A stretch of DNA of 64,000 nucleotides, taken from contig JAZRAL010000025.1 in NCBI GenBank assembly GCA_045634545.1, positions 11,602-75,601 on the forward strand. Direction: 5' to 3'. Shown piece by piece: positions 1 to 64,000 of this stretch. The notes beneath the pieces are model-generated. The model saw only the letters and a program-made list of their open reading frames with translations, had not been told where the DNA came from and made no database searches. This DNA comes from Alphaproteobacteria bacterium. GTDB taxonomy: Bacteria > Pseudomonadota > Alphaproteobacteria > RF32 > CAG-239. The number at the start of each line of letters is the position of its first letter. The first letter of the stretch is position 1. The translations under genes and the position numbers were made by a program.

Positions 1-30
1 GGAAATAATATTCAGTTAAGTGATGAAGAG

Positions 31-609
31 ATGCTTCAGTTTAAGATGTTTCAAGAACAAATGAAGGGCTACAGGACATCTGATAGTGGTGTAAATTTTG
101 TTGTGCCACAGCTTAGCGGTAAAGAGATTAGAAAAAGTAGCTATGTTAGAAGAACTTTATCTAGTGACGAATATATTATGAAAGTTGCAATGTTGCATCC
201 TTTTGCTTATTTTGGTGCTATAGTTTTATTTGCTATTGGTTTGGGAATTTTGTATTATTTGAGTAATGTAGATTTAGGTAAAGCAAAGTATCTTTATTTT
301 CCTTATGAAAAAGGTTTGGGGTGGTTTTTTGTATTTATGGGATTTTGCAAATATTTAAATCTTAGAATGACAGAGATGGTTGTTACAACAAAACGTGTTA
401 TTTGCAAAACGGGTATTATTGCTGTTAATACTGAAGAATTAAAAAATGCTCGTATTGAATCTGTTGAAATCAAACAAACTTTATGGCAAAGATTATGGCG
501 TTATGCTGATATTTATTTTACAGGAACTGGGGTTTCTTATGTTTTATTTACAAACATTAAAGATGCTAGGTCTGTTAAAAGTACATTAGAAGATAATTTA
601 GATATTTAA
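31..609 (+). CDS. membrane protein with bacterial PH (bPH_2/YdbT-like) domain
   Basis: Two hydrophobic helices (AMLHPFAYFGAIVLFAIGLGILYYL; GWFFVFMGF) are followed by VVTTKRVICKTGIIAVNTEELKNARIESVEIKQTLWQRLWRYADIYF, typical of bPH_2 domains. The frame is open back to base 1, so the 5' end may lie outside the window. Confidence 0.6.
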   Translation: MLQFKMFQEQMKGYRTSDSGVNFVVPQLSGKEIRKSSYVRRTLSSDEYIMKVAMLHPFAYFGAIVLFAIGLGILYYLSNVDLGKAKYLYFPYEKGLGWFFVFMGFCKYLNLRMTEMVVTTKRVICKTGIIAVNTEELKNARIESVEIKQTLWQRLWRYADIYFTGTGVSYVLFTNIKDARSVKSTLEDNLDI

Positions 610-623
610 TATTGAGGGAATTT

Positions 624-734
624 ATGAAAATAATTTGGGCTCTTTTAATGGTGGTGTTTTTGAGTTCTTGCCAAGCAAGTGGAACACATAAAGGAGCTAA
701 TTTGTTTGCAAATATTTTGACACTAGAATTTTAA
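624..734 (+). CDS. small (36 aa) putative lipoprotein
   Basis: ATG at 624 is preceded by GAGGGA (614-619). Translation is MKIIWALLMVVFLSSCQASGTHKGANLFANILTLEF, with a lipobox-like LSSC. It is below the ORF-track size cutoff and fills the gap between two genes. Confidence 0.35.
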   Translation: MKIIWALLMVVFLSSCQASGTHKGANLFANILTLEF

Positions 735-745
735 GAGAGAATAAT

Positions 746-1645
746 ATGATTGATTTACATGTGCACTCTAATGCATCGGATGGTTTTTTTAGTCCATCTG
801 AAATTATTGATATGGCTTTGGATATAAAATTAGAAGCATTGGCTTTAACAGACCATGATGCAATTGCAGGTGTAGATGAATTAAAAAAGGCTGCATTAGG
901 GAAAAATATTGAAATTATCAATGGGGCGGAATTATCGGTATATTATCCAGATACTGATATGGAAGTTATTGCGCTTAATATGCCTGATAAAAATATGAAA
1001 GAGTTTAAAAAATTTCAGGAAGAGGAATTTATTAGACGCAAAAGAGTTACTGATAAAAGGCTTAGTATTTTGCAAGGTTGGGGATATGACATTAGCTATG
1101 AAGAGGTTGCTTTTGATGAAAAAGGTAATGAACGTATGCAAATTAGAAGACCACACTTTGTTGATGTGCTCTTAAAAAAAGGATATATAAAAACAACTGC
1201 GGAAGCTTATAAGACTATTTTTGTTAAAGGCGGTGGTAGTTATGTTGAAAATCGCCCAAAAGATGTGAAAGATGTTATTAGATTTATAAAGGACAATGGT
1301 GGCGTTGCCATTTTAGCTCATCCTGTTCACACCAAAAAATTTGATCAAGAAATTTTTGATTTGTTTGTTGAATTGAAGGGATACGGACTTGATGGTGTGG
1401 AAGTATTTCATTCTTCACAATCTAGTGATTTAAGAAAAAAATATCTTGAGATGATTAAAGAATTGGGGTTGATTACAGCTGGTGGTTCTGATTTTCATGG
1501 AGGAACTGCACATCCAGAAAATAAACTTGGCACAGGAAAAAATAATAACCTTAATATTCCTTATATGGTTCTTGAAGAGATATTAAACTTTAGAACAAAT
1601 GGGATTAGCGCTAATTATTATAGCGAACTTGAAAAATATATCTAA
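746..1645 (+). CDS. PHP-domain phosphoesterase (TrpH/YciV-like)
   Basis: N-terminal MIDLHVHSNASDG, then LALTDHD, ILAHP and GGSDFHG metal-binding motifs of the PHP family. Confidence 0.8.
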   Translation: MIDLHVHSNASDGFFSPSEIIDMALDIKLEALALTDHDAIAGVDELKKAALGKNIEIINGAELSVYYPDTDMEVIALNMPDKNMKEFKKFQEEEFIRRKRVTDKRLSILQGWGYDISYEEVAFDEKGNERMQIRRPHFVDVLLKKGYIKTTAEAYKTIFVKGGGSYVENRPKDVKDVIRFIKDNGGVAILAHPVHTKKFDQEIFDLFVELKGYGLDGVEVFHSSQSSDLRKKYLEMIKELGLITAGGSDFHGGTAHPENKLGTGKNNNLNIPYMVLEEILNFRTNGISANYYSELEKYI

Positions 1646-1648
1646 AAA

Positions 1649-2560
1649 TTATTCCCAAACAGCTTTTACTTTTAGGCAATAGATGTCTTGTTGTTGTTCT
1701 TTGGTTAGTTTAACATAATCTTTTTCTGTTGTTATTAACGTTAGATTATTTTCTAAGGCTTCTTTTTTTAGCTGATTGATATCTTCTTTGGTATATGTGT
1801 GATGATCTTCAAAGTCTTTGGTTTTGACAACGTTGTAACCTTCTGTTGAAAGTGTTTTATAAAATTTTGAAGGATTACCAATACCGGCAAAAGCAAGAAC
1901 ATTTTTATTTGATAAATTTAGTTTTTCAGCAATTAATCTTCCAGTGTAGCATGGTAGGGTAATGTGTTGTTTTAAATTGGTTTTATCTTCGCCCATGATG
2001 ATGACATAATTAGCACGTTTTAGGCCAGTTGAAAGTGTTTCTCTTAATGGACCAGAGGGAATTATTTTACCATTTCCTATACCATTTGCGCCGTCAAAAA
2101 CAAGGTATGCTTCATTTTTGTATAAGGTTGGATTTTGGAAGCCATCATCCATAATTATGATTTCTGCACCAAGTGAAGTTGCGAGTTTTGCTCCATAGGC
2201 ACGATTGGGGGAAATTATGGTTGGAGCAGTTTGAGCTAGTAATCTTGCTTCATCTCCAGTTTCAAGCGGAGTGTGAACAGACAAATCTACAAGGATGTTT
2301 TTTAGCTTACCTTTGTAACCACGAGTTACAAAAAATACTTTTTTGTTTTCTTTTTGGTAGCGTTTGGCGAGGGCTATTGAGATTGGAGTTTTGCCAACTC
2401 CTCCTGCAGTAATATTACCAACACAAATAACCTTTGCTGTACTTTTATATGGAGATGAGTTATTTATACGATATTGAGTTATAAAACCATATATTTTAGA
2501 TACTGGAGTTAATAGGGTTGATAAAAAATTATCGCTATTCCAAAAATAAGGGGTTTTCAT
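1649..2560 (-). CDS. lpxK: tetraacyldisaccharide 4'-kinase
   Basis: P-loop VICVGNITAGGVGKTP, length about 300 aa, 4-nt overlap with waaA upstream. Confidence 0.9.
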   Translation of the reverse strand: MKTPYFWNSDNFLSTLLTPVSKIYGFITQYRINNSSPYKSTAKVICVGNITAGGVGKTPISIALAKRYQKENKKVFFVTRGYKGKLKNILVDLSVHTPLETGDEARLLAQTAPTIISPNRAYGAKLATSLGAEIIIMDDGFQNPTLYKNEAYLVFDGANGIGNGKIIPSGPLRETLSTGLKRANYVIIMGEDKTNLKQHITLPCYTGRLIAEKLNLSNKNVLAFAGIGNPSKFYKTLSTEGYNVVKTKDFEDHHTYTKEDINQLKKEALENNLTLITTEKDYVKLTKEQQQDIYCLKVKAVWE

Positions 2561-3822
2561 CGAGATAATTCCTTAACCAAAGCATCTTTTATACCATCTA
2601 GAACTTTGGCTTCTGCTGTAGCCCAATTGTAGGCTTTTTGTTGTGCATCTTCTAGAAGTTCTTTTTCCATAAATAATGAAATAGCTTCATCAATTACATC
2701 AGGAGCTGAAAAACGCTGAGTTACAGCATGTGAAGTCTGTGCTCTTTCTAGCATTTCTTTAAAGTTGTGCATATATGCGCCAACGATAACCGCATTTTTG
2801 TCACGAGCTGGTTCTATAAAGTTTTGACCGCCATGTTTGATTAATGAACCGCCAACAAATGTAACATCAGCTATTGAGTACCAAATGCCCATTTCACCAA
2901 TGGTGTCTGCTATGTAAACATCTGTTTTTTGTGTTAATGGTTCTTTTTGTGAGCGAAGAGCTGTTGAAAAACCATGTTTGTTGAATGTTTCGGATATTTC
3001 TTTTCCTCTGTGTGGATGGCGTGGAACAGAAATAATTAAAACGTCTTTAACGATACGTTGAAACTCTTTTAAGTGTTCAGCAAATTGTTCTTCTTCGTTG
3101 CTATGAGTTGAGCTTAATAAAAATACTCTTCTATTTCCAATTGCAGAAACAATTTCTTGTTTTTTTTCTAGATCTACTGGAAGAGGGATACCTGCATATT
3201 TTAAGTTACCAATGCAATCAACTTTGGGAGCACCAAGAATTTTTAAGCGATTTTTATCTTGCTCTGATTGGCCTAAGCATAATGAAAAATATGAAAGCAA
3301 TTCTTTTGATAAAAATTTGAATTTTTTCCAACGGTTAAAAGATTTATCAGATATTCTACCATTAACTAAAATTAGAGGAACTTTTGTTTTGTGAATTTCT
3401 GATATTAATGATGGCCAAAGTTCAGATTCAAACCACAAAACAGCATCTGGTTTGAAGTGATTTAGCAAGTTTTTTGCAAATTTTGGAACATCATATGGAA
3501 TGAATTGATGAAAAGCACGTTCAGGTAAACGTTTTGCCATAATTTCTGCGGAAGTTATAGTGCCGGTTGTAACCATTATTGATAAGTCTTTATCTTCTTT
3601 TAATAGCTTATCTATTAATGGCAACATTGAAACAGATTCACCAACTGATGCACCGTGTAACCAATATAATTTACCTTCTGGACGAGGGTGTGTGTAATGA
3701 CCGATACGCTCATTAAAACGGATAGGGGGCTCTTTATTGGTTTTTTGTCTTTTTTTGATGTATGTTGCTTTTATTATAGGAAAAGAAAGACTGATTAGTG
3801 CCTTGTATATTGGTATTATCAA
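2557..3822 (-). CDS. waaA: 3-deoxy-D-manno-octulosonic acid (Kdo) transferase
   Basis: Motifs WLHGASVGE and GGSLIKHGGQNFIEPA. TTG start is preceded by AGGAG at 8-nt spacing. Sits upstream of lpxK. Confidence 0.9.
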   Translation of the reverse strand: MIIPIYKALISLSFPIIKATYIKKRQKTNKEPPIRFNERIGHYTHPRPEGKLYWLHGASVGESVSMLPLIDKLLKEDKDLSIMVTTGTITSAEIMAKRLPERAFHQFIPYDVPKFAKNLLNHFKPDAVLWFESELWPSLISEIHKTKVPLILVNGRISDKSFNRWKKFKFLSKELLSYFSLCLGQSEQDKNRLKILGAPKVDCIGNLKYAGIPLPVDLEKKQEIVSAIGNRRVFLLSSTHSNEEEQFAEHLKEFQRIVKDVLIISVPRHPHRGKEISETFNKHGFSTALRSQKEPLTQKTDVYIADTIGEMGIWYSIADVTFVGGSLIKHGGQNFIEPARDKNAVIVGAYMHNFKEMLERAQTSHAVTQRFSAPDVIDEAISLFMEKELLEDAQQKAYNWATAEAKVLDGIKDALVKELSR

Positions 3823-3833
3823 AATAATGCTCC

Positions 3834-4598
3834 TTAGTTGGTAGATTGTGAATTGTTTTGGTATTTTTTGTTTTTGCCTACACCTGGTTCTATTTTTTCG
3901 ATATTGCAGATTTCGTCAGCCTTATAGGTTATTTCATTTAGCTCATTTTCGATTTTTTGACGATATGCTTCTAATTCTTCATCTGTTAGATCCTTGGGGA
4001 CAAAAAATGGTTTAGTTGGCAGGATTATTCCTTCTGTGTATGGGCGAGGAATTAACATTGCATCCCAGCTTTTTTTGATAACCATTGCGTTTTTAGCGCT
4101 ATATGTAAAACCAATGATTGGTTTACCAGTTTTTTGGGCAAAATAAACTATACTTTTATTTAATCTCATACGTGGGCCACGTGGTCCATCAGGAATGATT
4201 GCAATGGTTGTGCCTGAATTTAATTCTTTTACGATTTTTACGGCAGCAGTTGCGGCATGGTCATTTGTTGACCCATCTATTGTTGAAATGTGATATTTAC
4301 GTAATATTTTAGCGATAATTTGACCGTCTTGATGAGGAGAAACTAGGGCTTTTAGGGTGCAGTTGTTTTCAAAAAATGAGGGGAGTACAAGGACTCTGCC
4401 ATGCCAAGCAATAAAAATTGCTCCAGCGTTTTCTTTGCATAAATTAATGAATTCTTCTGCGCCATGAACTTCAAATTTACAAGTTTTATGGATTATGCGT
4501 AAATAAATATAAGCAAGTGAGCTAATGAGTTTTAAAGCAAATTTAGTGTGACCAAGGTCTCTAAGAAAGTGCTTTATTTTCTTTTTTAATGGTTTCAT
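3834..4598 (-). CDS. DUF374-family lysophospholipid acyltransferase-like protein
   Basis: WHGRVLVLP, SPHQDGQIIAKIL and IIPDGPRGPR motifs. The DUF374-waaA-lpxK order is classic for alphaproteobacteria. Confidence 0.8.
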   Translation of the reverse strand: MKPLKKKIKHFLRDLGHTKFALKLISSLAYIYLRIIHKTCKFEVHGAEEFINLCKENAGAIFIAWHGRVLVLPSFFENNCTLKALVSPHQDGQIIAKILRKYHISTIDGSTNDHAATAAVKIVKELNSGTTIAIIPDGPRGPRMRLNKSIVYFAQKTGKPIIGFTYSAKNAMVIKKSWDAMLIPRPYTEGIILPTKPFFVPKDLTDEELEAYRQKIENELNEITYKADEICNIEKIEPGVGKNKKYQNNSQSTN

Positions 4599-4693
4599 GA
4601 TGGTCCTTTTTCTGTTTTATATTGATATAGAATAAAACTTTTAATAATAATCTCAAGGGTTATATTTTTTTATCCTACATATTTAATTGAAAA

Positions 4694-4721
4694 TAAAAAA
4701 AAGCGACCGATAAAGGTCGCT
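4694..4721 (-). terminator. intrinsic terminator after the mechanosensitive channel gene
   Basis: AGCGACC/GGTCGCT stem (4702-4708 / 4715-4721), with a U-run on the minus strand (A-run 4694-4701). Confidence 0.7.
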
Positions 4722-4730
4722 AAATTTGGG

Positions 4731-7178
4731 TTATACGTTTGTTTGCCATCCTTTGATAGATGTATCTTCGCTACTTTTGTGTACAACAATTTGTGGGTAG
4801 GCGATATTGATGTTTTCATCTCTAAAACGACGCAAAATTTCGTAACGTATGTCACTTGATGCTGTCCAGCCTGACCAGATATCTGATACATAAAATCTTA
4901 GTTCAAAATCAAGTGATGATGAGCCAAAATCTTTAAACACAACATAAGGTCCTGGAACTTTGGCTACTTTTTTGCATGATTTTGCACATTCTAGCAATAA
5001 GTTTGTAACTACGTTTGCATCTGAGTCATAAGATACACCAACTTTTATGGCTTGACGTTGCCAGTTGTTGTCATGAGTTAGGTTTATTAATGAACTTGAG
5101 ATAAGAGTTGCATTTGGAATGATAACACTTTGTCTTGTCCATGTTTCTAGCTCTGTTGAGCGAATGTTGATTTGTTTGATTTTTCCTTCTTCGCCTCCGA
5201 TTATTACCCAATCGCCAACTTTGAATGGACGTTCAAACAAAATGATTATACCTGATACGAGGTTTTTAATTACATCTTGTAAACCAAAACCGATACCAAC
5301 GGAAAGTGCACCGGCGATAACTGCAAGATTTGATAGGTCTACACCCATGGCAACGATTGCTAAGATTACAGATATTATTATACCAACAAAGCCGGTACCA
5401 GATATAAGTGAGTGTTTTATACCTTCATCCATGTTGATGCGGTTAAGTAAATTGATAGATAGTCTCTTTTTGATAATTTTTACAACAGTTAGTGATGCTA
5501 AAAATACAACAAGTCCTGTTAGTATGGCTATTATTGAAATTTCTATACCACCAACTTTAAAACCAAAGAGTAATTTTTTTAACCCATGAAGCATAAATGT
5601 TGATGGAACCCCCCATAATCTTAATAATGAATATAAGAATAACATTACTAAAATAGGGGTTATAAGTAGTGACATGGTAAAGTCTGCTTTTGACAAAAAT
5701 TTCTTACGTAATTTGAAAGTTGATATCCAAAAGATGATGCTTCTGCGTAAGAGATCTGAAACAAACTTTCTTGTAATTATAAATGCTCCAAGTAATAATA
5801 TTGATAATATGAAGCGATTGAAAATGAATGTGGCAAGCCCTGGATAACCTATTAATGAAATAATAAATGTACCGATTGCAAAAAGTGATGTGAAAATAAT
5901 GATTCGAATAGATGTACTATTTTCTTCTTGTTCATCATTGTTTGAGGTGGTGTCTTGTGATGATATTTCTATGATTTCTTTTGCTTTTTCATCTTCTAAA
6001 ATGCGTGATGTTAGAATTATAATAACAAAAGCTTTGAAGGCATCTGATATAACTTCTAGAAGCAATTTTAATTCAGATGATATTTCAAAATAGTTTGAAA
6101 TATTGATGATGCAAGCAATAGAGCCAAGCAAAATGATGCTTAATGTTGTAGCATTAAAAATACGCTCAGCTTTTTCATCTGAAATGTTAAATAAACGCCA
6201 CTTACCATTCCATGGAGCTAAGATTACTCGGGAGATAGCTCTAATTAATGTAATATAGAGAAGATAGTATAAGATATTAGCTAAAACTATTCCAAAGTTG
6301 CTATTGGTGAGAGTGTGATTGCTAACTTGCCATAGCAAACAGCCACCTATTAATAATGAAGGGATTACTCCATAAGCAATGGCTGTAATTATTGCAACAA
6401 TAATTTTTTGCCCATAGCGGGGTTGGTCTTCTGTTTGTCTGTAACCATAGTGAGTGATGATAAAGTGTCTTAAAAATAAACCGATTGATAAGATGAATAT
6501 TAATATGAGTAATACATACCAAATATTTTGGTTGAAATCTTGTTTTTCTTGATTGTTTAGATTTTTATACCAAGAAATTGGTGAGTAGGCTATTTTCCAT
6601 AAAAATACAGCACCATCACTGAATGAGTTTAGAAAATTTTTCTTGTTTATTAGTGTGTTTTGTTCTGCGACAAGGTTTCCTATTAAAATTTGTGAACGAG
6701 CATTCGAGATTAAAGCTGTTAAACGGGCAATTTCTGTTTTTAATAAGTTTGCTTCTATTTGCCTATTTTTGTATGCTGTCATTGATTGAGTGTATTTTTC
6801 TCTCATCTCAGCGATAGATGCGTCTTCTGTTTCGCCTTCTTTGGGAGCTTCACCAATAGCTAATAAAGCATCTTGAGTAAATTTGGCGTTTTTTTCGATA
6901 TTTTTAATAGCAGTATCAAGAGTGATTTCTTTTTCGTTAAGATAGGTTTGTGCCTCATCTAGAGTTTGGTTGGTGAAATTATTATTTTTTATGTTTTCTT
7001 CAATAACTAAAAAATTATCAGATATTTGTTTATAATCAAAATTTTCAGCGGTTTGTTCTAAAACAACAAGAGCGTCGTTTTCTGGTTTAGTCTCTAGCGA
7101 GGCTTGTTGTGAACTATAAGCCATTGAAGGGGTGATTATAAAACTTAAAAGAAAAGCAAGTAAAAATAATTTTTTCAT
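4731..7178 (-). CDS. MscS-family mechanosensitive channel (MscK/KefA-like) with signal peptide and long periplasmic coiled N-domain
   Basis: Multiple TM helices and the C-terminal MscS core GLQDVIKNLVSGIIILFERPFKVGDWVIIGGEEGKIKQINIRSTELETW. ATG at 7178 (MKKLFLLAFLL...) is preferred over the upstream TTG at 7193. Confidence 0.85.
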   Translation of the reverse strand: MKKLFLLAFLLSFIITPSMAYSSQQASLETKPENDALVVLEQTAENFDYKQISDNFLVIEENIKNNNFTNQTLDEAQTYLNEKEITLDTAIKNIEKNAKFTQDALLAIGEAPKEGETEDASIAEMREKYTQSMTAYKNRQIEANLLKTEIARLTALISNARSQILIGNLVAEQNTLINKKNFLNSFSDGAVFLWKIAYSPISWYKNLNNQEKQDFNQNIWYVLLILIFILSIGLFLRHFIITHYGYRQTEDQPRYGQKIIVAIITAIAYGVIPSLLIGGCLLWQVSNHTLTNSNFGIVLANILYYLLYITLIRAISRVILAPWNGKWRLFNISDEKAERIFNATTLSIILLGSIACIINISNYFEISSELKLLLEVISDAFKAFVIIILTSRILEDEKAKEIIEISSQDTTSNNDEQEENSTSIRIIIFTSLFAIGTFIISLIGYPGLATFIFNRFILSILLLGAFIITRKFVSDLLRRSIIFWISTFKLRKKFLSKADFTMSLLITPILVMLFLYSLLRLWGVPSTFMLHGLKKLLFGFKVGGIEISIIAILTGLVVFLASLTVVKIIKKRLSINLLNRINMDEGIKHSLISGTGFVGIIISVILAIVAMGVDLSNLAVIAGALSVGIGFGLQDVIKNLVSGIIILFERPFKVGDWVIIGGEEGKIKQINIRSTELETWTRQSVIIPNATLISSSLINLTHDNNWQRQAIKVGVSYDSDANVVTNLLLECAKSCKKVAKVPGPYVVFKDFGSSSLDFELRFYVSDIWSGWTASSDIRYEILRRFRDENINIAYPQIVVHKSSEDTSIKGWQTNV

Positions 7179-7207
7179 ATTGAATACTTTCAAAATTAAT
7201 AACCAAA

Positions 7208-8215
7208 TTATGAGCGTTTGATGAAGTATTTTAGTAATACATCAAAGCATGCTTTTGCAGAGCCGGCTCTTAAGTTATCAAGAACAGACCAATAACTTAT
7301 GCCATTTTCAACAGATACATCTTGGCGAATGCGTGAAACATAAACATTATCTTCACCTTGAATGTCATCTACACTAACATATCCGCCATCTACATTTTTA
7401 TCAAAAACAACAACGTTTTTAGTTTTTGACATTTCTTCTTTTATGTTTGTTGCATCAACTTCATTTGTAAATTCGGCATTTACAAAAACACCATCACCAA
7501 TAAATGTTGGAACAAAAGCTGCATTTGCATGAACTTTTATGTCAGATTTTAAGATTTTTTTGATTTCGGCGTTTAGTTGCCATTCTAATTCGGTTTCTTC
7601 GCCAATGAAGTCACCAACTTGTGGTAGTACGTTAAATGCAATTTGTTTTTTGAAAACTTGCTCATTGTCGCTAAGAGATTCATTTAAGAAAATTTTTCTT
7701 GATTGAGTGAATAATTCATCCATAGCAACTCTGCCATAATGTGATGTAGAAATAAATGCATTAATAACTAAACGTTTAAGAGAGTTATTTTTCAAGCTAT
7801 TTGAAAGAGGAAGTAATACTTGGTAGGCGGTTGATGATGGAATAGAAACAACAGAAGTATCAGATGTTATTTGGTCGCCATTTAGCTCTGGGATAATGGA
7901 TAAAACATCTTGTTGGCTAAAGGTTGCACCACTTAAGTCTATAACTTTGCAGTTTGAAGAAACAGCTTTTTTGATGTATCTTGTTGCTTGTTCTTTTGTG
8001 CAACAGAAAATAGCAATATCTACAGTTTTAAAATCAAAATTTTCTAGATTATGAACATCAAGCTCATCATCTTCACCATATGATACGATAGTACCAAGAG
8101 GAGCTTTAGGGTCTACAGCATAGATGCTTTTGGCATCAAATGCGTTTTCGCTAAAAAGATTTAATAATTCATAACCTTGACTTTCTTTTACACCGATAAT
8201 TGCTATTTTTTGCAT
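7208..8215 (-). CDS. USG-1 family protein (aspartate-semialdehyde dehydrogenase-like, lacks catalytic Cys)
   Basis: ASD fold motifs are present (IAFNVLPQ, SRIRQD, WSVLDNLRAGSA). The active-site NPNCST is replaced by IPSSTA, as in E. coli USG-1 (VPDSLTS). His-equivalent reads GDG. Confidence 0.7.
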   Translation of the reverse strand: MQKIAIIGVKESQGYELLNLFSENAFDAKSIYAVDPKAPLGTIVSYGEDDELDVHNLENFDFKTVDIAIFCCTKEQATRYIKKAVSSNCKVIDLSGATFSQQDVLSIIPELNGDQITSDTSVVSIPSSTAYQVLLPLSNSLKNNSLKRLVINAFISTSHYGRVAMDELFTQSRKIFLNESLSDNEQVFKKQIAFNVLPQVGDFIGEETELEWQLNAEIKKILKSDIKVHANAAFVPTFIGDGVFVNAEFTNEVDATNIKEEMSKTKNVVVFDKNVDGGYVSVDDIQGEDNVYVSRIRQDVSVENGISYWSVLDNLRAGSAKACFDVLLKYFIKRS

Positions 8216-8396
8216 TTTTGTATCCTCTTTTAATGATTTATGTTTTAGTATAATTTGCAGTATTGATGATTAAATTTCAAGTAATTATGTAGTTATCCAC
8301 CCGTAAGGTTATAAGTGATTAAAATGCTTTAGGGTAAAATCGAAATTTTAGTGATGATTGTTGTTGGGGATTGGGGAAACGGAGAGGATATTTTTA

Positions 8397-8425
8397 TTGC
8401 AAAGGGGGGATTTTTGTGGTAAAAT
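8397..8425 (+). promoter_or_regulatory. sigma70-type extended -10 promoter (TTGCAA-N17-TAAAAT, TGG upstream of -10)
   Basis: TTGCAAaggggggatttttgTGGTAAAAT. Near-identical to the copy at 19131-19159. Confidence 0.5.
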
Positions 8426-8457
8426 AAGGTATGTTTTGAATAAAAGCAAGGATGAGT

Positions 8458-9819
8458 ATGAGTGATATAACATTAGAAAGTCAATTGTTTGAGATAATTA
8501 ACGATAAAAAGATGAGCGAGGAGATAAAACTCGCAAAAATTGATATGCTCATAAAACTTGGCGTTGATGTTAATGCAATGTATGGGGCTAAGTCTGCATT
8601 AAAGTTTGCAAATGAAGTAAAAGAAGAAAAAATTGCGATGTTTTTAAAAAATAATGGTGCAATAGAGTTTTTTGATAAAGAAAAAGCAAAGGAGTTAGGA
8701 GAAAAGTTATATCTGGAATGTACTAAAGGAAATGCTGATATTAATAAAGTTAAAGAATTGGTAACAAGAGGTGCTGATGTTAATCTAAAAAATATTCATG
8801 GAAAAACATCCTTGTATTGGGCTGTTCGAAATGGTTGTAAAGAAATTGTGGAATTTTTAGTTTCAAACGGGGCAGATGTTAATCAAAAGTATAATGATGG
8901 ATTGACAGCTTTAACAGAGGCTTCTTCTTTGGGGGATAAAGAAATTGTAGAAATGCTACTTAAAAAAGGGGCTGATGTTGATGCTAAAGATGATGACGGA
9001 AGGACAGCATTGATGGTGGCTTCTTGTCGTGGTCATAAGGAAGTTGCGGAATTTTTAGTTTCAAGTGGCGCAGATGTTAATCTAAAAGATAAGTCTGACA
9101 ATACAGTGTTGCAGATGGCTGTTCAATGTAATCGTAAAGAAATTGTAGAAATGCTACTTAAAAAAGGGGCTGATGCTAATGTTAAAGATTATGTCGGAAA
9201 TACAGCATTGATGGAGGCTTCTTGGGGGGGGCATAAGGAAGTTGTGGAATTTTTAGTTTCAAGTGGCGCTGATGTTAATCTAAAAGATAATTCTGGCCGT
9301 ACAGCGTTGCTGATGGCTGTTCGAAATGGTTATAAAGAAATTGTAGAATTTTTAGTTTCAAGTGGCGCAGATGTTAATCTAAAAGATAGGTCTGGCAGTA
9401 CAGCGTTGATGGTGGCTGCTAAAATGGATAATAAAAAATTTGTAGAATTTTTAGTTTCAAGTGGCGCAGATGTTAATATTCAAGATAATGATGGTTATAC
9501 AGCATTGGTGTGGGCTTCTTGTAATGGTTATAAGGAAGTTGCGGAATTTTTAGTTTCAAGTGGCGCAGATGTTAATATTCAAGATGAAGATGGTTATACA
9601 GCATTGATGTTTGCTTCTAATAATGGTTATAAAGAAATTGTGGAAGTTTTAGTTGAAAGAGGCGCTGATGTTAAAGCTAAAAACAATAGTAGAAAAATAG
9701 CGATTGATTTGGCTAAAGATGATGAAATAAGGGAGATATTGATAGATACAGTTAAGGTACAAAATATAGAAAACCATGGTGTTGTTTTTGGAAAGATTAA
9801 AAACATATTTGAAAGATAA
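8458..9819 (+). CDS. ankyrin-repeat protein (about 10 repeats), family N-terminal module
   Basis: Repeated G.TAL..A...GHKE.VEFLVS.GADVN units. N-terminus MSDITLESQLFEII matches paralogs, so ATG 8458 is preferred to 8452. Confidence 0.9.
   Translation: MSDITLESQLFEIINDKKMSEEIKLAKIDMLIKLGVDVNAMYGAKSALKFANEVKEEKIAMFLKNNGAIEFFDKEKAKELGEKLYLECTKGNADINKVKELVTRGADVNLKNIHGKTSLYWAVRNGCKEIVEFLVSNGADVNQKYNDGLTALTEASSLGDKEIVEMLLKKGADVDAKDDDGRTALMVASCRGHKEVAEFLVSSGADVNLKDKSDNTVLQMAVQCNRKEIVEMLLKKGADANVKDYVGNTALMEASWGGHKEVVEFLVSSGADVNLKDNSGRTALLMAVRNGYKEIVEFLVSSGADVNLKDRSGSTALMVAAKMDNKKFVEFLVSSGADVNIQDNDGYTALVWASCNGYKEVAEFLVSSGADVNIQDEDGYTALMFASNNGYKEIVEVLVERGADVKAKNNSRKIAIDLAKDDEIREILIDTVKVQNIENHGVVFGKIKNIFER
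8939..9642 (+). repeat. near-identical 99-bp (and 198-bp higher-order) tandem coding repeats inside an ankyrin gene
   Basis: GAATTTTTAGTTTCAAGTGGCGC(A/T)GATGTTAAT recurs at 9049, 9247, 9346, 9445 and 9544. AAAGAAATTGTAGAAATGCTACTTAAAAAAGGGGCTGATG occurs at about 8939 and 9137. Confidence 0.85.
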
Positions 9820-9822
9820 AAA

Positions 9823-10686
9823 ATGAGTGAGATAACATTAGAAAGTCAATTGTTTGAGATAATTAAAAACAAAGAATTAAGCGAGGATATTAAACTTGCA
9901 AAATTTGATATGCTAATAAAACTTGGGGTTGATGTGAATGCTATGTATGGAGCAAGGTCTGCTTTAAGGATTGCAAAAGATAAAAAATTAACAGAAGTTA
10001 GTAAATATTTAGAAGAAAATGGGGCTAAAAATATCTTTGACGAAAAAAAAGCAAAAGAGTTAGGAGAAAACTTAATTAAGGAATGTAATTCAAGAAATGT
10101 AAACTTTGAGAAAGTAAAAGAATTAGTAGAACATGGGGCTGATGTTAATGATAAATATGAAGAGGGATGGACAGCGTTGATGAAAGCTTCTATAAATGGA
10201 TATAAGGAAATTGCGGAATTTTTGATTGAAAATGGTGCGAAGGTTAATCAAAAGAATAAATGGGGGAAGGGAGCATTAATGAAGGCTTCTGAATATGGTC
10301 ATAAGGAAGTTGCGGAAGTTTTAGTTGAATGGGGCGCTGATGTTAATGATAAAAATAATTTTAATAAAACACCATTGATGGGAGGGGCTTATTATGGTCA
10401 TAAGGAGGTTGTGGAGTTTTTAGTTGCAAAAGGGGGGGATGTTAACCTAAAAGATATAGAAGGTAATACAGCATTGATGTATGCTTCAAAAAATGGTCAT
10501 AAGGAAGTTATAAAGTTACTAATAGAAAACGGGGCAGATGTTAGTTATAAAAATAAAGATGGTCAAAGCGCAATAGAACTTGCAAAAGATGAAGAAACAA
10601 GAAAAGTGATATTTAACATTGTTAAGGAAAGAAAAAGAATAGAGTTTTTTTGTAAAATTAAAAGAGGTTTGGGTTTGGAGAAATAA
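9823..10686 (+). CDS. ankyrin-repeat protein, family N-terminal module
   Basis: Starts MSEITLESQLFEIIKNKELSEDIKLAKFDMLIKLGVDVNAMYGA, followed by 5 ANK repeats. Starts 3 nt after the previous stop. Confidence 0.9.
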   Translation: MSEITLESQLFEIIKNKELSEDIKLAKFDMLIKLGVDVNAMYGARSALRIAKDKKLTEVSKYLEENGAKNIFDEKKAKELGENLIKECNSRNVNFEKVKELVEHGADVNDKYEEGWTALMKASINGYKEIAEFLIENGAKVNQKNKWGKGALMKASEYGHKEVAEVLVEWGADVNDKNNFNKTPLMGGAYYGHKEVVEFLVAKGGDVNLKDIEGNTALMYASKNGHKEVIKLLIENGADVSYKNKDGQSAIELAKDEETRKVIFNIVKERKRIEFFCKIKRGLGLEK

Positions 10687-10761
10687 AGAATTTTAATTTG
10701 TAGATCCCTTGACGTTTTGCTTAACGTAAAACGAGGGATGACGGTTAGGATAATTTTTTTG

Positions 10762-10790
10762 TTGTAAAGATGGTAATTTTATGGTATGTT
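10762..10790 (+). promoter_or_regulatory. extended -10 promoter (TTGTAA-N17-TATGTT)
   Basis: TTGTAAagatggtaattttaTGGTATGTT, upstream of the short ankyrin gene. Confidence 0.45.
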
Positions 10791-10822
10791 TTAGATACAT
10801 TCATGGAGTATAGGAGTAAAAA

Positions 10823-11191
10823 ATGAGTGAAAATATTTTAGAAGATCAATTAATTGATATTGTATATGATGCAGATATGCCTGAAGATGTTAAGTTAGCC
10901 AAGATTGATATGTTGATAAAACTTGGTGTTAAAAATGAGGCAAAAAATGAAGCATTGTTAGTTGCTTGTAGAGGTGATAGTGAAAAAATTGTAGAAATGT
11001 TGATTTTGAACGGAGCAGATATTGGAGTTAAAAATAGTAATAATCGTTCTGTAGTAGCTATTGCTAAAGATGAAAATATGAGAAAAGTAATATTTGAGGC
11101 GGCGAAGAAAAAGCAAAAGAAAGAAGATGATGAAAAATTGGAAGAAGCAAGAAAAGTTGAGGAACTCATTTTAGGTAGAGGATTTTTTTAA
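10823..11191 (+). CDS. short ankyrin-family protein (N-module plus about 1-2 repeats)
   Basis: Starts MSENILEDQLIDIV..DVKLAKIDMLIKLGV, then a single ANK-like unit and a Lys/Glu-rich tail. RBS is AGGAG. Confidence 0.75.
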   Translation: MSENILEDQLIDIVYDADMPEDVKLAKIDMLIKLGVKNEAKNEALLVACRGDSEKIVEMLILNGADIGVKNSNNRSVVAIAKDENMRKVIFEAAKKKQKKEDDEKLEEARKVEELILGRGFF

Positions 11192-11226
11192 TAAAATAGG
11201 TTATATCTTTAAAAAAAGAGGCTAAA

Positions 11227-12123
11227 ATGAGTGAAGTAACTTTAGAAAGTCAGTTATTTGATATAATTAGAAATAAAGAAATGCCGGAAAATATCAAGCT
11301 CGCTAAGATTGATATGCTAATTAGGCTTGGGGCTGATTTGAACGTTAAATCTAGAGGAAAAACGTCGCTTGCTTTAGCTAAAGATGAAAATTTAGAAAAA
11401 ATTGCTGAAATTTTGAGTGAAAATGGGGCTCTTGATGAAAGAATTTCTGATGAAGAAGTAAAGAGATTGAGTAAAAGACTTATGGTTTTTATTAATGTAG
11501 GTGATTTAGATGAAGCAAAAAACGCAATAGAAGAGGGGGCTGATGTTAATTATATTGAAAAAGCTTCACTACATTATAATACTCCTCTTTTGGAAGCATG
11601 TCGTCATGGGCATATTGAAATGGTTAGAAAGTTGCTTGATTGTGGAGCTGAACTTAATTTGAAAAATGCTGAAAAAACTATAGCTCCGATATATATAGCT
11701 GCGGCTAGAGGACATATTCATATTATAAAAGAATTAATTAAAAGAGGGGCTGATATTAATGACGATACTAGCCAATATAAATTAACTCCTTTGATGGGGG
11801 CGGTTGGTGATAGGCGTTATGATATGGTTAAATTTTTAATTTCAAATGGAGCTGATGTAAACAAAATAGATGTAGATGGACAGAGCGCTCTTATGGAAGC
11901 AGTAGAAAAGGGGGATATTCATTTAATTGGTGAATTAATAGATGCTGGTGCGGATGTTTTATTGAAAGATAAAAAAGGTAAAATTGCACTAGAATATACT
12001 CAAAATGAGGATATTAAAAAGTTTTTAATTAAGAAATTTAAGAAAACAAAATCAGCTAATTTAAAGAAAGAAGATATAAATATGCTTGAGGGTTTTTTAG
12101 ATAAAAGAAGAGATTTTTTGTAA
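11227..12123 (+). CDS. ankyrin-repeat protein, family N-terminal module
   Basis: Starts MSEVTLESQLFDIIRNKEMPENIKLAKIDMLIRLGADLN, followed by ANK repeats (TPLLEACRHGHIEMVRKLLDCGAELN etc.). Confidence 0.9.
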   Translation: MSEVTLESQLFDIIRNKEMPENIKLAKIDMLIRLGADLNVKSRGKTSLALAKDENLEKIAEILSENGALDERISDEEVKRLSKRLMVFINVGDLDEAKNAIEEGADVNYIEKASLHYNTPLLEACRHGHIEMVRKLLDCGAELNLKNAEKTIAPIYIAAARGHIHIIKELIKRGADINDDTSQYKLTPLMGAVGDRRYDMVKFLISNGADVNKIDVDGQSALMEAVEKGDIHLIGELIDAGADVLLKDKKGKIALEYTQNEDIKKFLIKKFKKTKSANLKKEDINMLEGFLDKRRDFL

Positions 12124-12139
12124 TTTTAGACAAAAACAT

Positions 12140-12168
12140 TTGACATTTGGCAAAATAGGTAATATATA
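12140..12168 (+). promoter_or_regulatory. promoter (TTGACA-N17-TATATA)
   Basis: TTGACAtttggcaaaataggtaaTATATA, upstream of 12203. Confidence 0.5.
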
Positions 12169-12202
12169 TAAATTGTAAGTGGCTTTTAGAAGGTGCAATT
12201 TA

Positions 12203-12559
12203 ATGAAATTTTGGATTAATTGTTTAATTGGTTTAATTTTAATTTTTGGTGGTTTTAGTGTAAATGTGGCTAAAGCTGAAACACTTTTGTGGTGTGGTGA
12301 ATATATAGAATATAAAGATAAAGGTTATATTAAACTGCTAAGAGGTGATATTGGAGTAGGTAGTGAAGATTGTAGTAAAACTCAATATTATAAACGTAAA
12401 GCAGATGAGAGAGTAGTTGCCGTTAAGCTTGAATTTACTCGTAATAGGTCAACATATGCTAAATGGCGCAAATATATTGGTCATGTAATTGAAGTTAAAG
12501 GAAAATATCGTAATGCAACAATTAAAAGTACTAAGTTTGTTAGAGATTTAGGTCGATAG
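12203..12559 (+). CDS. small secreted hypothetical protein
   Basis: ATG 12203 gives the signal peptide MKFWINCLIGLILIFGGFSVNVAKA. It has its own TTGACA-17-TATATA promoter and a terminator. No recognisable domain. Confidence 0.55.
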   Translation: MKFWINCLIGLILIFGGFSVNVAKAETLLWCGEYIEYKDKGYIKLLRGDIGVGSEDCSKTQYYKRKADERVVAVKLEFTRNRSTYAKWRKYIGHVIEVKGKYRNATIKSTKFVRDLGR

Positions 12560-12570
12560 TTTTTGATTTT

Positions 12571-12597
12571 AGCCTTAATTTTTAAGGCTATTTTTTT
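12571..12597 (+). terminator. intrinsic terminator
   Basis: AGCCTTA-atttt-TAAGGCT followed by T7. Confidence 0.65.
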
Positions 12598-12599
12598 GA

Positions 12600-13712
12600 T
12601 TAATATACTTGTTTGAAAGAGTTGTTGTTATACATTTCTATAATATATTTTGATGATTTTATTGAACCTGAGTGCATCATAAATTCTGACCACTTTTCTC
12701 TTAGGGCATCAGAATTTGAAGAAGATAATAATTTTTTGTAATCAAAACTTTGGTTGCTTTCTACTAAATCACCCCATAATTTTACGGCTGCATAGCTATA
12801 TACTTCTAAGCCTTTAGGTTCTATACCACGAAGGCGCAAATCTACTAAGTTTTCGGTAAACATAATGCTATCTTTAAAGCCTTTTAATGCCATAACATAT
12901 ATGCCATTTGATTTTTCTTTTAAGGTATTATAAATCATGGCATCTGGCATGTCTTTGGCTGTAAAGACTATGATATCTTCATCTTGTTTTTTTAGTGATA
13001 AAATGAAATCTGTTGAGGCATCTTTGCTTGATAATACAAAAGTTATGGCGATTTGGTCTTTTTTTACGGTGGAGATTAAATCTGTTATATTGGTTGAGTT
13101 GTTTAAGGTGTAGAATTTTAGTAAATTACTTTTACCGTATTTTTGAAATTCTTTAAATAAAGATTTTGCCACATCTGAGTAACCATCATCTTTGTTGTCG
13201 TCATAGATGAATGCAGTTTTTAGACCTGCAAAATTTTGGTTGTAGAAATTAAAAAAGTCTCCACTCATTTGTGATTTTGTGCCAAGGAACATTATTTGTC
13301 CTTTTTTGTTGGTGTCGGCTTGATTGTAGGTTACGGTTGTTGGTACAATTTGGAAAATTTTTGAATTTTCATAAATGTTTGCGATTTCTGCAAAACGATT
13401 TGAGCAATAAGGACCAACAACAAGGCCTATTTTTTTTGAATTAAGTAAAGCTAACATTTCTGCTGTTGAGATTGCTAGTCTATCATCACAACGGTCATCA
13501 ATGGTAAGGATGTCTATTTCTTTGTTGTTTAGACCTCCTTTTTTGTTGATTTCATCTATTGCAAGTTTTGCACCATTAAATAGTTCTTCTCCTTCTTTTT
13601 TGTATTCGCCTTGTTTGGGGGCAATTACGGCAACCGTAATCGTTTCTGCTTTTATAGGTGCAGAGTAAACAAAGCTTAAAATAAGAAGAAACTTTATAAA
13701 GTGCTTTAACAT
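12600..13712 (-). CDS. periplasmic substrate-binding protein, Leu/Ile/Val-binding (type I PBP) family
   Basis: Signal peptide, then ITVAVIAPKQGEYKKEGEELFNGAKLAIDEINKKGG and VVGPYCS motifs. No cognate permease or ATPase genes are adjacent. Confidence 0.75.
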   Translation of the reverse strand: MLKHFIKFLLILSFVYSAPIKAETITVAVIAPKQGEYKKEGEELFNGAKLAIDEINKKGGLNNKEIDILTIDDRCDDRLAISTAEMLALLNSKKIGLVVGPYCSNRFAEIANIYENSKIFQIVPTTVTYNQADTNKKGQIMFLGTKSQMSGDFFNFYNQNFAGLKTAFIYDDNKDDGYSDVAKSLFKEFQKYGKSNLLKFYTLNNSTNITDLISTVKKDQIAITFVLSSKDASTDFILSLKKQDEDIIVFTAKDMPDAMIYNTLKEKSNGIYVMALKGFKDSIMFTENLVDLRLRGIEPKGLEVYSYAAVKLWGDLVESNQSFDYKKLLSSSNSDALREKWSEFMMHSGSIKSSKYIIEMYNNNSFKQVY

Positions 13713-13714
13713 TG

Positions 13715-15463
13715 TTACATCTTTTCAGGAGCTTTAAAGCCTAACAAATTAATTGATGTGTCTAATACATTTAAGGTTAAAGTAATTAGCGCAACAAGAG
13801 ATTGCAATACGGTTTGATCAGTTTCTGCTAATATTTTTTTGTTGTGATAGAACGCGTTAAATTTGTTTGAAACTTCATAAATATATTGGCACAAAATTGA
13901 AGGTGCGTCTTTTTTTACGGTTTCGGTTAAGATGTGGCTAAACTTAATTAGGCTTAACGCTAAATCACGTTCAGAATCTGTGCTAAATGCGGTGATTTGG
14001 CTTTTAGTATTTAAGTTTAGTTTTGATAAAATAGATTTGATACGAACCATTGTGTATAGAATGTATGGTCCGGTGTTTCCTTCAAATGATGCAAATTTAT
14101 CTATATCAAAAATATAGTTGCTTTCACATGGGTTTTGTAAATCACCATATTTGATGGCAGAAAGTGCAATGATTTTGGATAGTTCAGCTAATTTATCTTG
14201 GGGCATATTTTCGCTATCTTTTATTGATACTTTTGCTTCTACAGTATCTAAAAGTTCTGACAATTTCATAGTGCCACCGGAACGAGTTTTGAATGGTTTG
14301 CCATCAGAGCCATTTACTGTTCCAAAACCTACAAATGATAGGTCTGTATTTTCTGGTATGATACCAGTTTTCTTAGCACAACGGAAAACACGTTCAAAGT
14401 GCAAACCTTGGCGTTTATCTACAACATAGATTACTCTATTGGGATTATAATCTTCTTGTCTTTGAACGAGAGTTGCAAGGTCTGTTGTTTCATAAATAGC
14501 AGAGCCATCAGATTTTAAGATAAAGCATGGAGGAATTGGGGCTGTGTCTGTTTCTTCTTTTACATCAACAACGAGTGCTCCTTCGCTAACATAGGCAAAA
14601 CCTTTGTCTTTCATCATTTTTACCATGTCTTTAATGTATGGGGCTGCATCACTTTCACCAAGCCAAACATCAAAATCAACATCTAGACGAGAATAGTTTT
14701 GTTTTAAGTCTTGAAGAGAAACGTTAAGGATATGCTTCCATAAAGCACGATATCCTGCTCTACCATTTTGTAGTTCTTTTGTTGCTTGACGAGCTTTGGC
14801 TAAATAGTCTTCGTCTTCTTTAGATGTTTTGGAAGCAAATGGATAGATTTCTTCTAGGTCTTTTAGGTTAAATGGTGGTATTTCAGGGTATTGACCTTCA
14901 TAGTTTTCATCAAAGTAGCAAAGGTCTGGTTGTCTTTGGCTTAATTCATGGATAATTAACCCCATTTGCAAACCCCAGTCACCAAGGTGAGCATCTCCAA
15001 TTACTTTGTTGCCATAAAAACGGTTTAATCTTTTTAATGCTTCACCAATAACAGCAGAACGAAGGTGACCGACATGGAGTGGTTTTGCAACATTTGGACC
15101 ACCGTAGTCTATCACAACTGTAAGAGGAGCTTCTTTATTTTCAAATCCGCATTTAGGAGAGTTTAACATTTCGTTTAAGTAAGAATGTAAGAACTCGTCT
15201 TTAACATTAATGTTTATAAAGCCTGGGGCTACAACGTTAATGTCTTTTATAATGTCGTTTGAAACAATGTTGTTTAGGACATCATTTGCGATTTGAAGAG
15301 GGGCTTTACGATATAATTTTGCGCCACCCATTGCGCCATTTACTTGGAATTGACATAAGTCTTGACGGTTAGAAACAGTAACTCGGCCTAATTCTCTATC
15401 ATAGCCCGCATTTTCAAATGATTGCATAAATATTTGATTTAAAGTTTCTATTACCGATAGCAT
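13715..15463 (-). CDS. argS: arginine--tRNA ligase
   Basis: Class I HVGHLRS (HIGH) motif, about 580 aa, typical ArgRS architecture. Confidence 0.95.
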   Translation of the reverse strand: MLSVIETLNQIFMQSFENAGYDRELGRVTVSNRQDLCQFQVNGAMGGAKLYRKAPLQIANDVLNNIVSNDIIKDINVVAPGFININVKDEFLHSYLNEMLNSPKCGFENKEAPLTVVIDYGGPNVAKPLHVGHLRSAVIGEALKRLNRFYGNKVIGDAHLGDWGLQMGLIIHELSQRQPDLCYFDENYEGQYPEIPPFNLKDLEEIYPFASKTSKEDEDYLAKARQATKELQNGRAGYRALWKHILNVSLQDLKQNYSRLDVDFDVWLGESDAAPYIKDMVKMMKDKGFAYVSEGALVVDVKEETDTAPIPPCFILKSDGSAIYETTDLATLVQRQEDYNPNRVIYVVDKRQGLHFERVFRCAKKTGIIPENTDLSFVGFGTVNGSDGKPFKTRSGGTMKLSELLDTVEAKVSIKDSENMPQDKLAELSKIIALSAIKYGDLQNPCESNYIFDIDKFASFEGNTGPYILYTMVRIKSILSKLNLNTKSQITAFSTDSERDLALSLIKFSHILTETVKKDAPSILCQYIYEVSNKFNAFYHNKKILAETDQTVLQSLVALITLTLNVLDTSINLLGFKAPEKM

Positions 15464-15626
15464 TATGTTTCTCCATATAGTTAGAATTATTGCGGATAAT
15501 ATAGGGTATTAAAGGTAGTGTCAAGTGTAAAATTTGGGGGAGAAATGTTGGGTTTTAATTGACTTTTTTGAGGATAGAGGTAGATTTTAGGGCATTATTT
15601 GGTTTAAATATTTATAGGAGACGAAA

Positions 15627-17258
15627 ATGGCAGTGTCATTGGCTGTTCAAAAATTAATGGAAGAATATAATCGTTTTTCTTCTACAACAATGAATGAATT
15701 ATTTGAAAAAGATGAAAATAGAGCAAAAAAATATACCATAGAACTTCAAGATATGGTGTTTGATTATTCTAAGAATAGATTTGATGAAAAAGTTTTAGAT
15801 GCTTTGTTTGGTCTTGCAAATGAACATAATCTAAAAGAACGTATTGAAGATATGTTTGAAGGTAAAAAAATTAACGTAACAGAAGATAGAGCAGTGCTTC
15901 ATACTGCACTTCGTAATTTCTCAGGAAAGCCTGTTTTTGTTGATGGTAAAGATGTTATGCCTGATATTTTGAGAGTGCAAAAACAAATGAAAGAATTTGT
16001 TAAGGCAGTTCATGAAGGCGAATTTAGAGGCGCTACAGGTAAAAAATTAAAAAATATTGTAAATATTGGTATTGGTGGTTCTGACCTTGGTCCTTATATG
16101 GTAACATCTGCGCTTAAAAAATATTGGGTTGAAGGAATCGAGAGCTATTTTATTTCTAATATTGATGGGACAGCTTGTCATGAAGTATTAAATAAAGTTA
16201 ATGCTGAAGAAACTTTGTTTATTGTTGCTTCTAAAACATTTACTACTATCGAAACTCTTACAAATGCAAGAACTTGTAGAGAATGGCTTGTTAGTAAATT
16301 AGGTGAAGATGCAGTTAAGAATCACTTTGTTGCATTATCAACTAATGCTGAAAAAGTTAAAGAGTTTGGTATTGACACTAATAATATGTTTGAATTTTGG
16401 AACTTTGTTGGTGGACGTTATTCTTTGTGGTCAGCTATTGGTCTTTCTATTGCTTTGACTGTAGGTTATGATAAATTTGAAGAGCTTTTAAAAGGTGCTG
16501 AAGCTATGGATAATCACTACCGCTATGCTCCTTTGAATGAAAATATCCCTGTGATTATGGCGCTTATTGGTATTTGGTATAATGATTATTATAATATTCA
16601 TAGATATGGGGTTATTCCTTATGACCAATATTTGAAGTTTTTACCTTCATATTTGCAACAGCTTGATATGGAAAGTAATGGTAAATCTGTTCGTTTAGAT
16701 AATAAGAAAATTACTGATTATGCAACAGGTCCTGCTTTGTTTGGTGGGGCTGGTACTGATGTTCAACATTCTTTCTTCCAACTTTTGCACCAAGGTACAG
16801 AGCCTGTTCCAGTTGACTTTATTATTCCTGCTAATTCTTTGAATGAAAAAGGTAAACATCATTTGATTTTGCTTGCTAATATTTTGGCTCAAGCAGAGGC
16901 TTTGATGAAAGGTAAGAGTGAAAAAGAAGCTGAAGCTGAATTGAGAGCTCAAGGAAAAGATGAGGCTACAATTGAAAAATTGAAGCTCAATAAAAGCTTT
17001 GATGGTAATCGTCCATCAAATATGTTTATTGTAAAGACTATAACACCATATGCTTTGGGTATGTTGATTGCTATGTATGAACATAAAGTTCATGCTCAAG
17101 GTGTAATTTGGGAAATTGATAGTTTTGACCAATGGGGTGTTGAGCTTGGTAAACAAATGGCTTTGAAGATTTTGCCAGAATTAGAAGGTGGGCCAAAAGC
17201 TTGCCATGATAGTTCTACTACAAGCTTGATTGGTAAAATTTTAGATTTAAGAAAATAA
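15627..17258 (+). CDS. pgi: glucose-6-phosphate isomerase
   Basis: Motifs GIGGSDLGP, ASKTFTT.ET and DQWGVELGK. Length 543 aa. Confidence 0.95.
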   Translation: MAVSLAVQKLMEEYNRFSSTTMNELFEKDENRAKKYTIELQDMVFDYSKNRFDEKVLDALFGLANEHNLKERIEDMFEGKKINVTEDRAVLHTALRNFSGKPVFVDGKDVMPDILRVQKQMKEFVKAVHEGEFRGATGKKLKNIVNIGIGGSDLGPYMVTSALKKYWVEGIESYFISNIDGTACHEVLNKVNAEETLFIVASKTFTTIETLTNARTCREWLVSKLGEDAVKNHFVALSTNAEKVKEFGIDTNNMFEFWNFVGGRYSLWSAIGLSIALTVGYDKFEELLKGAEAMDNHYRYAPLNENIPVIMALIGIWYNDYYNIHRYGVIPYDQYLKFLPSYLQQLDMESNGKSVRLDNKKITDYATGPALFGGAGTDVQHSFFQLLHQGTEPVPVDFIIPANSLNEKGKHHLILLANILAQAEALMKGKSEKEAEAELRAQGKDEATIEKLKLNKSFDGNRPSNMFIVKTITPYALGMLIAMYEHKVHAQGVIWEIDSFDQWGVELGKQMALKILPELEGGPKACHDSSTTSLIGKILDLRK

Positions 17259-17281
17259 GTTTTTTAAAGCTTAAATAAATT

Positions 17282-17305
17282 AGCTCCCTTCGGGGGGCTT
17301 TTTTT
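17282..17305 (+). terminator. intrinsic terminator after pgi
   Basis: AGCTCCC-ttcg-GGGGGCT followed by a T-run. Confidence 0.75.
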
Positions 17306-17326
17306 ATGTTTGAAAGGATAAACCTG

Positions 17327-17355
17327 TTGACAAAATAGATGTTTTTGTATATTAG
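17327..17355 (+). promoter_or_regulatory. promoter (TTGACA, TG-extended AT-rich -10)
   Basis: TTGACAaaatagatgtttttgTATATTAG, about 50 nt upstream of ATG 17408. The exact -10 register is ambiguous. Confidence 0.4.
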
Positions 17356-17407
17356 CTATTCTTAATAAAATTATATTTATGTTTAATAATTAAAAAAATT
17401 ATACACT

Positions 17408-26161: not shown

Positions 26162-27259
26162 ATGAAGAAAATTATTTTAGTGTTGATGGTTGCTTTGGTT
26201 CCTTGTTTGGGTTTGGCAAATGAGGGAATAACAAAGGAAGAGATGATAAATAAGATAATTGAAACAGGAAATGAGGAATTTGATTTCAATTCATATTTTG
26301 AGGGTGTTGATGTTAATGATGATGGAATTATATCTAAAAATGAATTGGAGATGTTAAAAGATGGAACTATTGAATTAGATAAAGCATTAGAAGAAGTTTA
26401 TGGTGCTAAATCTTTAAGAACTGAAGAAGAAATTATTGAAAAAACAAATTTATTTTTTAAGAATGCTGACCAAAATAGTAATGATGAACTAGATTTAGCA
26501 GAAAGTGAAGCATTTTTCAAAAATTACGTAGAATATGAAGTGATAAATCAAGTTACAAATAGTTTTAATAAGCAAGATAGAACTCAAGATGGAATATTAA
26601 ATGAAAAAGATGTGCTAACAGAAGAAGAGATGCTTTTGAAACTAGAGACTATGAAAGAACAGTTTGCATCTTTGAGTGAGAGTTTTATTGAAGAAAACAT
26701 TGATCAAACTTTTCATGATATGGTTAAAAATCGGATGATCTTAACGTGTAGTGAAGAGTATTACCAAGCAGATAAAAATAAAGATGAGTGCTTAGATAAG
26801 GAAGAGTTTGTTAATTTTAGGACTTATGTGGATAAAAAATATCGTGAAGAGTATATGATAGAGAAAGATGAAAATAATGAATATCGTGAAGATTTTGATG
26901 GTATTAATACAAATGGTGATAATTGTATAGATAAAGATGAATATTGGGCTGAAAAAAAGAAATTTCAAGAAAAAACTTGCAAAGAAGATCCAATTTTTTG
27001 TGAAGATGATGATGAGTTAAAAGAATATTCTGATGAAGAATTTAATAAAATGGACGAAAATAAGGATGGTTGTGTAGCAGTTGAAGAATATGTTAATTAT
27101 GAAAAAAAGAAAATGCAAATGATATCGGATGAACTATCTAAAATGTATGCAGATGGTAGCGAGTATAGAAAAGAGTATGATAGGCTTGAAAAAGCATCAG
27201 AAAATTGTTTGAGTAAAGATGAATATATTAAAGAAAAAACAAAACTATTAGATTTTTAA
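26162..27259 (+). CDS. secreted multi-EF-hand calcium-binding-like protein
   Basis: Signal peptide MKKIILVLMVALVPCLGLA. Six to seven 12-residue EF-hand-like loops are present, e.g. DVNDDGIISKNE, DRTQDGILNEKD, DKNKDECLDKEE, NTNGDNCIDKDE, DENKDGCVAVEE. Confidence 0.8.
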   Translation: MKKIILVLMVALVPCLGLANEGITKEEMINKIIETGNEEFDFNSYFEGVDVNDDGIISKNELEMLKDGTIELDKALEEVYGAKSLRTEEEIIEKTNLFFKNADQNSNDELDLAESEAFFKNYVEYEVINQVTNSFNKQDRTQDGILNEKDVLTEEEMLLKLETMKEQFASLSESFIEENIDQTFHDMVKNRMILTCSEEYYQADKNKDECLDKEEFVNFRTYVDKKYREEYMIEKDENNEYREDFDGINTNGDNCIDKDEYWAEKKKFQEKTCKEDPIFCEDDDELKEYSDEEFNKMDENKDGCVAVEEYVNYEKKKMQMISDELSKMYADGSEYRKEYDRLEKASENCLSKDEYIKEKTKLLDF

Positions 27260-27384
27260 TATAAAAGTCATTAAGTAAATTTTATTGCTGTTTATAAGTA
27301 TTTAATTTTGGTGTAAAATTTTATAAACTGGTATAAATTAGGCTAAAGGTTTAGTGTTTTTTATATAAAAAAGGCTTGGTTAAG

Positions 27385-27864
27385 ATGCTTAAATTTTATA
27401 AAATGTTTGTTTTATTTTTTAGTTTGAGTGCTTTGGCTTGTTGTACTCTAAGTAATGAAGAAACTTATGAAGAAGTAGAAAACAATGAGGTTATTTGTAC
27501 TTGGTCAGAAAATGAATGGATTAGTAGAGGCGGACTTAAGATTTGTCCTAATATGAGAGTTTGTTCCGATGAGGAATTGGTGCCTTATCAGCCTTGTGTT
27601 ATTCCGATGCCAAAATATTATAATGATGTAAACCTTGCAGAAGGTGATGTAGAGCTTATTCATCCATATACTAGAAAAGTGGTGCTTTGTTTTGATGAGC
27701 CAGGTACATCTGTTCAGAGTTGTGTGGAAAGGTTTAGAAAAGAGGGATATGTTTTGATTACAGATATTCCTCAAGTTCCTGCTAGGTATGATGTGATTGT
27801 TGAAGGGAATTATCCGGCAAGACGCTGGGGAGGAAATAGGGGACAGGTAGTTCCACGTTGGTAG
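27385..27864 (+). CDS. putative lipoprotein, unknown function
   Basis: MLKFYKMFVLFFSLSALACC has a lipobox-like LSALAC. A strong terminator follows at 27871-27896. Confidence 0.55.
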   Translation: MLKFYKMFVLFFSLSALACCTLSNEETYEEVENNEVICTWSENEWISRGGLKICPNMRVCSDEELVPYQPCVIPMPKYYNDVNLAEGDVELIHPYTRKVVLCFDEPGTSVQSCVERFRKEGYVLITDIPQVPARYDVIVEGNYPARRWGGNRGQVVPRW

Positions 27865-27870
27865 AGGGAA

Positions 27871-27896
27871 AGCGCAATTTAGATTGCGCTTTTTTT
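27871..27896 (+). terminator. intrinsic terminator
   Basis: AGCGCAAT-ttag-ATTGCGCT followed by T7. Confidence 0.8.
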
Positions 27897-27951
27897 GTGG
27901 AGTGAGTTAAAGCATTGTTATATGTGTGTTGGTTCTCTCATATAGTTTTTG

Positions 27952-27980
27952 TTGCAAAATGGGTAAATTTGTGGTAGAAT
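27952..27980 (+). promoter_or_regulatory. extended -10 promoter (TTGCAA-N17-TAGAAT)
   Basis: TTGCAAaatgggtaaatttgTGGTAGAAT, upstream of ankyrin gene 28009. Confidence 0.5.
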
Positions 27981-28008
27981 GGCTTAAGTTTTGTAGAAAG
28001 AGGCAAAA

Positions 28009-29070
28009 ATGAGTGAAAATATTTTAGAAAAGCAATTAATTGAAATAATTCAAAATAAAGAAATGCCAGAGCATCTTAAACTTGCGAAAGTTGATATGTT
28101 GGTAATGCTTGGTGTTGATGTGAATACGAAATATAATGTAAAGTCACCTCTTTTTATTGCAAAAGAAAATGGACTTAATGGAGTTTGTGAATATTTGAGC
28201 AAAAAAGGGGCAGAAGAATTTTATTATGAATGGGAAGAAAAAAGGCTTGTAGAGCAATTATTGGAAGTATCTAAAAGTAAAAATCCTAATATTGAAAGGG
28301 TTAAAGAATTAATAGAAAAAGGAGCTTTAGTTAATGCTAAAAATTGTGTAGGGTCTACAGCATTGATAGAAGCATCTTTGGCAGGTAATAAAGAACTTGT
28401 AGAATTATTGATAGAAAAAGGGGCGTTAGTTAATGATAAGACTGATTCTGGAATGACAGCGTTGATATGGGCTTCTTATGCAGGTCATAAAGAAGTGGCA
28501 AAATTATTGATAGAAGAGGGTGCTGATATTGACGCTAAAGATAATACGCCGCAGTATGGTATGACCGCATTAATTTGGGCTATTCAAAAAGGTCATAATG
28601 AAGTTGTAGAATTATTGATTTCAAAAGGTGCAGATATTGAAGCTAAAGACAAAACGAATGGTAATACGGCATTAACTATGGCGTCTGCGTGTAATCGCAA
28701 AGAAGTTGTAGAATTATTGATTTCAAAAGGTGGAGATGTTAATGCTAAAAATAATGCAGGATTTAATGCATTGATGATGGCTATAAATGTAGAAATTGCA
28801 AATTTGTTGATAGAAAAAGGAATAGATATTGAAGCTAAAGATGAAATTCTTGGTAATACGGCATTGAATTCTGCTTCTAGATTTGGTCGGAAAGAAATTG
28901 TAGAATTATTGATTTCAAAAGGTGCAGATGTTAATGCTAAAGATAAAGATGGAAAAACAGCTTTGATGAGGGCAAAAAATGAAGAAATTAGAAAAGTAAT
29001 AATTGATGCTGTTAAGAAGAGAAATGAAAAAGATAATGTAAGTTTGGTTATTAATGAAATAGAAAGATAA
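28009..29070 (+). CDS. ankyrin-repeat protein, family N-terminal module
   Basis: Starts MSENILEKQLIEIIQNKEMPEHLKLAKVDMLVMLGVDVN, then about 8 ANK repeats. C-terminus is ...INEIER. Confidence 0.9.
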   Translation: MSENILEKQLIEIIQNKEMPEHLKLAKVDMLVMLGVDVNTKYNVKSPLFIAKENGLNGVCEYLSKKGAEEFYYEWEEKRLVEQLLEVSKSKNPNIERVKELIEKGALVNAKNCVGSTALIEASLAGNKELVELLIEKGALVNDKTDSGMTALIWASYAGHKEVAKLLIEEGADIDAKDNTPQYGMTALIWAIQKGHNEVVELLISKGADIEAKDKTNGNTALTMASACNRKEVVELLISKGGDVNAKNNAGFNALMMAINVEIANLLIEKGIDIEAKDEILGNTALNSASRFGRKEIVELLISKGADVNAKDKDGKTALMRAKNEEIRKVIIDAVKKRNEKDNVSLVINEIER

Positions 29071-29098
29071 AAACTTTATAAATTTTGTTCGATTTGTA

Positions 29099-29127
29099 TT
29101 GAAATGGGTGTAATTTTGTGATACAAT
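29099..29127 (+). promoter_or_regulatory. promoter (TTGAAA-N17-TACAAT)
   Basis: TTGAAAtgggtgtaattttgTGATACAAT, upstream of the charged orphan 29152. Confidence 0.5.
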
Positions 29128-29151
29128 ACTTATGGAAATAGCAATAGAGCT

Positions 29152-30138
29152 ATGAATGAGAGGCATGAGATGGCTAGTGTGTCAAGTGATTTTGAAAGGT
29201 TCTTGAAAGCAAATTTTCCTGATGATTATAGGAAGGTGATAGATCCTGATGTTAAAGAAGATGTAATAAATGCCATTATGTCTCGCAGGGAAGATGATTA
29301 TAAAATCTGGTGTAAAATTCCTGAATGGATTAAAAACGAATATGCAGATAATTTGCCTGATGAAGTGTTAAATGGAAATAAGACTGTAATTCAGTTCATT
29401 AATGAAGAAGAAAAACACAATAAAATCCAAGAAGAAGAAAATAAAAAATTGATGAATTATAGCGTATCTTTATTGGCTGCTGGGTATGCTGTGGAAACTG
29501 TTTCTATGATGGCGCAAAATAGGTCTCTTCGTGAAGAGTTGTTATTGCTTGCAGGTGTTGGACCTTTAACTCCAGAAATGAAAGAAAAATGGAGAGCTAC
29601 TCGTGAAAGTGATCGCCACTTAATTTTGAAAGATTGGAAAGAAAATCAACCTGAAAAATATTTTATGCATGTAGTTAAAGAAATGCATCGTGCAAATAGA
29701 AGGAAAGAGAGAGCTGATACTCCTGCTTTGATGGCTGCTGCAGATATGAGATTGTCGTCCTTAGAGCGTGAGTTTAAGGAAATATCTGAAAGAATTAAAG
29801 ATGAAAATGTTAGAACTAGATTGATGGAGTATTTAAGAGAGCCTTCTCAACAGGCTGCGCTTGGAAGATTAAGAGGTGATGTGCTTGATAAAGTTACTGA
29901 AACTCTTGGTAACGTTGGTGTAAGGGTTGTACCAAAAGAGAGGAGCACTTCAAGAACTAGAGGTAGAAGAAAAACTTTAGCTTCTGAAATTAAGTCTCAG
30001 ATTGAAGACGGAAATGTTGATGAAAGAGTTAAAGCAAAAGTTGAACAATATTCGAAAGCAAGTGATGAATTTGTTAAGCCTGTAAAAACAATTGCAAGAG
30101 ATATTGTAAGACAGTTAAATGTAGAGTTGAGTAGATAA
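29152..30138 (+). CDS. hypothetical highly charged soluble protein
   Basis: Long ORF behind TTGAAA-17-TACAAT (29099-29127). No signal peptide, Lys/Glu/Arg-rich, basic patch RSTSRTRGRRK. The true start may be ATG 29170, which has RBS GAGAGG. Confidence 0.65.
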   Translation: MNERHEMASVSSDFERFLKANFPDDYRKVIDPDVKEDVINAIMSRREDDYKIWCKIPEWIKNEYADNLPDEVLNGNKTVIQFINEEEKHNKIQEEENKKLMNYSVSLLAAGYAVETVSMMAQNRSLREELLLLAGVGPLTPEMKEKWRATRESDRHLILKDWKENQPEKYFMHVVKEMHRANRRKERADTPALMAAADMRLSSLEREFKEISERIKDENVRTRLMEYLREPSQQAALGRLRGDVLDKVTETLGNVGVRVVPKERSTSRTRGRRKTLASEIKSQIEDGNVDERVKAKVEQYSKASDEFVKPVKTIARDIVRQLNVELSR

Positions 30139-30269
30139 TTTAGTCTTTTATTGATTATAAAATTTTCTTAGTTTTTTTGATTATATTGGCTTATTTATAT
30201 TTTTTATAAATAGGTTGATATGGTTATAGTAAAAATGTTAAAAATAGTTGGTTTTTTGGGATTTTTTAG

Positions 30270-30298
30270 TTGATTTTTAATAAAAAATAATGTATAAT
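30270..30298 (+). promoter_or_regulatory. near-consensus sigma70 promoter (TTGATT-N17-TATAAT) for the 30334-35309 operon
   Basis: TTGATTtttaataaaaaataatgTATAAT, with the -10 ending 35 nt upstream of ATG 30334. Confidence 0.55.
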
Positions 30299-30333
30299 TT
30301 CAAAAGATATGTATATGTGGTCGGAGAGTTTTT

Positions 30334-31254
30334 ATGTATTTGTTGATGTTACTTGCTACGTTTATGGCAGCAATATACGGATATAATTTATCAGCACGCC
30401 CTGAATATGATAGGGATATTGTGCGTAAAAGAGCGCTGTCCGTATTGACGCGCTTTGATGAACAGCACAGATATGTAGAAGGTCTTGTTAGTAGAATTAG
30501 AAAACATAGAGAAAATCATGAACTACCGCTATATGTTCTTCCTGATGATGTAGTAACAGGAGGAGATAATCCAAATAATCCTAATAATAAATATTTGCTA
30601 ATTTATAAACAAAATCATGAGTTAGCAAAAGAGGAGTTTGAATTTTATCAAAAGAAAATAGAAGGAGAAAGTACTTCAGGTAATTATATGCCATTGGGTA
30701 AAAAATTATACCCTGCAGATGAAATGGCAACAAAAGTTGTATGCTTAAAAACAAAGTTGTATTGTTCAACAGGTAGTGAATTTGGATGTGATGGAAATAG
30801 GGCTGAAACTTGTGATATTCTGATTGATGAGTCTGACCCTAGTAATAGGCAGATTAGTGATACTTGTTGTAAGGCAGGAGCTTCTCCTGGGGGGAAATAT
30901 TTGGTTACATTTAAGGCAATTGATGCAAAGTGGCTAAGTCGAATTACAGGAAAAATCAGTATGGATTTTATGGAAGCATTGCAATCTAGAGAATTTAACC
31001 AAAATGTTGGAATAATTAATTGGGAAAATGGAGCTTGGAAGTTCCAAGGTAAATTAAGATTTTTACCATCTTATGAAGAGGCAAAATTAAGATGGGAAGC
31101 AGATCCTGCTCATAGTGATAGTGATTATTTTCCAAGTAAAGAAAAAAATAAGACAGTATGGATTTTGCCATCATTCTTTGGGGAAGATTTTTTTAAAGTT
31201 AATGGCGAAGATATGTGTGAAAAAGGCTGTATTTTTCACATTGAAGATTTTTAA
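30334..31254 (+). CDS. hypothetical protein with N-terminal hydrophobic anchor, Cys-containing extracytoplasmic domain
   Basis: RBS is GGAGAG. MYLLMLLATFMAAIYGY is a hydrophobic N-terminus. The stop lies 14 nt before the next gene's ATG, so the two form an operon. Confidence 0.65.
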   Translation: MYLLMLLATFMAAIYGYNLSARPEYDRDIVRKRALSVLTRFDEQHRYVEGLVSRIRKHRENHELPLYVLPDDVVTGGDNPNNPNNKYLLIYKQNHELAKEEFEFYQKKIEGESTSGNYMPLGKKLYPADEMATKVVCLKTKLYCSTGSEFGCDGNRAETCDILIDESDPSNRQISDTCCKAGASPGGKYLVTFKAIDAKWLSRITGKISMDFMEALQSREFNQNVGIINWENGAWKFQGKLRFLPSYEEAKLRWEADPAHSDSDYFPSKEKNKTVWILPSFFGEDFFKVNGEDMCEKGCIFHIEDF

Positions 31255-31268
31255 TAGGGAGAAGTTAT

Positions 31269-34200
31269 ATGAGAAAAGTGTTTAATAAAATAGAACAACG
31301 CGGTACTCTCTTAGTAGAAGCATTGGCTATGCTAGGATTGATAGCGATGGTTACTCCAACTCTCTATAAGAAATCTGCAGAGAGGTTGCAAGAGATACAA
31401 GATATTAATGCTGCATCTCAAGCAAGAACAATGAATAATGTTATTGAAACATTTATTAAAACACACTTCCAACAAATACTTGCTGAAACATCATCTGCAT
31501 CTGATCCTAAAACAGTTAAAATTGCATTAGAAGATAATAGCTCAGGTTATTTTGATATAGGTTATTCAAGCTTTTTGCCATATGGATATAGCCCAGATAC
31601 AATTAAAAATTATAAAGCACCTGAGATTTATGTTCATAGAGATGGTAATAGTTTGGTTTCTTATATTGTATATCCTCAAATTATTGACCCAGGTAGAAAA
31701 AGAGCAGCAAGACTAGCATCTCTTGTTGGTTCTAATGGTGGTTTAATTACTCCTTTAAGAGAAGCGCAAGGTACTGGAGGTGCTTGGTATTTGGATAGTT
31801 CTATGATTGATGATTTGGAAATTGACTTAGATGATGTTGGGGCTAACTCTTTGGTTATTACAGCAAATGAGCCTATCCAAAACTCAACAGAGGATAACGA
31901 CAAGTTCTTATATAGAATAGAAGGTGATGAGCCTTTTCATAATGCAATGATTACAGACCTTTATATGGGGGGTATTGCAGACCAAACTAGTAACTTTTCT
32001 TCAGATACAAGTCCTGATAACTTTTTTGGTATTTATAACGTAAGGAAACTTACACTTAATACTAGATGTGATAAAGGTTTGGTAGGACTCAATGCACCTA
32101 GTATTGCAACAAATTATTGTAATCCGTATGTTGCTGATTTATATATTGGTAAGCCTTTAGAAGGTGCAAACTACGAAGATGAAGCTGTTAGACCTTTTGG
32201 TAATAATGCGGCGGCTTGGATTTATGGTAATTTAAGTGCTATAAATGAAGGATTTAAGGTTACTTCTGATTCATCACGTACAGCAGAATTTGTTTTTGGT
32301 CCGACAAGTGGTGATGTTGATTTTGATTCTACATTTACAAGCTATGATTTGATTTATGCTAAGGGAACTTACGATAGTAGTGAGGCTGAAGTTCGTATGC
32401 TTGGAGAGTTTGTAAAAGCTAAAAAAGATTTGGTAGGTGGATATACATTTAGTGTTGGTAGTTCTATGACTGCGGATAGCGACAATGAGATGATTCAAGC
32501 CTATAGTGATGCAGGTGGGCAAAAAGTTCGTATCGGTATGCAAAAAGATGCAGATGTTTATATAGCTCAAAAAGGCGGTAATGTATTTATTAACTCTTCT
32601 GAAGATAGTTCTAGTACTATGGTTAATGCTGTTACAAAAATTAATAGCGGCGGTGGTAGTTTAGAAGCAGGTGTTGAAGGAGGCTGGATGTTTGCAAGTG
32701 GTAGAGATGATAGTACTACTGTGCAGATGTTAAAGGGTAATCAAGGGGTGTTTGCTGTTGGTAAAGACGGAGCAAATGATGATGATAATTTAATTTATGC
32801 TGATTTTGGTGGAGGTTCTAGTGGCGTTGCTTCTAGCCGAGTATCTTTATATGGTCAAAGAATGGTTGTATTGAAAGATACTCCTTATAATGAAGCATCA
32901 GGATTTGGCGGGACAAATGCTTCTGGATATGAAGTGAAAGATGGTTTGACTGTTGTTGCATCTAAGTATACAGATATTTTCGGTTCTACATATATGGGGG
33001 CTGGAGATATGAGTTCTGAGGTTGATGATGGTGCTGTATATAATAGAGGAGATTGGGGTTTAGGTGTTGCTGGTTCTGCATGGGTTGATAAGACTTTGTG
33101 GGCAAGAAGAGCATGGCTTAAAGATGCAGGTATGAAAAATCTACATGCTGGATTTAGCTCATTTGCTCAATATGAACAAAATCCTAAAACTGGTTGGCTT
33201 AATGTTTATGGAAAAGGTGGTAGTGAGCTTGTTGGTGGCGGTGTTGTAATTCGTAATCCAGATAAAATTATTGAAAATAATAACATTGGTACTAATACAG
33301 ATATTATGTTCCTTGCTAATTCTAGTTTTGCATATATGGCTGATACAGATGGTGCATTTATGTTATTGAACGAAGGTACTGCAAAAATTGGTTCTGAGTT
33401 TAATTATTTTGCTAGTGATTCTAGTAATGCATCAAATGTTTCTGGTTCTTCTTATGTAGTTGGTGCTAATGGTGTAAAGATATATGCTTTAGATCAGGAT
33501 ATAAGTAGTAGTCTTGTTGATATTCAAGACGGTGCGCTTCAAATGCGTGGAAAACCAGGTGGGAGTAGCGGTGTATATGGTAATATGATTGAGGCTAAAG
33601 CTGGCGAGTTCGGTTTATTTACGGGGAGCACCGCATCAAATACAGTTGATGATGCTCAGTTGTATGCAAATAGTGATATAGTTAGAACTCGTTATGTTGA
33701 TTTTGAAGTTCAACGTGATAGCATGGATAGTTCGGTTGTATTTGGGGTTCATCCTAATGCTAGTGCACTTGGCTCAGCTAATGTAGAAATTGATGGTAGT
33801 TTACATATCACTGGTAATGAAGTATTGCACGTAGCTTCTGATAGCGAAAATACTGCAGAGCACGAGAGCTCGAGAGCTATGTTTGAAATTGATCCTAATT
33901 ATGTTAGAATTTGGGCTAGAGATGAACATGGAACATATGCAAAAGGTGGCGATTATCATGCTATGTTAACTATTAATCCTCAAGATATTAATGGTTCTTC
34001 TATTGCAACAACAGATATAATGAATGATACATCTATTTATGTTAGAAGAGGTGCTATTGAGTTAGAACGGAGTATTGGTGGTGAAGGTGGTTCATCTTCT
34101 ATATATGGTGCTGATGAGGGATTTGGTTATATTAAAGCAAATAGGTTTGTTTCTAATGCAAATGTAACAGTGCCTACAGTTACTACTACAACTGGTGGTG

Positions 34201-35309
34201 GCGATAGGGGTGAAGCATATGACCAATATATGGTAAACCCAGCGTATACATCTGTGATGCATGATATTAAACTTACAACACGTGGTGGTGCAAGACTTAG
34301 TGATATCTTGCCAGATTTCGTGTTAAAAGGTGTTTATAACGTATCTAATGACTATACTGAAGCAAGTGACGGTAAATCAGAACGTATTTCTTGGAGTGCT
34401 GGAAGTGATTGGAGTGGTGGTAAAAATACCAATCCTGTTGCTTGGGCATCACCATATTTGGGCATTGTGCCATATGCTATGTGTCCTCCAGGATATAAAA
34501 ATATGGCGACCATTGTGCCAATTTCTTTCCAACTAGGTAGAGCAGGTAGAGTTGTTGAGGCAGGCCAAAAAGGTGGAGTTTCTACAAGGTCTAAATGGAT
34601 GGTTGCAGACACTCTTAGACAATCAGATATTATAAGTGCGTCTTATGGTACTAGAGGAATAGCATATCCTGCTTTGGAAGAAAGTAGCAGTTTGGTTTGG
34701 AACGATATTTATAATAGTTCTGGAACATTCTCTCAATTTGTTTCTGATATTGAATGGAAAACAGAAGGTTGGTACCGAGGCTTTAAGGCAAATAGTAATG
34801 AACATGGCGAATTGATAAATACTAGACTTACTACAGGTTCTAATCAGGTTCAAATATTTACAGATGCAGATAATTCGTCATTTGCGGTTGCAGAACCTTT
34901 GTACTTCCAAGAAGGAACATATTTAAAGACATCTCTTAACCCTACAGATATTGGTTGGGAAGGACGAATGGGCTTTATTTATAATAAGGATAATTGGACG
35001 CTATCTGCAATGGGGAATAATTTCTTTGATGAAGGTATTCGTTCAAATAATACTGCGAATGACTCTAGTAACCCTGGTGCTAGTATGACTGATTATGTAT
35101 GGAACTTATTCCCTGTTCCAACGAATACTTTAGAAGGTCATGCAACGGTTTATTGTTATTTTGATAGAACTCAGTTTGATTCTTCTCATGTATTGCAATT
35201 TAATGCAAAATCTGATGATTATAAATTTAATAGTAAATCTGATACAGATAAAGGTGGTTATGTTGAAAGACTTAATGATCCTAGTTTGAAATATAAAGAT
35301 CCATGGTAA
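31269..35309 (+). CDS. giant (1346 aa) protein with prepilin/TadE-like N-terminal class III signal
   Basis: RBS is GGGAGAAG. The N-terminus reads MRKVFNKIEQRG/TLLVEALAMLGLIAMVTPTLY: a basic leader, Gly at -1, Glu at +5, and a hydrophobic helix of about 20 aa. The remainder is Gly/Ser/Asp/Asn/Thr-rich with no domain recognisable by eye. Confidence 0.8.
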   Translation: MRKVFNKIEQRGTLLVEALAMLGLIAMVTPTLYKKSAERLQEIQDINAASQARTMNNVIETFIKTHFQQILAETSSASDPKTVKIALEDNSSGYFDIGYSSFLPYGYSPDTIKNYKAPEIYVHRDGNSLVSYIVYPQIIDPGRKRAARLASLVGSNGGLITPLREAQGTGGAWYLDSSMIDDLEIDLDDVGANSLVITANEPIQNSTEDNDKFLYRIEGDEPFHNAMITDLYMGGIADQTSNFSSDTSPDNFFGIYNVRKLTLNTRCDKGLVGLNAPSIATNYCNPYVADLYIGKPLEGANYEDEAVRPFGNNAAAWIYGNLSAINEGFKVTSDSSRTAEFVFGPTSGDVDFDSTFTSYDLIYAKGTYDSSEAEVRMLGEFVKAKKDLVGGYTFSVGSSMTADSDNEMIQAYSDAGGQKVRIGMQKDADVYIAQKGGNVFINSSEDSSSTMVNAVTKINSGGGSLEAGVEGGWMFASGRDDSTTVQMLKGNQGVFAVGKDGANDDDNLIYADFGGGSSGVASSRVSLYGQRMVVLKDTPYNEASGFGGTNASGYEVKDGLTVVASKYTDIFGSTYMGAGDMSSEVDDGAVYNRGDWGLGVAGSAWVDKTLWARRAWLKDAGMKNLHAGFSSFAQYEQNPKTGWLNVYGKGGSELVGGGVVIRNPDKIIENNNIGTNTDIMFLANSSFAYMADTDGAFMLLNEGTAKIGSEFNYFASDSSNASNVSGSSYVVGANGVKIYALDQDISSSLVDIQDGALQMRGKPGGSSGVYGNMIEAKAGEFGLFTGSTASNTVDDAQLYANSDIVRTRYVDFEVQRDSMDSSVVFGVHPNASALGSANVEIDGSLHITGNEVLHVASDSENTAEHESSRAMFEIDPNYVRIWARDEHGTYAKGGDYHAMLTINPQDINGSSIATTDIMNDTSIYVRRGAIELERSIGGEGGSSSIYGADEGFGYIKANRFVSNANVTVPTVTTTTGGGDRGEAYDQYMVNPAYTSVMHDIKLTTRGGARLSDILPDFVLKGVYNVSNDYTEASDGKSERISWSAGSDWSGGKNTNPVAWASPYLGIVPYAMCPPGYKNMATIVPISFQLGRAGRVVEAGQKGGVSTRSKWMVADTLRQSDIISASYGTRGIAYPALEESSSLVWNDIYNSSGTFSQFVSDIEWKTEGWYRGFKANSNEHGELINTRLTTGSNQVQIFTDADNSSFAVAEPLYFQEGTYLKTSLNPTDIGWEGRMGFIYNKDNWTLSAMGNNFFDEGIRSNNTANDSSNPGASMTDYVWNLFPVPTNTLEGHATVYCYFDRTQFDSSHVLQFNAKSDDYKFNSKSDTDKGGYVERLNDPSLKYKDPW

Positions 35310-35314
35310 TAAAG

Positions 35315-35347
35315 AAAACGCCAGCTAAAAAAGCTGGCGTTTTTTTT
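35315..35347 (+). terminator. intrinsic terminator after the giant prepilin-like gene
   Basis: AAAACGCCAGCT-aaaaa-AGCTGGCGTTTT followed by a T-run. Confidence 0.85.
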
Positions 35348-35374
35348 GAGTGTTTATGGTGGGGATTTATAGTG

Positions 35375-35403
35375 TTGACAATATTGTAATGCGTGTTTAT
35401 AAG
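35375..35403 (+). promoter_or_regulatory. promoter (TTGACA-N17-TATAAG)
   Basis: TTGACAatattgtaatgcgtgttTATAAG, upstream of 35455. Confidence 0.5.
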
Positions 35404-35454
35404 AAAAAACGATAAATTAATTATTTAAACTATTATTTTATAAACAGCATAATT

Positions 35455-36405
35455 ATGAAATTTTACGAGACGATGTTGAGCGCAACAGACGAAACGCATT
35501 TAAGTTTTGTTGATAAGATTTTTAATGATGAGTTTGGGGTGAAAGATGGAAAGCCTACGGCTTCGTTAAAACTTGTTTTTACGGATAATCAAAATGATGT
35601 ATTAGATGTTTTGGGTGATGATGGATTTTTTGTATTGGATATAGAAAAGTTTATTGTTGCCTTGGAATGTCGAATATTTAAGTTGATTGAAGAACGTGAT
35701 TTAGGGCATGATAAAGCGAAGTTGATGTTTGATTTTTTGAGAATTAAACAAATTTATCCTTATGCAATGAAGATTTATATTTATGTCTATTGTTGCATGG
35801 AAGAATTTAGAGAAAAAGAGAAAAATCTGAATATTCAGAGTTCGATTTGTAGCGTCTCAGGACAGTTTTATTCTGAAATTAGGGATTGTCGAGGGGGGAT
35901 TTCTCCAGATTTATTTATTAAATTGTATGAAACAACTCCTTTTGAAATCACAAGAAAACTCAGCCAGTTAGAGAATGGTAAAAGCTATGATGATTGTTTT
36001 GATATTCTTAAAACAGATGATAATAGCAAAGTTATTGCTCGTTTTTTGTTGGTTGGAGGCTTTGTTAATAATTGGACATCTTTTGCAAGATGGGTGTTAA
36101 AAGCCTATCCAAACAGAGATCTTGATAACGAGCTTGTTTTGGGAATGGTCAATATTATTTGTAGAGCAGGTAATAATGGTGTTGAGTTTGATGTTGATGA
36201 TTACAAAAACTTTTTACGGGAGGTTCTTGATACTAAAGTTGATGAAAAGATAAAGGTTTTACTTCTTTTGAAAATTATTGGCTTTTATCGAGAGGCTTTG
36301 GGTGGAGATATCTCTTTGTTGATGAGTGATGTAATCAAAAGTCTTAAAAATCTTGATGAGGAAGATAGTGTTAAGATGATGACTAATTTTGTTTTGAAAT
36401 TGTAA
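35455..36405 (+). CDS. hypothetical protein
   Basis: 316-aa ORF with TTGACA-17-TATAAG promoter (35375-35403) and a shared bidirectional terminator. No signal peptide and no recognisable motifs. Confidence 0.6.
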   Translation: MKFYETMLSATDETHLSFVDKIFNDEFGVKDGKPTASLKLVFTDNQNDVLDVLGDDGFFVLDIEKFIVALECRIFKLIEERDLGHDKAKLMFDFLRIKQIYPYAMKIYIYVYCCMEEFREKEKNLNIQSSICSVSGQFYSEIRDCRGGISPDLFIKLYETTPFEITRKLSQLENGKSYDDCFDILKTDDNSKVIARFLLVGGFVNNWTSFARWVLKAYPNRDLDNELVLGMVNIICRAGNNGVEFDVDDYKNFLREVLDTKVDEKIKVLLLLKIIGFYREALGGDISLLMSDVIKSLKNLDEEDSVKMMTNFVLKL

Positions 36406-36412
36406 ACAATGT

Positions 36413-36451
36413 AAAAAAAAGAGCCCCTTAAATGCTAAGGGGCTTTTTTTC
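36413..36451. terminator. bidirectional terminator shared by convergent orphans
   Basis: A8-GAGCCCCTTA-aatgc-TAAGGGGCT-T7. Confidence 0.8.
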
Positions 36452-36746
36452 ATTTTTCTAATTGGTAATTGTACCAAGGTTCGGTTTCTTTGGCTTGTTG
36501 CCAAACTTGTTGTACATAAGCTTCAAGCTTTGGAGATTTTGTGTCATACATACACGATCGTTCGTGTATCTCATTAAATAATTCATCATCGGGGATTTTG
36601 CCAATTGTAACGCTTGGTCCTTTGCGAAATCGATTGTCTGAAGTGTAAATACAGCCAATGACGGATATTTGCCTTCCTTCTAGCACAATAAATGCCCATG
36701 CATTTCCCCATCTTTTATAGGCAACATACCTTGTTTGTCTTTGCAT
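36450..36746 (-). CDS. small hypothetical protein (98 aa)
   Basis: ORF lies between an upstream TTGACA box (36807-36812, minus strand) and the bidirectional terminator at 36413-36451. No known motif and a weak RBS. Confidence 0.45.
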   Translation of the reverse strand: MQRQTRYVAYKRWGNAWAFIVLEGRQISVIGCIYTSDNRFRKGPSVTIGKIPDDELFNEIHERSCMYDTKSPKLEAYVQQVWQQAKETEPWYNYQLEK

Positions 36747-36812
36747 AATACTTTGGTTTATAATAATTTGTTGTCGATATTGTTTTAGTATTGTGTTTGT
36801 TGTTATGTCAAT

Positions 36813-36839
36813 AAAAAAAGGAGTGAAAAATCACTCCCT
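36813..36839 (-). terminator. intrinsic terminator after the SLT gene
   Basis: The minus strand reads GGGAGTGA-tttt-TCACTCC followed by T8. Confidence 0.75.
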
Positions 36840-36842
36840 TGT

Positions 36843-37532
36843 TTAGAATAATGCGCTTTGCAAATCGGTTCTTATATATTCGGCATAATGCTTTTCTAGT
36901 CTATTTTTATAGTTTGTACCATGACGAATATTTTTTGAGTGATATTGCATAGCGGTTTTTTTCCAGTCATTTGTACGTTTGTGAAGTTTGTTTAAGAATG
37001 AAGCGCTGTAGCTTACGTTCTTTTTAGGGTCAAAAGCTTCATCAAGGTTTTTAAATGACTTGCCATGATATCTTAAATTGATTTGCATGCAACCAACATC
37101 AATATTTTTTATGCCTTGTTGTTGCATTGTTTGTACAGCATTAATAGCATCTTCTTTGGTTTTATAGTATTTTCCTTTGCCGTTTGCGTGAACAGTCCAA
37201 GGCCAAGGTAATCTTTTGCCAACAACGGTGATATATTTACCGCTTTCAACAGATGCTATTGTTTGAAGTAGGTTTTGTTTTATATTGTGTGTATTTTCTA
37301 CTTCATTGATAGCTATAAGGCATAATTCATGTGGTTGTGGCTCTAGCATAGATGTAACACGTTCTGTTGTGGAAGGTGTTTTAGCTATGTTTAAGTCTTT
37401 ATCTGATTTTTTTACTTTTATTGGGTCTTCTTTTATAACAAGTAGACTGTTTATATTATATGCCTCATAAGCTTGAGTTGGTGCAGTGATAAGAGTTATC
37501 AAAACCAACATAAATATTATGCTTTTTAGCAC
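36843..37532 (-). CDS. lytic transglycosylase (SLT domain), secreted
   Basis: Signal peptide, catalytic-Glu context IASVESG, then PWPWTVHANGKGKYY...GIKNIDVGCMQINLRYHG, typical of the small SLT/IagB/VirB1-like family. GTG start with RBS AAGGAAA. Confidence 0.8.
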   Translation of the reverse strand: MLKSIIFMLVLITLITAPTQAYEAYNINSLLVIKEDPIKVKKSDKDLNIAKTPSTTERVTSMLEPQPHELCLIAINEVENTHNIKQNLLQTIASVESGKYITVVGKRLPWPWTVHANGKGKYYKTKEDAINAVQTMQQQGIKNIDVGCMQINLRYHGKSFKNLDEAFDPKKNVSYSASFLNKLHKRTNDWKKTAMQYHSKNIRHGTNYKNRLEKHYAEYIRTDLQSALF

Positions 37533-37706
37533 GATTATATTTTCCTTAATACCGCTAGTAGGGCAAGGGGCCTCCCTGTCTTTAAACTTTCAGCCCGGTT
37601 AGAACCTATAAGATTACTATCCCTAAAAACGGGTAAATTAACAAAAGACCAAAAAGAAATAATTGCTTTCTGACCAAATTCAAGGAGGGTTTATACCATA
37701 TAAAAT

Positions 37707-38588
37707 TTAAAAATCCAGCAAAAAATTACCTAAATTTACAACTACTTTGCTTATGTCGTGACTAACCTTTTGAAAATCCTCGTTTTTCTCAAAGGTTTCT
37801 TCGTTTGCATAGATTATTCTATTTACTTCTAGTTGAAGAGTATATGACTTTTTGCGAGGTTCACAGTAGTTAAATGTAATAAAAGCACCAGAATATGGGC
37901 GATTTTTAGATACATAATACTCTCTTCTAACTAGTTCGTTTTCTACAAAAAAGCTTATTTTATTTGGACAACTTTGTTCAAAGAGGTTTCCAAGGCAAAT
38001 ATCTATGCGCGGAGACTCTGAAATAATTGAGCAGATTTTTGATGGCATTGAGTGACAATCAAGAACCAAGCAGAATCCAAACTTTTTGGTTATTTTAGCA
38101 ATTAAATCGTTCATTTTTTTGTGATATAAGTCATATACATTTTTAATGCGCGCTTCTGCTTCTTTGTAGGATAATAAGCCATTATAGATTGGTTGGCTTT
38201 CGGCTGTTACTTTATGGATTATACCTAGGCCATAACGTGAGCGTTGTTGATTTAGTCCTAAATCTTCTCTTGGATAATCATAAAACATATTTGGATCTAA
38301 TTCTACTTTGGCACGATTTACATCTATGAATGAACGGCTAATGTTTAAACTTAATGCAGTAATACCACCTTCGGTTATTGCAGGTAATAATAAATCCTTT
38401 ACATGAATATCTTCGTTTTTTCGAAGTACCGATATATCATGATTTATGTTTTTTAAAAATTCTTCTGGAAAAATTGTTCCGCAATGGGGAATAGATAAAA
38501 GTAGTGGGTATTTTATATCTTTTGTATTAAACTCTGTTAAGATGTCTAATTTTTTATAATCTACTGTAAAATCAATATGTTCGCTCAT
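37707..38588 (-). CDS. N-formylglutamate amidohydrolase family protein
   Basis: Motifs LLLSIPHCGT, SFIDVNR and LVLDCHSMPS are characteristic of the FGase (PF05013) family. Confidence 0.8.
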   Translation of the reverse strand: MSEHIDFTVDYKKLDILTEFNTKDIKYPLLLSIPHCGTIFPEEFLKNINHDISVLRKNEDIHVKDLLLPAITEGGITALSLNISRSFIDVNRAKVELDPNMFYDYPREDLGLNQQRSRYGLGIIHKVTAESQPIYNGLLSYKEAEARIKNVYDLYHKKMNDLIAKITKKFGFCLVLDCHSMPSKICSIISESPRIDICLGNLFEQSCPNKISFFVENELVRREYYVSKNRPYSGAFITFNYCEPRKKSYTLQLEVNRIIYANEETFEKNEDFQKVSHDISKVVVNLGNFLLDF

Positions 38589-38678
38589 TGTTTCTCTTTT
38601 TTAAAATCTATTTATACAACTTTATATGATTACTTATACACAAAAATGGTTAACTTTTTCATAATTTTTTTAAAAGAC

Positions 38679-38706
38679 TTGAAAAGAGAGTGCGGTATGG
38701 TAAAGA
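38679..38706 (+). promoter_or_regulatory. promoter (TTGAAA-N16-TAAAGA) for the candidate sRNA
   Basis: TTGAAAagagagtgcggtaTGGTAAAGA. It shares the TGGTA architecture of the ankyrin promoters. Confidence 0.35.
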
Positions 38707-38712
38707 TTGGGA

Positions 38713-38833
38713 AATATAATAGTAGGACCATTAGTTTAAAAGTAGAATTCATCCTTGACATGGATGAGAAAGAGGAGCGTTACCTCTATGGTCCACCAGT
38801 TTTTTTAAGGGCGATTTAATCGCTCTTTTTTTT
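38713..38833 (+). ncRNA. candidate small RNA (promoter-to-terminator unit, about 120 nt)
   Basis: TTGAAA-16-TAAAGA promoter at 38679-38706. Three nested helices: 38725-31/38788-94, 38748-54/38762-68, 38771-75/38783-87. Intrinsic terminator at 38809-38833. Alternative reading: a 41-aa ORF from ATG 38697. Confidence 0.3.
38809..38833 (+). terminator. intrinsic terminator of the candidate sRNA unit
   Basis: GGGCGAT-tta-ATCGCTC followed by T8. Confidence 0.65.
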
Positions 38834-38834
38834 G

Positions 38835-38863
38835 TTGCAAGATGTTGTTTTTTATGGTATTAT
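38835..38863 (+). promoter_or_regulatory. extended -10 promoter (TTGCAA-N17-TATTAT)
   Basis: TTGCAAgatgttgttttttaTGGTATTAT, upstream of the secreted repeat protein 38897. Confidence 0.5.
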
Positions 38864-38896
38864 ATTTTTATAGGAAATAGAAAGAGGAGAAAGTTA

Positions 38897-39658
38897 ATGT
38901 CTGAAAAGGATAAAGAAGAAATGAAAAGCGATGCAAGGCGTATTTTGAATAAATTTAAGACTGCCTTTCTTGTGATGGGTATTACATTGGCAGGTAGTCC
39001 TGCTCAAGGTAAAACGTCTGAAAATACCAGCGAAGAAGGGCATCAAACAGAGTTTTTTGTTAATAACGAATCAGAACGTCAGACTGGGGTGAAGGAAATA
39101 TCCCTAGATGAACTTGTTGATATGAGTAATAGTAGGGAGGGGCAAAATGTTGTTTCTTATTCTACACCTCAAGAAGAATATGCTTATCAAAATAACCTTG
39201 TAAGACATGAACGTTTATCTAGAGGACTTCCTCATAATAGTATTTATGAGGGTGCTTATTTACAAAGAAGTTATCATTATGGTGTTTCTGATAAGATTGT
39301 TTATTTACCTAAAGATATGGAATTAAATAGATATGAAATTCGCAGATTTAATTATAATAATGCAGTAGAATTGTATCGTGAATGTCGTGATGTATATAAT
39401 CCAAGAGGTAAATTTGTTTATGGTCCTGGTAGTCAATATGGTTATGGTCCAAAAGGACCTAGTGTTGGAGATGTTGTTCATGAAGTTGGACGTACAGCAA
39501 GAGAAATCAATCATGTTACTAGGGAAATTGATCATACTGTTAAAGAAGTTAAGCGTACTGTTAGAGAAATTAAAGGTATTTTTAATGGTGGTAAAAAAGC
39601 ACCGGCGCCTCGTTCTGGTAGTAGAACAGGTATGCCAAGAGGTGGACGTGATAGATAA
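38897..39658 (+). CDS. secreted hypothetical protein with heptad tandem repeats and basic tail
   Basis: RBS is AGAGGAG. The N-terminus ...SDARRILNKFKTAFLVMGITLAGSPAQG is signal-peptide-like and possibly Tat-like. It has four tandem heptads RTAREIN/HVTREID/HTVKEVK/RTVREIK. C-terminus is RSGSRTGMPRGGRDR. Confidence 0.65.
   Translation: MSEKDKEEMKSDARRILNKFKTAFLVMGITLAGSPAQGKTSENTSEEGHQTEFFVNNESERQTGVKEISLDELVDMSNSREGQNVVSYSTPQEEYAYQNNLVRHERLSRGLPHNSIYEGAYLQRSYHYGVSDKIVYLPKDMELNRYEIRRFNYNNAVELYRECRDVYNPRGKFVYGPGSQYGYGPKGPSVGDVVHEVGRTAREINHVTREIDHTVKEVKRTVREIKGIFNGGKKAPAPRSGSRTGMPRGGRDR
39491..39574 (+). repeat. 4 x 21-bp tandem coding repeat (heptads)
   Basis: CGTACAGCAAGAGAAATCAAT / CATGTTACTAGGGAAATTGAT / CATACTGTTAAAGAAGTTAAG / CGTACTGTTAGAGAAATTAAA. 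Confidence 0.8.
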
Positions 39659-39666
39659 TATGTAGG

Positions 39667-41199
39667 TTATTCAAAAATAACTTCTAGGTCTTTTCTTGCT
39701 AATACTACGTAGCCAAGAACATCTTTAGCACCTTCTTTACGGAGAACTTTTTCTTCTATTTTTACAACTTCAAAACCACAGTGCTTTAATTGGCGCATTA
39801 CGTATGAGATATTGTGTACAAAGCGACCTGATGGGGTTAGGTGGTATTCGTTTTTGTTTAGAGTGTTTTTGGAGATAGAAAAACAGAAATATCCATTAAT
39901 GTTTATAGTTTTAGTTAATAATCTTGTTAAAGGTTTTAAATCTCCCATATAGGTTAAAACATCTCCGGCGATGATGACATTATATGTGGAATTTGTTTCT
40001 TCTAAAAATGTTAAAATATCATCAGCATATAATTCTTTGTAGATGTTCTTTTTTCCGGCTTCGGAAAGCATTTTTTCTGAAATGTCTACACCATAATATT
40101 CTTCATTTGGGAAATGTTTTTTTAGTTCTTCGGTGCATAACCCTGTTCCGCAACCAATGTCTAGAATTTGATGCTTTTTAAATAATTTGGTTTTAAGAGT
40201 GTTTTTTAAGAAGTCAGCTATGGTTTCAGGAACACTATAACCAAGTTCTTCTAGAATATTATCAAAAGAATATGCAAAACCATCGAATAATGTTTTTATA
40301 TAATCATGGTCAGATGTTTTAATATCTTGGGTATCACTTAGTGCTGAGCATAAGTGATGAACAATTGGATTGTCTGGAAAATGATTTTTCCACAATTCAA
40401 TATAATTTTTTACTAAATCATGTTGATTTTCATCATGGGCTTCATAAAGAAAGTAGCCAAAGTTTATATGGTCATCTGAGCTTACGTGGTAATTTTTTAA
40501 GAAGAATAAGCGCCATGCATAGTGAAGTCCTTGTTTGTAGTTGCTCATTTTCATAAATAAGCTAGCAATGGAGTTACATACCCATTCTGAATTTGGGGCA
40601 ATTGTTGCAGCTTTTTTTAATAACATTGCAGCATCGTCTTTTTTTAGGAGTTCTGCATAGGCATTTCCTGCTACAATATATGGTTCAACACTGTTTGGGC
40701 GCATTTCTATGGCAATTTTGGCAAATTCAATTGCACGGATGAATTGTCCTAAGTTGTAGCTGGTATTGGCTATATTTGCAACAGCATTATATGATTTAGG
40801 ATTTAGGTTATATAATTTTTCATAGTATGAGAGAGCTTCTTTGTATTCTTTATTAGCATAGTATGAGTTTCCTAGGTTTAATAGTGCAGAGAAATTATTA
40901 GCATTTAATTCTAGGACTTTGTTGGCACAATATACGGCTTTTTCGTATTTTTTAATCTCGTAGTAGATTGTTGATAAATTTAATAGTGCAGTTGTAGATG
41001 ATGGATTTACCGTAAGAGCTTTTTTGTAAAGATTTTTTGCAGTTTTTTTATCTCCGAGAGAATCGTAACAGTTAGCTGCTGTAATTAAGTATTTTTCTGA
41101 TGAGGGGTTATCTAAAGCGAGCTTTAGGTAGAGTTTTGCTGCTTTTTCATATTCTTTGTTTTTTAGAAAGTTTAGGGCGTTTTGTTCTATGTTATCCAC
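39667..41199 (-). CDS. TPR-repeat protein fused to class I SAM-dependent methyltransferase
   Basis: N-terminal TPR units (A..Y.KAL..NP...) and a C-terminal motif I ILDIGCGTGLCTEEL. Confidence 0.8.
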   Translation of the reverse strand: MDNIEQNALNFLKNKEYEKAAKLYLKLALDNPSSEKYLITAANCYDSLGDKKTAKNLYKKALTVNPSSTTALLNLSTIYYEIKKYEKAVYCANKVLELNANNFSALLNLGNSYYANKEYKEALSYYEKLYNLNPKSYNAVANIANTSYNLGQFIRAIEFAKIAIEMRPNSVEPYIVAGNAYAELLKKDDAAMLLKKAATIAPNSEWVCNSIASLFMKMSNYKQGLHYAWRLFFLKNYHVSSDDHINFGYFLYEAHDENQHDLVKNYIELWKNHFPDNPIVHHLCSALSDTQDIKTSDHDYIKTLFDGFAYSFDNILEELGYSVPETIADFLKNTLKTKLFKKHQILDIGCGTGLCTEELKKHFPNEEYYGVDISEKMLSEAGKKNIYKELYADDILTFLEETNSTYNVIIAGDVLTYMGDLKPLTRLLTKTININGYFCFSISKNTLNKNEYHLTPSGRFVHNISYVMRQLKHCGFEVVKIEEKVLRKEGAKDVLGYVVLARKDLEVIFE

Positions 41200-41364
41200 G
41201 TTTAATATCCTCTTATAAAACTATTTTTGCTCTTTACTTTATTACATTATGGCTATTCTAACATATAAAAACAAATTCTTCTATACTTTTATAATAAAAA
41301 AAATAAAAAAAACTATTGACGATTAAAAAAATATATTATAAACAACTTTTCTAGTACAGATTAT

Positions 41365-41450
41365 GGGGGTGTGGCGGAACTGGTAGACGCGCTAGACTCA
41401 AAATCTTGTGACCACAAGTCGTGTCGGTTCGAGTCCGACCACCCCTACCA
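41365..41450 (+). tRNA. tRNA-Leu (anticodon CAA)
   Basis: Acceptor GGGGGTG/CACCCCT, anticodon loop CT-CAA-AA, long variable arm, T-arm GTCGG-TTCGAGT-CCGAC, encoded CCA. A terminator hairpin follows. Confidence 0.9.
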
Positions 41451-41459
41451 ATATGATGA

Positions 41460-41488
41460 AGCTCTTAAGAATTTAAGAGCTTTTTTTT
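41460..41488 (+). terminator. intrinsic terminator after tRNA-Leu
   Basis: AGCTCTTAA-gaat-TTAAGAGCT followed by T8. Confidence 0.8.
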
Positions 41489-41489
41489 A

Positions 41490-41518
41490 TTGAATAAGCA
41501 TCTAAAATGTGTTACTAT
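41490..41518 (+). promoter_or_regulatory. promoter (TTGAAT-N17-TACTAT)
   Basis: TTGAATaagcatctaaaatgtgtTACTAT, upstream of ankyrin gene 41550. Confidence 0.4.
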
Positions 41519-41549
41519 GACTATAAGTTATATAGATGAGGTGCATAGT

Positions 41550-42845
41550 ATGCGAACAGAAGACCAAAAAATTTTAGATAATCAATTATATGAATATATT
41601 GAAAAAGGGGATATTCCTAAGATTGAAATGCTTTTGATTTTGGGTGCAGACATGAATTCTTTTAATGATAATGGAATGACTGCGGTTAATAGTGTTAGAG
41701 ATGTTGAAACCCTTAAATTTTTGATAGAAAAAGGGGCTAATATTGAAGAGGTTGATAGAAGAGGTTATAGCTTATTTTATCATTTAATTTGGAGAGAAAA
41801 AGATCCTAAAAATACTTTGCTTATGCAATATATGATTGATAATAAATTAGTAGATATTCATCAAAAAAATGATTATAGTGATATTACAACATTTGCTTTT
41901 TTTGCAGTTCATGAGAATAATCTAGATGCGCTTAAAGTTTTAATTGAAAATGGCGTTAGTGTGAATGATGTTAATCAATATGGACAAAGTATGTTACATA
42001 AATGTGTTGAGAAACATTTATGGGAAAATAGAACAGATATGATTGAGTATTTGATAGGAAAAGGTGCAGATGTTAATTTAAAAGATGGTGAGGGGGATAC
42101 TCCTTTGATGGAAGCTGTTAGAGTCTGGTATAAAGATAATTTGATGGAAAGATTAATTAAGCATGGTGCAGATGTAAATGTTGTTAATAATGAGGGGAAA
42201 AATTTGTTGTGGCGGTTACTAGATAGGAATGAGGCTTGTTTGGAAAATTTGAATTTAATATTTGATAATGGGTTTAATGATTTAGATAGTAAATTTGAGG
42301 GTTACTCATATTTGTTATATGCAATAACAAGGAGTGAACGTGCAGACATTGTAAATTTTTTTATAGATAAAGGGTGTGATGTCAATGAAAAAAATGATAA
42401 AGAACAAACACCTTTGATGCTTGTTTTTGATTATGATAAGTATGAAACTTCGGATTTTGATAGAGAGTTGATTATTAAAATAATTGAAAAAAGTGATGAT
42501 ATTAATGCTAGAGATAATGAAGGAAAAAGTGTTTTAAACTATTTTGCATCTAGTAGATATAAAGAAGATTTAGGGATATGTGTTAAGTTATTTGAAAAGG
42601 GATTGGATATTAAGGATGAAGAAATTTTAAGTTTTGAAGATATCTCTCTATATATAGCACGCGAGACTATTATGAAGGCAAAAAATATTGTACAACTTAA
42701 AAAAGAAACAAGAAAAAATAACGAACAAGAAAAAAAAGAAGCAAGAAAAGATAACGAACAAGAAAAAAAAGAAGCCGTAAAAGTAGAGGAAAAGAAAAAA
42801 GATATTGGTTTTTGGGCAAATTTGAAAAAAATGGCTAGGTTATAA
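41550..42845 (+). CDS. ankyrin-repeat protein, second subfamily
   Basis: Starts MRTEDQKILDNQLYEYIEKGDIPKIEMLLILGADMN, with divergent ANK repeats and a Lys/Glu tail carrying an 11-aa duplication. ATG 41550 (RBS GAGGTG) is preferred to TTG 41490. Confidence 0.85.
   Translation: MRTEDQKILDNQLYEYIEKGDIPKIEMLLILGADMNSFNDNGMTAVNSVRDVETLKFLIEKGANIEEVDRRGYSLFYHLIWREKDPKNTLLMQYMIDNKLVDIHQKNDYSDITTFAFFAVHENNLDALKVLIENGVSVNDVNQYGQSMLHKCVEKHLWENRTDMIEYLIGKGADVNLKDGEGDTPLMEAVRVWYKDNLMERLIKHGADVNVVNNEGKNLLWRLLDRNEACLENLNLIFDNGFNDLDSKFEGYSYLLYAITRSERADIVNFFIDKGCDVNEKNDKEQTPLMLVFDYDKYETSDFDRELIIKIIEKSDDINARDNEGKSVLNYFASSRYKEDLGICVKLFEKGLDIKDEEILSFEDISLYIARETIMKAKNIVQLKKETRKNNEQEKKEARKDNEQEKKEAVKVEEKKKDIGFWANLKKMARL
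42711..42776 (+). repeat. 2 x 33-bp tandem duplication in the ankyrin gene tail
   Basis: AGAAAAAATAACGAACAAGAAAAAAAAGAAGCA versus AGAAAAGATAACGAACAAGAAAAAAAAGAAGCC, encoding RKNNEQEKKEA / RKDNEQEKKEA. Confidence 0.85.
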
Positions 42846-42857
42846 AGGAAAGTTTTA

Positions 42858-44096
42858 ATGCAAAGTGAAGATCAAAAAATTTTAGATACTCAATTGTTTG
42901 AGTGTATTGAAAAAGGGGATATTCCAAAGATTGATATGCTTTTGGTTTTGGGGGCAGATTTGAATGCTTTAGATAATCAAAAAAGAAAGCCACTTTATAA
43001 TGTTTGTGATGTAAAAACGTTAGAGTATTTATTGGGCAAAGGTGTTGATGTTAACTCTGTTATAGATGAAAATAATGGATTTAATTTGCTTTGTTCGTTA
43101 TGTAAGAGAAAAGCAGAAGATGATTTTGAAGGACGATATGATTTAATTAAATATTTAAGAGATAATGGTGGTAAAATTGAAACTAAAAAGGCTAAAGATA
43201 GAGGTTTTGATAATGCTTTGAGTATTGCTGTTTGTAATTTTGACTTAGAAGCTCTTAAAATTTTGCTAGAAAAATATGATATAAATACAAAATCTTCTCA
43301 TGATAGAAATTTGCTTATGGAAGTGCTTGAGTGCAGTTGTTTTTCATTTAAGACGATGAAAGAATATAAAGATGCAGTTGAGGTGGCAGAATATTTAATT
43401 GATGAAGGCATTGATATTAAAGCAGTTGATGAATATGGAATGAATGCAGTTTTTTTTGCAACTAAAGATGAAAATATTTTGCGTAAAGTTATTGATAAAG
43501 GTGGAGATGTTAATTGTATTTCAAAATATGGTGAAACACCTTTAAGTTTTCTAATAGATAGAGCTCCTTTTCATGAAAAAGGTGCCGTTAGAGTGTTACT
43601 TGAAAAAGGGGCAAATCCTAATTTGGGATTAATAAAAGGTGAGCCAATATTAACAACAGCTATTGAAAGAAATGTTGATGAGAATGATATTGTTATGATG
43701 ATAGAAAAGGGAGCTGATGTTAATAAAAAAAATAGTCGTGGGGATACTCCGTTGTTGTGTGCTGTTGGAGATGGCCCTATTCAAAAAAAGGTTGCAAAGA
43801 AATTAATTGAAAAAGATGCAGATGTTAATGTGATTAATAAAGGTGTTTTTAGTGATAACCAAAATGCTTTTAGCTGTGTATTATATAAAAAAGATGAAGA
43901 ACTTTGCTATATGCTTTTGGAAAGAGGGGCTGAGATATTACCAGAAGACTGGAGTAGGATTGATGAGTTTGAGCAAAGAAAAATTAGGAAAATGATTGAG
44001 CTGATTGCATATAAGAAAAAAGCAAAAGAAAAAGATGATGATTTTGTTAGTGAAAATAAAATTGCAAAGATATTTAAAGGGCGATTTAAGAGGTAG
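42858..44096 (+). CDS. ankyrin-repeat protein, second subfamily
   Basis: Starts MQSEDQKILDTQLFECIEKGDIPKIDMLLVLGADLN, paralogous to the preceding gene. ANK repeats present. C-terminus is ...FKGRFKR. Confidence 0.85.
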   Translation: MQSEDQKILDTQLFECIEKGDIPKIDMLLVLGADLNALDNQKRKPLYNVCDVKTLEYLLGKGVDVNSVIDENNGFNLLCSLCKRKAEDDFEGRYDLIKYLRDNGGKIETKKAKDRGFDNALSIAVCNFDLEALKILLEKYDINTKSSHDRNLLMEVLECSCFSFKTMKEYKDAVEVAEYLIDEGIDIKAVDEYGMNAVFFATKDENILRKVIDKGGDVNCISKYGETPLSFLIDRAPFHEKGAVRVLLEKGANPNLGLIKGEPILTTAIERNVDENDIVMMIEKGADVNKKNSRGDTPLLCAVGDGPIQKKVAKKLIEKDADVNVINKGVFSDNQNAFSCVLYKKDEELCYMLLERGAEILPEDWSRIDEFEQRKIRKMIELIAYKKKAKEKDDDFVSENKIAKIFKGRFKR

Positions 44097-44170
44097 TTTT
44101 TAGAGTTGACAAAGATGGCTTTTGTGATGTAATTTTTTCTTTTAAGTGAAATTAACTTTTTAAGGAAAAT

Positions 44171-44995
44171 ATGATGCAAAAAATTACGTTTCAAGGTGCA
44201 AAAGGGGCATATTCGCATATTGCTTGTATGGAATTGTTTAAAGATGCTTGCTATTTGGCTTCTGATAGTTTTGAACAAGCGATGGAGTTGGTTGAAAATG
44301 GTGAAGCAGATTTTGCTGTAATTCCTGTTGAAAATTCTAATGCAGGAAGAGTTAGTGACGTACATTTTTTGTTGCCTCAAACAAATTTGGTGATTGTTGG
44401 AGAATATTTTTTAAGAGTTGAGCATCAATTGTTGGCATTGCCTGAGGCTGAGCTTTCTGATATTGAAGCGGCGGCTTCACACCCTCAAGCTTTGGCTCAG
44501 TGTTCTGAATTTTTGAAAAAGCATTCAATTAAGGCACTATCTCGAATTGATACAGCTAAAAGTTGCGAGAGAATCGTTGAAATGCAAGATAAAACAAAAG
44601 CTGCGATTGCTTCTAAATTGGCGGCAGAGATTTATGGATTAAAGATACTTCAATCTAATATTGAAAATGATAATACAAATACTACTCGATTTTTAATTAT
44701 GAGTAAAGATAGGGCTATGCCTTATAATGATGGTGGGAAGTTTGTGACTTCTTTGATGTTTAAGGTTAAGCATATTCCTGCGGCGCTTTATAAAGCATTG
44801 GGCGGTTTTGCAACAAATGGATTAAACTTAAATAAAATTGAAAGCTATGTTGTGGGTGGAAACTTTGTATCAGCTCAGTTTTATATTGAAATTGAGGCTC
44901 ATCCTGAAACAGAAGCTTATAAAAATGCTATTGCAGAGCTTGAGTTTTATTCAGAAACAGTATTGTGGCTTGGAACATATAAAAGAAAATCTTAA
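44171..44995 (+). CDS. pheA: prephenate dehydratase
   Basis: ITFQGAKGAYSH, NTTRFLIMS (TRF motif) and a C-terminal ACT-like region. Length 274 aa. Confidence 0.9.
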   Translation: MMQKITFQGAKGAYSHIACMELFKDACYLASDSFEQAMELVENGEADFAVIPVENSNAGRVSDVHFLLPQTNLVIVGEYFLRVEHQLLALPEAELSDIEAAASHPQALAQCSEFLKKHSIKALSRIDTAKSCERIVEMQDKTKAAIASKLAAEIYGLKILQSNIENDNTNTTRFLIMSKDRAMPYNDGGKFVTSLMFKVKHIPAALYKALGGFATNGLNLNKIESYVVGGNFVSAQFYIEIEAHPETEAYKNAIAELEFYSETVLWLGTYKRKS

Positions 44996-45008
44996 TTGAT
45001 TTTAGATG

Positions 45009-45043
45009 AAAAAAAAGAGGCTTTAAGGAAAGCCTCTTTTTTT
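45009..45043. terminator. bidirectional terminator between pheA and dsbA-like gene
   Basis: A-run-AGAGGCTTT-aagg-AAAGCCTCT-T7. Confidence 0.8.
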
Positions 45044-45059
45044 GTTTTACTTAAAAGTA

Positions 45060-45809
45060 TTACTTTAAGTTATCGATTGCAGCTTGAATTGGACCTGCAT
45101 CAATTGTACGAAGTGGAGTACCGTTGATGATTAATGTTGGAACACCACGAACTTCTACTTTTCTAGATAATTGAGCAATGTCATCAAATCTTTCGGTAAT
45201 TTTGCTTTCTGCCATCAATTTCTTTGTAGCATCAAGGTCTAAACCTACTTTTTTGATTTGTTCATCAATAACTTCGTCTGTGATACGGCCGTTGAATGAT
45301 AACAAAGCTTCGTAAAGTTCAATGAACTTGCCTTGTTCATGAGCAGCTAACACAGCCTTAGCAGCTGTTTGAGATGTTGGGCCTAAGAAACCAACTGGTT
45401 TGAATACAAAGCGAACATCTGGATTGTCTTTAATTACTTTTATTAAAGCAGGAGCTAAACGTTTGCAGTAGCCACAGTTGAAATCAAAGAATTCAACGAT
45501 TGTAACTTTTGCATCTTTTGGACCAACATATGGTGAATTTTCGATATTGTGTAATTCATCAATGTTTTTCTTGTAGTTTTCTGCAATACGTTTTTCTGCT
45601 TCTTCTTGTTCTTTACGAGCAGCTAATTCCAATGTTTCACGAATGATACTTGGATTTGACTTTAAGTAAGACTCAATAGAAGAGCCTAAATCTGTTGCAG
45701 GAGCTACTTCTTTAGTTTTGCCACATGATGTAACAGCGGCAGAAATTCCAACACTCAAAATAACTGAGGCTAAAATAGTAATAATACTTTCTTTTTGCAT
45801 ATTTCCCAT
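45060..45809 (-). CDS. DsbA-family thiol:disulfide oxidoreductase (lipoprotein-type signal)
   Basis: Active site FFDFNCGYCKRL (CxxC). The N-terminus has AAVTSCGK. The start may be the second ATG at 45800. Confidence 0.85.
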   Translation of the reverse strand: MGNMQKESIITILASVILSVGISAAVTSCGKTKEVAPATDLGSSIESYLKSNPSIIRETLELAARKEQEEAEKRIAENYKKNIDELHNIENSPYVGPKDAKVTIVEFFDFNCGYCKRLAPALIKVIKDNPDVRFVFKPVGFLGPTSQTAAKAVLAAHEQGKFIELYEALLSFNGRITDEVIDEQIKKVGLDLDATKKLMAESKITERFDDIAQLSRKVEVRGVPTLIINGTPLRTIDAGPIQAAIDNLK

Positions 45810-45921
45810 CCTTAAGTTTAAGATTATGACTTGTAAAAAATTAGCTTAAGGTTGTTAAAATTTCAAGTACTCTAAAAAAGTAATTCACAATTTTATGGTA
45901 GAAAATTTTTAAGCTTTAGGT

Positions 45922-45950
45922 TTGACAATATTTTGCTTTTATTTTAAGAT
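45922..45950 (+). promoter_or_regulatory. promoter (TTGACA-N17-TAAGAT)
   Basis: TTGACAatattttgcttttatttTAAGAT, upstream of hemW. Confidence 0.45.
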
Positions 45951-45973
45951 TTGAGAAATTTATGAGGTTTATA

Positions 45974-47074
45974 ATGAAAAATCGAGAGCTTTCTATTTAT
46001 ATTCATTTTTTATTTTGCAAAAGTAGGTGCCCTTATTGTGATTTTTTTAAGGGAATTTTGCCTAAAAATTTTGATGAAGATGAATATGTGCAAAATATTA
46101 TTGAAAATTTAGATGATTTACAAAAATTAAGTGGCAAGAGGGATGTTAAGTCTATATTTTTTGGTGGAGGAACACCTTCTATTTTAAGCGACAAGGCTGT
46201 TGGTTTTATATTAGATGAGATTGCCAAAAGATATAATGTAAAAAATGGAGCAGAAATTTCTATTGAAGCAAATCCTAATACGTATGATAGAGAAAAGTTT
46301 GTTGGATTTAATAAGGTGGGAATTAATAGATTATCGCTTGGTGTGCAGTCTTTAAATAAAGATGATTTGAAGTTTTTAGGAAGAACTCATTTAAGGGAAG
46401 ATGCTCTAAAAGCAATTGAGACAGGAATTGATATTTTTGATAAATTTTCGATTGACCTTATTTATGGAAGATCTGATGAGCAAAGCTTGGATATATGGTT
46501 TAAGGAAATTGATGAGGCATTGGGTTTTGGTGTTAAGCATATTTCTCTTTATCAATTATCTATAGAAGAGGGGACTGTTTTTTATAAAAAGAATGTTAAA
46601 GCACAAAATGATGAGAAAAGTGCCTTTTTTTATGAAAAGACGGTAGAGTACTTAAGGCAAAATGGTTTTGAAAGATATGAAGTTTCTAATTTTGCAAAAG
46701 ATGAATATAATCAATCGGTTCATAACTTGGTTTATTGGCAAGGGGGAGATTATATAGGGCTTGGTAAGGGGGCGCATGGTAGGCTTAAAGTGGATGATAA
46801 AATATATGCGCTTGTTGATGGAAAAGTTGATTGCAATTTAAGTTCTTATGAAAGAGCAGAAGAGCTTGTTATTATGGGGCTTAGAATAAAAGATGGAATA
46901 AAGAAAAAAGACTTTTTTGAAGCTTGCGGGGTGGAGCTTTTTGAGGTTATCAATTATAATAAAATGATAGAATTAAAAAATATGGGATTAATGGAAATAG
47001 ATAATGATGGAATTTGGCTTACAGATGAAGGGATGCTATTAATGAATAAAATTATAGAAGAAATTTTGCTCTAA
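45974..47074 (+). CDS. hemW: radical SAM family heme chaperone HemW (HemN-like)
   Basis: YIHFLFCKSRCPYCDF (CxxxCxxC), GGGTPS and a HemN C-terminal-like region. ATG 45974 has RBS GAGG. The alternative start is 45962. Confidence 0.85.
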   Translation: MKNRELSIYIHFLFCKSRCPYCDFFKGILPKNFDEDEYVQNIIENLDDLQKLSGKRDVKSIFFGGGTPSILSDKAVGFILDEIAKRYNVKNGAEISIEANPNTYDREKFVGFNKVGINRLSLGVQSLNKDDLKFLGRTHLREDALKAIETGIDIFDKFSIDLIYGRSDEQSLDIWFKEIDEALGFGVKHISLYQLSIEEGTVFYKKNVKAQNDEKSAFFYEKTVEYLRQNGFERYEVSNFAKDEYNQSVHNLVYWQGGDYIGLGKGAHGRLKVDDKIYALVDGKVDCNLSSYERAEELVIMGLRIKDGIKKKDFFEACGVELFEVINYNKMIELKNMGLMEIDNDGIWLTDEGMLLMNKIIEEILL

Positions 47075-47140
47075 ATGTGGGGGGAAAGATAAAAAAAATC
47101 TTGTGAGTTTGTATGATGTAGGGTATCAGAATAGTATTCT

Positions 47141-48217
47141 ATGGAGAAAGATGTGTTGAAAAAAACGTTTTATATTATAGCATTGGTTGTTTTGTTTTTT
47201 GGGGCTTTGAGTGTTGGGTATTTTAAAGAAGATATTGGTAATCCTTATCAGCTTAATTATAATAAAATAGCCATTAATCTTCCTATTGCGTATACAAAAT
47301 TTTTAAGTGATAAGACATTTGCTTTGGGGGAAAAATATTTAGCAGATGATTTGAAGGTTGAGTTAGAAAAAAATGGATTTGAAGTAAGGTTATTTACATG
47401 GGAAGATAGTTATTCTAATCGAAATTTTAAACAAGGTTTTGAGCTTTATATGAGGAATTGGCCAGAGCTTAGTCTTCCATCATATCACGATTTTATTGAT
47501 AAAGATAGGATTTCGGTTTTGTTTGAAACTATTCCCTATAAATTAGATGAAGTAAAAAATGCAGATATTATTTTTACTGGTTCGTTAAAAAGAGATAAGA
47601 AGTATAAAAAAATGGGGCTTAATTCTTATTTTATGCCTCAATTTACAAGATTGGATAAATTTTATTATGCCCCAAAAGAAGAACTTAAGACAAAGTTGTT
47701 ATTTGTAGGAAATGATTGGTCTTCTGGTGTTATAAGAAAAACAGTTTTATATGCAATTAAAAATAAAATAAAAATTGACATTTATGGAAAAGGTTGGAGA
47801 AAAATTTTACAAGGAGAAGATTTAGAACTTGTAAAAGGAGAGCAAATTGTAAATGATAATTTAAAATATTATTATTCTTCTGCCGATATTGTATTAAATG
47901 ACACGAGAGAAGATATGATTGAGGCAGGATACATAAGTAATAGAATTTTTGATGCGACTGCTTGTGGGGCTTTTGTTATATCAGATTATATTAAAGAAAT
48001 AGAAGAAATTTATGGTGATGCAATTGTTATGTATAAGAATGAAGATGAGTTTGTTAAACTTATTGAATATTACTTAGAGCATCCTGAGGAAAGACTAGAA
48101 AAAGCTAAGAGAGCTCAAAAAATTACCATTGAAAGATTTGGTGCAGATAAAGCTGTTAGCCAGATGGCAAAAATTATGCGTGAATATGTAGAAAAAAATG
48201 GAGTTTATAATGAATAA
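47141..48217 (+). CDS. CgeB-like glycosyltransferase family protein (DUF3880 + Glyco_trans_1_2-like), N-terminal TM anchor
   Basis: The C-terminal ISNRIFDATACGAFVISDYIKEIEEIYGD...YKNEDEFVKLIEYYLEHPEERLEKAKRAQ resembles the CgeB/GT1-like family. Assignment by eye only. Confidence 0.6.
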   Translation: MEKDVLKKTFYIIALVVLFFGALSVGYFKEDIGNPYQLNYNKIAINLPIAYTKFLSDKTFALGEKYLADDLKVELEKNGFEVRLFTWEDSYSNRNFKQGFELYMRNWPELSLPSYHDFIDKDRISVLFETIPYKLDEVKNADIIFTGSLKRDKKYKKMGLNSYFMPQFTRLDKFYYAPKEELKTKLLFVGNDWSSGVIRKTVLYAIKNKIKIDIYGKGWRKILQGEDLELVKGEQIVNDNLKYYYSSADIVLNDTREDMIEAGYISNRIFDATACGAFVISDYIKEIEEIYGDAIVMYKNEDEFVKLIEYYLEHPEERLEKAKRAQKITIERFGADKAVSQMAKIMREYVEKNGVYNE

Positions 48218-49055
48218 TATTGCAAAAAAATACATATTTATGGTGATGTTTCTTTTGTTTGCTATAATTTTAGGATATATTAGTGGTGTGTGTCTTGCAA
48301 AGAAAACGGGACGTGCATTGGATGATAAGGTGGTTGCTTTTAGAGTTGGGGTTAGAAAGGATTATGTTGATTATGATTTACTTTCTATGCTTAATTATAT
48401 GAAGTGTAAATATGAAAAAGAAGGGTATGAAGTTAAAGAGTATGCATATGAGGGAGATTTGTATCCGAAGAGATTAGATAATGCTGGGATAAATTTGTTT
48501 ATTAGAGGAGATTTTGTATCTTATGATAAAAGGGTATATGAAAAAGCTCACAATATTTATTTTGTACAACGTTTTGCTGGCGGATACATTGAAGAATTTC
48601 GTAATTTTGATGAATATCTTTCTATTCAGAAAAATTTGATTAATGGTGCTAAACAAAAAGGAGTAAACGTTGGATATTTAGAAAGTGGCAGTTGTGAAAA
48701 AGAAAATTTAGATTTTACTGATGCAAAAAATATTATTTATATTTATGAGATAGAAAATAAGTATACAATTAGTCGAGTTAATGAGATAAAAAATGTAAAA
48801 GTATTTTCAACGATGGAATTTGCCAAACTTAGTGAAAATGAGCGTGAAAATGAGTTGAGGAAAGCAAAAGTTGTTGTGTTTGATAGGGATTTAATAAGAT
48901 TTACAGAAAAAGATTATGTGCCATATGCTGTGTATGACTTATTAAGTTATGGAAAAAAAATAATTACGAATGCTTATATTGAAACGAAGCTTCCAGAAGG
49001 TGTTATACGTTTTTCTGATGTGAATGAAATGATTTATTTTATGAAAAAATATTAA
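48210..49055 (+). CDS. hypothetical membrane-anchored protein
   Basis: The ATG overlaps the upstream stop (ATGA-type coupling) and has RBS GGAG. N-terminal TM is YIFMVMFLLFAIILGYISGVCL. There is weak resemblance to the N-domain of the preceding gene. Confidence 0.55.
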   Translation: MNNIAKKYIFMVMFLLFAIILGYISGVCLAKKTGRALDDKVVAFRVGVRKDYVDYDLLSMLNYMKCKYEKEGYEVKEYAYEGDLYPKRLDNAGINLFIRGDFVSYDKRVYEKAHNIYFVQRFAGGYIEEFRNFDEYLSIQKNLINGAKQKGVNVGYLESGSCEKENLDFTDAKNIIYIYEIENKYTISRVNEIKNVKVFSTMEFAKLSENERENELRKAKVVVFDRDLIRFTEKDYVPYAVYDLLSYGKKIITNAYIETKLPEGVIRFSDVNEMIYFMKKY

Positions 49056-49613
49056 TTATTTACAGGTTGTTTTATATCCTTTGTGAGTGAAGCAAGTTGT
49101 GGTAATTGAGATATCATTATCAAAAATTGTTTCTTTTTGTAGTTTGCCGTTTTCATAAAAAATATGTTGTCTTCCATTTTTTTTATTGTTTGAATATTCT
49201 GTTTCTTCTGAAAGTGTTCCTGTTTCAAAAAACTTACGATGGCTATCTTTTTTTATGCCATCTTCAAAATACATTTCTTCTTTTATTTTGCCATTATTGT
49301 AAAAGGAACGAGCATGTCCATTTATGGTGCCATTTACAAATAGTTCAAGTGAACTAATATTGCCATCTGGATAATAATATTTTTGAGCACCGTGTTTTTT
49401 GCCATTTTTGTATTCTGTTGAAGAGTATAGTTTACCGTTGTAGTCAAACTCTTTTAACTCTCCTGTAAATGGACTTTTTGTTTTTTTTAGATAACAGAGT
49501 TCTTTGGTGCAGGTTATTTCTTTTGGAACATAAAAATCACGTTTAGCATGTGATACATTAGTATTTGCAATTAATAGGCTTAAAGATAGTATTAGCTTTG
49601 TGATTAAAGGCAT
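49056..49613 (-). CDS. secreted MORN-variant repeat protein (YwqK-like)
   Basis: Signal peptide, then repeated Y.NGK..G....(F/Y)Y.NG....E units, e.g. YKNGKKHGAQKYYYPDGN, FYNNGKIKEE, FYENGKLQKE. Confidence 0.7.
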   Translation of the reverse strand: MPLITKLILSLSLLIANTNVSHAKRDFYVPKEITCTKELCYLKKTKSPFTGELKEFDYNGKLYSSTEYKNGKKHGAQKYYYPDGNISSLELFVNGTINGHARSFYNNGKIKEEMYFEDGIKKDSHRKFFETGTLSEETEYSNNKKNGRQHIFYENGKLQKETIFDNDISITTTCFTHKGYKTTCK

Positions 49614-49616
49614 TGT

Positions 49617-50324
49617 TTAATCCTCCTTTATTATTTTTTTTAGGGCAAAATGGGCAAGAGATGCACCCATTGCCATTGGAACAAGAGGTAGGGACCCTAG
49701 GATATTTTGGTTGTTTTCATCTTTTATTATATGAGATGGTTCTGTTGAAAAAACAACTGGTACTTTTTTTAAGGGGACATTTTTTTTACGAAGATTTTCT
49801 CTTAGTTTTTTTGCAAGATGACATGCAGATGTTTGGTCTAGAGTTGTTGTTTTTAATAGCTCGGGATTAAACTTTAGGGCAGCCCCCATGGCAGAAATAA
49901 ATGGGATTTCATTGTTTACTAGGTATTCGATTAGAGAGGTTTTGGCTGATATATCATCTATTGCATCTATTATAAAATCTGGTTTATAGTTTTTTATAAA
50001 ATCAAGATTTGATGGAGTTAATTTTATGTCTAAAGCTATAACATTACAATCTGGATTTATTTTTAGAACACGCTCTTTGGCTATGTCGCATTTTTTTTGA
50101 TTTATAGTATCTGTTAGGGCAAGGATTTGGCGATTTATATTTGATGTTTCAAAAGTGTCAAAATCCACTAAAATTAGATTTGAGATGCCAAGTCTTGCAA
50201 GCATTTCTAATGCATATCCGCCAACAGCTCCAAGACCTATTATCATGACAGTTGAAGAAAATAGGGTATTTGCTTTTTGTTTTCCAAGTAAGGCAATTGT
50301 TCTTGTTAGTCTTTCTTCTAGCAT
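49617..50324 (-). CDS. ThiF/HesA-family adenylyltransferase-like protein (TcdA-like tRNA t6A dehydratase)
   Basis: Rossmann motif IGLGAVGGYALEMLARLGISNLILVDFDTFETSNINRQ. Length about 235 aa. Confidence 0.75.
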   Translation of the reverse strand: MLEERLTRTIALLGKQKANTLFSSTVMIIGLGAVGGYALEMLARLGISNLILVDFDTFETSNINRQILALTDTINQKKCDIAKERVLKINPDCNVIALDIKLTPSNLDFIKNYKPDFIIDAIDDISAKTSLIEYLVNNEIPFISAMGAALKFNPELLKTTTLDQTSACHLAKKLRENLRKKNVPLKKVPVVFSTEPSHIIKDENNQNILGSLPLVPMAMGASLAHFALKKIIKED

Positions 50325-51040
50325 TTTATAAACTCCATGGTGTTTTTTAGAAGGATATCTTGTAGCTTTGATAATGGAATTGTAGAGATTTTGGATAATT
50401 TTTCAAGATTTTCTTTTGTAGTTTGGTTATATGTTTTTTCATCTAGTTGATATGGGGCATCTGTTTCAAATAATATTTTATTTATGGGCATTAGGCTAAA
50501 ATAGTTGCTAGCGTTTTTTTGTTTTAGAAACATAGGTCCTAAACCAAAGTAGCCATTGCATCTATTTATGAATTTTATGAGTTCAATGTTTTTGGTAAAG
50601 CCGTGATATACAAATTTTAGTTGTTTTAAGGTGTTCTCATAAGCCAAAAGCTCGGCAAATGCTTTTGCGCCATGAATGATGATTGGGCGATTATAGCGTT
50701 TTGCTAGGTCTAGTTGTTGATTAAATAGGTCATGTTGAAGGGGGGAGACTTTTTGTTTTAAGTTATCTAAGCCAATTTCGCCAACAAGAGCATGGGGATT
50801 ATTTGAAAGTTCTTTTTCTAATGCGTTAATTGAATTTTTTGTGTTATTATACCATGGATGAATACCATATGCGGGAATGATTTTATCTTTATATTTTGTG
50901 GCAAGTGAAGATATTTTTTGAAAATCTTCATTTTTTGCAGAGATTAATATCATTTTTTTTAAATTAAGGTTATTTATAACCTCTAGTGCAAAATCAGGAT
51001 TAAAGTCTTGCAAATGAATATGGGTATCGATAAAATGCAT
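50318..51040 (-). CDS. TatD-family metal-dependent hydrolase
   Basis: MHFIDTHIHL, GEIGLD, IIHG and ETDAPY motifs. Confidence 0.85.
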   Translation of the reverse strand: MHFIDTHIHLQDFNPDFALEVINNLNLKKMILISAKNEDFQKISSLATKYKDKIIPAYGIHPWYNNTKNSINALEKELSNNPHALVGEIGLDNLKQKVSPLQHDLFNQQLDLAKRYNRPIIIHGAKAFAELLAYENTLKQLKFVYHGFTKNIELIKFINRCNGYFGLGPMFLKQKNASNYFSLMPINKILFETDAPYQLDEKTYNQTTKENLEKLSKISTIPLSKLQDILLKNTMEFIKC

Positions 51041-51073
51041 AAAATGTTAAACCTTTTGTATTGGAATAAAGAT

Positions 51074-52159
51074 ATGTCATTATATACCACACCAGTTCTA
51101 AATATCAACCTAAAAAAAATTAAAGAAAATTATTTAATGTTGAAAGATATGGCTGGAAAATCAATTGCAAGCGCAGTTGTTAAAGATGATGCGTATGGAC
51201 TTGGTGGGGTTGAAGTTGCTAAGGAACTCTATAATGTTGGGTGTCGACATTTTTTTGTTGCACATGCACTTGAGGGAGAAAAAATTTTTGATTGTGTTAA
51301 AGATGTAATGATTTTTGTTTTGCAAGGTATTGGAGAAGATAGCCTTGATATTTTTAAAAAGTGCAAATTAATTCCTGTGATTTCATCTGCTGAAATGTTT
51401 TCGTTTTGGAAGAAAAATAGAATAGAAGGAGTTAAGCCTGTTATACAAGTTGAGACAGGACTTAATCGTTTAGGTTTTGGAGTAAAAGATTTAGAACGTT
51501 TGAGTGATGAAGAATTAAAAGAGTTTTCTTTTGTGATGTCGCATTTGTCTTCGGCTGATGAAAAAGAGCATTTTATGAATGCAAAACAGCTTGAGAATTT
51601 TAAGTATATTAAAGAGAGATTTTTTAAGAAAACAAAAGCAAGTTTATCTGCATCTGATGGAGTGTTTTTAGGGAAAGAATATCATTTTGATATGGTGCGT
51701 TTGGGTGCTGGAATGTATGGTATAAATACTGCTCCTTATAGAATAAGTGAAATGAAAAATGTGATTGAAGTAAAAGCGCCAATTTTACAGATAAAAACAA
51801 TTGATAAAGGTGAGTATGTTGGATATTCGGCAACATATAAAGCGCAATCTAAAATGAAAATAGCAACAGTTTCTATTGGGTATGGTGATGGAATATTTAG
51901 AACTCTTTCTAATAAGGGGAAAGTTTTATTTTATGAAAATAAAAAGCCTAAAGTTTGCCCAATTATTGGTAGAGTTTCAATGGATAACATTATTGTTGAT
52001 ATTAGTAATGTTAAAGAGATGAAAGTTGGCGATTTTGTGTATGTGATTAATGATGATTATACATTAGATGACATAGCAAGAGATGCAGGAACTATTGCCT
52101 ATGAAGTTGTATCTAGTATTGGTAAAGGTCAGCGTTTTATAAAGAGCTATAAAAGATAG
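51074..52159 (+). CDS. alr: alanine racemase
   Basis: PLP-lysine motif AVVKDDAYGLG. The start is uncertain, since the ORF is open from 51008. ATG 51074 places the Lys at about residue 38, as in characterised Alr, and avoids overlap with tatD. Confidence 0.8.
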   Translation: MSLYTTPVLNINLKKIKENYLMLKDMAGKSIASAVVKDDAYGLGGVEVAKELYNVGCRHFFVAHALEGEKIFDCVKDVMIFVLQGIGEDSLDIFKKCKLIPVISSAEMFSFWKKNRIEGVKPVIQVETGLNRLGFGVKDLERLSDEELKEFSFVMSHLSSADEKEHFMNAKQLENFKYIKERFFKKTKASLSASDGVFLGKEYHFDMVRLGAGMYGINTAPYRISEMKNVIEVKAPILQIKTIDKGEYVGYSATYKAQSKMKIATVSIGYGDGIFRTLSNKGKVLFYENKKPKVCPIIGRVSMDNIIVDISNVKEMKVGDFVYVINDDYTLDDIARDAGTIAYEVVSSIGKGQRFIKSYKR

Positions 52160-52160
52160 T

Positions 52161-53486
52161 TTATTTGATTGAACTATCAATTAGGTATTTGGCAACTTTG
52201 TATACGGCTGATGAGTAGTGAGCACCTTTGATTAGTATTGTATCGTTATCTTGAAGTAGGGTGTTTGTTAAAAACTCTGGTATTTGCTCGATATTGGGGA
52301 AGTAGTATTGAGTGATTTTTTTATCTAGAATATTTAGCATATCTTTTGTTTCTTCACATACACCAATTACAATATCTATGTTTGTTTTATTTAAGGTTTC
52401 GCCAATTTCTTGGTGAGCTTTTTTTGTATAGTCACCTAGTTCTGCCATTTTGCCGATAAGAGCTATTTTTCTGCCATTGGTTTGTAGAGAATTTAGAGAA
52501 TTAATAGCTAATTTCATAGCTTCTGGCTGACCTGAATAACTGTCATCAATGAGAAGAAGTTTTTTGTTGTTTATTGTTAGGTTATGTTTTTTTCCTCGAC
52601 CATCAAGAGCAGAAAAGTTGTTTATTGTTGGTATTGCTTTGGTGGTATCAAGACCTAAAAGCTCAATAATTTTTAAGACTGCAAGAGCATTTGACTTACA
52701 ATGAGGAGCATTGTCTATCAAAGATAATTTTGATAAAGTTGAGGTATCTTTTATAGAATATGTATGAACATTATTTGTATATTTTAGGGCTTCGTTTTTT
52801 ATGATGTCGGTATGTGAGGTGTCGTTGTTATAGATAGCTATACCATTAGGATTTAAACCCTGAAAAATTTCTGATTTGGCAATTGCAATATTTTCTAAAG
52901 TTTTTAAAAACTCTATGTGCATTGGATATACGTTAGTTACAAGGGCAATATCAGGGGAGGCAAGTTTGGTTAAATATTCGATTTCTTTTAAAGCGGACAT
53001 TCCCATTTCTATGATGGCAAAAGGAGCAGACATATCTATATCTAATAGTGAGCGAGGAACACCTATATGATTGTTAAAGTTGCCAGTTGTGGCATAAGTT
53101 GCACCATAAACGGAAAGCGAAGATTTTAATAATTCTTTTGTGGTTGTTTTTCCTGAACTTCCGGTTAAAGCAATTAAAGTTCCTTTGTAAAATGTGCGAT
53201 TATAGTGAGCAAGCCTACCAAAGGCTTTTAGGGTATCTGTGACAATGATTTGATGTTTTAGGTCAATGTTGTTTATTGGTTTTTCGGTAATAACAAGTTT
53301 AACACCTTTTTTTATTACATCTTCTATAAAATCATGCCCATCAAAGTTTTCGCCCTTGATTGCGATAAATAGAGTATCTTGGTTTACTTTTCTACTATCT
53401 GTTGAGATTTCTTTGATAGTTGTATCAAAGATTGGCAAGGTGTAGTTTAAGAGGGTTGAAATTTCTTTTGATGTAATTGGTTTCAT
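52161..53486 (-). CDS. murF: UDP-N-acetylmuramoyl-tripeptide--D-alanyl-D-alanine ligase
   Basis: ISTDSRKV...LFIAIKGENFDGHDF and P-loop ALTGSSGKTTTKE. Confidence 0.9.
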   Translation of the reverse strand: MKPITSKEISTLLNYTLPIFDTTIKEISTDSRKVNQDTLFIAIKGENFDGHDFIEDVIKKGVKLVITEKPINNIDLKHQIIVTDTLKAFGRLAHYNRTFYKGTLIALTGSSGKTTTKELLKSSLSVYGATYATTGNFNNHIGVPRSLLDIDMSAPFAIIEMGMSALKEIEYLTKLASPDIALVTNVYPMHIEFLKTLENIAIAKSEIFQGLNPNGIAIYNNDTSHTDIIKNEALKYTNNVHTYSIKDTSTLSKLSLIDNAPHCKSNALAVLKIIELLGLDTTKAIPTINNFSALDGRGKKHNLTINNKKLLLIDDSYSGQPEAMKLAINSLNSLQTNGRKIALIGKMAELGDYTKKAHQEIGETLNKTNIDIVIGVCEETKDMLNILDKKITQYYFPNIEQIPEFLTNTLLQDNDTILIKGAHYSSAVYKVAKYLIDSSIK

Positions 53487-53628
53487 AGCTTAATCCTTTT
53501 GGTTATTATTTGATTTATTTTGTATGATAAAGGTTAATATTAGGTTATTTGAGGAGTAAATTTTACTTGATTTTTATGATGTTTTTATTTATATTGACAA
53601 AGTTACGTAATAAATTGGAGCAAAAAAT

Positions 53629-54078
53629 ATGAAATGTCCTTTTTGTGGGAAATCAGATACTCAAGTAAAGGATTCTAGAGATACTGTTGATGAAACAGCA
53701 ATTAGACGCAGAAGAGAGTGTCCAGATTGTGGTGGGCGCTTTACTACCTATGAAAGGGTGCAGTTGCAAGATATTACAGTTATCAAAAAGAATGGTGAAC
53801 GAGTTCCTTTTGATAGAGAAAAATTGCTTCGTTCAATTAGTCTTGCAGTTAGCAAATGTGGTATTTCTGTTTTAGAAATAGAAAAATTGGTTGAAGAGAT
53901 TAAAAGAGAATTTGAAACAGGTACTGTTTTTGAAATTAGCTCTAATTTGATTGGTGAGAAAGTGATGGATAAACTAATAAAAATTAATAAGGTGGCTTAT
54001 ATTCGCTTTGCTTCGGTTTATAAAGATTTTAAAGAAGTTAGAGATTTTGAAGAATTTGTTAGCAAAATTAATTCTTAA
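53629..54078 (+). CDS. nrdR: transcriptional repressor NrdR
   Basis: MKCPFCG...TQVKDSR...RRRRECPDCGGRFTTYE zinc ribbon plus ATP-cone. Confidence 0.95.
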   Translation: MKCPFCGKSDTQVKDSRDTVDETAIRRRRECPDCGGRFTTYERVQLQDITVIKKNGERVPFDREKLLRSISLAVSKCGISVLEIEKLVEEIKREFETGTVFEISSNLIGEKVMDKLIKINKVAYIRFASVYKDFKEVRDFEEFVSKINS

Positions 54079-54108
54079 TATGTTTAATGTTAATGTTTGA
54101 GGTGTTTT

Positions 54109-54594
54109 ATGGTTAAGTTTGTTTCAGAAAAAATTAGAAAAAAATCAGGAGCTAGATTGGCTTGTGTGCAGGCTGTTTATATGGTTTCTTTTTCTGAGCT
54201 TTCTGTAGATGAAGTTATTCAAGACTTTTTAAGAGGTGAAGTTGGTCGCTTTGCTATTGAAGAAGATTTAATCAAAGGTGAAGAAATGGTTGAACTTTCT
54301 GAAATTGATAAACCTTACTTTGAAAAATTGGTTAAAGGTATTCATTTGAAGAAAGAGGACTTGGAAAATTCTTTGAGATTGTATTTGAAAGATGGCGGTG
54401 CTTATGACCGTATGAATGCAACAATGCAAGCTCTTTTGCTTTCTGCGGTTTATGAACTTTCTTATACTAGAGATATTGATACAAAAGTGATTATTCAAGA
54501 ATATGTTGATTTGGCTTATGCATTCTTTAGCAAAAATGAGCCTAAGATGATTAATGCACTTTTAGATCAAATTGCTAAGAATGTAAGAATATAA
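54109..54594 (+). CDS. nusB: transcription antitermination factor NusB
   Basis: ARLACVQAVY... and VDLAYAFF...MINALLD patterns, about 160 aa. ATG 54109 follows RBS GAGGTG. Confidence 0.85.
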   Translation: MVKFVSEKIRKKSGARLACVQAVYMVSFSELSVDEVIQDFLRGEVGRFAIEEDLIKGEEMVELSEIDKPYFEKLVKGIHLKKEDLENSLRLYLKDGGAYDRMNATMQALLLSAVYELSYTRDIDTKVIIQEYVDLAYAFFSKNEPKMINALLDQIAKNVRI

Positions 54595-54614
54595 AAATAA
54601 AAAGGAAATTTCTT

Positions 54615-55121
54615 ATGGCTGTTTTAGAACTCTATACTTATCCTCATAAGGTACTTTCTCAAAAATGTGAGAAGGTTGAAAAAGTTACTGATGAGATAAG
54701 AAAATTTTTAGATGATATGTTAGAGACAATGTATCACGATAAAGGAGTTGGTTTGGCTGCTCCTCAAGTTGGAGTTTCTAAACGAATTATTGTTATTGAT
54801 GATAAAGTAACAGAAGATGGTGAGCCAGGTCCTCATCCTCTTTATATGGTTAATCCTGAGATTATTAAAAAATCTGAGGATATGATTTTATTTAATGAAG
54901 GTTGTTTGTCTGTTCCGGGGCAATCTGCTGAGGTTGAAAGACATAGAGCTGTTAGTGTGAAGTATCTTGATTATAATGGTGAGGAAAAAATTCTTGATGC
55001 TGAGGATTTTTTAGCGGTGATTATTCAGCATGAAACAGACCATTTGGACGGAGTGCTTTATATTGATAGAATTAGCAGATTAAAAAGAAATATAATTATA
55101 AAAAAAATGTCTAAGAGCTAA
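54615..55121 (+). CDS. def: peptide deformylase
   Basis: Three canonical motifs: GVGLAAPQVG, EGCLSVPG, QHETDHLDG. Confidence 0.95.
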   Translation: MAVLELYTYPHKVLSQKCEKVEKVTDEIRKFLDDMLETMYHDKGVGLAAPQVGVSKRIIVIDDKVTEDGEPGPHPLYMVNPEIIKKSEDMILFNEGCLSVPGQSAEVERHRAVSVKYLDYNGEEKILDAEDFLAVIIQHETDHLDGVLYIDRISRLKRNIIIKKMSKS

Positions 55122-55125
55122 AAAA

Positions 55126-55152
55126 ATCCCCCTTAAATGTAGGGGATTTTTT
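55126..55152 (+). terminator. intrinsic terminator after def
   Basis: ATCCCC...GGGGAT stem followed by T6. Confidence 0.6.
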
Positions 55153-55204
55153 GCTTTAAAAAATAATAAAAAAGTGGTAATATCGAAAGATATTCGGAGG
55201 TTAT

Positions 55205-56107
55205 ATGGATAAACATATATTAGAGACACAATTGATTGATATGGTCAAGAAAGGCAATTTTGAAAAAACAAAAATGCTTTGTTTGCTTGGTGCTGATGTA
55301 TGTTTTTGGGACGAAAAGAACAAAAATGCTCTAATGTATGTTGAAGATGAAAATATAGCAAGACTACTGATTGATTATGGCGCAGATGTAAATAAAATAA
55401 ATGAAAAAAGTTGTATGGTATCTCCTCTTGGTGAAGTAAAAAATGTTGATGTTGCTAGAGTATTTATTGAAAATGGAGCTGATGTTCATCAAAAAGATGT
55501 GGCTTTTAGAACTCCACTTTTTAGGGCTGTTGAAGAAAAAAATATAGAAAAAGCTAGATTGATACTTGATAATGATGGGAATGTTAATGATGCAAATAAT
55601 AGTTTGATGTCATTATTAATGAAAGCAGTTAGTCTTAATGATGAAAAAATGGTGGAATTGCTCTTAGAAAGAAATGCAAATGTAAATGCGTTTGATGTAC
55701 ATAAAAGAAGAGCTTTAAGTTTTGTTAGAAATGTTGCTATTGCAAAAAAGATAATAGAAAATGGAGGAGAGGTAAATTTTAAAGATGAATGGGGGAATAC
55801 TCCTCTTATTAATGCAGTTGGTGAAAATCGAATTGAAATTGTAAAATTGTTTATAAATAGTGGAGCTAAGATTGATGCTCAGGATAATAATGGTAGAACA
55901 GCTCTTATGCATGCAATAAAGAAAAATAATATTGAGGCTATTAAGATTTTAGTATCAAATAGGGCAGACCTTCATTTAAAAGATGATTATGGAAAAAGTG
56001 CAATATTGATGGCAGATGAAAATATTAGAAAGATTATGTTTGATACTTTGAAGAAAAAAGAAAGTAGCAAAAATATTTTTGGGCAAAAGCAAGTGTTTAG
56101 AGAATAA
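55205..56107 (+). CDS. ankyrin-repeat protein (divergent member)
   Basis: Starts MDKHILETQLIDMVKKGNFEKTKMLCLLGADV, with ANK repeats such as GRTALMHAIKKNNIEAIKILVSNRADLHLKD. Confidence 0.85.
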   Translation: MDKHILETQLIDMVKKGNFEKTKMLCLLGADVCFWDEKNKNALMYVEDENIARLLIDYGADVNKINEKSCMVSPLGEVKNVDVARVFIENGADVHQKDVAFRTPLFRAVEEKNIEKARLILDNDGNVNDANNSLMSLLMKAVSLNDEKMVELLLERNANVNAFDVHKRRALSFVRNVAIAKKIIENGGEVNFKDEWGNTPLINAVGENRIEIVKLFINSGAKIDAQDNNGRTALMHAIKKNNIEAIKILVSNRADLHLKDDYGKSAILMADENIRKIMFDTLKKKESSKNIFGQKQVFRE

Positions 56108-56138
56108 AAAAAAGACCTATCATTGATAGGCCTTTTTT
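56105..56138. terminator. bidirectional terminator between ankyrin gene and OMP gene
   Basis: A-run-CCTATC-att-GATAGG-cc-T6. Confidence 0.6.
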
Positions 56139-56154
56139 ATTTGATATGCTCAAA

Positions 56155-56697
56155 TTAGAATGCGTATCTTAAACCAACTGTGAATTCATCTAATGCATCT
56201 AAGTGAGAGCCGTTAATCCATGAATGATGATACATAGCACGGAATGTTGTATTCTCAGAAACTGCATATTGAACACCAGCACCTAAACGGTAAGCTAAAC
56301 CGTGGTCACTGTAGTTTTCACCTTCTGAACCATGTACTTTAATTTTGTAATCAGCAAGACCTGCAGAACCAACTAATTCCCAACGACCAGAACAACCTAA
56401 GTCTTGGAATGCAAGAGCATCAACACCCATACCTGTGATACGTGTTGTGTTGTCATTTTTGTGGCCTCTGAAACCATTGTTGTAGAAGTATTCTAAACCA
56501 AAACGTTCTGTTCTAGCGCCTAATACACCTGATAAAGAATAAACAGAATCATCTAATACACCAGCTTTTGATAATGTTGTATCAGCATCTGTCATAGCAA
56601 AATTTACGTCTAAACCAACATATGGAGTTGCGTCAATAGCGTTTGCATTTGCAGCAATCATTCCGGCAAAACCTGCCAATAATAAAGTTTTTTTCAT
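56155..56697 (-). CDS. outer-membrane beta-barrel protein (OmpA-like/OMP_b-brl family)
   Basis: Signal peptide MKKTLLLAGFAGMIAANANA, alternating hydrophobic strands, C-terminal GLRYAF. ATG 56697 is preferred to TTG 56706. Confidence 0.75.
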   Translation of the reverse strand: MKKTLLLAGFAGMIAANANAIDATPYVGLDVNFAMTDADTTLSKAGVLDDSVYSLSGVLGARTERFGLEYFYNNGFRGHKNDNTTRITGMGVDALAFQDLGCSGRWELVGSAGLADYKIKVHGSEGENYSDHGLAYRLGAGVQYAVSENTTFRAMYHHSWINGSHLDALDEFTVGLRYAF

Positions 56698-56873
56698 TGT
56701 ATACAATCCCTCTTAAAAAATTAAGGTTTCATCGTTCTTGAATTATAAACGATAGCTAGACTTTAGTTTATATATTTTTTTTATGCAAGGAAAAAAATGT
56801 ATTTCTTAAGAAACAAGGGTTTAATTTTTGTGTTTAATGATTATTTTTTTGTAACAACAATGAGGAGGATGAT

Positions 56874-57788
56874 ATGAAAAATGTAATTTTAAGTAATGAA
56901 GTAAATATGCCAATTATTGGTCTTGGTACATGGAAAAGTGATAAAAATAGTGTATATACAACAATTAGATGGGCCTTGAAACTTGGTTATAATCATATTG
57001 ATACTGCATCTATTTATAATAATGAAGAGCAAATTGGAGATGCTCTTTTGGATGCGATGAAGGAAGATAAAATAAGAAGAGAAAATTTATTTGTGGTAAC
57101 AAAGTTGTGGAATAATGCGCATTTAAGTAAAGATGTAAATGAAGCATTAGATGAGAGCTTAAAAAGGCTAAAGCTTGATTATGTTGATTTGTATTTAATG
57201 CATTGGCCAGTTGCTCAGAAAAAGGAATCGATTATGCCTTTAGAAGATGATGATATGCTGTCTTTGAGTGATGCTCCAATTATTGATACATGGAGGAAAA
57301 TGGAAGAACTTTATCGTTTAGGGAAGGCAAAGGCAATTGGTGTTGCAAATTTTGGGGTGGAAAGATTAGAAAAATTAATTAGTGAAGCTGAAATTAATCC
57401 AATGGTAAATCAAGTTGAGTGTCATCCGTATTTAAAACAAAATGAGCTTTTAGAGTTTTGTCGCAATAATAATATTGTTATGACAGCTTATTCACCAGTA
57501 GGAAGTGGTGATAAAAAAATTGTTGAAGATAAGACAATTAAAGAGATTGCTCAAAAAAATAATGTAACTCCTTATCAGGTATGCTTGGCTTGGAATATAA
57601 CAAGAAAAGTTGTTGTTATTCCTAAATCTCAAAATGTAGAGCATTTAAGGGAAAATATAGGTGCATTAAATGTTATGCTTGATGAGAATGATATGAAAAA
57701 AATAGAAGAAATTGATAAAAATGAAAGAATTTTATCGGCTGATGTGTTTAAAATTGGGCCATATAAAGATGAGGATATTTTCGCATAA
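56874..57788 (+). CDS. aldo/keto reductase
   Basis: GLGTWK, HIDTASIYNNEE, KLWNN.H, LYLMHWP and IPKS motifs. Confidence 0.9.
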   Translation: MKNVILSNEVNMPIIGLGTWKSDKNSVYTTIRWALKLGYNHIDTASIYNNEEQIGDALLDAMKEDKIRRENLFVVTKLWNNAHLSKDVNEALDESLKRLKLDYVDLYLMHWPVAQKKESIMPLEDDDMLSLSDAPIIDTWRKMEELYRLGKAKAIGVANFGVERLEKLISEAEINPMVNQVECHPYLKQNELLEFCRNNNIVMTAYSPVGSGDKKIVEDKTIKEIAQKNNVTPYQVCLAWNITRKVVVIPKSQNVEHLRENIGALNVMLDENDMKKIEEIDKNERILSADVFKIGPYKDEDIFA

Positions 57789-57896
57789 TAGCAAAAAAAG
57801 TGTGAAAATTTGTAATAGGGCTTGCAAATCAAAAGAAAAGTTCCTAAATAACGTTTAAGGTTTATAATAAATGAATTTTATGGTTATTTAGAGAAT

Positions 57897-59024
57897 ATGA
57901 GTACGACAACAGACTACTATGAATTGATTGGTGTTGCAAAAGGCGCATCGGCAGAAGAAATAAAAAAAGCATATAGAAAAAAGGCTATGCAATATCACCC
58001 TGATAGAAATCCTGGTGATAAGGAAGCTGAAGCAAAATTTAAGGAAATCAATGAAGCTTATGAGGTTTTGAAAGATGACCAAAAAAGAGCTGCATATGAT
58101 AGATATGGACATCAAGCATTTACTGGTGGTATGGGGGGCGGAGCTGGTGCAAACCCATTTAATGGTTTTGATTTTACAGGTACGGGGTTTGCAGATGTAT
58201 TTTCGGATATATTTAGCGAGTTTACTGGGCAAGGTAGAGCAAGACAGAGAAGTTATGCTACAAGAGGTGAAGACATTCGTTATGATGTTGAGCTCTCTTT
58301 AGAAGATGCATTTATTGGAGTTGAGAAAGAAATAAATATTACAACTTCTAAAAAATGTGAAGCTTGTCATGGGCATGGTACTCATGATGGTAAAGAGCCT
58401 CAAAATTGTCCAACTTGTGGTGGTAGCGGTAAAGTACGCACTCAACAGGGCGGTTTCTTTGTGTTTGAAACAACATGTCCTCAATGTAAAGGAGCTGGAC
58501 GAGTTGTTTTAGATAAATGTAAAAAATGTAGAGGAACAGGTAAAGAAAGAATCGAGAAATCTCTAAAAATTAAAATACCTCATGGTATTGAAAATGGTAC
58601 TCGTATGCGTGTTAGTGGCGAGGGTGAGGTTGGCAAAAATGGAGGTCCTAAAGGGGATTTATATGTTTTTGTTAGTGTTAAACCTCATAAAGTATATGAA
58701 AGAGATGGAGCGGATTTGTTCTGTGAAGTGCCTATCTCAATGGTGAAAGCAACATTGGGTGGTGAAATTAAACTAAAAGGCATTGATGGCGAAGAAATTG
58801 ATGTTGAAATTAAATCTGGTACTCAACCAGGTGATAGAGTTCGCTTGAAAAACAAAGGTATGAAATATATGAATTCAGATAGAAGAGGGGATTTGTTTGT
58901 TTTATTTAAAGTGGTTATCCCTACAAAATTAAATTCTGAACAAAAAGCATGCCTTAAAAAGTTTTTAGAAAATAGTGAAGAAGATAAAGAAGAAAAAAGC
59001 TTTTGGTCTAAGATTTTTGATTAA
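57897..59024 (+). CDS. dnaJ: molecular chaperone DnaJ
   Basis: J-domain DYYELIGV...HPDRNPGD, a Gly-rich linker and four CxxCxGxG zinc motifs. Confidence 0.95.
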
Positions 59025-59047
59025 TGGTTTTGGGCTTTTTTAAATAG

Positions 59048-59075
59048 TTGACAAATTTGAGTTTTTATATATTAT
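59048..59075 (+). promoter_or_regulatory. promoter (TTGACA-N16-TATTAT)
   Basis: TTGACAaatttgagtttttataTATTAT, upstream of 59114. Confidence 0.45.
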
Positions 59076-59113
59076 CTTTGAGGTTAATATGTATTACTTA
59101 AATATTTTTATTT

Positions 59114-59881
59114 ATGGAAAATGAGTTAGTGAATCGCCTTAATGAAGTAGGGCAAGAGGTTGGTTATCCTGTAGTTGTGTTAAAAAATGGACAATATCAA
59201 CCTTTTAGGGAAGGTATTGATGAAGGTCAGATTGCCATGGTTATTTATGGTCCTCTTCCTTCGGATTGTACATTTACAGAGTTTTTTTGTAGCGGTGAAG
59301 ATGATAGGCTTGTTTGGAAGCAAATGTTTCCTAAGCGCTCGGTTGTTAATGATACTGTTCTTACAATTCCAGAGCAGCTTAAACTTGTTACCTATGGTCG
59401 GAGACGTACGGTGCTTAATTATTTTAAGAACAAGAACTTCTCTAAGCGAGTTGCTAGAGCCATGATTGCCCGCAACGACAATGAGTTTTTGTTTATGTTG
59501 CGTAATACAAACAATGCGTTGCCTAGTATCTTAGTTGAAGCTGCTCTTGAAAACATGTCTAACAAGCGTTTTGCAGTGTTTGTTAGAGAGGCTAAGGAAA
59601 AGGGTATTCTTGCATTTTCAGAAAACAATGAAGAGAAGTTGGCCCTTTTATGTTCGGAAGCGAAATTTGAGGCTTATGTTAAAGAATTTGGCTTGCGAGC
59701 GGCAACTCAAAGCATGATTGTACGTGGCGGTAAAGAAAAATTGTTCAAAATATTTATCAAGGCTGGAGGTCAGCTTGCTCATGATATTGAGATGGCTTTG
59801 CAGTATCTTGATCAATTTACTGCAATTAAAGAAGTGTATGAACAATCAAAAAAGCAGAATGCTACAGGAGATGAAAACTAA
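59114..59881 (+). CDS. hypothetical protein with about 25-residue repeats (paralogous architecture to 17408..18532)
   Basis: Has its own TTGACA promoter and a 10-bp-stem terminator. Repeats include KLVTYGRRRTVLNYFKNKNF, RAMIARNDNEFLFMLRNTNNAL and QSMIVRGGKEKLFKIFIKAGG. Confidence 0.65.
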   Translation: MENELVNRLNEVGQEVGYPVVVLKNGQYQPFREGIDEGQIAMVIYGPLPSDCTFTEFFCSGEDDRLVWKQMFPKRSVVNDTVLTIPEQLKLVTYGRRRTVLNYFKNKNFSKRVARAMIARNDNEFLFMLRNTNNALPSILVEAALENMSNKRFAVFVREAKEKGILAFSENNEEKLALLCSEAKFEAYVKEFGLRAATQSMIVRGGKEKLFKIFIKAGGQLAHDIEMALQYLDQFTAIKEVYEQSKKQNATGDEN

Positions 59882-59887
59882 CGAATT

Positions 59888-59922
59888 CGCCTTATTCTTT
59901 TATGGAATAAGGCGTTTTTTTT
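59888..59922 (+). terminator. intrinsic terminator (10-bp stem)
   Basis: CGCCTTATTC-ttttatg-GAATAAGGCG followed by T8. Confidence 0.85.
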
Positions 59923-59995
59923 ATTTTTTTCTTGACTTTGTTCTTTTTTTGTTCTATTTGGTGAGCAATAAAAAAAATAATGAAAGTAAAAAATA

Positions 59996-61516
59996 ATGAT
60001 ATGCGAATTAAAAACAGTTGCGTTTAATGGAATTGAAGCAAGAGTTGTTGATGTTCAGGTTTGTATAGGGTCTGGTCTTCCTGGATTTGTTATTGTTGGG
60101 CTTCCTGATAAAGCAGTTAATGAGAGCAGAGAAAGAGTAAGAGCTGTTTTAGGTAGTTTAGGTGTTGATTTTCCACGTGATAGAATTACAGTTAATTTAA
60201 TGCCACCTGATTTGTTGAAAGAGGGGGCTCATTATGATTTGCCAATAGCATTGGGATTGCTTGGGGCAATGAAGCTAATTGATAAAGATTGCTTAAAACG
60301 TTATTTGTTTTTAGGGGCATTGTCTTTAGATGGAAGCATAGAAAAAGTTTCGGGAGTTTTATCAGCGGCAGTTAAAGCTGTTGAGTTAAAGATGGGGATT
60401 GTTTGTCCTTTATCAAATGGGGTAGAAGCAGCATTTAGTGCGAATGAAGATATAAGACCGGCAAAGCATATATTAGAAGTTATTAATCACCTAAAAGGTA
60501 ATAGTGTAATTGAAAAGCCTAAAAAGCCAATTATTGATGATAAAGAATATCAGATAGATATGGCTGATGTTAAAGGGCAAGAAAGTGCCAAAAGAGCAAT
60601 GTTGGTTGCAGCTGCTGGTGGTCATAATTTATTAATGGTTGGGCCTCCTGGTAGTGGTAAAACAATGCTTGCTGAAAGGCTTGTGACGATTTTGCCAAAG
60701 ATGAGTATAAAAGAGGCAATTGAGACAGCGATGGTGCATTCTGTTGCGGGATTATTAGGTGATAAGGTTAGTTTTTGCAGACCGTTTAGAAGCCCACACC
60801 ATAGTGCATCTATGCCAGCTCTTATTGGCGGTGGTAGAAATGGAGTTCCTGGGGAAATATCTCTTGCCAATAATGGAGTATTGTTTTTAGATGAGTTGCC
60901 TGAATTTCAAAGAGCAACCCTTGATGCTTTAAGACAACCTTTAGAAAGCAAGAAAGCTGTGATTTCGAGGGTTTTGGCGCATACTGAATATCCTGCAAAT
61001 TTTCAGTTAATAGGAGCAATGAATCCTTGTAGATGTGGATATTTGGGAACTAAAGAAAAAATTTGCACGAGAGCGCCAAAGTGTGCGGCAGAGTATATGG
61101 GGAGATTATCGGGGCCATTTTTGGACAGATTTGATATGCAAATTGAGGTTGGGGCAGTAAGTCCTTATGATTTGACTAGCATAAAAAAAGGTAGTGCGTC
61201 TTATGAGATGAGAGATAAGGTAAAAAATGCTAGAGAAATGGCTTTAGAAAGATTAGATAAAATTGGTGTAAAAAATGTGTTGTGTAATGCGCAATTAAAA
61301 GGAGAAATTTTAGAAAAAGTTGTCGAATTAGATGATGTTTTAAGGAAATTTACCTCAGAAACCGCAGAAAAGTGCGGTTTGACGGCAAGAGGAATTATGC
61401 GAATTTTGCGGTTAGCAAGAACGATTGCAGACTTGCAAAATGAAAAAAAGGTGTCTAAAATGCACCTAATGGAGGCTCTGTCTTATAGACATAGACTCTT
61501 TAAAAACCCATATTAG
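59996..61516 (+). CDS. YifB/ComM family Mg-chelatase-like ATPase
   Basis: N-terminal Lon-like domain, Walker A GPPGSGKTMLA, LFLDELPEF. Length about 506 aa. Confidence 0.9.
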   Translation: MICELKTVAFNGIEARVVDVQVCIGSGLPGFVIVGLPDKAVNESRERVRAVLGSLGVDFPRDRITVNLMPPDLLKEGAHYDLPIALGLLGAMKLIDKDCLKRYLFLGALSLDGSIEKVSGVLSAAVKAVELKMGIVCPLSNGVEAAFSANEDIRPAKHILEVINHLKGNSVIEKPKKPIIDDKEYQIDMADVKGQESAKRAMLVAAAGGHNLLMVGPPGSGKTMLAERLVTILPKMSIKEAIETAMVHSVAGLLGDKVSFCRPFRSPHHSASMPALIGGGRNGVPGEISLANNGVLFLDELPEFQRATLDALRQPLESKKAVISRVLAHTEYPANFQLIGAMNPCRCGYLGTKEKICTRAPKCAAEYMGRLSGPFLDRFDMQIEVGAVSPYDLTSIKKGSASYEMRDKVKNAREMALERLDKIGVKNVLCNAQLKGEILEKVVELDDVLRKFTSETAEKCGLTARGIMRILRLARTIADLQNEKKVSKMHLMEALSYRHRLFKNPY

Positions 61517-61529
61517 GAGATATAATAAT

Positions 61530-64000: not shown

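Follow-up and report, generated by a model that had tools for sequence, protein, structure and literature searches.

What kind of protein combines the N-terminus of a prepilin with a length of more than a thousand residues, and why is it encoded in a two-gene unit with a much smaller product? This question is raised by ORF B, the gene of the giant protein, and by ORF A, the gene of its partner, which lie in the window (the whole 64-kb stretch of DNA analysed here). The giant is an undescribed, unusually large form of an already known protein type, and is probably an outsized pilus-tip adhesin. The sequence-only reading of the locus had suggested a giant tip adhesin, and this stays the best reading, the pilin module of the giant being homologous to PilV, with adhesion as its presumed function.

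The two genes are separated by 14 nt according to the ORF coordinates in the window, and Shine-Dalgarno-like sequences are found 5' of both (GGAGAG for ORF A and GGGAGAAG for ORF B), in keeping with the tight coupling originally described. The terminator 3' of the giant gene is likewise real and strong: its arms (35311-35326 and 35332-35347) are 94 % complementary and precede a run of T. It is the only significant inverted repeat in or around the giant gene, and no recombinase adjoins the gene. The promoter assigned to the unit stood in part. The TTGATT-17-TATAAT sequence is present and ends 36 nt 5' of the ATG of ORF A, a plausible position, but the AT-rich stretch contains 14 promoter-like matches against 25.8 in shuffled sequences, which is no enrichment. 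Because such matches are fewer than in the shuffles, the site has no statistical weight and is at most a putative promoter.

Table 1. Features of the two-gene unit and of the giant protein, with positions in the window
Feature	Position	Strand	Remarks
Promoter-like TTGATT-17-TATAAT	30270..30298	+	10/12 consensus matches
ORF A (partner gene)	30334..31254	+	306 aa
ORF B (giant gene)	31269..35309	+	1346 aa
Leader peptide of the giant, residues 1-12, MRKVFNKIEQRG	31269..31304	+	Ends in Gly(-1)
PilV-like pilin module, residues 13-240	31305..31988	+	Hydrophobic alpha-1N with Glu(+5), amphipathic alpha-1C, beta-sheet head
Variable beta-rich body, residues 241-983	31989..34217	+	Conserved Cys267/Cys284 pair
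Hyper-conserved linear motif, residues 984-1027, YDQYMVNPAYTSVMHDIKLTTRGGARLSDILPDFVLKGVYNVSN	34218..34349	+	
Conserved C-terminal beta-domain, residues about 1015-1330	34350..35258	+	Invariant Cys1072, Cys1296
C-terminal peptide, residues 1331-1346, YVERLNDPSLKYKDPW-COOH	35259..35306	+	Follows a variable linker
Intrinsic terminator of the two-gene unit	35310..35348	+	Stem of 12-17 bp, 6 G-C pairs, T-run

At least 219 species-level genomes carry the pair, all from uncultured Alphaproteobacteria of the gut and rumen. Of 75 loci compared by clustering, 63 have the partner gene directly upstream of the giant gene in the same orientation, and a partner N-terminus beginning with MY is seen in almost every locus with readable upstream sequence. 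The unit is chromosomal and, as had been proposed, stand-alone: it occurs in five different genomic contexts among the loci, outside any type IVb pil operon (pilL-pilV), and the partner is the only consistently linked neighbour of the giant. The 64-kb window contains no pil, tad or gsp genes, in agreement with the sequence-only reading. Probing it for homology with the full sets of R64 Pil and E. coli Gsp proteins gave no hits. The only polytopic proteins that it encodes are an MscS-type channel, one FtsX-like protein and a third, of 150 aa, that matches no family.

The giant starts, as had been claimed, with MRKVFNKIEQRG followed by TLLVEALAMLGLIAMVTPTLY. Glycine occupies position -1 in 223 of 223 unique N-termini of its homologues, and Glu(+5), which in the window stands in the context TLLVE(5)ALAMLGLIAMVTPTLY, a hydrophobic stretch of some 20 residues, is kept in every homologue examined; these are Gly12 and Glu17 of the unprocessed protein. 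The leader spans 12-16 residues in most homologues, is basic (K/R-rich) and highly variable (2.4-3.4 bits), and carries Q or E at position -3. Conservation sets in sharply at Gly(-1), and many of the alpha-1 positions are invariant. The conservation of Gly(-1) and Glu(+5) in all homologues examined puts this signal far beyond chance. The N-terminus thus has the properties of a class III prepilin signal, and cleavage is predicted after Gly12. The generic prepilin models (PF07963 N_methyl, TIGR02532) have no match in the giant family; true type IVb prepilins used as positive controls, R64 PilV and PilS, also miss the generic N_methyl model, so this test is uninformative for type IVb proteins.

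The AlphaFold2 model displays an unbroken helix from residue 2 to residue 65 (76) and, in the interval 82-198, strands, with pLDDT exceeding 90 over most of residues 20-200, and the module ends in the motif LYR...N.M.T.LYMGG. As judged by sequence comparison, the first ~240 residues of the giant are homologous to the constant region of the type IVb pilin R64 PilV. Alignment of the module profile with residues 41-220 of PilV in hhalign gives a probability of 86 % and an E-value of 5e-6 over 173 columns. The gathering threshold of Shufflon_N (PF04917, 27.5 bits) is passed by the family members P0110 (37.7 bits) and P0118 (41.4 bits), and BLASTP of P0118 against PilV returns an E-value of 6e-10. 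The giant of the window itself stays below every Pfam and NCBIfam threshold, and Foldseek with its 600-residue multi-domain model returned no pilin fold.

Past the pilin module, the giant has no match to a known fold, and neither sequence nor fold matches to the protein were found in the PDB. The Gly/Ser/Asp/Asn/Thr-rich character noted from the sequence is borne out by the composition (G 10.5, S 10.1, D 7.7, N 6.8 and T 6.3 %), and internal repeats and Pfam or NCBIfam domains are absent, as had also been noted. Among the families searched in these databases without a match are autotransporter, beta-barrel, TPS, RTX and other adhesin domains, and, in Pfam, the C-terminal beta-propeller of Neisseria_PilC. 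The variable body is the least conserved region between subfamilies and is modelled as many short beta-strands, confidently so at about residues 330-560 and 600-850; its Foldseek matches (single-layer beta-sheets, phage fibres) are weak and non-significant. The linear motif that follows contains the longest stretch of invariant columns in the family, and residues 988-1008 within it have pLDDT below 50 in the isolated model of the C-terminal half. It might serve as an interaction site. The C-terminal beta-domain is common to all distant subfamilies at 30-49 % identity and is predicted with pLDDT of about 80-95; neither the PDB nor BFVD yielded a significant structural neighbour for it. TcpB appears among the Foldseek matches of the giant at a non-significant E-value of 0.4.

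The protein closes with a peptide of the form Y-x-x-R-L-(N/D)-D-P-x-L-K-Y-x-D-x-W, whose Trp is the exact C-terminal end in at least 222 of 235 family members. The 14 residues before the peptide have an entropy of 3-3.9 bits, and the last 10 residues of the giant have pLDDT below 50. By analogy with the docking strands reported in PMC13533445, the peptide is a candidate signal for beta-strand addition. The arrangement of a variable linker and then a conserved C-terminal peptide fits the tip-docking logic of PilY1, MshQ and CpaL (PMC13533445), and was counted for a tip position.

The partner begins with MYLLMLLATFMAAIYGYNLSARPEYDRD: it is leaderless, hydrophobic from the first residue and devoid of Glu5, and continues into a Cys-containing body, much as had been read from the sequence. 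It has eight cysteines, of which Cys137, Cys179, Cys295 and Cys299 are conserved, and the conserved N-terminal motif MY(L/I)(L/W)..LAT....(Y/F)N.S.R.D. The protein has no match in Pfam, and in profile comparisons it resembles neither PilV or PilS, nor the N-module of the giant, nor the E. coli Gsp proteins (hhalign probabilities of 1 % or less for the last). Both members of the pair diverge faster than their neighbours, a pattern expected for exposed proteins: between the window and its closest relative, the values are 77 % for the giant, 69 % for the partner and 86-97 % for the neighbouring genes.

Sixteen loci have small pilins of the PilS/Bundlin type, of about 200 aa, within 10 kb of the giant, 18 copies in all; a frequent gene order is pilin, partner, giant. 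MAGs with close homologues of the giant also carry a PilS-like gene. In the clade of the window, the single-copy PilS-like pilin has Val or Ile in place of Gly(-1) and Lys or Gln in place of Glu(+5). This loss of the cleavage motif makes a canonical filament in that clade questionable. Three loci, L054, L068 and L070, contain a Peptidase_A24 gene (60.3 bits against a cut-off of 26.5) at a distance of 2-3 kb downstream of the giant gene; all three belong to a subclade distant from the window, and no A24 prepilin peptidase was found in the 64-kb window or in the loci of its own clade. Neither a Walker-motif scan nor phmmer searches that used the Pil proteins of R64 and the Gsp proteins of E. coli as queries revealed an assembly ATPase, a platform protein or a secretin, be it in the window or in related loci totalling 1.86 Mb, about 2 % of the genome of each relative. 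The pilin-like genes are scattered, the peptidase is a lone gene, and they form no classical pilus operon. In a survey of reduced-genome gut Alphaproteobacteria of the order Rs-D84, which may not be the order of the window, type IV pilus genes were reported only from another lineage (PMC12306168).

Among known proteins, the giant comes closest to PilV, the minor pilin and tip adhesin of the type IVb thin pilus of IncI plasmids such as R64. The two have in common the class III signal with Gly(-1), Glu(+5) and a residue other than Phe at +1, the homologous pilin module with the motifs GGY(I/V)..G..W and LYR....N.M.T..MG, and a Gly/Asn/Ser-rich region after it. PilV presumably occupies the tip and presumably governs binding specificity; its length is 430-475 aa, against 1,346 aa for the giant and 950-1,470 aa for the giant family. 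The C-terminus of PilV is diversified by shufflon inversion, which involves sfx repeats and Rci, whereas the giant gene lacks inverted repeats of this kind and a recombinase; the C-terminal halves of the two proteins are unrelated. PilV is encoded in a complete pil operon of a conjugative plasmid, while the giant gene is chromosomal, stand-alone and coupled to a novel partner.

Other pilins offer parallels in architecture. In the type IVb minor pilins CofB of ETEC and TcpB of V. cholerae, a pilin domain is combined with a beta-repeat domain and, at the C-terminus, a beta-sandwich (PMC8179133). In these proteins, in PilB and PilC of S. sanguinis and in the giant, a pilin module bears bulky functional modules, which in the giant would likewise serve for tip display. 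The former measure 400-520 aa, and the longest multi-domain pilin named in the survey of modular pilins has 860 aa (PMC8179133); the additional modules of the giant match no known domain, and none of the four proteins named comes with a co-transcribed partner of its own. In the tip adhesins PilY1 and MshQ, the last ~10 residues mediate docking onto a minor pilin without Glu5 (PMC13533445). At about 1,000-1,200 aa, PilY1/PilC and MshQ (type IVa and MSHA systems) are similar in size to the giant, and the window pair could work in a like manner with the partner as the acceptor. PilY1 and MshQ, however, lack a pilin N-terminus, carry a C-terminal beta-propeller and have genes of pilIJK-type minor pilins beside their own, traits that the giant does not share.

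The reading we favour, to which we assign a probability of about 55 %, is that the giant is a modular type IVb minor pilin located at the tip of a filament and paired with its partner. The giant would be inserted into the inner membrane in a Sec/SRP-type manner, a prepilin peptidase would remove its 12-residue leader after Gly12, and the mature Thr1...Glu5 helix would dock it in the core of a type IVb-like filament built from PilS/Bundlin-type pilins encoded elsewhere in the genome. Its position would most likely be at the tip, as for PilV, TcpB and CofB. The long beta-rich body would form a stalk, and the conserved C-terminal beta-domain would be the end that functions in binding. The partner, leaderless, hydrophobic from residue 1 and without Glu5, mimics a mature pilin in topology and would most likely join the giant in a tip or initiation complex of two proteins; residues 988-1008, the terminal ...LKYxDPW peptide or both may dock by beta-strand addition. 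Counted for the tip reading were the class III signature, the predicted structure, the PilV homology, the PilV and PilS controls in the generic model, the partner linkage, the small pilins, the peptidase and the rate of divergence. On the other side we counted the absent machinery, the restriction of the peptidase to a distant subclade, the decayed small pilin, the survey in PMC12306168, the Foldseek search without a pilin fold, the sub-threshold scores of the window giant in Pfam and NCBIfam and the dissimilarity of the partner to any pilin. Pilus-tip assembly is the best-supported reading, and is unproven because the assembly machinery was not found in any of the sequences searched and the small pilin of the window clade lacks the cleavage motif.

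Those same two observations fit a pilin-derived envelope protein that works independently of a filament, the type IV machinery having decayed in the clade of the window, an explanation we consider possible though unlikely. The helix, uncleaved or cleaved yet unassembled, would then be a mere inner-membrane anchor pairing with the transmembrane segment of the partner, and the body would span or fill the periplasm or reach the surface by another route. The N-terminal hydrophobic helices are the best-conserved parts of both proteins, as expected for intramembrane pairing, and the type IV pilus genes reported missing from Rs-D84 genomes (PMC12306168) point the same way. Against this, a charged Glu is unusual in a plain membrane anchor, and the clade-wide invariance of Gly(-1) and Glu(+5) in the giant, amid a varying leader, is hard to explain without a peptidase and filament-like helix packing. 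A peptidase and canonical pilins are present in related subclades, and a sample of ~2 % of each relative's genome does not establish the absence of the machinery. We also regard with some doubt a self-contained attachment device derived from type IV pili, in which a 145-kDa PilV-like 'single-subunit fibre' and a leaderless, pilin-mimicking partner, as its cap or receiver, would be joined by beta-strand addition without a conventional shaft. Such a repurposed minimal tip complex would belong to host- or partner-dependent gut Alphaproteobacteria and would work in a clade whose ordinary major pilin has lost the cleavage and assembly motif.

The remaining alternatives assign the giant to other export systems. 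Tad systems are common in Alphaproteobacteria, and the sequence-only reading had likened the N-terminus to TadE/TadF/TadG. A type IVc pseudopilin of this kind, served by a Tad system encoded elsewhere, would share with the ~600-aa TadG/CpaL, the minor pilin-like tip protein of Tad pili, a pilin-like N-terminal domain, a big insertion and a conserved C-terminal strand, which in CpaL is needed for tip-complex assembly (PMC13533445). The giant follows the same three-part logic with its terminal peptide, presumably also a docking element; CpaL, however, is encoded with tad genes and has no detectable sequence kinship with the giant. The likeness to Tad proteins found no support: the TadE and Tad models of Pfam (PF07811, PF13400) and NCBIfam match none of ten diverse members, the window protein and nine homologues, at E-values up to 5, and the demonstrable homology is to PilV/Shufflon_N. 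The 12-16-residue leader fits type IVb, the long alpha-1C helix is unlike the short N-termini of TadE and TadF, and the nearby small pilins are not of the Flp type, all of which leaves the Tad assignment improbable. Slightly less credit still goes to a role in a type II secretion-like pseudopilus, at its tip or as cargo, with the partner as a GspK-like cap. The hydrophobic, Glu5-less N-terminus of the partner formally resembles the apical GspK/PilK class, and scattered pilin-like genes with a lone peptidase, outside a classical pilus operon, would suit such a system; but the hhalign probabilities of the partner profile speak against it, as do the lack of GspD, GspE and GspF homologues in the 1.86 Mb and the kinship of the N-module with a pilus tip adhesin rather than with pseudopilins. 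An ordinary Sec-exported adhesin or autotransporter-like protein, resembling a prepilin by chance, might have been suspected from the adhesin-like, beta-rich composition of the body and its weak Foldseek likeness to fibre-like proteins. This explanation is effectively refuted by the invariance of the motif in more than 200 diverse sequences, the conservation boundary at the predicted cleavage site, the PilV homology and the lack of matches to autotransporter, beta-barrel and other adhesin domains.

The giant family, unannotated in Pfam and NCBIfam, would comprise the largest pilin-module proteins that we found described, exceeding the 860 aa of the modular-pilin survey. In some related lineages genomes are strongly reduced and a partner-dependent way of life is suspected, which makes the conserved, fast-evolving and surface-directed giant an obvious candidate for the means of attachment to cells of a host or partner. 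Whether the newly described rule of beta-strand addition in tip complexes extends to type IVb-like systems is a question on which the conserved partner protein bears, together with the C-terminal peptide and the hyper-conserved, disordered motif of the giant. The clade of the window also presents an evolutionary contrast, in that the class III motif is kept in the giant and lost in the small pilin of the same clade. In one species with the pair, the adjoining pilin gene occurs in thousands of metagenome assemblies.

The N-terminus of ORF B, the giant second product of the gene pair, reads as a class III (prepilin-type) signal. We compared 223 unique N-termini of the giant family. The leaders (residues 1-12 in ORF B, mostly 12-16 residues in the family) are basic and highly variable, at 2.4-3.4 bits per position, with Gln or Glu at position -3. 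Gly(-1) is invariant, in a position that was not imposed by the alignment anchor; Thr, Ser or Gly occupies position +1, and Glu(+5) is present in all 223 sequences. The other invariant positions are A6, A8, M9, L10, L12, V16, T17, P18, Y21, K23, R27, E30, D33, N35 and R41. A cleaved leader predicts a step in conservation, and the step lies exactly at the predicted scissile bond. The signal proposed in the sequence-only reading is thus upheld, and Gly12 and Glu17 of ORF B are conserved among homologues. The failure of ORF B to match the generic N_methyl model carries no weight, because R64 PilV and PilS, established type IVb prepilins, fail it likewise.

The affinity to TadE, TadF and TadG suggested in the same reading did not survive: none of the giant members tested matched TadE or Tad families at E values up to 5, and the homology is to PilV, the tip adhesin of the type IVb thin pilus of plasmid R64. 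Two distant members of the giant family, P0110 and P0118, score 37.7 and 41.4 bits against PF04917 (Shufflon_N, the PilV constant region; cut-off 27.5) in the part that aligns to ORF B residues 1-240. BLASTP of P0118 against R64 PilV gives an E value of 6e-10, and hhalign of the N-module profile (residues 1 to ~240) against residues 41-220 of R64 PilV gives a probability of 86 % (E 5e-6). Both share the motifs GGY(I/V)..G..W and (D)xLYR......N.M.T..MG, and the PilV start, MKKYDRG↓WASLE, shows Gly(-1) and Glu(+5) placed as in ORF B. These comparisons argue for a PilV-like, type IVb N-module, not a TadE-like one. The C-terminal halves of R64 PilV and ORF B are unrelated. The resemblance of GGARLSDILPDFVLKGVY in the giant to a 20-residue PilV stretch raised the possibility that the giant is homologous to PilV over its full length, apart from a large insertion; this was rejected (hhalign probability <1 %). 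A shufflon-like mechanism of variation was also rejected, since apart from the terminator no significant inverted repeats lie within ORF B or around it.

The AlphaFold2 model of the 600 N-terminal residues, built from 98 sequences, contains a single helix at residues 2-65(76); the beta-sheet domain that comes next lies between 82 and 198, and pLDDT is >90 through most of residues 20-200. As modelled, this is the 'lollipop' layout of a pilin. A Foldseek search of the PDB with this multi-domain model, dominated by the beta-rich body, returned nothing significant, so the assignment of the pilin fold rests on secondary structure and sequence homology. Sequence-profile searches of the PDB with the full-length and N-module profiles gave no match.

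A search of about 5.8 billion proteins returned 147 relatives of ORF B, about 95 of them full-length (1,300-1,470 aa, 39-77 % identity). The more distant relatives (950-1,470 aa) are alike only at both ends, and the alignments delineate three parts: a conserved N-module, a variable middle and a conserved C-module (~920-1346). The N-module profile retrieved 1,137 cluster representatives (50 % identity clustering), including 224 at E <=1e-30, and at least 219 stretches of the GTDB species set encode a giant relative. Eighty of these loci belong almost exclusively to uncultured MAGs named 'Alphaproteobacteria bacterium', 'Acetobacter sp.' or 'Rhodospirillales', from the gut of human, pig, ruminant and rabbit. 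Four contigs bearing the gene pair (L048, L054, L068 and L073) are deposited as Lachnospiraceae, Bacteroidaceae, [Ruminococcus] gnavus and Eubacterium sp., probably through errors of binning or contamination in public MAGs.

The body of ORF B (~241-983), which differs between the giant subfamilies, is modelled as many short beta-strands with confident stretches. The residues G, S, A, D, N and T are abundant in ORF B, which has only four Cys. The longest stretch of invariant residues in the family is 984-1027, YDQYMVNPAYTSVMHDIKLTTRGGARLSDILPDFVLKGVYNVSN, inside which residues 988-1008 are modelled with pLDDT <50; a confident beta-domain with invariant Cys1072/Cys1296 spans residues ~1015-1330. 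Past a highly variable linker, the protein ends in a conserved peptide, Y-x-x-R-L-(N/D)-D-P-x-L-K-Y-x-D-x-W-COOH. Trp is the exact C-terminus in at least 222 of 235 members, and in the isolated C-terminal model the final ten residues come out as disordered. No Pfam or NCBIfam model matched ORF A or ORF B, and no internal repeats were found in the body. Foldseek was run with both half-models against the PDB, and with the C-terminal half also against BFVD; neither half gave a match at E <=0.001, and the top matches (OspA and TCP single-layer sheets, TcpB, phage fibres), lying above this value, are not evidence. The earlier description of the body as devoid of recognised domains and repeats agrees with these searches, none of which linked it to an established adhesin or autotransporter family.

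ORF A, the partner, precedes ORF B by 14 nt, and with a GGAG element in front of each gene the two are tightly coupled, as first described. The terminator of the unit is clear, but the TTGATT-17-TATAAT promoter, though plausible, is no evidence in itself, because such matches are not enriched over shuffled sequence (14 in this region of 32 % G+C against 25.8 expected). The pairing recurs in relatives: a homologue of ORF A of 240-340 aa lies directly upstream on the same strand in 5 of 5 unrelated neighbourhoods and in 63 of 75 loci by clustering, with intergenic gaps mostly <40 nt. On the syntenic contig SUUK01000001.1, which holds the closest relative, identity is 77 % for the giant and 69 % for the partner, against 86-97 % for the neighbouring genes; this faster divergence fits exposed, interaction-driven proteins.

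At almost every locus with a readable upstream region the partner lacks a leader and starts with Met-Tyr, in the pattern MY(L/I)(L/W)..LAT....(Y/F)N.S.R.D, with no acidic residue at position 5. Beyond the N-terminus a few Cys positions are kept and the rest is variable; ORF A has eight Cys, in keeping with the hydrophobic N-terminus and Cys-containing body originally noted. Its topology would resemble that of a mature pilin: the N-terminus would lie on the cytoplasmic side, followed by a single hydrophobic helix and an exported body capable of forming disulfides. The partner profile showed no similarity to the N-module, PilV, PilS or E. coli Gsp proteins. It was accordingly rejected as a recognisable pilin or GspC/L/M/K, and only the N-terminal topology speaks for a pilin mimic. 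The second-commonest neighbour, at only 21 loci, is a divergent HxlR-family regulator, which could control the pair; the window has in its place a gene of 328 aa with unknown product and an ankyrin gene.

Homology probes found no type IV filament genes within the window, as the sequence-only reading had stated. We searched related loci with a Walker-motif scan and with phmmer, taking 11 Pil proteins of R64 and 12 Gsp proteins of E. coli as queries; the surroundings of small pilins were inspected in five cases, and metagenomes were scanned with a lineage-specific peptidase. No homologues of the ATPase, platform or secretin were found in 1.86 Mb of related loci, and the ATPases of Tad, type IV pilus or type II secretion systems were equally missing from the window; a PilR_platform match in one relative (L084) was a HemK-like methyltransferase. 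A prepilin peptidase, none of which occurs in the window, is present in one subclade of relatives (L054, L068, L070), 2-3 kb downstream of the giant. This 237-aa Peptidase_A24 (60.3 bits, cut-off 26.5) has both catalytic Asp motifs, is a short form without the methyltransferase domain, and adjoins groES-groEL and the L25/Pth genes, away from any other pilus gene, which again shows a scattered arrangement of type IV filament genes in these genomes. The metagenome scan with this peptidase yielded only two close relatives of uncertain lineage. In a 2025 survey of reduced-genome gut Alphaproteobacteria of order Rs-D84, to which the window may or may not belong, just one different lineage is reported to have type IV pilus genes (PMC12306168).

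Small pilins of 200-250 aa carry the canonical signal G↓RSM(V/I)EMLGVLAIIGVLS and match PilS and Bundlin in Pfam. Eighteen copies occur no more than 10 kb from the giant, spread over 16 loci, and the gene order there is often pilin-partner-giant. The family is massively expanded: 7,979 of 8,000 scored database candidates are significant, a single MAG (prefix IJ525_) contains at least 15 paralogues, and single copies are scattered among housekeeping genes in related gut Alphaproteobacteria. In the window's part of the tree, MAGs with close giant homologues carry a single-copy PilS-like orthologue of ~205 aa, always downstream of malQ (pilin/giant: IJZ30_05575/IJZ30_00305, IKW39_01970/IKW39_03930, NC218_06620/NC218_06605). 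This orthologue has lost the motif, with Gly(-1) replaced by Val/Ile and Glu(+5) by Lys/Gln; in the giant of the same genomes both are strictly kept. One such pilin, P0373, is indexed in 8,041 assembly-collection blocks, so its species must be very common.

We favour, at a probability of roughly 55 %, a reading of ORF B as a type IVb minor pilin of modular build and giant size, placed at the tip of a filament of PilS/Bundlin type. ORF B would be inserted in the inner membrane, cleaved after Gly12 and carried at the filament tip through its PilV-like module; the long body, together with the C-terminal domain, would face outward and form the binding end of a putative adhesin. The partner, most economically, may be a second tip or initiation subunit. 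Recent work shows how large tip proteins are fastened to an apical pilin without Glu5: they donate a beta-strand made of the final ~10 residues, PilY1 and MshQ doing so in trans and CpaL, a Tad protein of ~600 aa, in cis (PMC13533445). Given this precedent, the terminal peptide, conserved and disordered alone, and segment 988-1008 are natural docking candidates, and might add a strand to the partner or to ORF B's own N-module.

The leading alternative, which we consider rather unlikely, is that the window's clade has lost the filament and uses the giant's pilin helix as a membrane anchor paired with the helix of the partner. It is favoured by the degeneration of the small pilin and by the machinery not being found; against it stands the giant, in which Gly(-1) and Glu(+5) are strictly retained. 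The remaining readings are weak. For a Tad-type one speaks a layout like that of CpaL, and against it the homology to PilV; for a type II secretion-type one, a partner without Glu5 that is formally like apical GspK, and against it the Gsp probes, which found no GspD/E/F homologue in 1.86 Mb; for an ordinary adhesin, the beta-rich body, and against it the class III signal and the PilV-like module.

Modular pilins are already known and occur widely; among type IVb minor pilins, PilV, TcpB and CofB are sizeable proteins of the pilus tip (PMC8179133). Of the multi-domain examples which that survey names, the most extreme has 860 aa, against 950-1,470 aa in the giant family. New in this family are its size, a body and C-terminal domains that match nothing recognised, a novel partner that is obligatory, a chromosomal unit that stands alone, and the confinement to a clade of uncultured gut Alphaproteobacteria; no description of it was found in the literature searched.

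Coordinates of features in the window and at loci of relatives in other genomes (L numbers)
Feature	Location	Strand	Remarks
Promoter-like site	30270..30298		TTGATT-17-TATAAT
ORF A (partner)	30334..31254		306 aa; GGAG Shine-Dalgarno-like element
ORF B (giant)	31269..35309		1,346 aa; co-directional with ORF A; GGAG Shine-Dalgarno-like element
Terminator	35310..35348		strong hairpin and T-run
Lytic transglycosylase	36843..37532	-	SLT domain, signal peptide; 1.5 kb downstream of operon
Secreted EF-hand protein	26162..27259	+	weak similarity to XopAW type III effector family
Ankyrin-repeat ORFs	8452..9819, 9823..10686, 10823..11191, 11227..12123, 19245..20024, 21924..22790, 28009..29070, 41490..42845, 42858..44096, 55205..56107		
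Scattered PilS/Bundlin-type small pilins	L089: 769-1368, 3917-4549, 10001-10699; L090: 2960-3700, 10001-10648; L092: 1369-2244, 10001-10837		
Motif-less PilS-like small pilin	L012:17821-18438, L014:17676-18293, L093:10001-10621, L095-L097:10001-10618		
Peptidase_A24	L054:16576-17289, L068:8444-9157, L070:15721-16434	-	
HxlR-family regulator	L001, L003, L012, L013, L095-L097	opposite to partner	~1.1 kb upstream of partner

The lytic transglycosylase near the pair recalls the R64 pil operon, which likewise includes one (PilT). It was rejected as a part of the module, since it adjoins the pair only in the closest relative, and is probably unrelated to ORF A and ORF B. The EF-hand gene is found in the closest relative too. 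The ankyrin-repeat ORFs, at least ten paralogues with a common N-terminus of ~40 aa (MSE.TLE.QL.EII..KEMPE.IKLAK.DML.KLGVDVN), look like an expanded effector-like family, and the expansion points to a eukaryote- or host-associated lifestyle. The window has 30-37 % G+C, and the plus strand, which carries most genes, shows a very strong positive GC skew over positions 1..64000, with values of about +0.2 to +0.45 for the majority of 4-kb windows.
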